Shown: positions 1-16,653 of the stretch, piece by piece
Position numbering within the stretch: position 1 is the stretch's first letter
How the letters are laid out: each line of letters starts with the position of its first letter
Program-made: the position numbers and the translations under genes
Virus record (IMG/VR): IMGVR_UViG_2869947659_000004
Strand: one strand, 5' to 3'
Length of the DNA stretch: 16,653 bases
From: a virus
Taxonomy: Duplodnaviria; Heunggongvirae; Uroviricota; Caudoviricetes
Notes under the pieces: generated by a model
What the model saw: the letters and a program-made list of their open reading frames with translations, nothing else
What the model was told of the DNA's origin: nothing
The model's database searches: none

Positions 1-888
1 ATGCCACTGCTGGATAAGCTGCGTAAGCTGTACGGGGTCGGACCGGTATGCAGTGAACTACATATTGCCCCGTCAACGTATTACCACTGTCAGCAACAGC
101 GACATCATCCTGATAAACGCAGTGCCCGTGCGCAGCGCGATGACTGGCTGAAGAAAGAGATACTGCGCGTATACGATGGGAATCATCAGGTATACGGTGT
201 GCGTAAAGTCTGGCGTCAGTTGTTACGGGAAGGTATCAGAGTGGCCAGATGCACTGTGGCACGTCTCATGGCGGTTATGGGACTTGCCGGCGTTCTCCGG
301 GGTAAAAAGGTCCGTACGACCATCAGCCGGAAAGCCGTTGCCGCAGGCGACCGCGTAAACCGTCAGTTCGTGGCAGAACGACCTGACCAGCTGTGGGTGG
401 CTGATTTTACTTACGTCAGCACATGGCAGGGCTTCGTCTATGTGGCGTTCATTATTGATGTGTTTGCCGGATACATCGTGGGGTGGAGGGTCTCATCGTC
501 CATGGAAACGACATTCGTGCTGGATGCTCTGGAGCAGGCGTTATGGGCCCGTCGACCGTCCGGCACGGTCCATCACAGTGATAAAGGTTCTCAGTATGTA
601 TCGCTGGCCTACACACAGCGGCTTAAGGAAGCCGGATTACTGGCATCAACAGGAAGTACAGGCGACTCGTATGACAACGCGATGGCGGAGAGCATCAATG
701 GTCTTTACAAAGCGGAGGTAATACACCGTAAGAGCTGGAAAAACCGTGCAGAAGTGGAACTGGCCACACTCACGTGGGTGGACTGGTATAATAATCGACG
801 ATTGCTGGAAAGGCTGGGCCACATCCCTCCGGCAGAAGCAGAAAAAGCTTATTATGCTTCCATCGGAAACGATGATCTGGCAGCCTGA
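1..888 (+). CDS. IS3-family transposase OrfB (integrase core, DDE)
   Basis: 295-aa ORF with the IS3-group OrfB signature (…HHSDKGSQY…, …YDNAMAES…); same protein as 6617..7507 (-). Confidence 0.9.
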   Translation: MPLLDKLRKLYGVGPVCSELHIAPSTYYHCQQQRHHPDKRSARAQRDDWLKKEILRVYDGNHQVYGVRKVWRQLLREGIRVARCTVARLMAVMGLAGVLRGKKVRTTISRKAVAAGDRVNRQFVAERPDQLWVADFTYVSTWQGFVYVAFIIDVFAGYIVGWRVSSSMETTFVLDALEQALWARRPSGTVHHSDKGSQYVSLAYTQRLKEAGLLASTGSTGDSYDNAMAESINGLYKAEVIHRKSWKNRAEVELATLTWVDWYNNRRLLERLGHIPPAEAEKAYYASIGNDDLAA

Positions 889-930
889 GTTCACAGATAA
901 AACACTCTCCAGGAAACTCGGGGCGGTTCA
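1..930 (+). mobile_element. IS3-family insertion sequence (IS629/IS1203-like), copy 1; left part lies outside the window
   Basis: orfB translation is identical to the orfB of the complete copy at 6575..7875. The right end ...CTCGGGGCGGTTCA at 930 matches the terminal repeat of copy 2, and flanking sequence diverges immediately after. Confidence 0.85.
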
Positions 931-1170
931 CCCTTCTCCGGTCACCTGTTCATCTTCCGTGGCCGACGGGGTGACATGATTAAAATCCTGTGGGCTGATG
1001 CTGATGGTCTGTGCCTGTTCACCAGACGCCTGGAGGAAGGCCAGTTTATCTGGCCTGCTGTGCGTGACGGCAAGGTATCCATTACCCGCTCGCAACTGGC
1101 AATGCTCCTCGATAAGCTGGACTGGCGTCAGCCAAAAACATCCCGCCTTAATGCACTGACAATGTTGTAA
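931..1170 (+). pseudogene. IS66-family TnpB, C-terminal fragment (5' part displaced by IS629)
   Basis: The frame reads …PFSGHLFIFRGRRGDMIKILWADADGLCLFTRRLEEGQFIWP… from the first base after the IS629 end; this matches the conserved TnpB C-terminus. Confidence 0.8.
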
Positions 1171-1200
1171 AAATGTCATGGCCGGATTATAAAAACGGCC

Positions 1201-2793
1201 ATGAATCAAAAATACCTCATTCGCATTGCAGAACTGGAATGCCAGCTCCGTCAGAAAGACCAGCAACTGAGTCTGGTTGAAGAGACGGAGGCCTTCCTGC
1301 GCTCTGCACTGGCCCGCGCCGAAGAAAAGATCGAAGAAGATGAACGGGAAATAGAACATCTGCGGGCTCAGATAGAAAAACTGCGCCGGATGCTGTTCGG
1401 TACCCGTTCTGAAAAACTGCGTCGTGAAGTTGAACAGGCTGAGGCCCTGCTGAAACAACGCGAACAGGACAGTGATCGTTACAGTGGGCGGGAAGACGAT
1501 CCGCAGGTTCCCCGCCAGTTGCGACAGTCTCGTCATCGTCGCCCGTTACCGGAGCATCTGCCCCGCGAAATAAATCGCCTGGAGCCAGAAGAAAGCTGTT
1601 GCCCGGAGTGTGGCGGTGAGCTGGATTATCTGGGGGAAGTCAGCGCAGAACAACTGGAACTGGTGAGCAGCGCTCTGAAAGTGCTCCGCACAGAACGGGT
1701 AAAAAAAGCCTGTACAAAATGTGACTGCATCGTTGAAGCACCGGCACTATCCCGTCCGATAGAGCGTGGTATCGCGGGCCCGGGGTTACTTGCCCGCGTG
1801 TTAACGGGAAAATACTGCGAACACCTGCCACTGTATCGTCAGAGTGAAATTTTTGCCCGTCAGGGTGTCGAACTGAGCCGTGCATTACTCTCCAACTGGG
1901 TTGACGCGTGCTGCCAGTTAATGACGCCGCTGAATGATGCTCTGTACCGTTATGTAATGAACAGCCGCAAAGTTCACACTGATGACACACCAGTAAAAGT
2001 GCTGGCACCGGGCAGGAAGAAGGCGAAAACAGGATATATCTGGACGTATGTCCGGGATGACAGGAATGCCGGTTCGCCAGAGCCTCCGACGGTCTGGTTC
2101 GCCTACTCACCGGACCATCAGGGTAAACATCCGGAGCAGCACCTTAGTCCCTTCCGGGGTATCCTGCAGGCAGATGCGTTTAATGGTTACGATCGGCTGT
2201 TCAGTGCCGAACGAGAAGGCGGCGCGTTGACGGAAGCAGGATGCTGGGCTCATGCGCGGCGCAAAGTCCACGATGTATATATCAGTACCAAAAGCGCGAC
2301 AGCGGAAGAAGCCCTGAAACTAATCGGTGAGCTGTACGCCATCGAGCACGAAATACGCGGGTTGCCGGTGTCTGAACGCCTGGCGGTCAGGCAAATGCAG
2401 AGTAAACCGCTACTGACTTCCCTGTATAAGCTGATGCAGGAGAAAGAACACACGTTATCGAAAAAATGCCGTCTGAGAGATGCGTTCCGGTATATCAGGA
2501 AGCACTGGGTTGCGTTGTGCAACTTCAGTGATGATGGTCTGGCTGAGGCGGATAATAATGCCGCGGAAAGAGCGCTTCGTGCAGTCTGTCTCGGAAAGAA
2601 AAACTTTATGTTCTTCGGCAGCGATCACGGTGGAGAGCGTGGTGCGCTACTGTACGGGCTGATCGGCACCTGCCGACTGAACGGTATCGATCCGGAAGCG
2701 TATCTGCGCTATATCCTGAGCGTACTGCCGGAATGGCCTTCCAACCGTGTTGACGAACTCCTGCCATGGAACGTAGCACTCACCAATAAATAA
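1201..2793 (+). CDS. IS66-family transposase TnpC
   Basis: 530-aa ORF with N-terminal coiled coil, CxxC…CxxC zinc-binding motif (CPECGGE…CTKCDC) and the IS66 transposase core; RBS-distance start after tnpB. Confidence 0.9.
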   Translation: MNQKYLIRIAELECQLRQKDQQLSLVEETEAFLRSALARAEEKIEEDEREIEHLRAQIEKLRRMLFGTRSEKLRREVEQAEALLKQREQDSDRYSGREDDPQVPRQLRQSRHRRPLPEHLPREINRLEPEESCCPECGGELDYLGEVSAEQLELVSSALKVLRTERVKKACTKCDCIVEAPALSRPIERGIAGPGLLARVLTGKYCEHLPLYRQSEIFARQGVELSRALLSNWVDACCQLMTPLNDALYRYVMNSRKVHTDDTPVKVLAPGRKKAKTGYIWTYVRDDRNAGSPEPPTVWFAYSPDHQGKHPEQHLSPFRGILQADAFNGYDRLFSAEREGGALTEAGCWAHARRKVHDVYISTKSATAEEALKLIGELYAIEHEIRGLPVSERLAVRQMQSKPLLTSLYKLMQEKEHTLSKKCRLRDAFRYIRKHWVALCNFSDDGLAEADNNAAERALRAVCLGKKNFMFFGSDHGGERGALLYGLIGTCRLNGIDPEAYLRYILSVLPEWPSNRVDELLPWNVALTNK

Positions 2794-2908
2794 GCGTCAA
2801 TACGGTGCTCCGTTGACGCTTACTATCGTATTGATTGATCTGCATCAAATTAACGTAAAAGCAACTTCAGATAATACAAATCAGCAACACTGAATATGGG
2901 GAAACATT

Positions 2909-3109
2909 ATGTCATCAAAGAACAGAACCCGCAGAACAACAACCCGCAACATCCGATTTCCAAACCAGATGATTGAACAAATTAACATCGCTCTTGATCT
3001 GAAAGGTTCAGGAAACTTTTCAGCGTGGGTTATTGAAGCCTGCAGGAGAAGGCTGGCAACAGATGCAACGCATCTGCGCCCGGCCAGCATGAAAAATAAC
3101 GAGAAATGA
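2909..3109 (+). CDS. ylcI: YlcI/YnfO-family (DUF3950) small prophage protein
   Basis: 66-aa ORF MSSKNRTRRTTTRNIRFPNQMIEQINIALDLKGSGNFSAWVIEACRRRL…, recalled as the DLP12 ylcI-type protein found near lysis/packaging genes of lambdoid prophages. Confidence 0.55.
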   Translation: MSSKNRTRRTTTRNIRFPNQMIEQINIALDLKGSGNFSAWVIEACRRRLATDATHLRPASMKNNEK

Positions 3110-3240
3110 ACGTTCGGTTACAGGAGCAGGTACCCACTGTCCTCCAACAATATTTCATCTTCATATCCGACGGAACAAGACTTACCCTGCCGGGATGTAC
3201 AGAATAACAACAGAGTGATAATTAATTTCTGATGAAATAA

Positions 3241-3573
3241 TCAGGGTGCAGAAGGACTAAAGATAAACGTTTTCTTCACGCCTTTACACGGCCTGTCCTT
3301 CTCAAATCGCCATTTTGCCATCGCCTTTACAACCTGCTCATCAAACAAATGGTGCGGCTCTGAACGGATAAACTCAATTCGGGTGACAGTACCATCAGCA
3401 CCAATATCAAACTTCACATCAACCCGTCCCTTTATATAATTTGCCGCTGCATAGGCCGGATATTGTGGTAATGCCTTAACCAACTGTCGGGGCATATCTG
3501 TTTTATGTTGCGTACAGCCCATAACCAGAGAAGACAACAAAATAATTAACGGAAGGTTTCTTTTCATTTTCAT
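3241..3573 (-). CDS. Lipoprotein consisting of a TonB C-terminal-like domain
   Basis: Signal peptide plus lipobox (…LLSSLVMGC, +2 Thr). The mature part, PQYPAYAAANYIKGRVDVKFDIGADGTVTRIEFIRSEPHHLFDEQVVKAMAKWRF, aligns residue-by-residue with the E. coli TonB C-terminus (PQYPARAQALRIEGQVKVKFDV…AMRRWRY). Start is uncertain: GTG 3582, ATG 3573 or ATG 3567. Confidence 0.7.
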   Translation of the reverse strand: MKMKRNLPLIILLSSLVMGCTQHKTDMPRQLVKALPQYPAYAAANYIKGRVDVKFDIGADGTVTRIEFIRSEPHHLFDEQVVKAMAKWRFEKDRPCKGVKKTFIFSPSAP

Positions 3574-3911
3574 TCCCGGCACAGATAAGAATAAGTCTTA
3601 TTCTAACAATGCCACCCTGTCGGTCATCAATCCTCTGCTTAATGGCAACGACAATTATCCGACTTAAATCACAAATCAGACACATGACATAACAGAGCTT
3701 GCGAGGTAACACATCGTCCGGTTTCTTCCACCATCGCACCGGACCAGCGACCATGAGGGGACAACGCCGCGCTCCGTTAACGCGGTAAACCCCGGTGTGT
3801 ATCGTTTTTGATTATCCCCGCACACTCGCGCAGAGGAGTCTCCCGGTCGGGCTGCGGTCTCTGTTAATGCGGGGATACGGCGACAATACCGCGCATGGTT
3901 AATAAGGTCGC

Positions 3912-4136
3912 TCAACACACTGGCTGTAATGCAGCGGATACCATGCGGCATTTAGCGGCATTAATCGTACACTCAACGGTTAGCTCTTCATTCGTGGCAT
4001 TCACCTGAAAGGTCCGGGAGTGTAATTGCGTACATTTACCACTGAACGAACCTTCAACAAGAACACGACCACGCTGCAAAATACGGAACGGAATTGTTCC
4101 CTGAAAAGGCTTTACGGTTACCAGTAATTTCTTCAT
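3912..4136 (-). CDS. Hypothetical 74-aa protein (5 Cys, no signal peptide)
   Basis: ATG is preceded by GGAG at RBS distance (CCGGAGAATGCATG), immediately downstream of the spanin genes on the same strand. No family recognised. Confidence 0.4.
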   Translation of the reverse strand: MKKLLVTVKPFQGTIPFRILQRGRVLVEGSFSGKCTQLHSRTFQVNATNEELTVECTINAAKCRMVSAALQPVC

Positions 4137-4159
4137 GCATTCTCCGGATAACAAAAATA

Positions 4160-4558
4160 CTAGTTAATACACTGAGTGCGGATATATTCCTGCGCCCCTT
4201 CCAGTTGCTTCTGCATTGTCATCAACCGCTCTCTGAGGGTGAAATAATCCCGTTCAGCGGTGTCTGCCAGTCGGGGGCCGGTTGCATTATCCATTCCGGA
4301 GGTGCCGGTGGCTTCACGCACGGTACCGGAGCAGGTGGCGTTGATCCGCAGGCGCTTACGACCAGCGGCAACATCACGCTGGCGCTGCTGCATGTCAGTA
4401 ATGGTTGCGTTTGCCAGCTCCAGCTCTCTGGCTTTTTTATCGCGCTGCGCTTTGTAGGTGATGGCGTTATCACGGTAATGGTCTGTTGCCAGCCACAGCG
4501 CACCACAGACCACCAGCAGAATAACGGTAAACGCGGAAAGCATTCGGTTTATGTTCAC
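4160..4558 (-). CDS. Rz: Spanin inner-membrane subunit Rz (i-spanin)
   Basis: …HYRDNAITYKAQRDK…PRLADTAERDYFTLRERL…MQKQLEG… matches lambda Rz. The track start at 4558 is GTG overlapping the upstream stop (GTGA); an ATG at 4543 is an alternative start. Confidence 0.85.
   Translation of the reverse strand: MNINRMLSAFTVILLVVCGALWLATDHYRDNAITYKAQRDKKARELELANATITDMQQRQRDVAAGRKRLRINATCSGTVREATGTSGMDNATGPRLADTAERDYFTLRERLMTMQKQLEGAQEYIRTQCIN
4222..4374 (-). CDS. Rz1: Spanin outer-membrane lipoprotein Rz1 (o-spanin), embedded in Rz in the +1 frame
   Basis: MLPLVVSACGSTPPAPVPCVKPPAPPEWIMQPAPDWQTPLNGIISPSESG: lipobox VSAC, proline-rich, near-identical C-terminus to lambda Rz1 (…WQTPLNGIISPSERG). Confidence 0.8.
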   Translation of the reverse strand: MLPLVVSACGSTPPAPVPCVKPPAPPEWIMQPAPDWQTPLNGIISPSESG

Positions 4559-4686
4559 CCCAGCAGCCCCGACGAAGACAACATCATCCAGGCCATGGAA
4601 AGAAAAAGAGCAACCAGCATTAGTGAAAATGAAATGCCGACAATTACACAGAGGCTCTTCGCCAGCGTTATGAGTTTGTCTGACAT
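4555..4686 (-). CDS. Hypothetical 43-aa single-pass membrane protein
   Basis: MSDKLITLAKSLCVIVGISFSLMLVALFLSMAWMMLSSSGLLG; strong SD (AAGGGAGGATTAAGCATG); its stop overlaps the Rz GTG start. Confidence 0.45.
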   Translation of the reverse strand: MSDKLITLAKSLCVIVGISFSLMLVALFLSMAWMMLSSSGLLG

Positions 4687-4700
4687 GCTTAATCCTCCCT

Positions 4701-4883
4701 TCACGATTTCAACGCAATGACCAGTTTTGCCAGCCCATACAGCATCGGGGACACAGCAACACCGACCGCCACCCACTTAATGGCAAAAGCCAGTGCTCTG
4801 CTGATGTCATCAGTTACAGGCGCTTTCAGTTCAAGGCCGTTTTTCATGGTCAACCTCAACAGAATTCGTTTATACTTCGCCAT
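4701..4883 (-). CDS. Hypothetical 60-aa protein with a C-terminal transmembrane segment
   Basis: MAKYKRILLRLTMKNGLELKAPVTDDISRALAFAIKWVAVGVAVSPMLYGLAKLVIALKS; SD AGGGAG 4 nt before the ATG (AAGGGAGAACATG); 14 nt upstream of the 43-aa ORF. Confidence 0.45.
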   Translation of the reverse strand: MAKYKRILLRLTMKNGLELKAPVTDDISRALAFAIKWVAVGVAVSPMLYGLAKLVIALKS

Positions 4884-4917
4884 GTTCTCCCTTGCCTTAC
4901 TCAAGGTCAGAAACACA

Positions 4918-4952
4918 AAACCCCGCTTGGTGCCAACAAACGGGGTTTTTAC
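4918..4952. terminator. Bidirectional rho-independent-type hairpin between the endolysin and the small ORF pair
   Basis: AAAACCCCG-n15-CGGGGTTTTT with T-rich runs on both strands. Confidence 0.5.
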
Positions 4953-5038
4953 TTTTATTCACTTACGTTTCGCCAGTTCGCAGGATTTCGTGTTATCCGT
5001 CCGCGTGCTCATGCCTTATTTTCAGCAAAATATTCTGC

Positions 5039-5572
5039 TTATCTGTCGATGTCCCAGCACGCCAGCGCACTTTCCTGGTCTCGCCGGGATACCTGACCGT
5101 AGCAATTATTTGAGCGGATACGGCAGTCTCTGCCACCGTCCTTAATCCACCAGCGAATCGCTTCGCATGCTCCCCTGCGGTCACCAGCATTAATCCGTCT
5201 GTAAAACGTCGACGGGAAACACTTACCGGGGCCAATGTTATAGGGACAAAATGACGCGATACCCGCTTTCTGGGGTTCGGTCAGCGGCACTTTAATATTG
5301 CGCTCCACCCATGCCAGCGCCTTATCACGCTCAATGGCGTTGACCTGGTCGCATTTTTCCTTCGACAACTTCATGCCCGGGACGACAGGTTTACTATCCA
5401 CCAGGATGGCACCGCGGCAGATGGTCCAGATACCCGCGCCATCACGGTATGCCGTGGTGTGGTTACCTTCCTTTTCATCCAGAAACTGGTCGAGGATTTC
5501 AGGCGCAGGCGCACCTGCGGCAATCAGCGCCAGAACGGCAGCCGACAGGCCGTATTTGATTTTGGTGTTCAT
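5039..5572 (-). CDS. R: SAR endolysin (phage lysozyme, GH24) with N-terminal signal-anchor-release domain
   Basis: 177 aa; the Ala/Gly-rich weakly hydrophobic N-terminus (GLSAAVLALIAAGAPAPE) is followed by a T4-lysozyme-type catalytic region (…EGNHTTAYRDGAGIWTICRG…). Recalled as near-identical to Qin RrrQ. Confidence 0.9.
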   Translation of the reverse strand: MNTKIKYGLSAAVLALIAAGAPAPEILDQFLDEKEGNHTTAYRDGAGIWTICRGAILVDSKPVVPGMKLSKEKCDQVNAIERDKALAWVERNIKVPLTEPQKAGIASFCPYNIGPGKCFPSTFYRRINAGDRRGACEAIRWWIKDGGRDCRIRSNNCYGQVSRRDQESALACWDIDR

Positions 5573-5622
5573 GGATATTTATCAGGGTTTATCGATTTCA
5601 AATCCCTGGATATGTTAAGTCT

Positions 5623-5967
5623 TCAGGCCAGCGGTGGAGTCTTCAGAGAACCAGTAATTATTCCCGGTAGTTTTCCTCTGTAGGTTATCAACACATCCTG
5701 CGCCTCTAAAATTACGGGGCGCTTTTCCGGCAACGGACCATCCCCTTCACATAACCCGGCAGCAACATCCATGAAAAACTGCTTCGCCTGCTTTTTCGCC
5801 TCAGCTTCGTAAAACTCCAGCGTGGCATCTTCAGTACGGTCAAGACTAATCGCCACATCTGGCAACAACAGTGACGGATACCCACCAATTTCCAGTGCCA
5901 CAGTAACAGTAATCTTATTCGGGTAATTATTTATCCCTTTAACAACCAGTTCGTATTTTTTCTTCAT
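5623..5967 (-). CDS. DUF1327 (YdfR-like) prophage protein between holin and endolysin
   Basis: 114-aa soluble protein in the position occupied by ydfR between essQ and rrrQ in the Qin prophage; assignment is from recall. Confidence 0.6.
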   Translation of the reverse strand: MKKKYELVVKGINNYPNKITVTVALEIGGYPSLLLPDVAISLDRTEDATLEFYEAEAKKQAKQFFMDVAAGLCEGDGPLPEKRPVILEAQDVLITYRGKLPGIITGSLKTPPLA

Positions 5968-5971
5968 CGCT

Positions 5972-6187
5972 TTACTCTCCCCGCGCCGCCTTACGACGGT
6001 CCTCTCTGATTTTGAAATACAGGTTAGTCAGATATGTCAGCAGCCCAAACAACAGACTCCCCAGCACGCCTATTGCCGCCCACTGAGACGGGGAAACCCT
6101 GTCCAGCAACTGCAGGAACCAGTAGCCCGTTCCCACCGCTGACGTGGTGTATGACACACCTGTTGTGATTTTTTCCATCTGGTACAT
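5972..6187 (-). CDS. S: Class II holin, phage-21 S-like pinholin with dual start (71/68 aa)
   Basis: [71 protein letters not shown]: two TMDs, S21-like C-terminus, Met1/Met4 dual-start motif, SD GGGAG upstream. Confidence 0.9.
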
Positions 6188-6263
6188 ACCCCGTCTCCCG
6201 CAATCCGGAAGCTCACAACAATATAAAGACCACCGGCACACACCGATGGTCCCTTGCGCATGC

Positions 6264-6509
6264 TTACATCATCATGTCGCTGTCAGGTGTAGGTTCACCG
6301 CCATCTGAAGCACTCCCGTCACCCGCGATACCTTCCGGCTCAGGAACCGCTGCTACGCCCAGCAGCTCATCCAGAATGGCATCCACTTCTGCATCAAGAC
6401 GCGACTCAAGATTCTGGCGAAGTTTCTGTTTCAGTGCGCTCCGGACTTCTTCAGAGCGCAGGACTTCCTTCACTGCCTCTGCAGTGACCAGGGATGTGAT
6501 TTCTGACAT
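6264..6509 (-). CDS. Hypothetical 81-aa acidic protein upstream of the holin
   Basis: Long ORF in the late-operon orientation with a helical N-terminus and a very acidic tail (…[18 protein letters not shown]). Weak RBS; no family recognised. Confidence 0.4.
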
Positions 6510-6616
6510 GGGATTTTCTCGCTGAAAGGGGTTGTTAAGGAGTAACGGGTTCTTCGGGTTTGCTTCCGGCTGACTGAACCGCCCCGAGTTTCCTGGAGAG
6601 TGTTTTATCTGTGAAC

Positions 6617-7507
6617 TCAGGCTGCCAGATCATCGTTTCCGATGGAAGCATAATAAGCTTTTTCTGCTTCTGCCGGAGGGATGTGGCCCAGCCTTTCCAG
6701 CAATCGTCGATTATTATACCAGTCCACCCACGTGAGTGTGGCCAGTTCCACTTCTGCACGGTTTTTCCAGCTCTTACGGTGTATTACCTCCGCTTTGTAA
6801 AGACCATTGATGCTCTCCGCCATCGCGTTGTCATACGAGTCGCCTGTACTTCCTGTTGATGCCAGTAATCCGGCTTCCTTAAGCCGCTGTGTGTAGGCCA
6901 GCGATACATACTGAGAACCTTTATCACTGTGATGGACCGTGCCGGACGGTCGACGGGCCCATAACGCCTGCTCCAGAGCATCCAGCACGAATGTCGTTTC
7001 CATGGACGATGAGACCCTCCACCCCACGATGTATCCGGCAAACACATCAATAATGAACGCCACATAGACGAAGCCCTGCCATGTGCTGACGTAAGTAAAA
7101 TCAGCCACCCACAGCTGGTCAGGTCGTTCTGCCACGAACTGACGGTTTACGCGGTCGCCTGCGGCAACGGCTTTCCGGCTGATGGTCGTACGGACCTTTT
7201 TACCCCGGAGAACGCCGGCAAGTCCCATAACCGCCATGAGACGTGCCACAGTGCATCTGGCCACTCTGATACCTTCCCGTAACAACTGACGCCAGACTTT
7301 ACGCACACCGTATACCTGATGATTCCCATCGTATACGCGCAGTATCTCTTTCTTCAGCCAGTCATCGCGCTGCGCACGGGCACTGCGTTTATCAGGATGA
7401 TGTCGCTGTTGCTGACAGTGGTAATACGTTGACGGGGCAATATGTAGTTCACTGCATACCGGTCCGACCCCGTACAGCTTACGCAGCTTATCCAGCAGTG
7501 GCATCAC
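6617..7507 (-). CDS. IS3-family transposase OrfB (DDE integrase core)
   Basis: Same translation as 1..888 (+); overlaps orfA by 4 nt, consistent with an OrfAB frameshift fusion. Confidence 0.9.
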
Positions 7508-7821
7508 TGGCGGTCGAACTCCGCCTTCGCAAAATAAGCGGAAGCCTGGCGAAGGATATCGTTACTGCGGCGCAGTTCACGATTTTCACGTTCCAGCTCT
7601 TTCAGACGCTGACGTTCAGCGGTGGTGAGCCCGCCATCACCGCCTCCGGTATCCCGCTCATGCTGGCGTACCCAGACACGCAGAGTCTCCGGTGTACAGC
7701 CAATCTTTGGGGCAATGGAACAAATTGCCGCCCACTGTGAGTCATATTCGCCCTGACTTTCCAGAACCATACGAATCGCCCTCTGACGGACTTCGGGGGA
7801 AAAACGAGTATTTTTAGTCAT
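7504..7821 (-). CDS. IS3-family transposase OrfA (HTH)
   Basis: [57 protein letters not shown]…; 54-nt leader after the left terminal repeat. Confidence 0.9.
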
Positions 7822-7875
7822 CCTGTTTACCTCTTTCTCAGGGAGTTTAGTCTCCAGGATTCCCGGGGCGGTTCA

Positions 7876-8021
7876 GACTGACTGGCGCTGATTTTCTCAG
7901 CGGCCCTTTTATCAATCTGCCTGCACCAGAAATCGCGCACAGCCCTGTACCCACCCGAAAGAAGATACAGCACACAGACCGCCGTACAGAAGTACAGCAT
8001 CACCTGATGAATAAATGTCAT
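7876..8021 (-). pseudogene. Small membrane-protein ORF (about 60 codons before insertion) split by IS629 copy 2
   Basis: MTFIHQVMLYFCTAVCVLYLLSGGYRAVRDFWCRQIDKRAAEKISASQ| continues in frame across the removed IS (one GAC copy) as SAGSKPEEPVTP* at 6535..6571. Confidence 0.35.
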
Positions 8022-8160
8022 AATTTCTTACCGTTATGGTTGAAAATGAGAATTGTTTTCATTTAAAAAACCAATGTACGAAAGCATCTTTTCTTTACAT
8101 TCTCCATTGGGATTACCTCCGCCAGCTTCCATTCCTGCCGCTGGCGGCTTTTTTTAGCAA

Positions 8161-8659
8161 TTATGCGGCTGCTCCAGCTTTGTTTGCTTTAACTTCCACC
8201 GTATCAATAAGTACAGGGTAGGTTTCTGCACTACCTGTAATATCCGTAATGACAAACCTGTTGAGTCCATTAGCAGTATTGGCCCATTTCACCAGGTCAA
8301 ACGCCTGTCCATCCACACCATCAAGCACCGGAGTAACATTAATGCTGTTACTGCCCTTAAATTTAAATGCAAGCGTATGCCAGTCATGGTCGAATGCGCC
8401 AAACGTGCCAAGTTCTTTTTGTTGATTAACTGTATGATGGTATGCAACATTAATACTGGCTTTATCTGTCTGGACAAAGAAAGAACTCAGATGGCCTTCA
8501 CCACCCTCACCCGGCCATTCCGCTATTCGCCAGTACAAACCAAAGGCATACTTGTTTCTGGTTGTCTCAAGATTGACGTTTTCGGGGATTTTAAACCGGA
8601 CAGCAATTTCCCCGCCTTTTTCCAGTAAAAGTTTTGCCTTGTCTGCAGCAATATCACAG
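8161..8659 (-). pseudogene. nanS-p-like sialate O-acetylesterase, C-terminal segment (split by IS600)
   Basis: Frame continues exactly from 9924..11293 once IS600 and one copy of its target-site duplication are removed; the 174-aa track ORF starts inside IS600. Confidence 0.75.
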
Positions 8660-8723
8660 TGAGGTAGCCTGAGTTTAACGGACACTCCTTCCTGAAATAG
8701 AATGGCATCAGAAGGAGCTAATA

Positions 8724-9026
8724 ATGAGCAGAAAAAACCAACGTTACTCTAAAGAGTTCAAAGCCGAAGCTGTCAGAACGGTTCTTGAAAATCAACTTTC
8801 GATCAGTGAAGGCGCTTCCCGATTATCCCTTCCTGAAGGCACTTTAGGACAATGGGTTACCGCCGCCAGAAAAGGGCTCGGTACTCCTGGTTCCCGCACG
8901 GTGGCTGAACTGGAATCTGAAATTCTGCAACTGCGTAAGGCGTTAAATGAAGCTCGCCTTGAGCGAGATATATTAAAAAAAGCAACAGCGTATTTTGCAC
9001 AGGAGTCGCTGAAAAATACGCGTTAA
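8724..9026 (+). CDS. IS600 transposase OrfA
   Basis: MSRKNQRYSKEFKAEAVRTVLENQLSISEGASRLSL…; HTH plus leucine zipper typical of IS3-family OrfA. Confidence 0.9.
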   Translation: MSRKNQRYSKEFKAEAVRTVLENQLSISEGASRLSLPEGTLGQWVTAARKGLGTPGSRTVAELESEILQLRKALNEARLERDILKKATAYFAQESLKNTR

Positions 9027-9061
9027 TCGAACAATGGCGACAACAATTTCCCATTGAAGCG

Positions 9062-9880
9062 ATGTGTCAGGTATTTGGTGTATCCAGGAGCGGTTATTAC
9101 AACTGGGTACAGCATGAACCCTCAGACAGAAAACAAAGTGATGAGCGGCTAAAACTGGAGATTAAGGTGGCACATATCCGCACTCGCGAAACATATGGAA
9201 CCCGGCGGCTCCAGACGGAGCTGGCAGAGAATGGCATCATCGTTGGTCGTGACCGACTGGCACGTCTTCGTAAGGAGCTAAGGCTACGCTGTAAGCAGAA
9301 ACGTAAGTTCAGAGCGACTACGAACCCGAACCACAATCTGCCAGTTGCGCCAAATCTGCTGAACCAGACGTTCGCTCCTACAGCACCAAATCAGGTCTGG
9401 GTGGCGGACCTGACGTATGTTGCCACACAGGAGGGATGGTTGTACCTCGCTGGCATCAAAGATGTTTATACGTGCGAAATTGTCGGCTACGCCATGGGAG
9501 AGCGCATGACAAAAGAGCTGACAGGTAAAGCCCTGTTTATGGCGCTCAGGAGCCAGCGCCCACCTGCCGGGCTAATCCACCACTCTGATCGAGGTTCACA
9601 GTACTGCGCATACGATTACCGGGTCATACAGGAGCAGTCTGGTCTGAAAACATCAATGTCGCGTAAAGGTCACTGTTACGACAACGCTCCGATGGAAAGC
9701 TTCTGGGGAACGCTGAAAAATGAGAGCCTGAGCCACTATCGTTTTAATAACCGGGATGAAGCCATCTCAGTAATACGGGAATACATTGAGATTTTCTACA
9801 ATCGTCAGCGTCGTCACTCTCGTCTGGGGAATATCTCCCCGGCAGCCTTCAGGGAAAAATATCATCAGATGGCTGCTTAA
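9062..9880 (+). CDS. IS600 transposase OrfB (DDE)
   Basis: 272 aa with the IS3-family integrase core (…IHHSDRGSQY…, …CYDNAPMESFWG…). Confidence 0.9.
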   Translation: MCQVFGVSRSGYYNWVQHEPSDRKQSDERLKLEIKVAHIRTRETYGTRRLQTELAENGIIVGRDRLARLRKELRLRCKQKRKFRATTNPNHNLPVAPNLLNQTFAPTAPNQVWVADLTYVATQEGWLYLAGIKDVYTCEIVGYAMGERMTKELTGKALFMALRSQRPPAGLIHHSDRGSQYCAYDYRVIQEQSGLKTSMSRKGHCYDNAPMESFWGTLKNESLSHYRFNNRDEAISVIREYIEIFYNRQRRHSRLGNISPAAFREKYHQMAA

Positions 9881-9923
9881 AAAAAGAACAAATGGTAGTG
9901 TCCGCTATTGCCAGTACACCTCA

Positions 9924-11293
9924 CAGTACATTGACCAGGATTTCGCGCTGTTATTTTTCTCAATTCGCAGAGCTTTATTGCCGCTGTCATCAACCAGTGT
10001 GCGTCTGCCATACATACCGTCCCAGCCATAAGGTTTCAGCTGATTGTCTGTAGCTTTTTTGGCATCGTAAAAAATTACAGACTCTGAGGTGGTAACCGGC
10101 CTGTCTGGAACAACCACCCCGGCAGTACCATTAACAAACGCAGAAGACTTACCCGCGCAGCTCAGAATCGCCGTTGCCAGACGGTCGGAAATAATCCCAC
10201 GGCGAGCCCATGAACTGAAATGGCTCGCCCTGTCCTGTGACGTCCAGGTGGCTGAGCTGTCACGCCATTTCGAACCGTAATAACCGATACCCGGAATGTC
10301 CGGGTCTTCTTCCGGTTTGTTCGTCGGCACATTCACCCCGTTCTCATCGGTCATGAACGGTACGAAATGGATATTCTTTTCCGTTTTATTTTTATAGCTG
10401 CCGTACACCGTCTGGTACGTGGATTCGTTCTTCTGCTTCCAGAAATACGTCGTGTCCCCGCATATCCAGGGAACACCGCCAGCAGAGCCACCGACGCACT
10501 GGCCTGCCATATCCGCCAGGTCTGCACGGAATTTATCAACCAGCGCACCAAACTGTGCGGCATGATTTGCCGGCGTACCGCCAAAATCAAATTCCCCCTG
10601 CATCCACACCACGGCAAACAGCACATTTTTCGGGTTCTTCTCCAGTGCCGCTTTTGTTCGACCGATAAGGTCCTTATACAGCGGCTTGTCCACACCCCAG
10701 CGGGTTGAATTCTCCGAGGCACCACTCGCGTCACTGTATGTGCCATCAGCTCCGGTGGTGAACGCTGAACCACCACGACAGCACGGAACCAGCAGAATGC
10801 CCGCATTCGCCGGTATAAACGGCAGCAGTTTTTTGGCGATATGCAGCCCCTGCCCCACGGTTCCGTACTGCCCCTTTGACAGGTCCGCTTTCGGATGGTT
10901 AAGACGGCTCATGTCCTGCACATCATGCAGACAATGGTCCGCCGGAATGATGTCGTTATATTTGCATGCTGCACCGCCCGGTGTCACCGTACTGCGACGC
11001 GCCAGTTGCTTAATACGCGGGTCCGGACGGTCATATGTCCCCGGCAGCGGAAGGCCTTCACCATACGACATGCCGTTTGACTGCCCTGCCAGAACCACAA
11101 CAAAGTAATACTCCGGGTCGCTGGTGGCGCTGATTACTGCACCTTCTGCTGCAATCGCCTGCATCAGAGTATAAGGGGTTATGGCCACCGGACTACCAAA
11201 CGGCTGCCAGCCCTCTTTCAGTTTATGTGTCAGCTTTTCCGCAAGATCTGACGGCGACGCCGCCCTGACAACATCATAGTGTTTAAAAGCCAT
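9924..11293 (-). pseudogene. nanS-p-like sialate O-acetylesterase (prophage NanS-p / SASA-SGNH hydrolase), N-terminal 456 codons
   Basis: N-terminal prophage-type domain followed by the SGNH/SASA motif VVVLAGQSNGMSYGEG. Located between the tRNA cluster and the lysis cassette, as nanS-p is in Stx-type prophages. Interrupted by IS600 after codon 456. Confidence 0.75.
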
Positions 11294-11476
11294 GAATCCT
11301 CCCGGCCGGGATAATATTGTGAGTAAAATGAGGAGCGGGCTGAAGTCCGGAAGTTACAGGACAATGGCAGAAGAGAGACGACAGCCCGCAATTCGAAAAA
11401 GACCGCGCAGTTGCGCAGAGTGATTACTATGGGGTATTATTCGCCAGCTGAAATATTACTTCACGTTTTATTGTTT

Positions 11477-11512
11477 ATTCCTTGCCGCCCGCGTCTCCCA
11501 GCGCGGGCTTTT
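11477..11512 (+). terminator. Hairpin followed by a T7 run in the tRNA-to-nanS-p spacer
   Basis: GCCCGCG-TCTCCCA-GCGCGGGC followed by TTTTTTT on the plus strand; a second GC hairpin follows at about 11519..11545. Confidence 0.4.
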
Positions 11513-11737
11513 TTTGCCCACAAGAAAGCCCCTCCGGAGAGGGGCTGGAGAGTGGCGCTATGTGCCATTGCATGGTGCCGGGTGCCTCCCGGTGAATTCA
11601 GTACCAGCACCTGAATCCGCGATTATCCCATATACCTACTCGCTGATTGCCCCTCCGCACAGGGGGATTCACCATGCCAGTTTCTTTTAACAAACTCCCC
11701 GCAAACCAGACAACAGTCAACCGTCTGAATTGTGAGA

Positions 11738-11766
11738 CATTTAAAAAAAAAGCCCGCAAAAGCGAG
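11738..11766 (-). terminator. Rho-independent terminator downstream of the tRNA cluster
   Basis: On the minus strand: GCTCGC-TTTT-GCGGGC followed by T9. Confidence 0.55.
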
Positions 11767-11782
11767 CCAGGGAAAATAAGTG

Positions 11783-11859
11783 TGGCGCGTTGTACTGGAT
11801 TCGAACCAGTGACCGATTGCTTAGAAGGCAATTGCTCTGTCCGGCTGAGCTAACAACGC
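11783..11859 (-). tRNA. tRNA-Arg (anticodon UCU)
   Basis: Cloverleaf read by hand: acceptor GCGTTGT/ACAACGC, anticodon loop CTTCTAA, T-arm ACTGG-TTCGAAT-CCAGT, encoded CCA. Confidence 0.85.
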
Positions 11860-11872
11860 ATGATGCAGATAA

Positions 11873-11949
11873 TGGACCGCCATCGGGGACTTGAACCCCG
11901 CGCAGCCAGCTTCGAAGGCTGGCGCTCTTTCCTGATGAGCTAATGGCGG
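11873..11949 (-). tRNA. tRNA-Arg (anticodon UCG)
   Basis: Acceptor CCGCCAT/ATGGCGG, anticodon loop CTTCGAA, T-arm CGGGG-TTCAAGT-CCCCG, encoded CCA. Confidence 0.8.
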
Positions 11950-11956
11950 TATGTGA

Positions 11957-12032
11957 TGGTGGCCCTTGCTGGATTTGCACCAGCGACCTGGCGATTATGA
12001 GTCGCTCGCTCTCACCACTGAGCTAAAGGGCC
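11957..12032 (-). tRNA. tRNA with CAU anticodon (Ile2/Met type, ileZ-like)
   Basis: Acceptor GGCCCTT/AAGGGCC, anticodon loop CTCATAA, T-arm GCTGG-TGCAAAT-CCAGC, encoded CCA. First of three in the order CAU / Arg / Arg, as in the ileZ-argN-argO cluster of Stx-type phages. Confidence 0.8.
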
Positions 12033-12072
12033 GGGAGCCGCATAATAACGACGCGTAATTAATTCTTCAATA

Positions 12073-13104
12073 TCATCCGTTCTGGCTGACTAAATCCTGT
12101 ACTTCCCGAACCGTCTGCTCAAAACGTTCAGTCTCCAGCTCAACGCCAATTGCACGACGCCCGAGCGCCAGTGCCGCTTTCACTGTCGAACCCGACCCCA
12201 TGAAAAAATCTGCAATCAGGTCACCCGGACGACTGCTAGCGCTGATTATCTGCTGCAGCATTTCTGCCGGTTTTTCGCACGGATGTTTCCCGGGATAGAA
12301 CTGCACCGGTTTATGCGTCCACACATCGGTATACGGCACCTGCACCGTCACGCCAAAATACCGCCGCAGATGTTTATATTCACTCAGCAGCTCCGCATAC
12401 TGCCGGTTCAGTGAGGTATACGTATCCACCAGCTGGTGGTGGAGCTTTTCCAGTTCACCACGCCGATGCTTCTCTTCTGCCACCCGGGCAAACAGCGCCT
12501 GTAATTTCAGATAATCGCTTTCATTCGGCAACTGCCACTGACTGGCACTGAACCAGTGCGACACCATGTTTTTCTTTCCTGTGGCATCTGCAATCTGTTT
12601 TGCCGTTATCCCCAGGGCAGCTCGCGCATCACGAAAGTAAGAAATCAGCGGGGCCATCACATGCTGTTTCAGTGCACTGCCCTTCACCGCATACCCGGCA
12701 TCTTTCGGACGATACGGCCCCTGATAATGTTCCGCGAACAGAATGCGCTCTGTGGCGGGGAAATACGCCCGCAGGCTTTCCTTGTTGCATCCGTTCCAGC
12801 GTCCGGACGGCTTCGCCCAGATAATATGGTTCAGCACACTGAAGCGTTCACGCATCATGATTTCGATATCAGATGCCAGGCGATGACCACAGAACAGGTA
12901 AAGACTTCCGGCAGGTTTCAGCACCCGCCAGAACTGCGCCAGACACTGGTCCAGCCACTTCAGGTAATCATCGTCGCCCTTCCACTGGTTATCCCAGCCC
13001 TCAGGCTTCACTTTAAAGTACGGCGGGTCCGTGACTATCAGGTCAACAGAATTTTCGGGTAACGACCAGATAAATTCCAGGCAGTCGGCGGGTAATGACT
13101 CCAA
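12073..13104 (-). CDS. DNA methyltransferase, beta-class (N6-adenine or N4-cytosine; motif IV DPPY before motif I FxGSGST); 5' end abuts IS1
   Basis: …SVDLIVTDPPYF… near the N-terminus and …DFFMGSGSTV… near the C-terminus. The first 4 to 5 codons (MESLP) lie inside the IS1 terminal repeat, so the native start was probably lost. Confidence 0.85.
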   Translation of the reverse strand: MESLPADCLEFIWSLPENSVDLIVTDPPYFKVKPEGWDNQWKGDDDYLKWLDQCLAQFWRVLKPAGSLYLFCGHRLASDIEIMMRERFSVLNHIIWAKPSGRWNGCNKESLRAYFPATERILFAEHYQGPYRPKDAGYAVKGSALKQHVMAPLISYFRDARAALGITAKQIADATGKKNMVSHWFSASQWQLPNESDYLKLQALFARVAEEKHRRGELEKLHHQLVDTYTSLNRQYAELLSEYKHLRRYFGVTVQVPYTDVWTHKPVQFYPGKHPCEKPAEMLQQIISASSRPGDLIADFFMGSGSTVKAALALGRRAIGVELETERFEQTVREVQDLVSQNG

Positions 13105-13105
13105 C

Positions 13106-13501
13106 TTACTGATAGTGTTTTATGTTCAGATAATACCCGATGACCTTGTCATGCAGCTCCACCGATTTTGAGAACGACAGTGACTTCCGTCCCAGCCTTG
13201 CCAGATGTTGTCTCAGATTCAGATTATGTCGCTCAATGCGCTGAGTGTAACGCTTGCTGATAACGTGCAGCTTTCCCTTCAGGCGTGATTCATACAGCGG
13301 CCAGCCATCCGTCATCCATACCACGACCTCAAAGGCCGACAGCAGGCTCAGAAGACGCTCCAGTGTGGCCAGAGTGCGTTCACCGAAGACGTGCGCCACA
13401 ACCGTCCTCCGTATCCTGTCATACGCGTAAAACAGCCAGCGCTGACGTGATTTAGCACCGACGTAGCCCCACTGTTCGTCCATTTCAGCGCAGACAATCA
13501 C
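13106..13501 (-). CDS. insB: IS1 InsB
   Basis: [28 protein letters not shown]… is the characteristic InsB sequence. Confidence 0.95.
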
Positions 13502-13527
13502 ATCACTGCCCGGTTATATGCGCGAGG

Positions 13528-13803
13528 TTACCGACTGCGGCCTGAGTTTTTTAAGTGACGTAAAACCGTGTTGAGGCCAACGCCCATAATGCGTGCACTG
13601 GCGCGACATCCGACGCCATTCATGGCCATATCAATGATTTTCTGGTGCGTACCGGGCTGAGAGGCGGTGTAAGTGAACTGTAGTTGCCATGTTTTACGGC
13701 AATGAGAGCAGAGATAGCGCTGATGTCCGGCAGTGCTTTTGCCGTTACGCACCACGCCTTCAGTAGCGGAGCAGGAAGGACATCTGATGGAAATGGAAGC
13801 CAC
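13528..13803 (-). CDS. insA: IS1 InsA
   Basis: [43 protein letters not shown]… is the characteristic InsA sequence. Confidence 0.95.
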
Positions 13804-13858
13804 GCAAGCACCTTAAAATCACCATCATACACTAAATCAGTAAGTTGGCAGCATTACC

Positions 13859-14106
13859 CGCTCGACGAGTGGAAACCAAAACGGTTCAGTCTCCCAATAA
13901 CAAACACTACCCTGGTGAAATACGGAAAACTAGGATACATCGTTCCAAGACCACAAAAAATTCGTGGGCGTTGGCTGATAGATCGCCGAGCAGTATTTGT
14001 TGGGCCTGGTGAAACGGGAATTGCGCCGGAAATTCATACTGGCGATGATGATGCACTGAAGGAGATTTTAACTCATGTCACCGAGGCCACGAAAAAACAG
14101 CACTGA
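13859..14106 (+). pseudogene. xis: Excisionase (lambda Xis-like), start codon removed by IS1
   Basis: …PLDEWKPKRFSLPITNTTLVKYGKLGYIVPRPQKIRGRWLIDRRAV… resembles lambda Xis (…LTLQEW…VRRWVRECRIFPPPVKDGREYLF…). No start codon exists after the IS1 end, and the 3' end overlaps int as in lambda. Confidence 0.6.
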
Positions 14107-14899
14107 CGTAGCCGGTCTTTACGAAAAGTTTGATCGCAGAACTGGCAGAGTTTACTACCAGTATAAAAATCCTGTGACTGGAAAATTTCACGGACTCGGA
14201 ACAGACAAAGGTAAGGCAGAAAAAATCGCTTCCACAGCCAATCAGCGAATAGCTGCAGCAGAAGCTGAATATTTCATGCGCAAAATTGATGAAAGTCCGT
14301 CAGCAACAAAACGTCGGGGTATCAGATTAAAGGCATGGGTTGATCGATATCTGAAAATACAGGACACGCGACTGAAAAATGGAGATATTGCAGCTACAAC
14401 TCACAAAGAAAAAACTCGAATGGCTGCATACCTGGTTTCCCGTCTGGGAAACCACCCATTGAAAGAACTGGAAGTAAGAGACTTTGCATTAATACTGGAT
14501 GAGTGGCTGGATAAAGACATGGTCAGCACAGCGAGAGTAAATCGTGGATTATGGGTTGATATTTATAAAGAAGCACAGCATGCAGGGGAAGTTCCTCCTG
14601 GATGGAATCCTCCGGAGGCTACCCGTAAACCGATCCCTAAAGTAACCAGAGCCAGGCTCACCATGGAAGACTGGCAAAAAATTTACAATGCAACGCCTGA
14701 AAAACACTTTATCCGTAACGCAATGCTTCTTGCGATTGTTACTGGTCAGCGCCGTGATGACATTTGCCACATGCGTTTTTCAGATGTGTGGAACGAACAC
14801 TTGCATATCACCCAGGGAAAAACCGGAATGCGTCTGGCGTTACCGCTTACACTACGCTGTGATGCCATTGGGATAACGTTAAAAGAAGTTATTGATGGG
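14075..14899 (+). pseudogene. int: Phage integrase (tyrosine recombinase, lambda Int family), 3'-truncated by IS600
   Basis: N-terminal arm-binding and core-binding regions are present, but the ORF runs straight into the IS600 left end at 14900, so the C-terminal catalytic region including the Tyr is missing from this window. Confidence 0.85.
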
Positions 14900-15413
14900 T
14901 GAGGTAGCCTGAGTTTAACGGACACTCCTTCCTGAAATAGAATGGCATCAGAAGGAGCTAATAATGAGCAGAAAAAACCAACGTTACTCTAAAGAGTTCA
15001 AAGCCGAAGCTGTCAGAACGGTTCTTGAAAATCAACTTTCGATCAGTGAAGGCGCTTCCCGATTATCCCTTCCTGAAGGCACTTTAGGACAATGGGTTAC
15101 CGCCGCCAGAAAAGGGCTCGGTACTCCTGGTTCCCGCACGGTGGCTGAACTGGAATCTGAAATTCTGCAACTGCGTAAGGCGTTAAATGAAGCTCGCCTT
15201 GAGCGAGATATATTAAAAAAAGCAACAGCGTATTTTGCACAGGAGTCGCTGAAAAATACGCGTTAATCGAACAATGGCGACAACAATTTCCCATTGAAGC
15301 GATGTGTCAGGTATTTGGTGTATCCAGGAGCGGTTATTACAACTGGGTACAGCATGAACCCTCAGACAGAAAACAAAGTGATGAGCGGCTAAAACTGGAG
15401 ATTAAGGTGGCAC
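14900..15413 (+). mobile_element. IS600, second copy, left 514 bp only; interrupted by IS2
   Basis: Identical to 8660..9173 of the complete copy; identity stops at 15413 where the IS2 terminal repeat begins. Confidence 0.9.
14964..15266 (+). CDS. IS600 transposase OrfA (copy 2)
   Basis: Identical 100-aa translation to 8724..9026. Confidence 0.9.
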   Translation: MSRKNQRYSKEFKAEAVRTVLENQLSISEGASRLSLPEGTLGQWVTAARKGLGTPGSRTVAELESEILQLRKALNEARLERDILKKATAYFAQESLKNTR

Positions 15414-15424
15414 TGGATTTGCCC

Positions 15425-16330
15425 CTATATTTCCAGACATCTGTTATCACTTAACCCATTACAAGCCCGCTGCCGCAGATATTCCCGTGGCGAGCGATAA
15501 CCCAGCGCACTATGCGGATGCCATTCGTTATAATGTTCGAACGCCTCTGCAAGGTTCTTTGCTGCCGTTAACCCGTCTGGTTTGGGCATGATACTGATGT
15601 AGTCACGCTTTATCGTTTTCACGAAGCTCTCTGCTATTCCGTTACTCTCCGGACTCCGCACCGCCGTGTTCTTCGGTTCAAGTCCCAACATCCGGGCGAA
15701 CTGGCGTGTTTCATTAGCCCGGTAGCATGAACCATTATCCGTCAGCCACTCCACTGGAGACGACGGAAGATCGTTGCCGAAGCGGCGTTCCACCGCTCCC
15801 AGCATGACGTCCTGTACTGTTTCACTGTTGAAGCCGCCGGTAGTCACCGCCCAGTGCAGTGCCTCACGATCACAGCAGTCCAGCGCGAACGTGACACGCA
15901 GTCTCTCTCCGTTATCACAGCAGAACTCGAACCCGTCAGAGCACCATCGCTGATTGCTTTCTTTCACGGCCACTCTGCCTGTATGTGCCCGTTTCGATGG
16001 CGGTACAGCAGGTTTTCGCTCAAGCAACAGCGCATTCTGGCGCATGATCCGGTAAACACGTTTGGCATTGATCGCAGGCATACCATCAAGTTCTGCCTGT
16101 CTGCGAAGCAGCGCCCATACCCGACGATAACCATACGTGGGCAGCTCTCCGATAACATGGTGTATACGGAGAAGCACATCCGTATCATCAGTGTGACGAC
16201 TGCGGCGGCCATCCATCCAGTCATCGGTTCGTCTGAGAATGACGTGCAACTGCGCACGCGACACCCGGAGACAACGGCTGACTAAGCTTACTCCCCATCC
16301 CCGGGCAATAAGGGCGCGTGCGCTATCCAC
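15425..16330 (-). CDS. insD: IS2 transposase InsD (OrfB)
   Basis: [43 protein letters not shown]…, 301 aa. Confidence 0.95.
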
Positions 16331-16653
16331 TTTTTTGCCCGTCCATATTCAACGGCTTCTTTGAGGAGTTCATTTTCCATCGTTTTCTTGCCGAGCAGGC
16401 GCTGGAGTTCTTTAATCTGCTTCATGGCGGCAGCAAGTTCAGAGGCAGGAACAACCTGTTCTCCGGCGGCCACAGCAGTAAGACTTCCTTCCTGGTATTG
16501 CTTACGCCAGAGAAATAACTGGCTGGCTGCTACACCATGTTGCCGGGCAACGAGGGAGACCGTCATCCCCGGTTCAAAGCTCTGCTGAACAATTGCGATC
16601 TTTTCCTGTGTGGTACGCCGTCTGCGTTTCTCCGGCCCTAAGACATCAATCAT
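16288..16653 (-). CDS. insC: IS2 InsC (OrfA)
   Basis: [56 protein letters not shown]…; the start codon is at the last three bases of the window. Confidence 0.95.

Follow-up and report, generated by a model that had tools for sequence, protein, structure and literature searches.

The left edge of the window (the whole 16,653-nucleotide stretch of viral DNA analyzed here, IMG/VR record IMGVR_UViG_2869947659_000004) carries part of an IS629-type insertion sequence that runs directly into a tnpB fragment and a complete tnpC gene of the IS66 family. This arrangement raises the question of whether the locus should be read as separate partial transposase genes or as a single element interrupted by another. 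We conclude with high confidence that it is a nested insertion, in which an IS629 isoform lies within tnpB of an IS66-family element that is most likely nonautonomous and that sits at a deletion junction of a prophage. Both partners are known insertion sequences, found here in a decayed, stx-less, IS-crowded lambdoid prophage, and nothing about the pair is new in kind. Scars of this type are common in Shigella-like Escherichia genomes, and the significance of this one is mostly a matter of annotation: the right label is one IS66-family element interrupted by an IS629 isoform, not a set of separate partial transposase genes.

The right part of an IS66-family element abuts an IS629-type element

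Positions 931 to 2823 of the window (plus strand; 1,893 bp) form the right part of a 2,506-bp IS66-family element. Among IS66-family copies, this segment was matched over its full length in Escherichia coli FDAARGOS_943 (99.4% identity) and on pINV of E. coli RMDEC465 (99.2%), with the match running from exactly 931 to exactly 2823. The coordinates proposed in an earlier note on this DNA, which had been written from the sequence alone, were thus exact. The segment opens with a 3' fragment of tnpB (positions 931 to 1170, plus strand) that consists of a duplicated Pro38, codons 39 to 116, and the stop codon; from position 931 onward, the codons CCC TTC TCC GGT CAC CTG begin the reading PFSGHLFIFRG. 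The fragment was recognized by the Pfam model TnpB_IS66 (31 to 100 of 101; E value, 4e-24) and by the NCBIfam model IS66_TnpB (29 to 89 of 90; E value, 5.4e-23). An antisense open reading frame of 202 amino acids (positions 928 to 1536) was considered and set aside as being without support.

The second gene, tnpC (positions 1201 to 2793, plus strand), encodes a full-length IS66-family DDE transposase of 530 amino acids that is recognized by Pfam, by NCBIfam, and by comparison with a homolog. All four IS66 transposase domains (leucine-zipper LZ, zinc finger, DDE, and C-terminal element) are complete by Pfam, with PF03050 matched over 1 to 283 of 284 (E value, 7.9e-96) and PF13005, PF13007, and PF13817 also present. 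The NCBIfam model transpos_IS66 (NF033517) scored 439 bits against a cutoff of 180 (E value, 1.5e-131), and the protein is 99% identical to the 530-amino-acid TnpC of E. coli FDAARGOS_943, which is annotated as intact. The earlier description of TnpC as intact is borne out by these matches. Downstream of tnpC, the element closes with a right terminal inverted repeat (positions 2800 to 2823, plus strand; ...GTTGACGCTTAC).

Upstream of the tnpB fragment, positions 1 to 930 (plus strand) hold the right 930 bp of a 1,301-bp IS629-type element of the IS3 family. This portion contains orfB (positions 1 to 888, plus strand), which encodes a 295-amino-acid protein with an rve integrase core (Pfam rve, E value of 1.4e-27, together with HTH_21; NCBIfam transpos_IS3, E value of 2.6e-92), and it ends in a right terminal inverted repeat (positions 906 to 930, plus strand; ...GGGGCGGTTCA). 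A second copy of the same element farther along the window serves as an internal control for this boundary. Positions 1 to 930 are 100% identical to the reverse complement of positions 6575 to 7504, and the identity stops exactly at 930, which therefore fixes the IS629 right end. The junction lies at 930/931, with PFSGHLFIFRG reading on from it, in agreement with the earlier statement that the IS629 end adjoins tnpB codons exactly. On sequence and domain comparison, the matches that define the IS66 and IS629 boundaries and parts are far above chance.

The left half of the IS66-family element lies directly upstream of IS629

When the assembly collection was queried for proteins identical to TnpC, a single location came up, on contig CP026766.1 (assembly GCA_002949475.1). 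The locus taken from this contig (L003, in which each position equals the window position plus 8800) agrees with the window at every base of a 12,793-bp overlap and supplies a further 8.8 kb upstream. By BLAST, the window is absent from all complete E. coli genomes and phage records, and the best match to its first 3.2 kb in complete E. coli genomes is 95% identical.

The earlier note had predicted that tnpA and the 5' part of tnpB would be found upstream of IS629, and this is where they are. The left end of the IS66 element lies at L003 position 7814, where the sequence starts with GTAAGCG (GTAAGCGTAAAC...). It is followed by an intact tnpA of 139 amino acids (L003 7900 to 8319) and by a 5' fragment of tnpB holding codons 1 to 38 (L003 8316 to 8429). 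The IS629 copy begins immediately thereafter, and its first three bases, TGA, provide the stop codon of the N-terminal TnpB fragment. The 3-bp duplication that had been proposed for IS629 was also present: CCC, the codon for tnpB Pro38, occurs on both sides of the insertion, at L003 8427 to 8429 on the left and at window positions 931 to 933 (plus strand) on the right. TnpB is thus interrupted by IS629, as had been suggested, with the 3' fragment in the window and codons 1 to 38 directly upstream of the IS. The whole interrupted element spans L003 7814 to 11623, ending in the window at 2823, where the terminal ...CGCTTAC is the reverse complement of the GTAAGCG at the left end. The left end and the reverse complement of the right end (GTAAGCGTCAAC...) agree at 20 of 24 bases. 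A match to the AfaR small RNA over the left end (L003 7787 to 7892, minus strand) scored 41.6 bits against a gathering score of 100 and was taken as noise or as shared IS-end sequence.

In silico excision of the IS together with one CCC gave a 2,506-bp IS66 element; in E. coli RMDEC465, pINV bears an uninterrupted copy with which this element aligns from 1 to 2506 at 99.2% identity. The rebuilt element carries tnpA (87 to 506; 139 amino acids), tnpB (503 to 853; 116 amino acids), and tnpC (884 to 2476; 530 amino acids), with tnpA and tnpB overlapping by ATGA. Mismatches to the reference IS66 copies are spread evenly, at 0.8% per half, and the two halves therefore belong together. Three consecutive genes, the tnpA/tnpB overlap, a DDE-type TnpC, GTAAGCG inverted repeats, and the size of the element all place it in the IS66 family. 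An 8-bp target duplication is expected in this family (PMC6778807), and a direct duplication of this length does not flank the element; its absence is no argument against family membership, as later deletion or recombination explains it (see below).

The closest named relative is ISEc43, and copies labeled by NCBI as belonging to the ISEc43 family are about 94 to 95% identical to the element in the window. ISEc43-like copies on the FDAARGOS_943 chromosome and on RMDEC465 pINV share its tnpA-tnpB-tnpC order, its GTAAGCG ends, and its 2,506-bp length at 99.2 to 99.4% identity; unlike these copies, the element studied here has a tnpB split by an IS and lacks an 8-bp duplication. The three-gene layout and the DDE TnpC are also common to IS679 and IS66, a likeness drawn from description rather than alignment. 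The closest E. coli copy, that of FDAARGOS_943 (L001 1 to 2393; 99.4%), has itself lost part of tnpA to an oppositely oriented IS66 element of the ISSfl3 type, and with 13 matching places this genome is likewise IS-rich.

The inserted element is a 1,301-bp isoform of IS629

IS629 is a 1.31-kb member of the IS3 family (PMC10758439). The copy within tnpB (copy A) extends from L003 8430 to 9730, so that the window lacks its leftmost 371 bp, and contains orfA (L003 8484 to 8801) and the whole of orfB (L003 8801 to 9688) in the 0 and -1 frames, with the -1 frame open throughout the overlap. Its left and right ends have TGAACCGCCCCG in common and take the TG...CA form (TGAACC...GGTTCA). Over its whole length, the copy is 96.4% identical to the annotated O157 IS629 in the Stx2a phage Stx2_499, with a single 9-bp gap. 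The TG...CA ends, the 3-bp duplication, the reading frames with their frameshift signal, and an identity to IS629 of at least about 95% identify it as an IS629 isoform. Frames, ends, duplication length, and ALIL frameshift pseudoknot are those shared by IS629, IS1203, and IS3411 (IS3 family, IS51 group); unlike canonical IS629, the isoform in the window is 9 bp shorter. The label IS629 given earlier therefore stands as far as the type is concerned and needs correction in that the copy is not the canonical 1,310-bp element.

The difference between 1,301 and 1,310 bp is an in-frame 9-bp deletion, located at L003 8796-8797 in copy A and at window positions 7508-7509 (minus strand) in the second copy. 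Owing to this deletion, OrfA ends in FDRQ* versus FDRLWKK*, 3 residues fewer. Among complete E. coli genomes, every one of the top hits retains the 9 bases. We considered whether it removes the frameshift site (an A-run) and rejected this reading, as the deletion lies 3' of stem 1 and both frames are open; the published shift site in the ALIL structure is 5' of stem 1 (PMC5009743, a review). The 9 bases fall between stem-loops 1 and 2 of the pseudoknot, bringing the linker down to about 36 nucleotides, and the pseudoknot is still detected at 101 bits. By this comparison, the isoform probably keeps its frameshift signal, with a shortened linker.

The second copy (copy B; positions 6575 to 7875, minus strand) is complete and 100% identical to copy A, and it served to define the IS ends. 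Situated upstream of the holin gene, it has the DUF826 and DUF1378 genes on either side and is flanked by a GAC duplication. Because the two copies are identical and have different duplications (CCC for copy A, GAC for copy B), the isoform must have moved recently.

The insertion most likely leaves the IS66 element nonautonomous

The most economical account of the locus is that the 1,301-bp isoform inserted at codon 38 of tnpB (CCC, Pro) in the 2,506-bp IS66-family element and duplicated these 3 bp in doing so. The result is a simple IS3-type insertion that divides tnpB into fragments of 38 and 79 codons and leaves tnpA, tnpC, and both terminal repeats intact. The N-terminal TnpB fragment stops at 38 residues, the other 78 codons are left without a start, and tnpC now lies 1.3 kb from tnpA and from the 5' end of the element. 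We infer that TnpB cannot be produced from the interrupted gene and, because of this, that the IS66 element is most likely unable to move autonomously. [quoted passage not shown] No explicit statement of a requirement for tnpB was found in the other papers searched. A consensus scan of the interval between the IS629 end and tnpC returned no sigma-70-like promoter, a type of scan that is weak evidence either way.

Because both IS66 ends are present, the 3.8-kb composite could be movable in trans by the proteins of a related IS66 copy. The earlier note's verdict of probable immobility is reasonable for autonomous movement alone. Precise loss of IS629 would restore tnpB.

Alternative readings and recurrence of IS629 in tnpB

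A contrasting reading holds that the IS66 segment is a true truncation, with tnpA and the 5' end of tnpB deleted by IS629 or by an adjacent rearrangement. Within the window the left half is indeed invisible, and IS-mediated truncations are common at the locus (e.g., the esterase gene next to an IS600-type element, discussed below) and extend to the tnpA of the FDAARGOS_943 copy. Recovery of the left end, tnpA, and tnpB codons 1 to 38 directly upstream on CP026766.1, with the CCC duplication, together with the end-to-end alignment of the rebuilt element to an intact copy, refutes this reading, to which we assign essentially no weight. An assembly artefact, produced by collapsed or misjoined IS repeats, is only slightly less remote. 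The 16.6-kb stretch is certainly repeat dense, with two identical IS629 copies, IS600 twice, IS1, and IS2, but a misjoin would not be expected to leave a 3-bp duplication this clean and a tnpB that is restored perfectly in frame; moreover, CP026766.1 is a chromosome-scale record of 4.68 Mb, and the same architecture occurs in an independent genome.

That genome, E. coli MS15047 (NZ_CP082100.1, positions 2248371 to 2251920), bears on a third reading, in which IS66::IS629 would be a composite of some age, itself spread as a unit by trans mobilization. In MS15047, IS629 (L002 3822 to 5131) is inserted at the very CCC of tnpB that is hit in the window, with matching orientation and duplication, within a diverged ISEc43-type host element, so that the locus likewise reads tnpA, tnpB 5' fragment, IS629, tnpB 3' fragment, and tnpC. 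A spreading composite would explain this shared junction and would be compatible with the two intact ends of the IS66 element in the window. The two loci nevertheless differ in ways that make it improbable, if somewhat less so than an artefact. The MS15047 host is 87 to 94% identical to the element in the window, and ISEc45 additionally disrupts its tnpC; its IS629 is the canonical 1,310-bp form rather than the 1,301-bp isoform. Divergence between the loci is unequal, at 3.8% for IS629, 6.2% for the IS66 right part, and 13% for the IS66 left part. In addition, each IS629 has a close counterpart elsewhere (the second copy in the window, at 100%; the O157 phage copy for MS15047, at 99.3%), which fits two recent, separate insertions. 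The junction is found at >96% identity in no complete E. coli genome, and the exact TnpC was found only once in the assembly collection.

Separate hits on a favored site therefore fit better than one old event, given both the unequal divergence of the parts and the fact that each IS629 is almost identical to another copy, for which gene conversion among IS copies may be an alternative cause. In E. coli TUM9803, IS629 (L007 1822 to 3131) lies in ISEc23, 18 bp upstream of the CCC site. Whether the region around codon 38 of IS66-family tnpB (GAT AAT CCC TTC) is a favored IS629-type target is a tentative suggestion that we regard as rather doubtful. IS66 and IS629 sequences occur this close together in 14 of 5,426 genomes, and any target preference would therefore be modest. 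If the suggestion is correct, IS629-type elements would repeatedly disable the IS66 family, a hot spot of interest to IS specialists only.

The nested pair marks a deletion junction in the prophage

The 8 bp to the left of the IS66 element (GAACAACA) differ from the 8 bp to its right (TATCGTAT; positions 2824 to 2831), and the element therefore did not arrive by simple insertion alone. E. coli CB6837 has a related intact prophage to which the right flank is 100% identical over 577 bp, with homology starting exactly at the IS66 end; leftward of this point, that prophage carries the terminase and portal genes. The left flank on CP026766.1 is a 31-codon fragment of a tail-fiber-assembly gene beside potB and is 99% identical to prophage tail-fiber-assembly genes. 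The IS66 element thus joins a tail-fiber-assembly fragment to the lysis/cos region, with the morphogenesis genes missing from between them, and the remaining gene order is collinear with that of the intact prophage minus the head and tail genes. On these sequence comparisons, IS66 lies at the deletion junction of a decayed lambdoid prophage, with its right side at the original cos-proximal site. The missing 8-bp duplication marks where the prophage lost its head and tail genes.

Most likely, the morphogenesis genes were lost through recombination between two IS66 copies or through an IS66-mediated adjacent deletion; one genome cannot tell these two mechanisms apart. In published work (PMC6778807), a single IS66 copy whose 8-bp flanks do not match is the signature left when two copies recombine. 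The Agrobacterium plasmid pAt15955 likewise has a single IS66 copy with unlike 8-bp flanks where a large deletion occurred. In that case the two parental copies were themselves seen (PMC6778807), whereas the parental state here is taken from the related intact prophage of CB6837. The locus is a small, concrete case of prophage erosion by insertion sequences in IS-rich Escherichia/Shigella genomes.

Other features of the prophage

As in Stx phages, a cluster of tRNA-Arg(tct), tRNA-Arg(tcg), and tRNA-Met(cat) genes (positions 11294 to 12032) follows a DNA methyltransferase gene. The interval between the tRNA cluster and the esterase gene (nanS-p type), where stxAB would sit, measures only 489 bp, and stx genes are absent from this tRNA-esterase interval of the prophage. 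Within positions 8724 to 11293, an IS3-family element (orfA, 8724 to 9026; orfB, 9062 to 9880; annotated as IS600 at related loci) adjoins the SASA-family esterase gene. The latter has 462 codons versus 654 in E. coli CB6837 and is probably truncated.

Insertion sequences also crowd the right end of the window, and the overall load (IS1, IS2, IS600-type, IS629-type, and IS66-type) is suggestive of Shigella. IS1 occupies positions 13106 to 13803 (minus strand) and is followed by a 275-codon open reading frame (positions 14075 to 14902) that was read by eye as a phage integrase fragment and has no NCBIfam family match. A second copy of the IS600-type orfA lies at positions 14964 to 15266, and an IS2 element (positions 15425 to 16653, minus strand) appears to cut this IS600-type element.

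Follow-up and report, generated by a model that had tools for sequence, protein, structure and literature searches.

E. coli TonB carries an N-terminal signal anchor with His20 and a proline-rich spacer in addition to its C-terminal domain (residues ~150–239; PDB 1u07, 2gsk, 2grx), in which seven functionally important residues were found by cysteine scanning, i.e., Y163, F180, G186, F202, W213, Y215 and F230 (PMC3005593). TonB domains detached from their energy source have also been engineered. According to PMC9841981, which cites Howard et al. 2001, TonB-dependent iron import in E. coli is inhibited when the periplasmic part of TonB is overexpressed. Bacteriophages encode small outer-membrane lipoproteins, T5 Llp and lambdoid Cor, that are able to inactivate the TonB-dependent transporter FhuA. 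Within the outer membrane, Llp occupies the inner leaflet; it acts from the periplasmic side, where it binds FhuA in competition with TonB. Lambda Bor/Iss is a further lipoprotein, encoded by an accessory gene in the slot between Rz and cos.

We analyzed a gene for a TonB-like lipoprotein in a 16,653-nucleotide stretch of phage DNA, in the following called the window, which is an IS-disrupted, decayed lambda-like prophage with its terminase and structural genes missing. An earlier note on this DNA had placed the gene at 3241–3582. The open reading frame with these limits is present on the minus strand, but the GTG at 3582 is its mechanical start, and the supported start is likely the second ATG, at 3567 (MKRNLPL...), because a GGGAA lies 5 nt upstream and an equivalent Met start is found in all database homologues and in the phage 21 annotation. 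Read from the sequence, GGGAA is a Shine-Dalgarno-like element (3573..3577, minus strand), and phage 21 has AGGAA at the same position, annotated there as the ribosome-binding site. The coding sequence hence runs over 3241..3567 on the minus strand, stop codon included, and encodes a prolipoprotein of 108 amino acids. This protein is 100% identical to copies in Stx1a phages and in phage Lys8385Vzw.

Residues 1–17 (MKRNLPLIILLSSLVMG; 3517..3567, minus strand) read as a signal peptide with K2 and R3 followed by a hydrophobic core and, unlike the TonB signal anchor, contain no His. They lead into the lipobox L14-V-M-G-C18 (3514..3528, minus strand) with Cys18 as the predicted lipidation site. The PROSITE lipoprotein pattern PS51257, which asks for a Cys between positions 15 and 35 and a Lys or Arg within the first seven residues, is satisfied by the window copy, phage 21, a Klebsiella phage and most members of the clade described below, so that the signal peptide and lipobox proposed in the earlier note stand. 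The lipobox Cys is nearly invariant in the family alignment. Position +2 is Thr in the window copy; family-wide, T, S, A or V occur there, but never Asp, the Lol avoidance signal. According to the E. coli +2 rule, the lipoprotein would be sorted to the outer membrane. Its mature part comprises 91 amino acids (about 10.4 kDa, pI 9.6).

Nearly all of this mature part is a TonB C-terminal domain, assigned by profiles, structures and alignment to residues 26–104 (3256..3492, minus strand), which correspond to TonB 153–231. Residues 26–108 align without gaps to E. coli TonB 153–235 with 37% identity. Pfam PF03544 TonB_C matched with E=1.4e-14 and 54.7 bits (cut-off 24.6), and TIGR01352 with 54.4 (cut-off 27.1). 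Of the NCBIfam TonB equivalog models, only the last ~85 positions aligned to the lipoprotein, and in Pfam only TonB families were matched. The match to the C-terminal-domain structures of E. coli and Salmonella TonB had E-values of ~4e-16 to 3e-15. A TonB homology over the whole mature length of about 90 residues had been claimed from the sequence alone, and the gapless alignment and the Pfam match agree with it.

The AlphaFold model, with pLDDT of 85–93 over residues 30–108, has the order helix-strand-strand-helix-strand (helix 38–42, strands 47–55 and 61–70, helix 76–84, strand 94–103). Top Foldseek matches were 2gsk_B, 1u07 and 2grx_C with target TM scores of 0.83–0.88, and superposition on TonB taken from the BtuB:TonB and FhuA:TonB complexes gave a target TM score of 0.88 at an rmsd of 1.2–2.1 Å. 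In the PDB fold search, only TonB and TolA domains reached significant scores; in the viral structure library BFVD, there was no match at E<=1e-3. The structure prediction, which the earlier note had proposed as a check of the TonB fold, thus superposes on solved TonB domains.

Residues important in TonB are retained as well. In the alignment to TonB, all seven positions from the cysteine scan are kept in the window copy, with Y215 to F as the sole change, and the YP motif (Y163, P164) is kept too. Across the clade, the seven positions are invariant or aromatic. R158, Q160 and R166 of TonB are not conserved in the lipoprotein clade, which counts against the reading proposed below; R158 and R166 have contact roles in TonB complex structures. 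The window copy has Leu at the position of Q160. In TonB, the allele Q160L suppresses mutations in the Ton boxes of FhuA and colicin M (PMC11658791). The Leu is therefore compatible with Ton-box contact.

The lipoprotein differs from TonB in what precedes the domain. It is predicted to be lipid-anchored via a cleavable lipoprotein signal, ends four residues earlier and belongs to a separate clade. The mature protein contains 7.7% proline and no second hydrophobic segment, and the domain begins about eight residues after Cys18. With no second hydrophobic segment, no His and so little proline in 91 residues, it is therefore without a TonB-type inner-membrane anchor and without a proline-rich spacer, as the earlier note had it. 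In a protein without a membrane helix, coupling to ExbB/ExbD is not expected from the sequence, and no exbB or exbD was found among the ORFs annotated in the window.

We tentatively propose, at somewhat less than even confidence, that the lipoprotein is an outer-membrane-tethered, non-energized TonB mimic that occupies Ton boxes; competition with TonB at receptors, leading to phage or colicin exclusion, is also what the earlier note had suggested. A tether of about 16–20 residues would place the TonB C-terminal domain just beneath the TonB-dependent transporters. Since the TonB fold and its key residues are kept, the third β-strand of the domain could pair, as in TonB, with a Ton box, be it that of a transporter or that of a group B colicin entering the cell. 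With no membrane anchor, spacer or ExbB/ExbD link, such docking would therefore be unproductive. Receptors once bound would not be energized, i.e., the effect would be dominant-negative, and the TonB-dependent step of phages such as T1 and phi80, and of colicins and microcins, would be blocked, as would siderophore uptake to some degree. To the phage, the gene would be of use as an accessory (moron) function, shielding a lysogen or a cell under infection. Fold, lipoprotein signal, conservation under selection and genomic slot are established, whereas outer-membrane location, Ton-box binding and an exclusion phenotype are what we infer from them.

Like the engineered fragments, the lipoprotein is a TonB domain detached from the energy source; those fragments are, however, artificial, soluble and overproduced, whereas the present protein is natural, conserved and predicted to be membrane-tethered. 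The inhibition that they cause is a precedent for the mimic reading, but that it was obtained by overexpression weighs against it. Llp and Cor are a further precedent in that small phage-encoded lipoproteins are able to inactivate FhuA, but they have an unrelated fold and are specific for this transporter; for a TonB mimic, any Ton box could be a target. Moreover, the TonB-like gene is positioned after the lysis genes, and in phage 21 no cor is annotated beside the tail genes. Full-text literature searches yielded no functional study of the lipoprotein and no paper describing such an exclusion mechanism, in line with the earlier note, which was not aware of one; the gene itself is nevertheless already annotated in public records as 'TonB family protein'. 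None of the PADLOC defense models matched the protein.

Homologues are found well beyond this prophage. In a neighbor-joining tree, the short lipoproteins of phages, plasmids and chromosomes formed a clade apart from enterobacterial TonB C-terminal domains; its members are about 110 amino acids long and share a signature of their own, SEPxHLFD and AKWRFExxKP. On the basis of this tree, a recent capture of the 3′ end of a host tonB was rejected. Between the window copy and the phage 21 allele, dN/dS was 0.13 (dS 1.37); the lipoprotein is under purifying selection. Its length and lipobox are conserved across genera. The gene is accordingly not a fragment of a chromosomal tonB, an origin that would have spoken against the earlier note: it has its own conserved signal peptide, is selected and branches separately.

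Lambdoid phage carriers occur in E. coli (including the classical phage 21 and the ST131 icd prophage), Klebsiella, Serratia and Salmonella. Chromosomal or plasmid-borne members occur in Klebsiella, Raoultella, Serratia, Erwinia and Pantoea, with core-chromosome copies in Serratia, Raoultella, Klebsiella and Erwinia. That the family is not prophage-specific weakens or broadens the exclusion reading. Of 5426 complete E. coli genomes, 414 had the window type and 1221 the phage 21 type; 22–30% carry the gene, including ST131, APEC O1 and LF82. These three lineages depend on TonB-dependent siderophores. A general block of TonB would be costly, yet the gene is common in ExPEC lineages, which also speaks against a mimic.

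In the window, the gene lies on the late-gene strand downstream of the lysis cassette, i.e., the genes for a P21-type holin (5972–6241), YdfR/DUF1327 (5623–5967) and lysozyme (5039–5572), followed by Rz, an i-spanin of 132 amino acids (4160..4558; Pfam Phage_lysis, E=1e-32), all on the minus strand. An ORF for an Rz1-like proline-rich lipoprotein is embedded in Rz (4222–4374). Between Rz and the TonB-like gene, there is a minus-strand ORF of 74 amino acids (3912..4136), hypothetical in E. coli 14EC001, which matches only positions 100–172 of the 291-position phrog_2571. On the other side follows a convergent YlcI/YnfO (DUF3950) gene (2909..3109, plus strand), which usually precedes HNH/terminase. 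The HNH and terminase genes adjoin ylcI in intact relatives; their place is occupied here by an IS66-family transposase (1201..2793, plus strand), annotated in matching E. coli records as IS66-like element ISEc23 family.

Five diverged phage backgrounds have the gene in this one place, with the spanins on one side and HNH/terminase/cos on the other, and all phages examined have it behind Rz/Rz1 and on the strand of the late genes. About 0.5 kb separate the homologue from bor/iss in phage 21 and in the icd prophage of ST131 strain EC958, where it lies in the interval from the spanin genes to cos/terminase; this bears out the idea of the earlier note that the gene sits in the slot where lambda carries bor. 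Both are thus lipoprotein accessory genes of the same Rz–cos slot; Bor, however, is encoded on the strand opposite to the late genes and has no sequence or fold similarity to the TonB-like lipoprotein. Besides the gene and iss/bor, phage 21 and the EC958 prophage carry the iron/manganese transporter genes sitABCD, which the window-type phages lack.

Most family members have, as a new feature, a Fur-box-like site shortly before the start codon. Sites scoring at least 14/19 (14–17/19) within 65 bp of the start were present at 12/17 family loci, compared with 3.5% of control upstream regions, and five further family copies scored 13–15/19; for reference, the known sitA promoter scores 17/19. The window itself has the palindrome AGAATAAG-A-CTTATTCT (3584..3602, −35..−17 from the start), located where homologues have sites of 14–16/19. 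Its match of 13/19 to the Fur-box consensus is weak alone, as it is reached by 10.5% of control upstream regions (region-wise P about 0.1). In E. coli phage copies, a Fur-like site is weak or absent, and phage 21 has none upstream of the gene, which weakens the mimic reading. A role of the palindrome as a conserved operator was rejected: phage 21 lacks the right arm, and the Fur score by itself does not reach significance.

The promoter scan called a promoter-like site (3600..3627, minus strand) with ATGACC, a 16-nt spacer and TG-n-TAGAAT as an extended −10. Its −10 part is partly conserved in phage 21, where no sense promoter was called, and the number of promoter-like sites in the window was not above shuffle expectation. 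Overall, the counts from the sigma-70 promoter scans were those expected by chance, and no site recurred consistently from phage to phage. Expression in the lysogen is hence only presumed, an observation against the mimic reading. The Fur-like sites would place expression at a time when TonB-dependent gates are at their most numerous. Chromosomal homologues look induced by iron starvation, which is paradoxical for a pure inhibitor.

Because of the Fur-like sites and the co-carriage of sitABCD, iron is linked both to a mimic and to an opposite, unlikely reading. The lipoprotein might be an iron-regulated modulator or helper of TonB-dependent uptake that localizes or rations scarce TonB among derepressed transporters, i.e., a host-fitness gene like sitABCD. 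It could do so by pairing with the C-terminal domain of the real TonB or by pre-engaging Ton boxes. Fur-box-like sites upstream of most members, core-chromosome copies included, the company of iss/bor and sitABCD in phage 21 and the EC958 prophage, and the very common occurrence in successful ExPEC lineages are all consistent with a helper. Energy coupling is impossible for it, however, window-type phages do without sitABCD, and that a TonB domain on its own should act positively has, to our knowledge, no precedent. Pairing would agree with the crystal dimers of TonB C-terminal domains (1u07, 1ihr), but these dimers have been argued not to exist in vivo (PMC3005593). The only citable experimental precedent, the one given in PMC9841981, is inhibitory.

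Plasmid copies bear on the proposed mimic from another side. On one Klebsiella plasmid, an Exc2-family lipoprotein is encoded directly after the gene, and a colicin E3/cloacin-type remnant is found alongside, together with its immunity gene. Further Klebsiella plasmids encode a lipid-anchored TolA C-terminal domain 3–6 kb from the TonB-type gene. This pairing with a bacteriocin remnant or a nearby lipid-anchored TolA domain is new, although the neighborhoods in question are few and IS-scrambled, which weighs against the mimic reading. The TolA proteins (WP_001237044-like), for which we found no characterization, are the Tol-pathway counterpart and likewise have a lipobox and, of an envelope energy transducer, the ligand-docking domain alone. 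What sets them apart is that the domain is TolA (PF06519) rather than TonB, that no Fur-like site is present and that they were seen on plasmids only. The bacteriocin-remnant neighborhood, the parallel TolA domain and the Fur-box-like sites of the family are observations in support of the mimic reading, as are the TonB fold with its retained residues, the conserved lipobox, the low dN/dS and the slot beside bor/iss. We consider it possible, though rather doubtful, that lipid-anchored TonB and TolA docking domains form an unrecognized class of mobile 'import-machinery decoys' that shield Enterobacterales cells. Carried by phages, plasmids and some chromosomes, such decoys would protect, during receptor derepression, against phages, colicins and microcins that need Ton or Tol; the TonB version, often under Fur control, would be the present family.

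It appears improbable to us that the lipoprotein serves the envelope or virulence independently of Ton boxes, with a TonB-like fold that binds peptidoglycan or another envelope component and confers serum resistance or envelope robustness like Bor/Iss. The protein is small and basic, its gene shares the accessory slot with Bor/Iss and adjoins it, and the TonB C-terminus has itself been proposed to contact peptidoglycan. On the other hand, Pfam gave no similarity to Bor, and the residues that were kept are the ones that matter when TonB acts on transporters and colicins. Putative Fur-type regulation and the neighborhoods with bacteriocin and TolA-domain genes likewise point to the import machinery.

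Over its full length, the protein fits the family phrog_1267 (category lysis, 'Rz-like spanin'; E=7.7e-43), whose label suggests a lysis accessory or spanin-like late-operon protein, a reading to which we give very little credence. That it is a lipoprotein, as o-spanins are, would agree with this reading, and so would the position of its gene behind Rz/Rz1 on the strand of the late genes, shared by all phages examined. The protein, however, has neither the N-terminal membrane helix with coiled coil of Rz nor the C-terminal membrane helix of a unimolecular spanin, nor is it a short proline-rich lipoprotein like Rz1. Spanins of the Rz/Rz1 type are already present in the window, in phage 21 and in a Serratia prophage, and core chromosomal and plasmid homologues occur without lysis genes. 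Given these missing features, existing spanins and non-lysis contexts, a spanin identity was rejected. It is the label that we question, most likely a position-based misannotation, and not the strong family match. A non-functional remnant, as the heavy IS disruption of the window and its lost terminase and structural genes might suggest, is the least credible reading and largely refuted by an intact ORF identical to copies in complete, inducible phages, by the low dN/dS and by the conservation of length and lipobox across genera.

Many phages, group B colicins, microcins, albomycin and siderophore-conjugated antibiotics use TonB-dependent transporters as gates into the cell. If the lipoprotein is a TonB mimic, it would close these gates from inside with a broad spectrum, by a mechanism distinct from the receptor-specific Llp and Cor. 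The phage 21 type adjoins the virulence marker iss in pandemic ExPEC lineages, and phage-therapy host range, bacteriocin-based competition and iron-uptake physiology might be affected. Should the protein instead aid or ration TonB, this would be new biology for a much-studied system. If the broader class of decoys is real, such a shield would be present beside iss in about a quarter of E. coli genomes, among them those with the icd prophage of ST131.

The relationship of the lipoprotein encoded at 3241-3567 (minus strand) to TonB is strong on three levels, i.e., profile and structure matches, alignment, and a predicted model. Pfam TonB_C matched the window protein with E=1.4e-14, the NCBIfam TonB equivalog models were matched over their last ~85 positions only, and the C-terminal domain structures of E. 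coli and Salmonella TonB matched with E~4e-16 to 3e-15. Lipoprotein residues 26-108 align with TonB 153-235 at 37% identity with zero gaps. The AlphaFold model (pLDDT 85-93 over residues 30-108) has the order helix-strand-strand-helix-strand and superimposes on TonB from the BtuB and FhuA complexes with a target TM of 0.88 and an rmsd of 1.2-2.1 A; TolA domains ranked far below TonB in the fold search. The observation of the earlier note, a lipoprotein made up essentially of a TonB C-terminal domain, is thus correct. The mature lipoprotein comprises 91 residues with 7.7% proline, and sequence inspection found neither a second hydrophobic segment in it nor a histidine in the signal peptide. The features making TonB an energy transducer are therefore missing, and the claimed lack of a proline-rich spacer and inner-membrane anchor stands. 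Cysteine scanning found TonB Y163, F180, G186, F202, W213, Y215 and F230 to be functionally important (PMC3005593). In the alignment all seven are kept in the window protein, with Y215 changed to F, and these positions are invariant or aromatic across the wider lipoprotein clade. The position of TonB Q160 is Leu; with a TonB Q160L allele, FhuA and colicin M carrying Ton-box mutations regain activity (PMC11658791).

The open reading frame spans 3241-3582 on the minus strand with GTG as mechanical start, downstream of which ATGs lie at 3573 and 3567. A Shine-Dalgarno-like GGGAA is found 5 nt 5' of the ATG at 3567, the ATG at 3573 being without one, and the equivalent Met is the start in all database homologues and in the curated phage 21 annotation. 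From the position of the ribosome-binding site and these starts we hence conclude that the product has 108 aa. The prolipoprotein consists of MKRNLPLIILLSSLVMG, the lipobox cysteine C18 with TQHKTDM, and then the TonB-like domain; its N-terminus matches the PROSITE lipoprotein pattern. By the E. coli Lol rule, residue +2 decides lipoprotein sorting. As residue +2 after Cys18 is Thr, the protein should be destined for the outer membrane.

The window represents a lambdoid prophage in decay. Its TonB-like gene is preceded on the minus strand by genes for a P21-type holin, YdfR, a lysozyme and Rz, the last with an Rz1-like ORF inside it, and by a 74-aa ORF; a convergent ylcI/ynfO gene follows. At that point intact relatives have an HNH endonuclease and then terminase, in place of which an IS66-family transposase is found here. 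Coverage of the window in a single place does not exceed 47% in any complete E. coli genome.

The stretches 1-2793, 6617-7821, 8724-9880, 13106-13803 and 14075-16653 hold insertion sequences and a lambda-type integrase truncated after about 275 aa. The insertion sequences comprise several IS3-family elements, of which two gave the same Pfam scores, an IS66-family transposase and IS1 insA/insB, a load that looks Shigella-like. The Rz ORF (4160-4558) starts with GTG and has 132 aa, whereas the 'lysis protein' of an intact relative is 153 aa long (459 bp); the embedded Rz1-like ORF (4222-4374) likewise has a later start than lambda Rz1. This Rz/Rz1-like spanin pair may be damaged. The match of the 74-aa ORF (3912-4136), which lies between Rz and the TonB-like gene, was confined to positions 100-172 of a PHROG that has no known function and spans 291 positions, and the ORF may be what is left of a longer gene. 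In JLK-2012 this interval is taken up by a KilA-N protein. Prophage cargo comprises a DUF1737/SASA carbohydrate esterase (9905-11293) and an N6/N4 DNA methyltransferase (12073-13104), the IS-flanked esterase having 462 aa compared with about 617-650 aa in relatives.

Four Stx1a-converting phages and phage Lys8385Vzw encode the window protein at 100% identity, and phage JLK-2012 encodes it at 99%. Of 5426 complete E. coli genomes, 414 contain the 701 bp around the gene, as do 176 IMG/VR viral contigs. A second allele, 72% identical, is found in classical phage 21, annotated as 'TonB C-terminal domain protein', and in 1221 of the 5426 genomes, including ST131 EC958, APEC O1 and LF82. Between both alleles dN/dS is 0.13 with dS 1.37, which points to selection on the protein, and we take the window gene to be functional. 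A second, weaker match of 3241-3567 to phrog_34172 (251 positions) suggests that some phages encode longer TonB-like proteins.

An exhaustive representative search and a species-level genome scan yielded distant members of 33-49% identity and 107-133 aa, nearly all with a lipobox. Phage-borne copies share one slot, in which they come after the genes for holin, endolysin and spanins and ahead of HNH/terminase or cos, as in a Klebsiella phage, a Serratia prophage and a Salmonella prophage on plasmid pLG25p2. Chromosomal members adjoin lac genes in Klebsiella and Raoultella; in Serratia grimesii, minCD and dsbB-like genes are nearby, and in Pantoea the surrounding ORFs are non-phage, some of them flagellar-like by eye. 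Plasmid-borne members account for 94 records, mostly from Klebsiella and Pantoea. The earlier note had described a prophage lipoprotein: the lipoprotein and its prophage slot hold, but this interpretation was incomplete because the family is not limited to prophages. In a neighbour-joining tree the lipoproteins form a clade apart from genuine enterobacterial TonB C-terminal domains. The gene is hence not a fragment of a chromosomal tonB-like paralogue, an origin that the note itself had named as fatal to its proposal. We regard the family as older and distinct, and as recruited by lambdoid phages.

Most family members carry a Fur-box-like sequence just 5' of the start codon. Scored against GATAATGATAATCATTATC, S. 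grimesii reached 17/19, Klebsiella sp. R390, the Serratia prophage and Erwinia typographi reached 16/19, and four Raoultella loci 15/19. Among five further copies, those of the Salmonella prophage and the Klebsiella sp. R445 chromosome reached 15/19, and those on three Klebsiella plasmids 14/19 in two cases and 13/19 in one. The scan covered window 3584-3602 and the relatives' loci L089, L084, L093, L094, L083, L085-L088, L095, L097 and L102-L105. At least 14/19 was found in 12 of 17 main-set loci, mostly at -37 to -16 and within 65 bp of the start, compared with only 3.5% of the 398 upstream regions used as controls; as positive comparison, the sitA promoter, known to be under Fur/Mn regulation, scored 17/19. 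At the corresponding place (3584-3602) the window has a perfect inverted repeat of 8 bp, which scored only 13/19; 10.5% of controls reach this as well. The upstream region of phage 21 contains no Fur-box-like site and lacks the right arm of the window palindrome. Judged by these sites, iron regulation of the family looks likely, and the phage alleles of E. coli may have lost it.

On K. pneumoniae plasmid pRHB16-C24_2 (L103 7956-9717), an Exc2-family lipoprotein gene comes immediately after the TonB-domain lipoprotein gene; beside the latter lie a gene for cloacin-type immunity and, truncated by an IS, the rRNase domain of a colicin E3/cloacin-type bacteriocin. Lipid-anchored proteins with a TolA C-terminal domain, 123 and 171 aa long, are encoded on two other K. 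pneumoniae plasmids (L105 653-1024 and L106 3529-4044), 3-6 kb from the TonB-domain gene. Annotated 'TolA', these proteins consist of a lipobox, LLTAC or LITAC, and then the TolA C-terminal domain only (PF06519, E~1e-24). A lipid anchor joined to a transducer docking domain thus exists for both import pathways exploited by colicins and phages. The TonB-domain lipoprotein gene is accompanied by bor/iss and the iron/manganese transporter genes sitABCD in phage 21 (L100 12968-16417) and in the icd-integrated prophage of EC958 (L101 13581-14681 and 37153-40602).

Public records name the gene 'TonB family protein', 'TonB C-terminal domain protein' or 'tonB-like membrane protein'. A full-text literature search found no functional study of it, PADLOC has no model for it, and a viral structure library gave no close match to the predicted structure.

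The best-supported model, which we hold at slightly less than an even chance, is a TonB mimic that is tethered to the outer membrane and not energised. Between Cys18 and the first helix, a tether of about 16-20 residues would be long enough to reach under the barrel of a TonB-dependent transporter, and edge strand 94-103, corresponding to TonB beta3, would pair with the Ton box. The Ton box of the receptor or of an incoming colicin would be sequestered, since the lipoprotein would not couple to ExbBD. Iron import that depends on TonB is inhibited when the periplasmic TonB domain is overexpressed (Howard et al. 2001, as related in PMC9841981). T5 Llp, which binds the periplasmic face of FhuA, and Cor are phage lipoproteins that inactivate this TonB-dependent receptor and set a precedent for the proposed block. 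That the lipoprotein would compete with TonB at receptors and so exclude phages or colicins, as the earlier note had suggested, is plausible and strengthened by the new context.

Blocking TonB in general would come at a cost, but the E. coli pathogen lineages in which the gene is abundant depend on siderophores. Also speaking against a blocker, chromosomal copies seem to be induced by iron starvation, and TonB R158, Q160 and R166, contact positions in the complexes, are not conserved in the lipoprotein. These points keep alive another reading, i.e., that the lipoprotein modulates or assists TonB use. That phage 21 and the icd prophage of ST131 also carry sitABCD and iss is in keeping with it; we nevertheless consider it unlikely. 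The PHROG label 'Rz-like spanin' (phrog_1267, lysis) would make the protein a spanin, but no spanin feature supports this, and the label is probably a positional misannotation.

If the lipoprotein as TonB mimic cuts TonB-dependent iron uptake, one could speculate that the TonB-independent sitABCD compensates. The family would, in what we see as a tentative assignment not quite reaching probable, join the outer-membrane lipoproteins of phages and mobile elements that disable TonB-dependent gates, in this case via TonB mimicry.

Follow-up and report, generated by a model that had tools for sequence, protein, structure and literature searches.

Organization of the lysis cassette and the endolysin–Rz gap

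The lysis cassettes of phages lambda and 21, the textbook systems, usually consist of holin, endolysin and spanin genes. The window analyzed here, a 16,653-nucleotide stretch of viral DNA (IMG/VR record IMGVR_UViG_2869947659_000004), comes from a decayed E. coli/Shigella prophage, and in it a gap of 480 bp (4559–5038, minus strand) lies between the SAR endolysin gene (5039–5572) and Rz (4160–4558). What occupies this gap, and what might its contents do for the phage? The gap carries, all on the minus strand, a terminator hairpin, then a 60-aa ORF (ORF1) and then a 43-aa ORF (ORF2). Each element listed in the initial annotation of the locus (endolysin, hairpin, ORF1, ORF2 and Rz) was found on that strand. 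The features of the cassette are as follows.

5972–6187, minus strand: S21-type class II holin (pinholin); Pfam Phage_holin_2_1, E 1.9e-32
5623–5967, minus strand: DUF1327/YdfR-family gene between holin and endolysin; Pfam DUF1327, E 2.4e-45
5039–5572, minus strand: SAR-type phage lysozyme, endolysin R; Pfam Phage_lysozyme, E 2.8e-24; phrog_7 (endolysin)
4917–4949, no strand assigned: GC-rich hairpin with a 13-bp stem and a 7-nt loop, an A-run before it and a T-run after it; terminator scan and folds
4701–4883, minus strand: ORF1, 60 aa, predicted C-terminal transmembrane helix; phrog_1115, E 2.6e-42
4555–4686, minus strand: ORF2, 43 aa, one predicted transmembrane segment; phrog_4906, E 2.8e-23
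4160–4558, minus strand: Rz i-spanin, 132-aa deletion variant with a GTG start; Pfam Phage_lysis, E 9.9e-33, matched in two stretches
4222–4374, minus strand: Rz1 o-spanin remnant, starting MLPLVVSAC...

Translation of the pinholin gene gave two in-frame Met starts three codons apart, with products of 71 and 68 aa. A homologue of the DUF1327 gene is labelled 'YdfR family protein' in RefSeq, and the hydrophobic N-terminus of the endolysin is consistent with a SAR domain. Alignment of Rz with the 157-aa Rz of a related locus (L010) revealed a 75-bp in-frame deletion between direct repeats of 12–13 nt, with the junction near 4376/4377. This deletion removed the start codon and n-region (MRELKMKLCVL) of Rz1, and the Rz/Rz1 pair of the window is itself damaged. 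The TGA of ORF2 overlaps the GTG of Rz as GTGA, which had been taken to suggest translational coupling into the spanin gene. The overlap is indeed present in the window, but coupling did not hold up as a general feature: in O157 and O111 prophages Rz starts with an ATG 7 nt after the end of ORF2, the same codon reads ATA in the clade of the window, and the overlap is peculiar to this lineage.

ORF1 and ORF2 as genes for small membrane peptides

Coding selection was assessed from dN/dS between copies of each ORF. The results showed a dN/dS of 0.05–0.11 in the core of ORF1, with dS near saturation (0.9–1.7), and the annotated frame was the best sense frame. For ORF2, dN/dS ranged from 0.07 to 0.56 and the annotated frame was the best of the three sense frames. 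Coding-frame selection in both ORFs speaks against conservation as a nucleotide spacer, one of the outcomes that the initial annotation had named as fatal to its proposal. Strong Shine-Dalgarno sequences precede both genes as had been reported, AAGGGAG for ORF1 and AGGGAGGA, 6 nt ahead of the ATG, for ORF2. Each peptide has one hydrophobic 19-residue window, at residues 38–56 of ORF1 (mean Kyte-Doolittle 1.88) and at residues 12–30 of ORF2 (mean 2.61). AlphaFold2 predicted a helix over residues 21–59 of ORF1 with a pLDDT of about 90; the peptide ends in ...ALKS and has no residues beyond the membrane segment. ORF2 has positive charge N-terminal to its membrane segment and only about 8–13 residues beyond it, ending in ...SSSGLLG. 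The description of two small membrane-protein ORFs is borne out by dN/dS, PHROG families and hydrophobic windows, which support the view that ORF1 and ORF2 are genuine, separate, conserved genes for what are predicted to be single-pass inner-membrane peptides.

ORF1 has an alternative in-frame start at Met13 (4847) with its own GAGG, which would yield a 48-aa product. GAGG or GGAGG stands 6–7 nt before Met13 across all ORF1 lineages, and many database entries begin the protein there, at 48–51 aa. The N-terminal motif Y-K-R-I-L-x-R-L-T-M-K-N-G is kept at the amino-acid level across deep lineages.

The two peptides were then compared with protein families. PHROG matches spanned ORF1 residues 1–60 (PHROG 1115) and ORF2 residues 1–43 (PHROG 4906), both families being labelled 'unknown function'. 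Neither peptide matched Pfam, NCBIfam or the PADLOC defence-protein models at E values up to 1, and a PDB profile search returned only chance matches, to picornavirus VP4, at E 0.1 or worse. The earlier judgement that neither ORF can be placed in a known family is thus upheld. A profile search of 1.84 billion representative proteins yielded only 21 relatives, all small and uncharacterized. The ORF1 protein is identical to RefSeq WP_001151823.1 in locus L001. No sequence similarity was found between ORF1 or ORF2 and Hok, Ldr, Ibs, TisB, ShoB, Zor or other known toxins. Literature searches on accession numbers, peptide strings, RNA and DNA strings and phage names found nothing, and those on the R–Rz junction found nothing relevant; tiny membrane peptides between endolysin and spanin appear to be without prior study.

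Several assignments were considered and rejected. A holin or antiholin identity was set aside because neither ORF gave a Pfam or PHROG holin match although the cassette's own holin matches strongly, and both ORFs lie downstream of the endolysin; neither ...ALKS nor ...SSSGLLG is the highly charged C-terminal tail of a holin. An i-, o- or u-spanin was likewise rejected: the ORF2 tail is too short, ORF1 has none, neither peptide has a lipobox, and Rz and Rz1 are separate genes downstream. A minimal spanin pair of ORF2 with a 60-aa lipoprotein, considered for GH108-type cassettes, fails on the far too short periplasmic tail of ORF2.

Distribution and contents of the endolysin–Rz junction

We surveyed the junction in the 80 closest endolysin relatives in IMG/VR, 75 of which reach Rz and could be scored. 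The junction was occupied in all 75: small-peptide genes fill no less than about 290 nt of it, and the mixes of small single-pass peptides amount to six or more architectures. The premise that such cassettes normally run without a gap therefore fails in this clade. The contents are interchangeable and include ORF1, ORF2, a p24 type, an RWW type and an antirepressor. The ...RWW peptides are a related subtype assigned to phrog_4493, and the further peptides of the slot had no match in Pfam. In one architecture (p24-ORF2-ORF1(part)-p28; 22 loci) the ORF1 core is truncated and comes without promoter and without hairpin, a point against the antisense RNA proposed below. The claim that the junction is an insertion hot spot proved correct: an antirepressor sits there in prophages Sp10 and Sp12 of O157 Sakai (ECs_1965, ECs_2258), followed by an ORF2-like gene directly before Rz, and also in an O111 prophage. 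E. coli K-12 Qin has no gap at this position and no homologue. The gap is best explained as a slot prone to recombination, always filled with small-peptide genes in this cassette clade.

The segment from ORF1 to ORF2 was covered to at least 80% in 1039 of 5426 complete E. coli genomes (~19%) and was also found in deposited phage genome records (PhiR5_2 and the PhiR12 series). O157:H7 PA20 and EDL933 and UPEC 26-1 are among the strains with the cassette. The exact ORF1 sequence is present on about 1000 contigs; a genome-contig scan with ORF1 gave no confirmed loci. Homologues of ORF2 occur in Escherichia, Shigella, Citrobacter and Cronobacter. ORF2 was seen only after endolysins and inside lysis cassettes, and 5 of 91 copies are frameshifted.

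ORF1 and its hairpin as a mobile cassette

The peptide family is retained from Escherichia through Salmonella, Citrobacter and Cronobacter to metagenomic phages, amid unrelated flanks. ORF1 stands alone, lacking ORF2, immediately ahead of a Salmonella Rz, and it follows a Salmonella lysozyme with an HP1-type holin; ORF2 occurs without ORF1 or after an antirepressor; and the two occur together after a GH108 endolysin, with Phage_holin_8 and Phage_holin_3_7. Relatives of ORF1 were also located after tail-fibre genes at prophage ends, after a capsid gene next to holin and SAR endolysin (metagenomic phage L096), in the P2-like G/FI cargo slot and in a baseplate module, and tandem duplication of the cassette was seen in L094 and L096. 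A role tied specifically to the pinholin/SAR system, one of the original proposals, is not supported, in view of the copies with a GH108 endolysin and unrelated holins and of the ORF1 relatives far from lysis genes.

The hairpin follows the endolysin gene on the minus strand, is trailed by TTTTGTGTTT and is the only terminator-like site in 4100–5700; 33 nt separate it from the ORF1 start codon. The A-run ahead of it also reads as a plus-strand terminator, and by its predicted structure the hairpin can act as a bidirectional intrinsic terminator. A GC hairpin with A-run and T-run lies 25–60 nt upstream of the ORF1-family gene in 15 of 16 cassettes, its stem kept while the stem sequence differs between contexts. 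Where the cassette lies at the end of tail-fibre genes, two hairpins stand in tandem, the first being the terminator of the operon itself and the second that of ORF1, which therefore belongs to the ORF1 cassette. These comparisons indicate that ORF1 is a mobile cassette in which gene and hairpin travel as one unit. This linkage and the conserved putative antisense promoter described below had both been missed in the initial annotation.

A predicted antisense RNA over the ORF1 start

Scanning of the region for promoters and terminators gave the following predicted elements.

4847–4876, plus strand: promoter-like site TGGTCA, 18 nt, TATACT, inside ORF1 codons 3–12; promoter scan
4883–4957, plus strand: predicted antisense RNA of about 75 nt, starting about 7 nt after the -10 box and ending at the hairpin and U-run

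The promoter-like site was the only such match in 4100–5700, a number at chance level (1 found, 1.4 expected). Among the 16 cassettes compared, 13 have the antisense -10 box in the same register (TATACT in 10, TATAAT in 3), one has TACAAT displaced by 2 nt, and 2 have none; the -35 elements are weak and variable. The residue before Tyr varies (K, Q, N, L, V, W) while the -10 box is kept, and a K-to-N change turns TATACT into the consensus TATAAT. Mean pairwise identity was 0.76 in the 45-nt promoter block versus 0.58 in the next 63 nt, with fewer third-position changes, and dS was 0.04–0.47 in ORF1 codons 1–20 versus 0.9–1.7 in the core. The conservation of the N-terminal peptide counts against the antisense RNA, as constraint on the protein may account for some of the conserved nucleotides; so does the GAGG/GGAGG before Met13, which suggests an internal start that could constrain the block. 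A sense-strand promoter in the AGTATA block was rejected, since T at -7 is missing from every sense hexamer (TATAAA, TATAAC, TATACC, TATAGC) and a usable -35 is absent. On the minus strand, no sigma-70-like site was found in 4100–5700, including between the endolysin stop and ORF1.

The predicted antisense RNA folds at -21.4 kcal/mol (z = -3.0) and presents an anti-Shine-Dalgarno CUCCC in its 5' stem-loop, and in the predicted fold of the ORF1 sense mRNA the Shine-Dalgarno is sequestered in a stem. Equivalents of 70–102 nt were predicted in 8 cassettes, each covering the Shine-Dalgarno and start codon and ending with hairpin and U-run. Rfam at the gathering threshold returned nothing at the cassette in the window and 8 related loci. 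A permissive scan gave a rimP-leader match at 4885–4959 (plus strand) of 25.6 bits, below the cut-off of 47; it was taken as terminator-like noise, although its limits coincide with those of the predicted antisense RNA.

Published small RNAs were also considered. Those of the Pas sRNA preprint and of an anti-sRNA paper were discarded as candidates, as they lie between pR' and the holin and not in the endolysin–Rz gap. Hfq-CRAC peaks in O157 Sakai are listed in Table S2 of PMC4104026. The peaks that we located in Sp10, Sp12 and Sp15 fall outside the endolysin–Rz junction: EcOnc22 between the I and J tail genes, EcOnc10 and EcOnc11 at the end of a YnfO-like gene after Rz, and EcOnc51 upstream of the holin. 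In Sp10 and Sp12 the junction holds the antirepressor and the ORF2-like gene without ORF1, and the peak positions do not count as a true negative for the antisense RNA, which looks as if it is previously undescribed.

Possible functions of the slot peptides

The reading that we favour, and which we hold to be about evenly poised between right and wrong, is that the slot holds genuine late-operon peptide genes with a membrane or lysis accessory role, ORF1 being guarded by an antisense RNA. Given the strong terminator directly upstream and the lack of any sense promoter in the scan, ORF1 and ORF2 would be transcribed only within the late operon, when Q-modified RNA polymerase reads through the hairpin. 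The ORF1 cassette would comprise the bidirectional terminator hairpin, the translation-initiation region of ORF1 and, on the opposite strand, a sigma-70 promoter in codons 3–12. From this promoter an RNA of about 75 nt (plus strand, ~4883–4957) would run to the hairpin and pair with the Shine-Dalgarno and start codon of ORF1, keeping the peptide off until late transcription swamps the RNA. At the cytoplasmic membrane the peptides would then most likely serve as accessory factors that alter the timing or efficiency of lysis, as HokW of prophage Sp5 does, and late-expressed, membrane-acting lysis accessories are our best guess at their nature. That ORF1 occurs far from lysis genes counts against an obligatory lysis role. 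In a bolder form, which we advance only tentatively, ORF1 would represent a new family of type I toxin-antitoxin-like mini-cassettes, each with a bidirectional terminator, a cis-antisense RNA (~75 nt) and a peptide whose transmembrane helix is C-terminal, that lack a toxin promoter, parasitize late operons, hop between late-gene junctions, duplicate in tandem and serve, with ORF2 and the other slot peptides, as an RNA-gated lysis booster or timer. The junctions concerned are endolysin–spanin, capsid–lysis, the tail-fibre end and the P2 G/FI slot.

A simpler account dispenses with the antisense RNA. ORF1 and ORF2 would be ordinary late-operon accessory genes ('morons'), the 5' block of ORF1 would reflect the N-terminal peptide and the ribosome-binding site of Met13, and the hairpin would be the endolysin terminator; in a variant, the two starts could yield one product of 60 aa and one of 48 aa, an arrangement known from holin/antiholin pairs. 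The deep amino-acid conservation of the N-terminal motif, the ubiquitous Met13 ribosome-binding site with the database entries starting there, and the chance-level promoter scan all fit this account. It leaves unexplained why the hexamer stays -10-like where the residue before Tyr is free to vary and even improves to TATAAT upon K-to-N change, why third-position conservation is higher in the block than in the core, and why tail-fibre ends carry a second hairpin with A-run that is redundant for sense-strand termination. We regard it as unlikely, though the nearest of the competing accounts. Dedicated lysis-timing modulators, antiholin- or releasin-like and specific to the pinholin and SAR endolysin, would suit the constant position between endolysin and spanin, filled in every scorable SAR-endolysin relative, the ORF1-like genes beside holin and SAR endolysin in L096, and the precedents of P2 lysA and Mu gp25. 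Such specificity is hard to square with the same peptides beside a GH108 endolysin with Phage_holin_8 and Phage_holin_3_7 or a Salmonella lysozyme with an HP1-type holin, with ORF1 relatives that stand behind tail fibres or within a baseplate module or the P2 cargo slot, or with interchangeable slot contents, and we consider it improbable.

Still less probable is a host-protecting cargo expressed in lysogens, in which small inner-membrane proteins would confer superinfection exclusion or abortive infection. The predicted products are of the right kind, ORF1 relatives sit at classic cargo sites (the P2 G/FI slot and, behind tail fibres, the ends of prophages), and slot content varies widely among related prophages; but the stretch from the endolysin stop to ORF1 yielded no sense promoter, the strong terminator 30–60 nt upstream in nearly every context leaves no room for one, no PADLOC model matched, and ORF2 was seen only in lysis cassettes. 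The missing sense promoter and the adjacent terminator thus disfavour the exclusion or abortive-infection cargo that had been offered among the initial options. Finally, the ORFs might be incidental to non-functional spacer or regulatory DNA. Their length is small, frameshifts or fusions occur in some copies, and there is a long open frame on the opposite strand (4717–5145, plus strand, 142 aa). Strong purifying selection in the annotated frames even with dS saturated, starts, stops and Shine-Dalgarno sequences that are consistent between copies, and retention of the family from Escherichia to metagenomic phages in unrelated flanks make this barely credible, and the opposite-strand frame, which varies from 42 to 198 aa and runs across the hairpin, was rejected as a gene.

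The favoured reading concerns a very common E. coli/Shigella prophage cassette clade, including those of O157 and other Shiga-toxin strains, which always carries variable genes for tiny membrane peptides between endolysin and spanin. Should these peptides adjust when or how efficiently lysis occurs, the phage burst would be affected and, for Stx prophages, the release of toxin as well. The antisense RNA, if real, would enlarge the type I toxin-antitoxin repertoire by a new, abundant module in which an RNA controls a membrane peptide, and would show a way in which such modules ride on phage late transcription.

Comparison with known systems

P2 lysA is a non-essential membrane-protein gene that lies between endolysin and spanins (lysB/lysC) and affects lysis timing. 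ORF1 and ORF2 are likewise predicted membrane-protein genes between endolysin and spanin; LysA is larger, with several membrane segments and an unrelated sequence, whereas both slot peptides are predicted to cross the membrane once, and ORF1 is not restricted to lysis cassettes. Phage Mu has in gp25 a small membrane 'releasin' that serves a SAR endolysin, and antiholins or dual-start holins (S21-71/S21-68, lambda S107/S105) adjust the activity of holins or SAR endolysins. The slot peptides resemble these small membrane proteins of lysis cassettes, and ORF1 has two candidate in-frame starts. They share no homology with antiholins or releasins and are not bound to one holin or endolysin type, and the ORF1 membrane helix is C-terminal, far from the alternative starts, unlike that of dual-start holins.

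HK97 gp15 and T4 Imm are small inner-membrane exclusion proteins, and lambda bor and lom and HK97 gp15 are phage morons, extra genes between conserved late genes. A classical moron is expressed in lysogens from a promoter of its own and is closed by a terminator downstream. ORF1 and ORF2 share with them compact insertion at late-gene junctions, a mosaic distribution among related prophages and small membrane products, but their terminator lies upstream and the only promoter-like element points the opposite way; the scan of 4100–5700 was also searched for a sense promoter and a downstream terminator for ORF1 and ORF2, which were not found. The moron concept is cited in the Hfq-CRAC study (PMC4104026). 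The antirepressor of Stx-type prophages is inserted at this point too, behind the same hairpin that follows the endolysin, and differs as a 189-aa cytoplasmic Bro-N/Ant-type protein that replaces ORF1 rather than a membrane peptide.

The layout of ORF1 looks as if it were type I toxin-antitoxin-like. As at symE/SymR and hok/mok/Sok, the ORF1 family encodes a small hydrophobic, predicted membrane peptide (43–66 aa); an antisense RNA of 70–100 nt is predicted over the Shine-Dalgarno and start codon, from a promoter inside the 5' end of the peptide gene; the ORF1 Shine-Dalgarno is sequestered in the predicted mRNA fold; and the cassette shares mobile elements, tandem duplication and a narrow taxonomic range with type I loci. 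Classical type I toxins are transcribed from a promoter of their own and none was found for ORF1, which counts against the likeness: ORF1 rides the phage late operon behind a terminator, and its antisense RNA, its toxicity and its repression are all putative. The hokW-sokW locus of prophage Sp5 aids phage release (PMC8621323), and HokW is thus a precedent for such a peptide helping phage release.

The endolysin-Rz junction in the window and its relatives

The 480-bp gap from the endolysin stop to the Rz GTG contained a hairpin and two small open reading frames, ORF1 and ORF2, all present where the initial annotation had placed them; its observation was confirmed and its interpretation partly supported. 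The lysis region was organised as follows:

5972-6187, minus strand: S21-type class II holin with two in-frame Met starts
5623-5967, minus strand: DUF1327/YdfR-family gene, between holin and endolysin
5039-5572, minus strand: phage lysozyme (endolysin) with a hydrophobic N-terminus
4917-4949: hairpin in the gap, 13-bp stem and 7-nt loop, with TTTTGTGTTT directly 3'
4701-4883, minus strand: ORF1, 60 aa, Shine-Dalgarno AAGGGAG
4555-4686, minus strand: ORF2, 43 aa, AGGGAGGA 6 nt 5' of the ATG
4160-4558, minus strand: Rz with embedded Rz1 frame

The TGA of ORF2 shares bases with the Rz GTG. Hydropathy revealed one strongly hydrophobic stretch in each ORF, and the AlphaFold2 model of ORF1 comprised a long helix (residues 21-59, pLDDT ~90) and a low-confidence N-terminal helix. 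A terminator scan of 4100-5700 returned no terminator-like site besides the hairpin.

The endolysin-Rz junction of lambda is gapless. We tabulated endolysin-to-Rz content in the 80 closest relatives of the window endolysin in IMG/VR (94-100% amino-acid identity). The results showed no endolysin abutting Rz in these loci, five of which ended before Rz, and the same post-endolysin hairpin lay 5' of each junction variant inspected.

Table. Content between endolysin and Rz in 80 IMG/VR relatives
p24-type peptide, ORF2, truncated ORF1 core, 28-aa '...RWW' peptide: 22 loci
ORF1, ORF2: 21 loci
Single 45-aa peptide (phrog_6632): 18 loci
ORF1-like protein with ...RWW end (phrog_4493): 6 loci
Antirepressor, ORF2: 6 loci
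Other mixes: 2 loci
Contig end reached before Rz: 5 loci

The junction is a polymorphic slot in this clade, not an anomaly, and the recognition that it is always occupied is new here. The premise that such cassettes normally run without a gap holds for the K-12 Qin prophage and fails for this clade. The antirepressor that the initial annotation placed in some O157 prophages was found in Sakai, and also in O111, followed in both by an ORF2-like gene. The GGGGTGA at the end of ORF2 (window 4555-4560; L086/L107 ~3430-3460) is a recombination joint, leading into Rz in the window and, from an overlapping GTG, into the truncated ORF1 core in 22 relatives; different downstream genes have thus been swapped onto one stop/start overlap.

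ORF1 and ORF2 as genes

Window copies were compared with those of O157, of one STEC strain whose lysis cassette differs, and of Salmonella prophages. Over its core (codons 21-60), ORF1 gave dS of 0.9-1.7 and dN of 0.06-0.16 (dN/dS 0.05-0.11), and ORF2 gave dN/dS of 0.07-0.56. For both, the annotated frame had the lowest dN/dS of the sense frames, and the wobble-aligned antisense frame was the sole close competitor: the ORF1 sense value was the lower in 4/4 pairs, and the ORF2 antisense value matched or slightly undercut the sense value in 2/5. Decay of ORF2 does occur, since 5/91 copies were frameshifted. By these evolutionary criteria, ORF1 and ORF2 are real genes. A 142-aa plus-strand frame (4717-5145), antisense to ORF1 and crossing the hairpin, has counterparts of 42-198 aa in other loci; it was taken to mirror the codon pattern of ORF1 and rejected as a gene.

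ORF1 matched phrog_1115 (E 2.6e-42) and ORF2 phrog_4906 (E 2.8e-23), both labelled 'unknown function', and all sources name the two as hypothetical proteins. Searches of Pfam, NCBIfam, PADLOC, PDB sequences and full-text literature returned nothing for either, in agreement with the initial annotation, which could place neither in a known holin, antiholin, type I toxin or spanin family; both are already catalogued without characterisation. Of 5426 complete E. coli genomes, 1039 covered at least 80% of the 351-nt ORF1-ORF2 segment, which deposited phage genomes (PhiR5_2, PhiR12 series) also contain. An identical ORF2 sequence is on record from Shigella boydii. The ORF1 family is small: a profile search across 1.84 billion representative proteins gave 21 clusters.

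Occurrence in other contexts

ORF1 and ORF2 are separable from each other. Salmonella carries ORF1 without ORF2 between lysozyme (with an HP1-type holin) and Rz, and E. coli 2014C-3655 carries ORF2 without ORF1, 5' of Rz. In E. coli STEC307 and a Cronobacter prophage, the peptides lie 3' of Phage_holin_8, Phage_holin_3_7 and a GH108 endolysin, with the same 60-aa lipoprotein (lipobox VGC) after ORF2 or, in Cronobacter, after an ORF2-like gene; no Rz-like gene was found in these cassettes (L190-L193 1-2822; L085 1175-3045). LT-II-type enterotoxin A and B genes lie just upstream of the Cronobacter cassette.

ORF2 was located only downstream of endolysins in the loci sampled. ORF1 relatives also occurred at prophage ends, 3' of genes for tail fibres or tail spikes (in one case two paralogues in tandem); 3' of a capsid gene, in a run of small genes that includes a SAR endolysin and a holin (phrog_920); in a P2-like slot flanked by tail-fibre-assembly and sheath genes; and within a baseplate module. 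A role specific to the pinholin/SAR system, one of the options initially proposed, does not agree with peptides that accompany GH108, other holins and an HP1-type holin, or with ORF1 relatives at non-lysis sites.

In a metagenomic phage (L096 2440-3110), one hairpin (CAAACGCCCCGGCAGTTnGnCGCTGCCGGGGCGTT) was present in three near-identical copies in the stretch from the capsid gene to a SAR endolysin, each preceding a small membrane-peptide gene; cassette and hairpin appear to have been multiplied together in tandem. A prophage remnant (L186/L187 2001-2601) carried an ORF1-family gene (49 aa, ...RWW end) directly 5' of Rz, with an adjoining IS110. It is probably on a Salmonella chromosome, as a SopD gene is nearby, and appears widespread, since the index of the contig collection lists the exact protein in 1647 blocks.

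Hairpin and putative antisense promoter accompanying ORF1

Comparison of 16 ORF1-type cassettes provided evidence that the hairpin and a putative antisense promoter travel with ORF1. A GC-rich hairpin between an A-run and a T-run lay 25-60 nt 5' of the ORF1-family gene in 15/16, with stem sequences that differed between cassettes. At tail-fibre ends it was the second of two in tandem and is assigned to the ORF1 cassette because the first already terminates the upstream operon. The preceding A-run would make it a terminator for the opposite strand.

A promoter scan of both strands of 4100-5700 returned nothing but one plus-strand site at 4847-4876 (TGGTCA, 18 nt, TATACT), directed into the hairpin and by itself at chance level. 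Across the 16 cassettes, the -10 hexamer was in the same register as TATACT in 10 and TATAAT in three; one had TACAAT shifted 2 nt, and two had none. Loci L181-L189, fetched once the antisense-promoter hypothesis stood, served as an out-of-sample test. The residue before the ORF1 Tyr varied (K, Q, N, L, V, W), and a K-to-N change there turns TATACT into consensus TATAAT. On a sense-strand reading of the -10 bases, the critical T at -7 was never present in the cassettes compared. The 45-nt promoter block was the most conserved cassette part (mean pairwise identity 0.76 vs 0.58 for the next 63 nt), with fewer third-position changes (Fisher p 0.006-0.017 in 3/6 deep pairs) and a dS of 0.04-0.47 in ORF1 codons 1-20 vs 0.9-1.7 in the core; part of this conservation may reflect the N-terminal peptide, which is conserved at the amino-acid level too, and a conserved ribosome-binding site before Met13. 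The -35 elements of the candidate promoter are weak. These sequence comparisons are new evidence that ORF1 belongs to a mobile cassette in which a putative antisense promoter and a terminator are conserved.

The predicted plus-strand RNA would start near 4883 and end after 4949 (~75 nt in the window), folding into a 5' stem-loop with an anti-Shine-Dalgarno plus the terminator (-21.4 kcal/mol, z = -3.0). Counterparts of 70-102 nt were predicted in eight cassettes, and the ORF1 Shine-Dalgarno was sequestered in a stem in the folded sense mRNA. None of the Hfq-CRAC peaks located in O157 Sakai fell inside the junctions checked, which are without ORF1. The Hfq-bound sRNA EcOnc22 (~85 nt; homologues EcOnc23, EcOnc24) lies antisense in the tail gene I-J gap of Sakai Sp15 (L098 1491-1732; Sakai 2902690-2902931), which is another late-operon junction with an antisense small RNA.

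Decay of the window copy

The prophage in the window is heavily decayed, with several IS3-family copies carrying ALIL pseudoknots, one IS66, one IS1, a truncated lambda-type integrase and a split nanS-type esterase gene (9905-11293 and 8161-8685); no Q antiterminator gene was visible in it. The pattern is typical of Shigella-like genome decay.

Insertion-sequence, integrase and decay regions: 1-2793, 6617-7540, 9062-9880, 13106-13501, 14075-14902, 15425-16330

Rz (4160-4558, minus) has lost 75 bp in frame between direct repeats of 12-13 nt (junction near 4376/4377), a deletion common to four IMG/VR loci (L006, L022, L039, L046). It removes 25 residues, leaving 132 aa where L010 has 157 aa, and also takes the Rz1 start codon and signal-peptide n-region, which probably makes the spanin pair defective. 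At 4550-4552 (minus), this clade has ATA where O157/O111 prophages have the Rz start ATG; translation may start instead two codons upstream, at the GTG that overlaps the ORF2 stop, or three codons downstream, at the ATG used by RefSeq. With Rz/Rz1 damaged and the usual start lost, translational coupling to Rz through GTGA, as initially suggested, means little for the window copy.

Directly after Rz, an 80-aa ORF (3912-4154, minus) matched the middle of the 291-position phrog_2571, of unknown function (E 4e-28), and may be a gene fragment. Further downstream, in the position of bor in lambda, lies a 113-aa lipoprotein (3241-3582, minus) with a TonB C-terminal domain (Pfam TonB_C, E 1.4e-14); its PHROG label 'Rz-like spanin' (phrog_1267) looks like a misannotation. 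Upstream of the lysis cassette, the pR'-proximal cargo region carries an STnc100 sRNA (139 bits) and three tRNA genes (11516-11706 and 11786-12032, minus); a 2026 preprint connects STnc100 with PasD1 and PasD2, two prophage sRNAs.

Proposed mode of action

No sense promoter for ORF1/ORF2 was found in 4100-5700 and a terminator lies just upstream, so the peptides are most simply late proteins, which would be made only on read-through by Q-modified polymerase. If real, the predicted antisense RNA would keep leaky ORF1 message from being translated and set a threshold for late transcription to exceed. We favour a membrane-perturbing accessory role in lysis, because endolysin and spanin genes are constant neighbours of the peptides, above all of ORF2. 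ORF1 could also fit a semi-selfish, RNA-gated toxin module, since it turns up at unrelated junctions between late genes and is duplicated in tandem. ORF1 with its predicted antisense RNA would have the same layout as the type I toxin-antitoxin loci symE/SymR and hok/Sok, and hokW-sokW of prophage Sp5 is a precedent for such a peptide aiding phage release (PMC8621323).

Follow-up and report, generated by a model that had tools for sequence, protein, structure and literature searches.

IS600 splits a prophage nanS-p gene in Shigella at a site shared by two strains

In a lambdoid prophage remnant of Shigella, the sialate O-acetylesterase gene nanS-p is interrupted by a full-length copy of the insertion sequence IS600, and the interruption very probably took place in the common ancestor of the Shigella strain with chromosome CP026766.1 and S. 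flexneri 1485-80. The window, which is the whole stretch of 16,653 nucleotides that was analysed, matches chromosome CP026766.1 (assembly GCA_002949475.1) with 0/16653 mismatches and contains a single nanS-p copy. IS600 inserted antisense to the gene at codons 456/457, duplicating the trinucleotide CAG and separating the catalytic part of the enzyme from its C-terminal carbohydrate-binding domain. The outcome is a 462-aa ORF, composed of DUF1737, the complete esterase domain, and five residues contributed by the IS, together with an orphan 3′ fragment.

Reconstruction of the interrupted gene

The nanS-p gene lies on the minus strand, with a Shine–Dalgarno sequence (GGAGG) located 5 nt upstream of its ATG, and is divided as follows:

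11293 to 8161, minus strand: interrupted nanS-p, with the ATG at 11293 and the TAA stop at 8161-8163
9927..11293, minus strand: nanS-p 5′ part, codons 1-455 and two bases of codon 456
8161..8659, minus strand: nanS-p 3′ part, third base of codon 456 followed by codons 457-621 and the stop

Encoded in the 5′ part are DUF1737, the NanS-like esterase domain, and ~46 residues from the start of the lectin-like C-terminal domain, whereas the 3′ part encodes nearly the entire DUF6645 lectin-like jelly-roll domain. In silico excision of positions 8660-9926, which comprise IS600 and one copy of CAG, yields a single ORF of 1866 nt, or 621 codons, in agreement with the restoration described in an earlier note on this DNA. 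That note divided the gene into 456 and 165 codons; the total of 621 is correct, but the boundary had been rounded. In the orientation of the gene, the repeated CTG begins with the third base of codon 456 and runs through the second base of codon 457, so that IS600 resides inside codon 457 and not between codons.

The rejoined DNA matches the intact genes of two further enterobacterial assemblies at 1866/1866 nt, and differs by only 1-2 nt from another four intact genes. The 621-aa protein encoded by the rejoined gene is an exact catalogued sequence, listed as 'SASA family carbohydrate esterase [Enterobacteriaceae]' and found on 191 contigs. Alignment shows that the two halves are colinear across the junction (...SWSMYCDIAADK...) with the intact esterases of E. 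coli O104:H4 and FORC_069, as the earlier proposal that they belong to one nanS-p gene had predicted. The reconstruction of one nanS-p gene is decisively real and lies far beyond chance.

The inserted element

The position of the element and its CAG duplication are confirmed to the base, and the features of the insertion are as follows:

8660..9923, plus strand: IS600, full length, 1264 bp, antisense to nanS-p
8657..8659, no strand: target-site duplication copy, CAG, direct repeat
9924..9926, no strand: target-site duplication copy, CAG (CTG in gene orientation), direct repeat
8724..9026, plus strand: IS600 orfA, 100 aa, HTH_Tnp_1
9062..9880, plus strand: IS600 orfB, 272 aa, rve integrase core; NCBIfam transpos_IS3, 332.8 bits

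The element starts with TGAGGTAGCC and finishes with GTACACCTCA; its termini are TG...CA and its terminal inverted repeats are imperfect. Over positions 1-1264, the copy is 99.8% identical to elements in E. coli genomes annotated as 'IS3-like element IS600 family transposase'. A slippery A-run at ~8975-8982 permits a -1 frameshift from orfA to orfB, and the orfB frame is open backwards as far as this run, a layout that is usual in the IS3 family. Full-length near-identity, the orfA/orfB arrangement with its slippery site, the TG...CA ends, and the 3-bp duplication all identify the element as IS600, and this copy is apparently transposition-competent. A 3-bp match alone has a chance of 1/64; what validates the CAG duplication as real is that excision restores a known gene exactly. 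In Shigella, IS600 is highly active and is one of five insertion sequences that have expanded in all species of the genus; reference Shigella genomes have 229-348 IS copies and no fewer than 199 pseudogenes (PMC7373316).

Domains of the esterase and the products of the cut

Within the 621-aa protein, Pfam detects DUF1737 (PF08410) at aa 3-50 (56.9 bits), SASA at aa 66-261 (42.8 bits, with a cut-off of 24.8), and DUF6645 (PF20350) at aa 468-579 (99.7 bits), the last being joined to the rest only after in silico excision. Two structures extend this assignment: PDB 3pt5 (NanS) matches aa 56-378 with an E value of 3.5e-116 and with the GQSN and SHF motifs aligned, and PDB 6yp6 (the NanS-p C-terminal domain) matches aa 411-615 with E values of 4e-42 to 6e-43. 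The serine of the GQSN motif corresponds to S72 and the histidine of the SHF motif to H358. An NCBIfam search of the reconstructed esterase returned no matching model. Judged by its sequence features, the interrupted gene is a nanS-p gene, with a SASA/SGNH domain, a DUF1737 domain, a jelly-roll domain, and a site in a lambdoid late region. NanS-p enzymes de-O-acetylate Neu5,9Ac2 and mucin glycans, in line with the action on mucin sialic acids attributed to them in the earlier note; the reported activities concern the EDL933 and O104:H4 alleles, neither of which is the allele described here (PMC8065619).

The insertion leaves two ORFs:

9905..11293, minus strand: truncated ORF as now present, 462 aa, catalogued as EJZ67615.1 (Shigella flexneri 1485-80)
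8161-8685, minus strand: downstream ORF as called by the annotation pipeline, 174 aa, with a GTG start inside the IS end, WP_005135301.1

The 462-aa ORF consists of 457 native residues followed by EVYWQ and a stop, which are supplied by the right end of IS600. It retains DUF1737 and, in full, the NanS-like catalytic domain with S72 and H358, and lacks ~160 of the ~208 residues of the lectin-like domain, the break falling after ~46 residues of the crystallised jelly-roll domain and ahead of the Pfam DUF6645 start. The downstream ORF is annotated as a 'DUF6645 domain-containing protein'. From a reading of the sequence, translation from the GTG in the IS end is unlikely: the AGGAAGGA motif abuts the GTG, leaving no spacer, and the fragment contains no internal Met. 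As it has neither a usable ribosome-binding spacing nor an internal Met, the 3′ fragment is probably not translated. Loss or impairment of esterase function is a plausible consequence of the insertion.

Prophage context

The window preserves a late region in the order DNA methylase, three tRNAs, nanS-p, DUF1378, DUF826, holin, DUF1327, lysozyme, and Rz, and the same gene neighbourhood in intact relatives is a lambdoid late region. Homology to the intact relatives breaks off at the start of IS1 (window ~13090), ~41 nt into the methylase gene, and only a truncated integrase is found past IS1. Compared with these relatives, Q, the late promoter region, the 5′ end of the methylase gene, and the entire early region are missing, with IS1 in their place. 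The three tRNA genes are located at 11783-12032, and terminator-like hairpins reside between them and nanS-p. Judging from lambdoid biology, a Q-modified polymerase would normally read through these hairpins. The possibility that stx lies upstream of nanS-p was rejected, as the 780 bp upstream comprise only the three tRNA genes and the terminator-like hairpins.

Poor expression of nanS-p is proposed because IS1 has removed Q together with the late promoter region and because of the hairpins upstream. The nanS-p ORF was intact before the arrival of IS600 and, if the IS1 deletion came first, may already have been poorly expressed. The earlier statement that the gene was intact until the insertion therefore holds for the ORF but not necessarily for its expression. 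IS600 may have inserted after or around the IS1-associated deletion of the early region and Q, both events being shared by the two strains.

Distribution and age of the insertion

The fragment proteins are catalogued under Shigella only. S. flexneri 1485-80 (AMGB01000032.1) carries IS600 at the same site and in the same orientation, with the same CTG/CAG duplication, within the same prophage remnant, whose IS1 junction at the methylase gene it also shares. Between the window and S. flexneri 1485-80, the gene halves show 0 differences, the IS600 copies differ at 4/1264 positions, and ~0.1% of sites differ outside IS elements in the surrounding 20 kb. S. flexneri 1485-80 lacks no fewer than three of the window's other IS insertions; its integrase is intact (368 aa) and its DUF1378 is uninterrupted. 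The extra insertions in the window are one IS3-family element (6575-7875) and, in int, a copy of IS600 that is itself split by IS2. The two IS600 copies of the window are identical across 514 bp, corresponding to the first 514 bp of the nanS-p copy.

In six further Shigella assemblies, which carry the labels flexneri or dysenteriae, short-read contigs start 0-3 nt away from the duplication, as a repeat boundary at that site would predict. Two S. boydii draft contigs, on the upstream side, stop 20 nt before it, which speaks neither for nor against an insertion in S. boydii. Among 5426 complete E. coli genomes, no IS600/nanS-p junction was found, the matches covering either the IS part or the gene part alone. 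An exact-match scan for the left junction in species-representative genomes found none, a result that carries no weight, since the collection has one genome per species.

Since the insertion is shared with S. flexneri 1485-80, which lacks the additional IS elements, it is older than several other IS events and is not strain-specific. It would thus have preceded the IS3-family element at 6575-7875 as well as the IS600 and IS2 in int, and the gene halves have gained no point mutation since. On sequence comparison, the insertion is young, with zero substitutions in the gene halves, yet it is a shared lineage character. The earlier note took the perfect duplication as a sign of a recent event, but a 3-bp repeat says almost nothing about age. 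Recency itself draws support from the zero nucleotide differences from intact alleles, but the insertion is shared with S. flexneri 1485-80 and predates other IS elements, and the strain-specificity that the note raised as a question is answered in the negative by the second strain. Its reading of the locus was essentially right, with 'recent' being overstated; its phrase on losing one copy presupposes further copies elsewhere in the genome, the window having just the one.

Alternative explanations

A very recent, strain-specific insertion of IS600 into a working gene is highly unlikely. It would agree with the perfect duplication, with rejoined halves that are 0 nt from intact alleles, with an intact IS600 whose first 514 bp equal the second copy in the window, and with the absence of the junction from 5426/5426 complete E. 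coli genomes. However, it is largely refuted by the presence of the same insertion in S. flexneri 1485-80 despite the IS events and ~0.1% SNPs that separate the strains, and contigs break at the same base in further Shigella drafts. The IS differences also speak against AMGB01000032.1 and CP026766.1 being one strain sequenced twice, and a late operon that lacks Q and its promoter region, with terminator-like hairpins upstream of nanS-p, argues against a working gene. Parallel, independent insertions at a hot spot in the two strains, as opposed to identity by descent, would be favoured by the 4 nt that differ between the IS600 copies against 0/1866 nt in the flanking gene, and by the high activity of IS600 in Shigella (PMC7373316). 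The four differences could point to independent insertions, but they are explained equally well by conversion, which homogenises IS copies within a genome, or by a draft consensus in which repeats have collapsed, and are here attributed to one of these. The identical base, orientation, and duplication, along with the shared prophage remnant and IS1 junction at the methylase gene, make parallel insertion very improbable. Misplacement of an IS600 copy into nanS-p during assembly deserves mention because IS600 occurs in multiple copies in Shigella and is a well-known cause of misassembly, but this can practically be dismissed: the junctions are identical in two independent assemblies, the 3-bp duplication is clean, and in other strains short-read contigs break at this very base. 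Insertion in a common ancestor is thus the preferred reading of the shared junction.

A different question is whether the insertion trims the enzyme instead of destroying it, so that the 462-aa product would be an active sialate O-acetylesterase without its carbohydrate-binding module. A 2014 study of 933Wp42 reportedly tested domain deletions. All of the NanS-homologous region (aa 56-378, with S72 and H358) lies upstream of the break, free-standing NanS itself has no C-terminal domain, and in NanS-p this domain has been described as a module for binding that is not catalytic (PMC10462455, PMC8065619). On the other hand, the ~78 residues left behind the catalytic domain (aa 379-457), which comprise linker and part of the jelly-roll, may misfold, a preprint credits both the catalytic and the jelly-roll domains with contributions to activity (bioRxiv 10.64898/2026.04.10.717836), and expression is doubtful with Q and the late promoter region gone and the hairpins in place upstream. 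A trimmed but active enzyme is accordingly considered unlikely, and loss or impairment of function is the reading retained here. Were a 462-aa DUF1737–esterase protein made from a local promoter and still active, it would represent a natural domain-trimmed NanS-p fixed in a Shigella lineage, with the insertion as a clade marker; this combination is judged improbable.

Comparison with known systems

The NanS-p proteins of E. coli O104:H4 (C227-11 / 2011C-3493, WP_000874468.1) and FORC_069 (WP_000874467.1) have the same three-domain architecture and are encoded at the same place in the late region, after Q and before DUF1378 and holin. Over reconstructed residues 89-621, the FORC_069 protein is identical and the O104:H4 protein shows one difference, M427V. 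In contrast, the N-terminal ~88 residues of the protein described here (DUF1737 and linker) belong to another mosaic variant, which is 15 residues shorter than that of O104:H4 and FORC_069, and its gene is interrupted by IS600, whereas theirs is intact. Chromosomal NanS (YjhS) of E. coli, represented by PDB 3pt5, shares a homologous catalytic domain, but has neither DUF1737 nor a lectin-like domain at its C-terminus and is not encoded by a prophage.

In O157 Stx2a phages, a nanS-p variant ('CTR3' / sequence 16) has an IS3-family insertion in its C-terminal region that alters the C-terminus, and such IS insertions in nanS-p are frequent in O157 Stx2a phages (PMC10462455). The O157 case involves IS629/IS1203 (ISEc8 in one phage), an STEC host, and an stx phage (PMC10462455), whereas the case described here involves IS600, a Shigella host, and a remnant without stx. 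The vb_24B_21 / gp84 protein of the Stx phage phi24B (PDB 6yp6) has a homologous C-terminal jelly-roll and the same layout of DUF1737, esterase, and lectin domains, although the Shigella protein's C-terminal domain is a diverged variant. A 2026 preprint describes phi24B gp84 as a processed capsid-decoration protein that is anchored by DUF1737 (bioRxiv 10.64898/2026.04.10.717836); phi24B is a live phage, whereas the prophage remnant described here cannot make virions. The IS600 of Shigella/EIEC has the same 1264 bp, orfA/orfB frameshift site, and 3-bp duplication, with no notable difference from the copy in nanS-p.

Significance

Both an IS-split nanS-p and the expansion of IS600 in Shigella have already been described, and the locus is a routine instance of both, with little importance beyond annotation. 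For annotation, the consequence is that the 462-aa protein of the EJZ67615.1 type and the 174-aa WP_005135301.1, which are catalogued as separate CDSs, are halves of one pseudogene. In Shigella typing, the exact IS600 junction could serve as a lineage marker. IS-driven gene decay, the frame in which the earlier note placed the locus, is the right one (PMC7373316), and the split gene adds a further data point to the IS-driven degradation of prophage cargo genes in Shigella. More speculatively, such degradation would fit an intracellular pathogen that has no need to scavenge mucin sialic acids.

The IS1 junction and the interrupted integrase gene

The early region of the prophage, in its entirety and together with Q, has been replaced by IS1, an arrangement common to the window and S. 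flexneri 1485-80, and int has thus been placed beside the late region. The methylase gene at this boundary lacks approximately 14 codons relative to its 349-aa relatives, and the junction looks like an IS1-associated deletion.

Features at the IS1 junction and in the integrase gene
12073-13104, 5'-truncated DNA methylase gene, adjoining IS1
~13090-13860, IS1 (insB 13106-13501; insA 13528-13803)
14900-15413, second IS600 copy (first 514 bp), in the phage integrase gene
15414-16653, IS2-like element inside the second IS600 copy (orfB 15425-16330; orfA 16288-16653)

The integrase gene (14075-14902) is interrupted by the second IS600 copy and encodes 275 aa; its counterpart in S. flexneri 1485-80 encodes 368 aa. 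The IS2-like element within IS600 within int is a nested insertion.

Insertions around the lysis cassette and the ends of the remnant

The lysis cassette is bracketed by two inverted copies of an IS3-family element (1-930 and 6575-7504), which are 100% identical over 930 bp and approximately 98% identical to E. coli elements annotated as IS3 family transposase.

Elements bracketing the lysis cassette and at the remnant end
1-930, IS3-family element, outer copy, inverted relative to the inner copy, TGAACCGCCCCG ends
931-2907, IS66-family element (tnpC 1201-2793)
6575-7504 (match; element ~6575-7875), IS3-family element, inner copy, inverted relative to the outer copy, TGAACCGCCCCG ends

An inversion of the segment between the two copies is ruled out, because this segment is collinear with the intact relatives. 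The inner copy lies between DUF1378 and DUF826, where S. flexneri 1485-80 carries no IS3-family element, and alters the C-terminus of DUF1378 (64 aa versus 60 aa). The outer copy shortens the IS66-family tnpB to 64 aa. The IS66-family element itself occupies the place where the terminase genes come next in intact relatives, whereas S. flexneri 1485-80 carries an IS110-family element at the matching end. Within the cassette, approximately 67 bp of the Rz/Rz1 region (window ~4368-4376) is deleted relative to intact relatives (10356-10423 in L009, a locus of another enterobacterial assembly), and the lysis protein called there has 132 aa compared with 152-157 aa elsewhere. The remnant adjoins cobB (SIR2) and potD/potC-like genes (1-3331 in L003, a compared locus; 1-5934 in L004, that of S. 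flexneri 1485-80), suggesting that the prophage integrated next to the pot operon.

The surroundings of nanS-p and its IS600 copy

Upstream of nanS-p lies a tRNA cluster, an arrangement also seen in lambdoid phages, Stx phages among them, and no stx gene is present in the window between the tRNA genes and nanS-p.

Features flanking nanS-p
12070-12042, promoter-like site
11783-12032, minus strand, three tRNA genes (CAT 'Met', Arg-TCG, Arg-TCT)
11768-11751, 11546-11527 and 11418-11403, terminator-like hairpins
8118-8157, plus strand, strong hairpin CCGCCAGC...GCTGGCGG followed by T7

The strong hairpin is situated between the nanS-p stop codon and DUF1378, in an orientation opposing the minus-strand late genes.

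The nanS-p halves flanking IS600 are identical in S. flexneri 1485-80 and the window, and the IS600 copies between them (L004 11371-12634; window 8660-9923) differ at four positions. Three of these four fall within the stretch spanned by the window's second IS600 copy, which matches the nanS-p copy at 100% identity across its first 514 bp. Because the window's two copies agree at all three positions, this sequence comparison suggests either that IS copies have been homogenised within a genome or that the consensus of the draft is a collapsed one.

Follow-up and report, generated by a model that had tools for sequence, protein, structure and literature searches.

The window analysed here (16,653 nt of DNA from a single virus record) very probably contains the moron slot that lies in the late operon of a lambdoid prophage, here unoccupied, with the 489-nt interval between its tRNA genes and its nanS-p-type esterase gene (11294–11782) representing a pair of convergent sRNA genes. 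The arrangement itself is already known from Tree et al. 2014, who reported that the moron sites of Sp3, 4, 5, 9, 10, 11, 15 and 17 carry convergent sRNAs (PMC4104026); here, too, a convergent pair lies between the cargo slot and a nanS-p-type ORF, and both of its members fall on published Hfq peaks when these are mapped via Sp4. The region is 91–98% identical to known prophages, so its layout is not a product of chance. Over its full length the window is 100% identical to NCBI record CP026766.1, which was retrieved by exact protein look-up. A preliminary description made from the letters alone had read the minus strand as three tRNA genes, a nanS-p-type esterase gene, a holin and a lysozyme gene, with about 490 bp between the tRNAs and nanS-p, and had likened this order to the late module of Shiga toxin (Stx) phages. 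ARAGORN, Rfam and domain matches bear out the gene order, the interval measures 489 nt, and the likeness reflects homology, as the flanks align to Stx2_95 up to the edges of the toxin cassette.

Layout and erosion of the prophage

Exactly three minus-strand tRNA genes were found with ARAGORN, and all three were confirmed by Rfam: an ileZ-like tRNA with anticodon CAU (11957–12032), an argN-like tRNA-Arg with UCG (11873–11949) and an argO-like tRNA-Arg with UCU (11783–11859), which lie 1, 4 and 1 nt, respectively, from ileZ, argN and argO of phage 933W. The window thereby shares with Stx phages an ileZ-argN-argO-type trio upstream of the toxin slot. The ileZ-like tRNA carries a lineage-private T-to-G change at position 55 of the T-loop (TG at positions 54–55 only here, versus TT in 86 other copies), and a change at this normally invariant position hints at relaxed selection. 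Upstream of the trio, a sigma-70-like promoter on the minus strand (12042–12070; TTGAAG-17-TATTAT, 9/12 matches) lies where pT is annotated in 933W. The argO-like tRNA is followed on the same strand by an intrinsic terminator (11741–11768), composed of a 7-pair stem at 11751–11768 and a T-run extending to 11741, that is kept in Stx2 phages, in Sp4 and in an O55:H7 prophage.

Downstream of the interval, nanS-p survives in two minus-strand pieces identified by domain matches, an N-terminal fragment of 462 aa with DUF1737 and SASA domains (9905–11293) and a C-terminal fragment with DUF6645 (8161–8685). In tblastn comparisons, residues 1–478 of 933W NanS-p align to 11293–9929 and residues 479–636 to 8655–8191, so that the split corresponds to codon 478/479 in the homologue of 933W. 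An exact search for this nanS-p/IS junction in one genome per species gave no match. The intervening element, delimited as a repeat copy, is an IS3-family, IS600-like insertion on the plus strand (8659–9923) with ORFs of 100 and 272 aa. The lysis genes (5039–6241, minus strand) comprise a P21-type holin gene (5972–6241), a DUF1327 gene (5623–5967) and a lysozyme gene (5039–5572). As in the Stx module, nanS-p is followed by holin and endolysin genes, but it is split by an IS, and a second, IS629-like element separates it from the holin gene; the DUF1378 gene upstream of the holin gene is likewise interrupted.

Erosion is equally marked on the other side of the tRNAs. The DNA methylase gene (12073–13104, minus strand) lacks its first ~41 nt, its 5′ end being replaced by the end of an IS1 element (13106–13803, minus strand) whose insA and insB were recognised from domain matches. 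The terminal repeat of IS1, GGAGTCATTACC, closes the junction, and homology with Stx2_95 sets in 41 nt into the gene. The gene order is int, small ORF, IS1, methylase, and the integrase gene is truncated. IS1 stands in place of everything between the integrase end of the prophage and the methylase gene, Q and pR′ included: since it abuts the 5′-truncated methylase gene, both are absent, and no Q gene was found in the window, where an integrase fragment lies beyond IS1 and the Q/pR′ portion of an Stx module is missing. With Q and pR′ gone, any contribution of a late transcript to the sRNAs is lost as well. The load of IS1, IS600-like, IS629-like and IS2-like elements suggests Shigella as the source. 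The prophage is dead and IS-eroded, and within its late region only the tRNAs and the pair of convergent sRNAs are uninterrupted.

The cargo slot and its flanks

When aligned to Stx2 phages, the window precisely lacks stx2AB; with both Stx2_95 and 933W, the breakpoints fall at 11742 and 11739. Positions 13090–11742 match Stx2_95 (Stx2a) at 94.4% identity across the flank that comprises the methylase gene, tRNAs and terminator, and positions 11739–10152 match, at 86.4%, the flank that follows stx2B. The intervening 1332-bp stx2AB cassette is missing cleanly, with 2 nt between the aligned blocks. We place the unoccupied cargo (moron) slot at these BLAST breakpoints (11739–11742, minus strand), which are accurate to about ±10 nt. 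The earlier statement that no ORF resembles StxA or StxB holds, and neither stxA nor stxB lies between the tRNAs and nanS-p: Stx1 and Stx2 cassettes and proteins, searched against the whole window by blastn (word size 7) and tblastn, returned noise only (best E = 0.09). A residual stx promoter or leader, which the preliminary description had suggested looking for, was not found either, nor was any coding remnant.

On its left side the sRNA module is bounded by a conserved box, TTTTTAAATGTCTCACAATTCAG (11725–11747, minus strand), which was delimited by the onset of conservation and includes a −10-like TTAAAT. Conservation begins abruptly at this box across 34 distinct upstream contexts. The box is also found 3′ of stx1B, of stx2B and of other cargo, and the same slot is occupied in other phages by a TerB-like ORF or by an unknown 108-aa ORF. 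In related phages, then, cargo lies between the terminator of the argO-like tRNA and the 23-nt box that opens the sRNA module. In the window terminator and box abut, so nothing is inserted and no loss is required.

The closest full-length relatives inspected share this state. The interval of prophage Sp4 of E. coli O157:H7 Sakai has the same length and is identical at 475 of 489 nt (outside the interval, identity is ~82%), and the O55:H7 prophage matches at 97.8%. Among 5426 complete E. coli genomes, 1024 had a contiguous match, and by this measure up to about a thousand of them may be similarly arranged and free of stx. Within the phage collection, the best of the full-length matches inspected are stx-free and 87–90% identical over the whole interval, and a partial Nil3 record matches at 96.8% over 90% of it. 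Among the matches listed, Stx phages reach 88% over the interval at 90% coverage, and other Stx phages, some of them Stx2a, reach 96.4% over its 3′ two-thirds only. Across the 121 occurrences of the sRNA core in IMG/VR contigs, argO lies 103–106 nt upstream, as here, in 33, stx is present in 7, and 640–860 nt of other cargo is present in about 37.

An empty site taken alone may be compatible with an ancient, precise replacement by recombination. That stx was once present here and was precisely removed, whether by exchange with an stx-free phage or by short-repeat recombination at the ends of the cassette, is nevertheless very unlikely. Loss of stx from lysogens is a known phenomenon that counts for removal, as do the homology of both window flanks to stx2 flanks and the mosaic late region evident from those Stx2a phages that match over only part of the interval. 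Both junctions of the stx2 cassette contain the sequence ATCTG, but a repeat of 5 nt is to be expected by chance and is too short to carry meaning. Moreover, stx promoter, leader and gene remnants are absent, the flanks match an Stx2 phage at only 94% and 86% identity but stx-free prophages with the 489-nt spacing at 97–98%, and the empty state is the commonest in the IMG/VR sample. Because the closest relatives inspected are stx-free and have equal spacing, a lineage with an empty slot is far likelier than loss, which favours the toxin-free relative that the preliminary description had offered as one alternative. It had further supposed that a lineage with nothing lost would have stx-free relatives of equal spacing and no relationship to stx flanks; such relatives exist, Sp4 being one, but the flanks are homologous to those of stx.

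The sense sRNA

The terminator-like hairpins reported earlier for the interval are only partly as described. The one at 11738–11766 is the argO terminator, but the structure at 11477–11545 is not a single hairpin and corresponds to two convergent terminators. A reading of the interval as terminators only is incomplete, as a known convergent sRNA pair is encoded there. Open reading frames of 20 aa or more within the interval were considered as genes and rejected (alternative starts and/or location on structured RNAs or tRNAs).

The first member of the pair is an STnc100-family sRNA (Rfam RF02076) on the minus strand (11516–11706), equivalent to EcOnc05 of Sp4, which scored 139.4 bits, the gathering score being 47; the match is full length (model positions 1–206, untruncated) and lies 92 bits over threshold. 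The published EcOnc05 northern probe matches exactly at 11614–11648. The EcOnc27 probe falls inside the STnc100 copy of Sp5, and the sense sRNA is a homologue of EcOnc27/sRNA103, which is located just downstream of stx2B; STnc100 has been placed ~75 nt downstream of stx2 (PMC12370729, PMC12711010). Published transcripts, both Hfq-bound, are ~222 nt for EcOnc05 (Sp4) and ~235 and 247 nt for EcOnc27 (Sp5) (Table S2, PMC4104026). In the window, transcription probably starts near 11733, which would give an RNA of ~215 nt on the late-gene strand. A search for a sigma-70 promoter of the sense sRNA revealed only the −10-like TTAAAT within the box and no conserved −35, and it is equally possible that the 5′ end is generated by processing. 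The terminator stem (11527–11546, minus strand) was recovered by the terminator scan, the Rfam match and the consensus fold.

The body of the sense sRNA is identical to that of EcOnc05. Relative to Sp4 there are no differences at interval positions 59–260, all 14 lying outside; if these were uniformly distributed, the chance that none would fall in the ~200-nt sRNA body is, by simple arithmetic, ~0.001. The consensus fold is kept among 8 copies, with 6 of its 37 pairs compensated. The minimum free energy (MFE) fold shows the multi-hairpin structure with a long-range closing stem expected for STnc100, and a 3′ intrinsic terminator is present; as a single sequence, the sRNA folds barely better than its shuffles (z = −1.5).

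The possibility that the interval is an inert spacer containing transcription terminators and nothing else is scarcely tenable. An excess of terminator-like hairpins (6 found versus 1.6 expected) and the lack of a credible ORF in the interval would suit it. It is contradicted, however, by the full-length Rfam match far over threshold, by a structure kept with compensatory changes, by sequence identity to Sakai RNAs that were Hfq-cross-linked and detected on northern blots, and by the complete sparing of the sRNA body from the Sp4 differences.

The convergent RNA

The second member is a convergent sRNA of ~70 nt on the plus strand (11446–11515), assigned to the EcOnc08 type from a published Hfq peak, its terminator and its fold. 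The EcOnc08 Hfq-CRAC peak of Sp4 maps to 11441–11513. Sp4 was chosen for peak mapping because the EcOnc05 probe lies inside its published Sp4 peak; at Sp5, the 2014 Sakai coordinates are ~135 nt lower than those of the current record. The terminator identified by the terminator scan (11487–11508 plus a T-run, plus strand) has stems with compensating changes among 22 variants, and the fold of the RNA has a z-score of −2.8.

Sequence comparison revealed a promoter-like TTGCGC-N18-TATTAT on the plus strand (11411–11440); since it scores 8/12, under the scanner threshold, we regard this promoter as putative. The GCGCAGTTGCGCAG −35 region and its spacing are common to the convergent RNA and to the AsxR promoter of 933W, and AsxR has a mapped primary 5′ end (PMC4104026). 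A terminator-like hairpin just upstream of nanS-p on the minus strand (11403–11418), found by the terminator scan, overlaps this plus-strand −35. The equivalent of the EcOnc21/EcOnc42 Hfq peak (Table S2 of PMC4104026, mapped via Sp4; the mapping of EcOnc42 in Sp15 is approximate only) lies at 11350–11435 on the plus strand and would represent the upstream part of a ~271-nt antisense RNA overlapping the 5′ end of nanS-p. Thus, the convergent RNA may be made in a short form of ~70 nt, starting at the AsxR-homologous promoter, and in a ~271-nt form antisense across the nanS-p start.

Like members of the AsxR family, the plus-strand RNA is oriented convergently directly after the sense sRNA and has its own terminator and a candidate promoter. 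Membership in the AsxR/AgvB/EcOnc03 family was nonetheless rejected for want of a covariance-model match: RF02702 and RF02703 gave no match in 11200–12100 at E up to 1, whereas 933W scores 88 bits with the same tool. The ~42-nt 3′ region typical of that family (…GTATCTCATGCWATTGCCCGAACCCAYTCGGGC) was not found, and the sequence is unrelated to that of AsxR beyond the promoter. Because position and −35 are shared and the family sequence is not, we consider the plus-strand RNA to be a positional analogue of AsxR rather than a member of its family. A match of this RNA to OmrA-B (25 bits versus a gathering score of 40) was taken as chance. EcOnc15 of Sp15 was rejected as a convergent RNA; it sits between Q and stx1A and is thus part of the pR′ leader.

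Discussion

Among named systems, Sp4 most resembles the window: it has ileZ1-argN1-argO1, 489 nt and the nanS-p homologue ECs_1088, it is stx-free, its EcOnc05 body is identical, and the EcOnc08/EcOnc21 convergent RNA occupies the equal place. Unlike the window, Sp4 retains an antiterminator gene along with further genes on the upstream side of the tRNAs, and its esterase gene is intact. In the Stx2 phages 933W, Sp5 and Stx2_95 the order is ileZ-argN-argO, stx2AB, EcOnc27 (STnc100) with AsxR, nanS-p, S and R; the tRNA trio, argO terminator, module box, STnc100-family sRNA, nanS-p leader and lysis genes are homologous to those of the window. The centre of the sRNA, however, is 71% identical or unalignable in 933W, which has AsxR where the window has the EcOnc08-type convergent RNA. 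The Stx1 phages VT1-Sakai (Sp15) and POCJ13 share the module box, which follows stx1B, an STnc100-family sRNA, an EcOnc08/EcOnc42-type RNA and nanS-p, and VT1-Sakai is 87.6% identical from window position 11677 onward, but both possess stx1AB and lack the tRNA trio and methylase gene upstream. PasD of EPEC E2348/69, a prophage sRNA reported to be structurally related to STnc100 and encoded directly upstream of the sialate esterase gene (bioRxiv 10.64898/2026.05.13.724894), may be a further counterpart; it was likened to the window RNA in position and reported structure, from its published description only (Pearl Mizrahi 2021; Zhu, Shabalina and Storz 2026).

How the two RNAs would be expressed in a remnant deprived of Q and pR′ deserves comment. 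We infer that both are made in the host independently of Q and pR′, either through promoters of their own or through processing at the conserved box, and that, together with Hfq, they would target host mRNAs or sRNAs in trans. The literature consulted on the function of EcOnc05, EcOnc08 and STnc100 yielded only an effect of overexpressed Sp5 sRNA103 on fimZ and espA. It is possible, though on balance unlikely, that the sRNA genes are intact but silent relics, their transcription having depended on the tRNA/late transcript and on Q antitermination that IS1 removed. Q and pR′ are indeed missing, the sense sRNA has no strong sigma-70 promoter in front of it, and the private position-55 change in the neighbouring ileZ-like tRNA hints at relaxed selection. 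Against silence, identical RNAs were recovered from uninduced Sakai lysogens (PMC4104026), the promoter-like site of the tRNAs persists upstream, from which read-through could feed the sRNAs, and AsxR, whose promoter is homologous to that of the convergent RNA, has its mapped primary 5′ end in the same data set (PMC4104026). Production of both RNAs in the host is the reading we prefer. A bolder proposal, that these sRNAs were retained by the host as chromosomal regulators once the phage had died and that the ~70-nt RNA represents a further AsxR-like class of sponge or regulator, which would combine the promoter of AsxR with a variable 5′ end and a conserved UUGUUUAUUCCUUGCC core, is doubtful and is put forward tentatively.

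In conclusion, the importance of the locus beyond its correct annotation is small. Annotation of the 489-nt interval should list two sRNA genes, one for STnc100/EcOnc05 and one for a convergent RNA of the EcOnc08 type, and the locus should not be taken for a former toxin locus; stx-free prophages with an unoccupied slot are common, and O157 itself has one that has been described (Sp4). What the window adds is one more case in which these sRNAs are intact in a prophage remnant that has neither Q nor pR′ nor a working esterase gene.

Results

On the minus strand, that of the late genes, ARAGORN and Rfam both identified a tRNA with anticodon CAU (ileZ-like, 11957-12032), a tRNA Arg-UCG (argN-like, 11873-11949) and a tRNA Arg-UCU (argO-like, 11783-11859), which differ by 1, 4 and 1 nt, respectively, from ileZ, argN and argO of the Stx2 phage 933W. 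A promoter-like site is kept 5' of the tRNAs, where 933W has its annotated pT. The next large ORF (9905-11293, minus) is of the nanS-p type, with DUF1737 and SASA domains, and beyond nanS-p lie a P21-type holin gene, a DUF1327 gene and a lysozyme gene. The order of tRNAs, nanS-p-like esterase and lysis genes in the preliminary description is thus borne out by tRNA and domain matches, and the gap of about 490 bp between argO and nanS-p measures 489 nt (11294-11782). Position 55 of the tRNA T-loop is normally invariant; in the ileZ-like tRNA(CAU) (11957-12032) it is G in place of T (GGTGCAAATCC vs GGTTCAAATCC). As this change is private to this genome, being absent from 86 other ileZ-like copies in the fetched loci, the tRNA may be decaying.

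The 489-nt interval contains no credible ORF, and nothing in the window matched Stx1 or Stx2 in sensitive searches at the DNA and protein levels, in agreement with the earlier statement that StxA and StxB are missing. A terminator scan returned six terminator-like sites, where 1.6 were expected. One of the two hairpins described previously is the argO terminator (11751-11768, minus); the other did not hold up as a single structure, and consists of two separate, convergent terminators (11527-11546, minus; 11487-11508, plus).

In the alignment to a Stx prophage late region that had been suggested, the stx2 segment is absent, with breakpoints at 11742/11739. Window positions 13090-11742 match the methylase/tRNA/terminator flank of the Stx2a phage Stx2_95 at 94.4%, and 11739-10152 match its sequence 3' of stx2B at 86.4%; between these blocks Stx2_95 has 1332 bp (stx2 promoter region, stx2A and stx2B) and the window 2 nt. 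The breakpoints against 933W are the same. For Stx1 phages the BLAST match starts at 11677, with none before, and the motif TCTCAATTCAG, preceded by TTAAAT, also occurs 3' of stx1B. When 83 homologous loci were anchored on the TCTCAATTCAG motif, conservation set in abruptly at TTTTTAAATGTCTCACAATTCAG (window 11747-11725; 34 distinct upstream contexts), a box that forms the sRNA module's left edge. It holds the -10-like TTAAAT; a conserved -35 is absent. In some E. coli genomes and phages (comparison loci L009, 1945-2622; L010, 1967-2624; L033) two STnc100-family modules stand in tandem, and each begins with a common CACAATTCAG box.

Among the relatives that were studied closely, the nearest is Sp4, a stx-free prophage of E. 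coli O157 Sakai, in which ileZ1-argN1-argO1 are followed by 489 nt and then by ECs_1088, a nanS-p homologue. The interval (11294-11782) and its Sp4 counterpart (locus L133, 2670-3158) are equal in length and identical at 475 of 489 positions. None of the 14 differences falls at interval positions 59-260, the sense-sRNA body, and 12 lie in the terminator tail, the convergent RNA and the nanS-p leader; this uneven spread could reflect either purifying selection or a recombination mosaic.

A 951-nt probe covering the methylase end, tRNAs, interval and nanS-p start had a contiguous match in 1024 of 5426 complete E. coli genomes, a count that may take in loci with inserts of up to ~975 bp; the best matches are 97.8% identical and stx-free. 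IMG/VR was also searched for exact occurrences of a 29-mer from the sRNA core. Among the 121 occurrences listed, which are not a random sample, argO lies 103-106 nt upstream of the core in at least 33 (105 nt in the window), stx is present upstream in at least 7, and 640-860 nt of other cargo in at least about 37; in the rest, the sequence upstream of the core is longer or of another kind, or is not enough for a classification. Non-stx cargo in the slot after argO, in IMG/VR loci such as L123, L061 and L101, comprises a 143-aa TerB-like ORF (PF05099), a 108-aa ORF without a Pfam match, or these two ORFs plus another two small ones. At the left junction, non-stx cargo and the stx2 cassette have TATCTGCG in common. 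The full-length interval matches inspected in the phage collection are stx-free; Stx2a phages match the interval either at 88% over 90% of its length or at 96.4% over just the 3' two-thirds, a pattern that shows mosaic exchange inside the module. It is improbable that stx was lost precisely from this locus: no scar is left, the closest full-length relatives inspected are all empty, and in its flanks the locus is clearly more similar to stx-free prophages than to any of the Stx phages compared. The empty slot and these relatives fit the other reading offered earlier, a toxin-free relative of the Stx-phage late module.

The interval encodes a full-length match to the STnc100 sRNA (RF02076; 11516-11706, minus), with a score of 139.4 bits (gathering score, 47) and all 206 model positions covered. 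Members of this family also lie just 3' of stx2B (Stx2_95, 933W) and 3' of stx1B (VT1-Sakai, POCJ13). In Stx2 phages STnc100 follows the stx2 operon at a distance of ~75 nt (PMC12370729), and it overlaps the Hfq-bound sRNA EcOnc27/sRNA103 (PMC12711010), whose northern probe maps within the STnc100 copy of Sakai Sp5. Eight diverged copies fold to a shared consensus in which 6 of 37 pairs carry compensatory changes; folded alone, the window copy takes the same architecture, with an energy z-score of just -1.5. The published probe for EcOnc05, a ~222-nt Hfq-CRAC RNA (Table S2, PMC4104026), matches window 11614-11648 exactly. From this match, the overall identity to Sp4 and the unchanged sRNA body, we infer that the sense-strand RNA is EcOnc05. 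By arithmetic, northern sizes of 222 nt (Sp4) and 235 and 247 nt (Sp5) (PMC4104026) place the 5' ends near the box, where either a primary start or a processing site is possible. Three results contradict the idea that the interval is an inert spacer: the match to Rfam, the covariation, and identity to Hfq-cross-linked RNAs.

The published EcOnc08 peak of Sp4 corresponds to window 11441-11513 (plus) and coincides with an RNA predicted from sequence, which would start near 11446, behind a candidate promoter (TTGCGC-N18-TATTAT, 11411-11440, plus), and end at 11515 in a terminator and U-run. In 933W the same position is held by the anti-sRNA AsxR; the -35 region and spacing are alike, whereas the transcribed bodies are unrelated. 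The promoter regions of the window (11411-11440, plus) and of AsxR (933W, locus L007, 3294-3330) have GCGCAGTTGCGCAG and equal spacing to the -10 in common. It looks as if alternative sRNA bodies, AsxR or EcOnc08-type, had been swapped behind one promoter. Membership of the AsxR/AgvB family was ruled out, since these models gave no match to the convergent RNA of the window, which is thus a positional analogue of AsxR. Across 22 sequence variants of the convergent RNA the promoter is constant, the 5' part variable and a UUGUUUAUUCCUUGCC-like core retained, and the terminator stem is altered with compensation. The stretch upstream (~11350-11435) is equivalent to EcOnc21 and EcOnc42, and a northern size of ~271 nt implies a longer form beginning antisense within nanS-p. 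This arrangement is that of Tree et al. 2014 (PMC4104026), who reported sRNAs converging between a conserved phage ORF and the moron slot that lies downstream of pR', in Sp3, 4, 5, 9, 10, 11, 15 and 17.

NCBI CP026766.1 contains a sequence identical to the window; there the element adjoins potD and potC. An IS1 end lies 41 nt into the methylase coding sequence, and on the other side of IS1 are a small ORF and an integrase gene of lambda type, which is truncated (12073-14902). That IS1 abuts the methylase, with an integrase fragment beyond, implies that the early region was lost entirely, together with Q and pR', in a deletion associated with IS1. The same IS1 junction, with an intact integrase gene, occurs in a related draft genome (L006). 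An IS600-like element (8659-9923) cuts nanS-p (8161-11293) cleanly between residues 478 and 479 (933W protein numbering); the N-terminal ORF (462 aa) retains DUF1737 and SASA, and the C-terminal part (DUF6645) is just 44% identical to 933W. Between nanS-p and the holin gene, an IS629-like element (6575-7875) disrupts a DUF1378 gene. Two identical, inverted IS629-like copies (1-930 and 6575-7504), 94% identical to Sakai IS629, each contain an ALIL frameshift pseudoknot. Further IS sequences are a transposase gene of the IS66 family, encoding 530 aa (1201-2793), and an IS2-like element with ORFs of 121 and 301 aa (15425-16653). Five IS types (IS66-family, IS2-like, IS1, IS600-like and IS629-like) thus occur within 16.6 kb, a load typical of Shigella. 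With Q and pR' gone the sRNA genes might be silent in this host, though this is the less likely reading; in Sakai the same RNAs were recovered from uninduced cells.

Discussion

The locus is best explained as part of a dead prophage in which the moron slot is unoccupied and a known pair of convergent sRNAs comes next. This layout is already in the literature, as are the place of the two sRNAs and their connection with the stx slot (PMC4104026; PMC12711010; PMC12370729; bioRxiv 10.64898/2026.05.13.724894). Two minor points appear mildly new: the apparently perfect conservation of the sense sRNA in an otherwise IS-eroded remnant, and the predicted common promoter of the EcOnc08-type RNA and AsxR.

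Follow-up and report, generated by a model that had tools for sequence, protein, structure and literature searches.

Genomic context and gene content of the locus

The stretch of DNA analyzed here (16,653 nucleotides, referred to below as the window) matches a portion of CP026766.1 at every position. CP026766.1 is a finished chromosome of 4.68 Mb that, from its insertion sequence (IS) content and its accession series, is probably that of a Shigella strain. We read a context of about 34 kb in CP026766.1, walking outward with locus-specific open reading frames (ORFs). On the left, this context contains ycfD (roxA), pepT, potA, potB, a fragment of a tail-fibre-assembly gene (tfa'), and then the IS66-family element that opens the window. 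On the right, it contains the remaining parts of IS2 and IS600, followed by the 3' end of int and by potC and potD. The features of the window are as follows.

1..2823, plus strand: IS66-family element carrying IS629 #1 (window 1-930), with a 3' fragment of tnpB at 976-1170, tnpC at 1201-2793, and its right end at 2823.
2824..6574, minus strand: late and lysis genes (DUF3950, TonB-like gene, Rz, endolysin, DUF1327, holin, DUF826).
6575..7875, minus strand: IS629 #2, a simple insertion with duplication GAC.
8660..9923, plus strand: IS600 #1, 1264 bp, a simple insertion with duplication CAG.
9905..11293, minus strand: nanS-p-like esterase gene, its 3' end cut off by IS600 #1.
11783..12032, minus strand: phage tRNA block; ARAGORN gives tRNA-Met(CAT), tRNA-Arg(TCG), and tRNA-Arg(TCT).
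12073..13090, minus strand: phage DNA methyltransferase (methylase) gene without its first 41 nt (13 codons plus 2 nt), by comparison with relatives.
13082..13090, no strand: left 9-bp flank of IS1, CAGTCGGCG, with no copy on the right side.
13091..13858, minus strand: complete IS1 of 768 bp, delimited by its termini and by a match to an annotated IS1.
13514..13516, minus strand: TAA stop in the insB' frame (CAA in other copies), by comparison with the IS1 copies of draft contig L017 and E. coli EC2.
13859..13867, no strand: right 9-bp flank of IS1, CGCTCGACG, which is xis nt 23-31 in the xis comparison.
13859..14106, plus strand: xis (excisionase) without nt 1-22, ATG included, by comparison with relatives.
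14075..14899, plus strand: first 275 codons of int (Pfam Arm-DNA-bind_1, Phage_integrase).
14900..15413, plus strand: 5' part of IS600 #2, a simple insertion in int (GGG); the remainder lies past the window.
15414..16653, minus strand: IS2 within IS600 #2 (GGCAC); the full element of 1331 bp would end at 16744.

The arrangement is that of a prophage inserted between potB and potC, with an arm-binding tyrosine integrase gene and xis next to potC and the opposite end next to potB. The complete early and morphogenesis modules of such a prophage are not present, and both are replaced by IS junctions. As the first-pass annotation had reported, the gene tables call no recombination, immunity, replication, or antitermination genes in the window; early-region genes for immunity, replication, and antitermination were likewise not called between potB and potC, and none of the morphogenesis genes was called between potB and potC of the source chromosome. 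The survivors are the lysis cassette, the truncated nanS-p-like gene, three tRNA genes, the 5'-truncated methylase gene and xis, and the split int. IS DNA makes up about 9.8 kb of the 19.3-kb potB-potC locus (about half), which presumably also contains a fragment of IS911.

The first of the tRNAs, tRNA-Met(CAT) according to ARAGORN, is tRNA-Ile by RefSeq annotation in relatives, and no stx gene was found between the truncated nanS-p-like gene and the tRNAs. An apparent internal repeat with a 244-bp offset near positions 3831-4620 was rejected as a multi-locus BLAST artefact, since Tandem Repeats Finder finds none. The integrase gene had been described as truncated, and it is indeed split in a nonfunctional way, but it is not simply truncated: IS600 is inserted after codon 275 and is in turn split by IS2. 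The present stop codon of int (14900-14902) is formed by the first 3 nt of IS600, and the 3' end of the gene survives just past the window.

The IS1 element and its coding state

The element between the methylase gene and xis has the length of IS1 (about 768 bp) and imperfect terminal inverted repeats of about 23 bp, with 20 of the first 23 nt complementary between the termini GGTAATGACTCC... and GGTAATGCTGCC... It is 99.6% identical (3 mismatches) to the IS1 of E. coli EC2, which is annotated with an intact programmed-frameshift transposase, and IS1 of this type is present in 5,121 of 5,426 complete E. coli genomes. Both insA and insB' are on the minus strand, so the insA-proximal end adjoins xis and the opposite end adjoins the methylase gene. 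The Pfam family DDE_Tnp_IS1 appears in the gene table of the window IS1, and the copy in L017 has Zn_ribbon_InsA, HTH_Tnp_IS1, and DDE_Tnp_IS1, with an intact insA and an intact 167-amino-acid insB.

The insA gene (91 amino acids) and the frameshift region are both kept in the window copy. The change of CAA to TAA falls 11 codons past the frameshift site and is not found in the IS1 of L017 or EC2. Of the features that define the IS1 family, an insA/insB' pair with an A-run frameshift encoding the InsAB' transposase is therefore lost through this nonsense change, and the window copy is unable to make InsAB', its transposase gene now being a pseudogene. The direct target duplication of 9 bp (sometimes 8 bp) that is usual for the family also is missing. 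The lack of a duplication is the state expected after an IS1-associated deletion and is no argument against the identity of the element as IS1.

IS1 is not flanked by a target-site duplication

The first-pass annotation had described an IS1 without a target-site duplication, with one end abutting the first codons of the methylase gene and the other abutting an xis whose start codon was missing, and all of these points were borne out. The methylase (Pfam N6_N4_Mtase, E = 2.5e-43) lacks 41 nt at its 5' end, as measured against phage ASU11 and E. coli FDAARGOS_1059. Homology to xis of phage vB_EcoS-813R8 and E. coli ATCC 25922 starts at nt 23, with the first seven codons gone, and the remaining xis sequence is 100% identical to that of many E. 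coli prophages at potC. The flanks CAGTCGGCG and CGCTCGACG differ. Of the two 9-mers reported earlier, the left one was off by one base, but the statement that the flanks are unrelated held.

A simple insertion of IS1, with a 9-bp duplication that point mutations have since obscured or that wrongly placed boundaries have hidden, would be an alternative explanation, and the corrected flanks do agree at 6 of 9 positions, for which the probability by chance is about 0.011 for 9-mers drawn from the window. However, both 9-mers match uninterrupted gene sequences exactly, so neither of them is a mutated copy of a duplication. A matching duplication of 8 to 9 bp after correction of the boundaries had been named earlier as an observation that would speak for a simple insertion, and no such match arises when either IS1 boundary is shifted by up to 3 bp. 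The two flanks also lie in separate genes, at codon 14 of the methylase gene and codon 8 of xis, with 12 to 15 kb between the two genes in every intact relative, and a simple insertion is thus already refuted, with a residual probability that we regard as negligible.

The other insertions in the locus behaved differently. All four of those that were checked carry canonical duplications: CAG/CAG for IS600 #1, GGG/GGG for IS600 #2, GGCAC/GGCAC for IS2, and GAC/GAC for IS629 #2. As an external control, four of four IS1 insertions in exo, xis, and int regions of E. coli prophages had perfect 9-bp duplications, and E. coli TW10598 carries a simple IS1 insertion in the same xis, after nt 175, with the early region still present. 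Since neighboring and control elements carry duplications, the missing one at the window IS1 is meaningful and marks this element as exceptional. The window IS1 is a rearrangement junction and not a simple insertion, and the case shows that an IS element without a target-site duplication reliably flags a deletion junction.

Comparison with intact prophages

An intact prophage lies between these same chromosomal genes in E. coli ATCC 25922, where potB and potC are 49.5 kb apart compared with 19.3 kb in the source chromosome. A BLAST map showed the two loci to be collinear along their whole length. From the potB side, the alignment continues in order through the lysis cassette and the region with DUF826, DUF1378, DUF6645, and nanS up to window position 11747, and the next ATCC 25922 alignment past that point is xis-int, at 100%, followed by potC-potD. 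The 15.2-kb segment at positions 39033-54184 of ATCC 25922 has no counterpart in the source, and it contains a Q-like gene, rusA, replication genes, cro/cI-like regulators, dicB, exo, and the 5' end of xis. In its place, the source has the tRNA-methylase module, a mosaic alternative that is not found in ATCC 25922, and then IS1. In two other relatives, the start of xis is separated from the Q/methylase/tRNA position by about 12 kb. The comparison with intact relatives that had been proposed to map the deleted segment thus gave a gap of 15.2 kb on ATCC 25922 and of about 12 kb on the two others, and the suggestion that the whole early region was lost agrees with it, as the intact relatives carry 12 to 15 kb (exo, dicB, repressors, replication genes, and Q) at the position of IS1.

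The late genes are read leftward and xis-int rightward, as in every relative. The original order and polarity are thus kept, as they would be in a deletion. Had one inversion taken place, the 3' part of the methylase gene would now be joined to the 5' part of xis, which was not seen, and the topology is therefore not that of a single inversion. With the potB side on the left and int-potC on the right, both flanks of IS1 belong to one integration locus. The junction therefore consists of flanks that are not adjacent in the ancestral replicon, that stand in their original order and orientation, and between which the intervening DNA is absent. The earlier reading of this arrangement as the signature of an adjacent deletion or of recombination between two IS1 copies, as opposed to a simple insertion, is supported by order, polarity, and the single locus.

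The late segment (2824-13090) could also derive from a different lambdoid prophage in the genome, moved by two inversions or recombinations in succession between dispersed IS copies, in which case the original early region of the potB-potC prophage would persist elsewhere in the chromosome. In favor of this explanation, the late segment is bounded on either side by an IS junction that lacks a duplication, the IS66::IS629 composite is found at several loci in related genomes, and high inversion rates are described for Shigella genomes (PMC8072062). Additionally, the late segment is at most 96.7% identical to E. coli genomes, compared with 100% for xis-int in many of them. However, uneven identity between modules is usual for mosaic lambdoid phages, at least two precisely placed rearrangements would be needed compared with one deletion per junction, and the order and polarity are those of a resident prophage, collinear with the potB-potC prophage of ATCC 25922. 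We therefore consider such an exchange of segments improbable and favor a deletion within the resident prophage.

A second junction is found at the other end of the late segment. The IS66-family element is flanked by GAACAACA and TATCGTAT, with no 8-bp duplication, and it stands where the intact relative has about 25.6 kb of tail, head, and terminase genes. The IS66-family element is thus a second deletion junction of the remnant.

Age and spread of the junction

A 46.6-kb draft contig, AMGB01000032.1 (L017), matches window positions 2819-14901 at 99.7 to 99.9%, with 21 positions differing over 7 kb. Both IS1 junctions in L017 are identical base for base to those of the window. The contig has an intact int of 368 amino acids and no IS629 #2, and as it shares the junction without the later changes, the IS1 junction is older than four of them. 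The insertion of IS600 into int, the insertion of IS2 into IS600, the IS629 insertion, and the CAA-to-TAA change in IS1 thus appear, from this comparison, to have followed the junction.

The shared junction also bears on whether the structure could be an assembly artefact, produced by merging two IS1 copies and omitting the DNA that separates them. Genomes of this kind contain many IS1 copies, and repeats do cause misassemblies. However, the finished 4.68-Mb chromosome and the 46.6-kb draft contig are independent assemblies of diverged strains, both extend across the complete IS1, and their junctions are identical. A repeat of 768 bp is also short relative to long reads. Short-read contigs from many samples also run directly from xis nt 23 into IS1, and one such contig was found in at least 20 samples. 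An artefact is therefore very unlikely. When the truncated methylase ORF was used to look for the left junction in draft contigs, the finished genome was the sole match. The IS1 junction is old and shared by a clade, and it could serve as a lineage marker in typing.

Probable origin of the junction

We consider it highly probable that a single IS1-associated deletion removed the entire early region from a lambdoid prophage of about 45 to 50 kb at potB-potC. The missing span would have run from xis nt 22 through exo, dicB, the immunity and replication genes, and a Q-type antiterminator to methylase nt 41, and its size would correspond to the 15.2 kb measured on ATCC 25922 or to the roughly 12 kb on the two other relatives. 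An intact relative with both the present int-xis and the methylase-tRNA module was not identified, and the best methylase match (96.7%) is in a prophage at yccA with a different integrase; we therefore infer the exact gene content of the lost segment from mosaic relatives.

Two routes could have produced the junction. An IS1 at one breakpoint could have attacked the other by intramolecular transposition (the classical adjacent deletion), or two directly repeated IS1 copies, one at each breakpoint, could have recombined. Either route would leave one IS1 with unrelated 9-bp flanks and with the neighboring genes in their original order and orientation, and the scar fits both. A reciprocal junction would read ...GAGCGAACAGTACCTGATAA|IS1 (5' end of xis) or IS1|TTGATTAACTCACAACTGG (5' end of the methylase gene). 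Among 5,426 complete E. coli genomes, no reciprocal junction was found, and neither was a precursor, in which IS1 would sit at one of the breakpoints between the two copies of its 9-bp duplication. Pattern scans for precursor and reciprocal junctions in GTDB species representatives and JGI metagenomes also were empty, a weak result because the source strain is not expected in these collections. In view of these negative searches, it is from the scar that we infer the causal role of IS1 and the route that it would have taken. IS1 insertions recur in the xis and int regions of E. coli prophages, and none was seen at the 5' end of the methylase gene, which leans slightly toward xis as the ancestral IS1 site in a search that was biased by the construction of the queries.

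Several sequences that resembled earlier states or further copies of the junction were set aside. Two contigs, L006 and L007, were rejected as examples of a pre-deletion state with an int::IS600 fusion and an intact xis, as L006 stops at the very base after which intact int and interrupted int cease to agree, and the element at the int site in L007 is IS629 instead of IS600. An E. coli match that seemed to extend 30 bp into the methylase flank was an unrelated IS1 in a yqiJ-type context.

The remnant is predicted to be fixed in the chromosome. Induction and packaging would be prevented because it has no repressor/operator, replication, antiterminator, head, or tail genes, and excision would be prevented because xis lacks its start codon and int is split by IS600::IS2. 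The first-pass annotation had arrived at the same fixed, noninducible remnant from the absent early genes, the xis without a start, and the defective int, to which the loss of the head and tail genes can now be added. The prophage is best annotated accordingly, as a fixed, noninducible remnant of 19.3 kb of which about half is IS DNA. Beyond annotation, the finding is of little consequence, and it neither opens nor tests an unresolved biological question.

Relation to known systems

Deletions promoted by IS1 in adjacent DNA and deletions by recombination between directly repeated IS1 copies are part of classical E. coli genetics, for example, in the gal region. The junction described here resembles them in having a single intact IS1 at a novel joint, no 9-bp duplication, loss of DNA on one side, and retained flank orientation, whereas the present event is read from an old fixed scar and was not observed as it happened. 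The cryptic lambdoid prophages Rac, Qin, and DLP12 of E. coli K-12 are partial, have lost their induction modules, and are stably inherited. The present remnant also is partial and without induction modules, but it lies at another integration site, has a much higher IS load, and has deletion endpoints that are marked by IS elements.

In two genome-wide studies of Shigella and enteroinvasive E. coli, IS-associated deletions and rearrangements are described as a major and routine way in which Shigella genomes decay, and IS1, IS2, and IS600 are reported to have expanded (Hawkey et al. 2020, PMC7373316; Seferbekova et al. 2021, PMC8072062). The locus shares IS1, IS2, and IS600 with the genomes described there and likewise combines simple insertions with IS-bounded deletions; it has IS629 and an IS66-family element as well. 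In contrast to the present locus, these studies are focused on metabolic genes at the genome scale, and the passages retrieved do not contain this prophage junction. The defective, IS-ridden Stx prophage of Shigella dysenteriae type 1, located next to sapC and ycjW, is a well-described counterpart, similar in being a lambdoid remnant that is fixed in the chromosome and conserved between strains (PMC7819885; McDonough and Butterton 1999 cited there). The present remnant differs from it in lying at potB-potC and in having no stx, with the tRNA block followed directly by the truncated nanS-p-like gene. The loss of the early region is thus ordinary IS-driven prophage decay in an IS-rich, Shigella-like genome, a phenomenon that is already known.

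Retained segments and repeated insertion in int

The tRNA block and the lysis cassette, which lie between the two IS-bounded deletions, are kept in diverged strains. The phage tRNAs (Ile2/Arg/Arg) decode the rare codons AUA, AGA/AGG, and CGA. In a separate observation, int was struck at the same nucleotide by two IS3-family elements, IS600 here and IS629 in SRR1984045, and both hits leave the same arm-binding fragment of 275 residues. These observations might indicate that the survival of the tRNA and lysis block is not random and that the int hits reflect a hotspot or selection, a reading that we regard as improbable. If it is true, selection may retain phage tRNAs that aid the translation of AT-rich, rare-codon virulence genes, and the identical int hits could mean either that this site strongly attracts insertions or that the truncated product is under selection.

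A second IS-bounded deletion in the prophage

The intact prophage between potB and potC in E. coli ATCC 25922 carries approximately 25.6 kb of tail-to-terminase genes that in the window are replaced by an IS66-family element.

Window 1-2823: IS66-family element carrying IS629, with its left end outside the window, about 986 bp ahead of position 1 (position 8039 of the retrieved locus L023).

No 8-bp target duplication was found around this element, the flanks being GAACAACA and TATCGTAT, and on its left it adjoins a 58-bp fragment, which we take to be the left end of IS911. This junction is a second IS-bounded deletion within the same prophage as the IS1 junction. The IS66::IS629 composite, with an identical 64-amino-acid TnpB fragment, was also present in other assemblies (L020 to L025) at several unrelated chromosomal loci, among them sites adjoining the aerobactin genes and within a penicillin-amidase gene, and thus it has moved or been copied as a unit.

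The late region has the layout of a Stx phage, with the methylase gene, three tRNAs, nanS-p, and lysis genes; stx genes were absent between the tRNA block and nanS-p' (window 11294-11782). Outside the window, the source genome lacks ymfA and ycfZ between potD and cobB (window-equivalent 19881-19915; about 15807-15841 in L004), which together occupy about 1.3 kb in ATCC 25922, and no IS was found at this potD-cobB junction.

Changes at the IS1 junction and in the methylase gene

The IS1 copy at the junction carries a premature stop 11 codons past the frameshift site, and it is unable to make its own transposase.

Window 13514-13516, minus strand: nonsense mutation in the junction IS1, where a CAA codon of the insB' frame has become TAA.

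Since the copy at the same junction in L017, a contig of another assembly, is intact, the change in the window is recent. Over 7 kb the window and L017 differ at 21 positions, and one-third of these differences (7) are packed into 27 nucleotides of the methylase gene (window 12686-12712); this cluster looks like a short gene-conversion patch with another prophage's copy as the donor. The methylase gene of L017 is broken into two open reading frames of 95 and 194 amino acids.

Insertions in xis and int

In lambdoid prophages of E. coli, the exo/xis/int regions have repeatedly received simple IS1 insertions, and each of those in L027, L028, L029, and L030 is flanked by a perfect 9-bp duplication. 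In strain TW10598 (L028, 4303-5070), IS1 lies after nucleotide 175 of the same xis as that of the window, and the early region is intact. The int gene is interrupted at the identical nucleotide by IS600 in the window lineage (14897-14902) and by IS629 in L007 (1140-1171), which comes from an unrelated sample with intact xis (SRR1984045). Because both elements start with TGA, the same truncated Int of 275 amino acids results from either insertion, and the site may be an insertion hotspot for IS3-family elements.

Follow-up and report, generated by a model that had tools for sequence, protein, structure and literature searches.

M.EcoGII of Escherichia coli O104:H4 strain C227-11 is a non-specific adenine N6 methyltransferase that acts on DNA and RNA (Murray et al. 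2018, PMC5778455). The same work describes M.EcoGI as a close relative of this enzyme, places both in a large prophage family, and names the enzyme of phage 1720a-02 as very similar. Both M.EcoGII and M.EcoGI are silent in lysogens, and constitutive expression from plasmids produced clones that were slow-growing and unstable but viable (PMC5778455). M.EcoGII has also been used with N-terminal fusions and remains active in that form (PMC11551740). The solitary state is normal for this family, with a presumed anti-restriction function for the phage. Among the intact relatives found in Stx2 phages and E. coli prophages, the gene has a constant position, with Q followed by a small ORF, the 352-codon methyltransferase gene and three tRNA genes.

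A member of this family is present in the window (the whole 16,653-nt stretch of DNA analyzed here), where it occupies positions 12073..13104 on the minus strand as an ORF of 343 codons plus stop with a TTG start. Our analysis indicates that this ORF is very probably a silent, 5'-truncated remnant of an M.EcoGII-family gene, located in an IS-eroded Shigella boydii prophage next to potC and provided with a start codon by accident. RefSeq carries the 343-aa product as a protein and not as a pseudogene, under WP_242490354.1, "DNA-methyltransferase [Shigella boydii]". The assignment to the beta class, which had been made from the sequence alone, is upheld by profile matching and motif order. Pfam PF01555 (N6_N4_Mtase) matches residues 20-331 of the ORF with E=2.5e-43 and 149 bits, against a cut-off of 26.7 bits and with profile positions 1-219 of 221 covered. 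Motif IV (DPPY, residues 26-29, 13018..13029, minus strand) and the AdoMet-binding motif I (FMGSGST, residues 301-307, 12184..12204, minus strand) are both intact, and the arrangement of an N-terminal motif IV, a central TRD and a C-terminal motif I (FxGxG) is that of the beta class. The NCBIfam matches were all sub-threshold and were to adenine methyltransferase models (PRK11524, CcrM).

The native part of the gene, as defined by DNA alignment to intact genes, covers 12073..13090 (minus strand), beginning at the third base of native codon 14 and ending with the stop codon. This native DNA is 95-97% identical to methyltransferase genes from Stx2 phages and from prophages of E. coli, and the ORF is therefore not a product of chance. 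Over the 1018 nt, identity is 95.4% to the "DNA methylase" gene of Stx2a phage Stx2_95, 95.2% to the phage 1720a-02 gene, and 97% to prophage genes in E. coli chromosomes. Both catalytic motifs and the entire TRD have been preserved, and the 338 native codons are free of frameshifts and stops, an observation that counts against reading the gene as a dead remnant.

A comparison of the window protein with M.EcoGII shows 311 identical residues out of 339, or about 92%, with the TRD included; this identity is approximate, as the M.EcoGII sequence was taken from the machine-read supplement of the SUPREM paper (PMC11551740), which probably contains OCR errors. As printed there, M.EcoGII begins MLNTVKISSCELINADCLEF. 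The two proteins differ in their C-terminal tails, the window ORF being of the 352-aa "...DLVSQNG" type and M.EcoGII of the 349-aa "...DLIV" type. The sequence-only reading had left the target specificity of the enzyme open. This now appears too cautious, given its identity of about 92% to the non-specific M.EcoGII and the 95.2% DNA identity of the 1720a-02 homologue. By homology, the enzyme is most probably a non-specific adenine-N6 methyltransferase without sequence specificity.

[quoted passage not shown] The earlier remark that no such partner is visible in the window proved correct, as the remaining large ORFs there are IS transposases, phage int, xis, a nanS-like gene and lysis genes. 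Unlike M.EcoGII, the window ORF has had its first 14 residues exchanged for five that are partly IS1-encoded, and Q and the upstream region are deleted. Its likeness to the genes of Stx2-converting phages and 1720a-02 (LC567838 BCI50293.1, KF030445) extends to 95% identity over 1018 nt and to the same downstream tRNA-Ile/Met, Arg, Arg cluster. In those phages, by contrast, a complete gene of 352 aa lies downstream of Q and is followed by stx2AB, while the window lacks stx, Q and the 5' end of the gene. The downstream half of the usual arrangement (tRNAs, nanS-like esterase, holin and lysozyme) is retained in the window, and the upstream half including Q has been deleted. The tRNA cluster, consisting of tRNA-Met(CAT), tRNA-Arg(TCG) and tRNA-Arg(TCT) at 11783..12032 on the minus strand, directly follows the methyltransferase gene, as it does in the intact relatives.

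The 14 nt at the start of the ORF (TTGGAGTCATTACC, 13104..13091, minus strand) supply the TTG start, codons 2-4 and two bases of codon 5, and correspond to the extreme end of the right (insB-proximal) inverted repeat of IS1. That the first codons are IS1 terminal-repeat sequence had been proposed before, and it is borne out here, with the TTG and the following 11 nt forming the final 14 nt of a 768-bp IS1. When the DNA is aligned to intact homologues, the break falls between 13091 and 13090, which makes codon 5 a hybrid, and the string across the IS1-methyltransferase junction is AGTAAGTTGGAGTCATTACCCGCCGACTGCC. The intact homologues are 352 aa long and start MLNTVKISSCELIN-ADCLEF, while the window protein starts (M)ESLP-ADCLEF. 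The loss amounts to 41 nt, or 13 2/3 codons, such that the 14 residues MLNTVKISSCELIN have given way to the five residues MESLP. The sequence-only reading took a substantial N-terminal loss relative to intact homologues as the finding that would speak against its chimera. The alignment goes part of the way toward that finding: the number of residues involved is small, but the 14 that were exchanged for five are conserved. Across 29 homologues of 74-93% identity, M1, N3, T4, V5, S9, L12 and N14 are nearly invariant, and the family N-terminus MxNTVKISSxELIN, which is itself nearly invariant, is incomplete in the window ORF. The D of the conserved N-A-D is retained in the chimera, and a proline now stands directly before the conserved A-D.

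Structural models offer some indication of the form of the missing segment. In the AF2 model of an intact member, strands are present at residues 4-7 and 10-14 (pLDDT 75-89), followed by a helix at 17-23 and then a strand at 29-34 that runs into DPPY; the model of the chimera has no strand in this region, and pLDDT is <50 for its residues 1-6. The alignment underlying these models is shallow, and with mean pLDDT values of 68 for the intact protein and 61 for the chimera they are moderately confident and indicative only. The pair of models is informative on the modelled form of the lost residues and not on the folding of the chimera. The lost stretch is thus modelled as a conserved beta-hairpin. 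In the solved beta-class homologue 9c3u, residue 3 of the chain aligns to query residue 8 (SSCELINAD versus SGIELHNRD), and this alignment at the very start of the chain suggests that the second strand is part of the conserved core. Taken together, this suggests that the N-terminal loss, while short, lies outside any dispensable tail.

The IS1 copy that provides the start codon occupies 13091..13858 (768 bp, minus strand) and contains insA (13803..13528, minus strand), the A6C frameshift motif and the insB' frame. Its two inverted repeats agree with each other at 24 of 35 positions, the AAAAAAC motif is found at IS1 nt 306, and the IS1 transposase model NF033558 matches both of its ORFs. At IS1 nt 343-345, the copy of S. 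boydii CDC 3083-94 and an IS1X2 copy of E. coli both have CAA, which in the window copy has become a premature TAA (13514..13516, minus strand) through a C to T change at nt 343. No full-length transposase can therefore be made from the window IS1, which is non-autonomous. No 9-bp target duplication was found around the element, its flanks being ACTCGTCGAGCG and CGCCGACTGCCT.

On its far side the IS1 adjoins xis' (13859..14106, plus strand), an excisionase gene truncated at its 5' end by 22 nt, which forms the other edge of a deletion and overlaps the integrase gene. This lambda-type integrase gene (14075..14902, plus strand) has lost its 3' end to an IS600-like (IS3-family) element beginning at about 14899. 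The IS600-like element is itself interrupted by an IS2 (15425-16653), and the integrase of CDC 3083-94 is still full length at 372 aa, in contrast to the 3'-cut window copy. A simple insertion of IS1, with the 5' end of the methyltransferase gene to be found across the element, is ruled out, since what follows there is xis'/int and the target site is not duplicated.

The extent of the deletion can be measured directly by comparison with related prophages. The int-xis segment of the window is 100% identical to prophages of many E. coli genomes, and in the prophage of E. coli FDAARGOS_536, which occupies the same potC site, the two window breakpoints are 16,752 bp apart with Q located in the interval. 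The order in that prophage is int, xis, exo, dicB, immunity and replication genes, Q, methyltransferase, tRNAs, iraM and the SASA esterase. The window IS1 thus marks a deletion of about 16.7 kb of the early region, reaching from approximately codon 8 of xis to codon 14 of the methyltransferase gene. The late promoters of lambdoid phages are located downstream of Q. The deletion has taken Q together with the late-promoter region, the position of the promoter being presumed from general knowledge. A lone IS1 without direct repeats that joins loci about 16.7 kb apart resembles the product of an IS1 adjacent deletion or of recombination between IS1 copies, and IS1-mediated adjacent deletions are attributed to Turlan and Chandler (1995) as cited in PMC9330008. 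An IS1-associated deletion of this kind is a textbook outcome for the IS-rich genomes of Shigella and is nothing unusual.

In the course of events that we favor, the intact gene would have been located just downstream of the Q antiterminator gene in a lambdoid prophage and would have been silent in the lysogen. About 16.7 kb was then removed, through an adjacent deletion by IS1 or through recombination of two of its copies, and the native transcription signals and the conserved N-terminal beta-hairpin went with it, leaving the gene with a TTG that has no ribosome-binding site. The chance presence of an in-frame TTG at the IS1 end leads gene callers to report a protein of 343 aa. Judged from these features, the chimera is most probably not made in meaningful amounts and most probably contributes no detectable share of the host methylome. 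The anatomy, the homology, the size of the deletion and the junction common to two strains are direct results, and the silence of the gene and its enzyme's lack of specificity are inferred.

The TTG within the IS1 terminal repeat is the sole in-frame start between the upstream stop and DPPY, with in-frame stop codons directly upstream of it, and other start codons were rejected for this stretch. The next in-frame start is a GTG at codon 32, past DPPY. Translation from this GTG or from a later codon could in principle yield a shortened protein with some non-catalytic role, and GTG or ATG codons are available in frame at positions 32, 61, 83 and 84. The product would be without DPPY (residues 26-29) and the first core strand and so could not be a methyltransferase; as the sequence hints at no other role, we consider an internal start to be most improbable.

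The signals for expression from the TTG are poor. The 25 nt preceding it form a duplex with the anti-SD sequence of -0.2 kcal/mol, compared to -3.3 kcal/mol for the native ATG; the native SD is thus also weak, and weak signals alone are no proof of silence. The only nearby promoter-like site directed at the gene is that of insA, in the left inverted repeat of IS1 (13851..13824), apart from a second, weak match inside insB. A promoter scan identified no promoter-like site spanning the IS1-gene junction. The insA promoter is repressed by InsA itself, and IS1 exerts polar effects on the genes downstream of it. A sequence scan found no intrinsic terminator between the IS1 promoter and the ORF, which means that read-through from insA is possible and counts against silence.

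IS1 is able to form hybrid promoters in which an outward -35 in its inverted repeat requires a -10 in the sequence beyond (Prentki et al. 1986, as cited in PMC8764528 and PMC9330008). The window is like these cases in that an IS1 end abuts an outward-reading gene and unlike them in that there is no -10 at the appropriate spacing. Reading from the sequence, the hexamers located 16-18 nt past the terminal TTGGAG are GCCTGG, CCTGGA and CTGGAA, and these are not -10-like. A hybrid promoter at the junction was rejected on these grounds, on the absence of a match in the scan, and because its transcript would begin past the TTG. Translational coupling to insB, whose stop codon is 1 nt before the TTG, is excluded in the window copy, since ribosomes in the InsAB' frame end at the premature TAA about 410 nt short of the TTG.

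These features bear on the proposal of the sequence-only reading that the protein may still be made as an IS1-initiated chimera. With Q and the late region deleted, no SD, no promoter at the junction and a TAA in insB', this is unlikely; meaningful expression is likewise unlikely, yet possible, to judge from the missing signals. A leaky form of such expression would involve read-through from the insA promoter and inefficient initiation at the TTG, giving a small amount of active MESLP-methyltransferase and hence m6A, at a low level and irrespective of sequence, on the S. boydii chromosome and perhaps on RNA as well. We regard this as rather unlikely. The ORF, DPPY, TRD and FMGSGST are all intact, the IS1 left-end promoter is aimed at the gene with no intrinsic terminator in between, and the family enzyme is highly active, its constitutive plasmid clones being slow-growing but viable (PMC5778455). 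The activity of M.EcoGII with N-terminal fusions (PMC11551740) and the retained D of N-A-D also indicate that some activity could remain if the chimera were made. Against this stand the lack of a Shine-Dalgarno sequence, the weakness of TTG as a start, and the exclusion of translational coupling by the premature insB' stop, together with the loss of the conserved N-terminal hairpin and the placement of a proline directly before A-D. Self-repression by InsA and the polarity of IS1 would further reduce such expression. It is very unlikely that an IS1-initiated chimera is produced at a low constitutive level, free of Q-dependent late control, and marks the S. boydii chromosome, and perhaps RNA, with sparse m6A that follows no motif. 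A literature search for Shigella methylome data on the methyltransferase gene returned nothing relevant.

The junction is shared by two S. boydii strains. The exact 343-aa protein is encoded on CP026766.1 (assembly GCA_002949475.1) of S. boydii, and an identical junction of IS1 and methyltransferase gene occurs at the potC locus of S. boydii CDC 3083-94 (CP001063) as well. Between the two strains, the ORF shows two differences in 1032 nt, both of them non-synonymous. In CDC 3083-94, a later IS2 insertion is located 17 bp inside the IS1 right end and is flanked by a 5-bp ATCAG duplication (locus ~8805-10135). This insertion lengthens the frame upstream into IS2 sequence, accounting for the 391 aa of GenBank ACD09190.1 as opposed to the 343 aa of RefSeq WP_000444972.1. 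The closest intact allele that was found, represented by the initial 814 nt of the gene on Logan contig SRR10029248, has six differences over those 814 nt (R22W, A149V and four synonymous changes). The complete gene on that contig encodes a 386-aa "methyltransferase" with an internal duplication of 34 residues in which two alleles are joined, and this form probably arose when two prophage copies were fused in the assembly.

Searches of 5,426 complete E. coli genomes, the GTDB species representatives and JGI metagenome contigs identified no other instance of this junction. The sole full-coverage match in E. coli consists of two separate pieces, with an IS1 sitting between Q and an intact gene. 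The small numbers of differences (2/1032 and 6/814 nt) and the absence of the junction elsewhere point to a lineage-specific and recent event. The open frame can then be attributed to the recency of the event, as expected under neutrality, and not to selection. With two differences between the S. boydii alleles and six in 814 nt to the intact allele, a test for selection on substitutions was rejected as having no power.

These data also bear on whether the truncated gene might have been domesticated and be under selection in S. boydii, for example in a condition-dependent epigenetic or anti-restriction role. The junction and the open frame have been kept in two strains despite divergence of the surrounding ISs, with IS2 in the IS1 end of one strain and the IS600-like element and IS2 in int of the other. 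Only 2 nt separate these strains, however, both changes are non-synonymous, and the time available for decay has been so short that retention says nothing about selection; the junction occurs in none of the complete E. coli genomes, species representatives and metagenome contigs listed above, and the remaining prophage is under IS erosion. Domestication is accordingly given very little credence.

Taken as a silent remnant, the gene is of low biological weight, being a typical case of IS-driven prophage decay in Shigella in a family already well characterized via M.EcoGII. Its main consequence concerns annotation. RefSeq lists both WP_242490354.1 and WP_000444972.1 as an ordinary "DNA-methyltransferase", and S. 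boydii methylome or REBASE-style inventories could therefore count a gene that is probably dead. Were the chimera active, its m6A would be motif-less and would be missed by motif-based SMRT analysis, such that only bulk m6A measurement would reveal it. A leaky chimera, if true, would be a natural example of an IS bringing a non-specific phage methyltransferase under vegetative expression.

Several additional features of the surrounding prophage were noted. Two IS3-family copies (1-930 and 6575-7504) are 100% identical, inverted and 5.6 kb apart around the lysis region, and both contain ALIL frameshift pseudoknots (Rfam). Two IS600-like copies (8659-8958 and 14899-15198) are in direct orientation and 6.2 kb apart around the nanS'-tRNA-methyltransferase-IS1-xis'-int' segment. 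Each pair offers a substrate for additional inversions or deletions. The window also holds an IS66, and one of the two IS600-like copies is the one cut by IS2. The nanS-p-like esterase gene (DUF1737 and SASA, 9905-11293, minus strand, 462 aa) ends beside an IS600-like element and, since its intact relatives measure about 618 aa, is truncated at its 3' end. Between this gene and the tRNA cluster is a full-length match to the Rfam sRNA STnc100 (11516-11706, minus strand, 139 bits), a position that is occupied by stx in Stx phages. The first tRNA gene of the cluster (11957-12032, minus strand) is called tRNA-Met (CAT) by ARAGORN, and RefSeq calls the E. coli prophage ortholog tRNA-Ile, presumably on account of a lysidine-modified CAT anticodon. 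A promoter-like TTGAAG-17-TATTAT sequence is located at 12042-12070 (minus strand), between the methyltransferase stop codon and this tRNA gene, and the tRNA cluster may thus be transcribed independently of the deleted late promoter.
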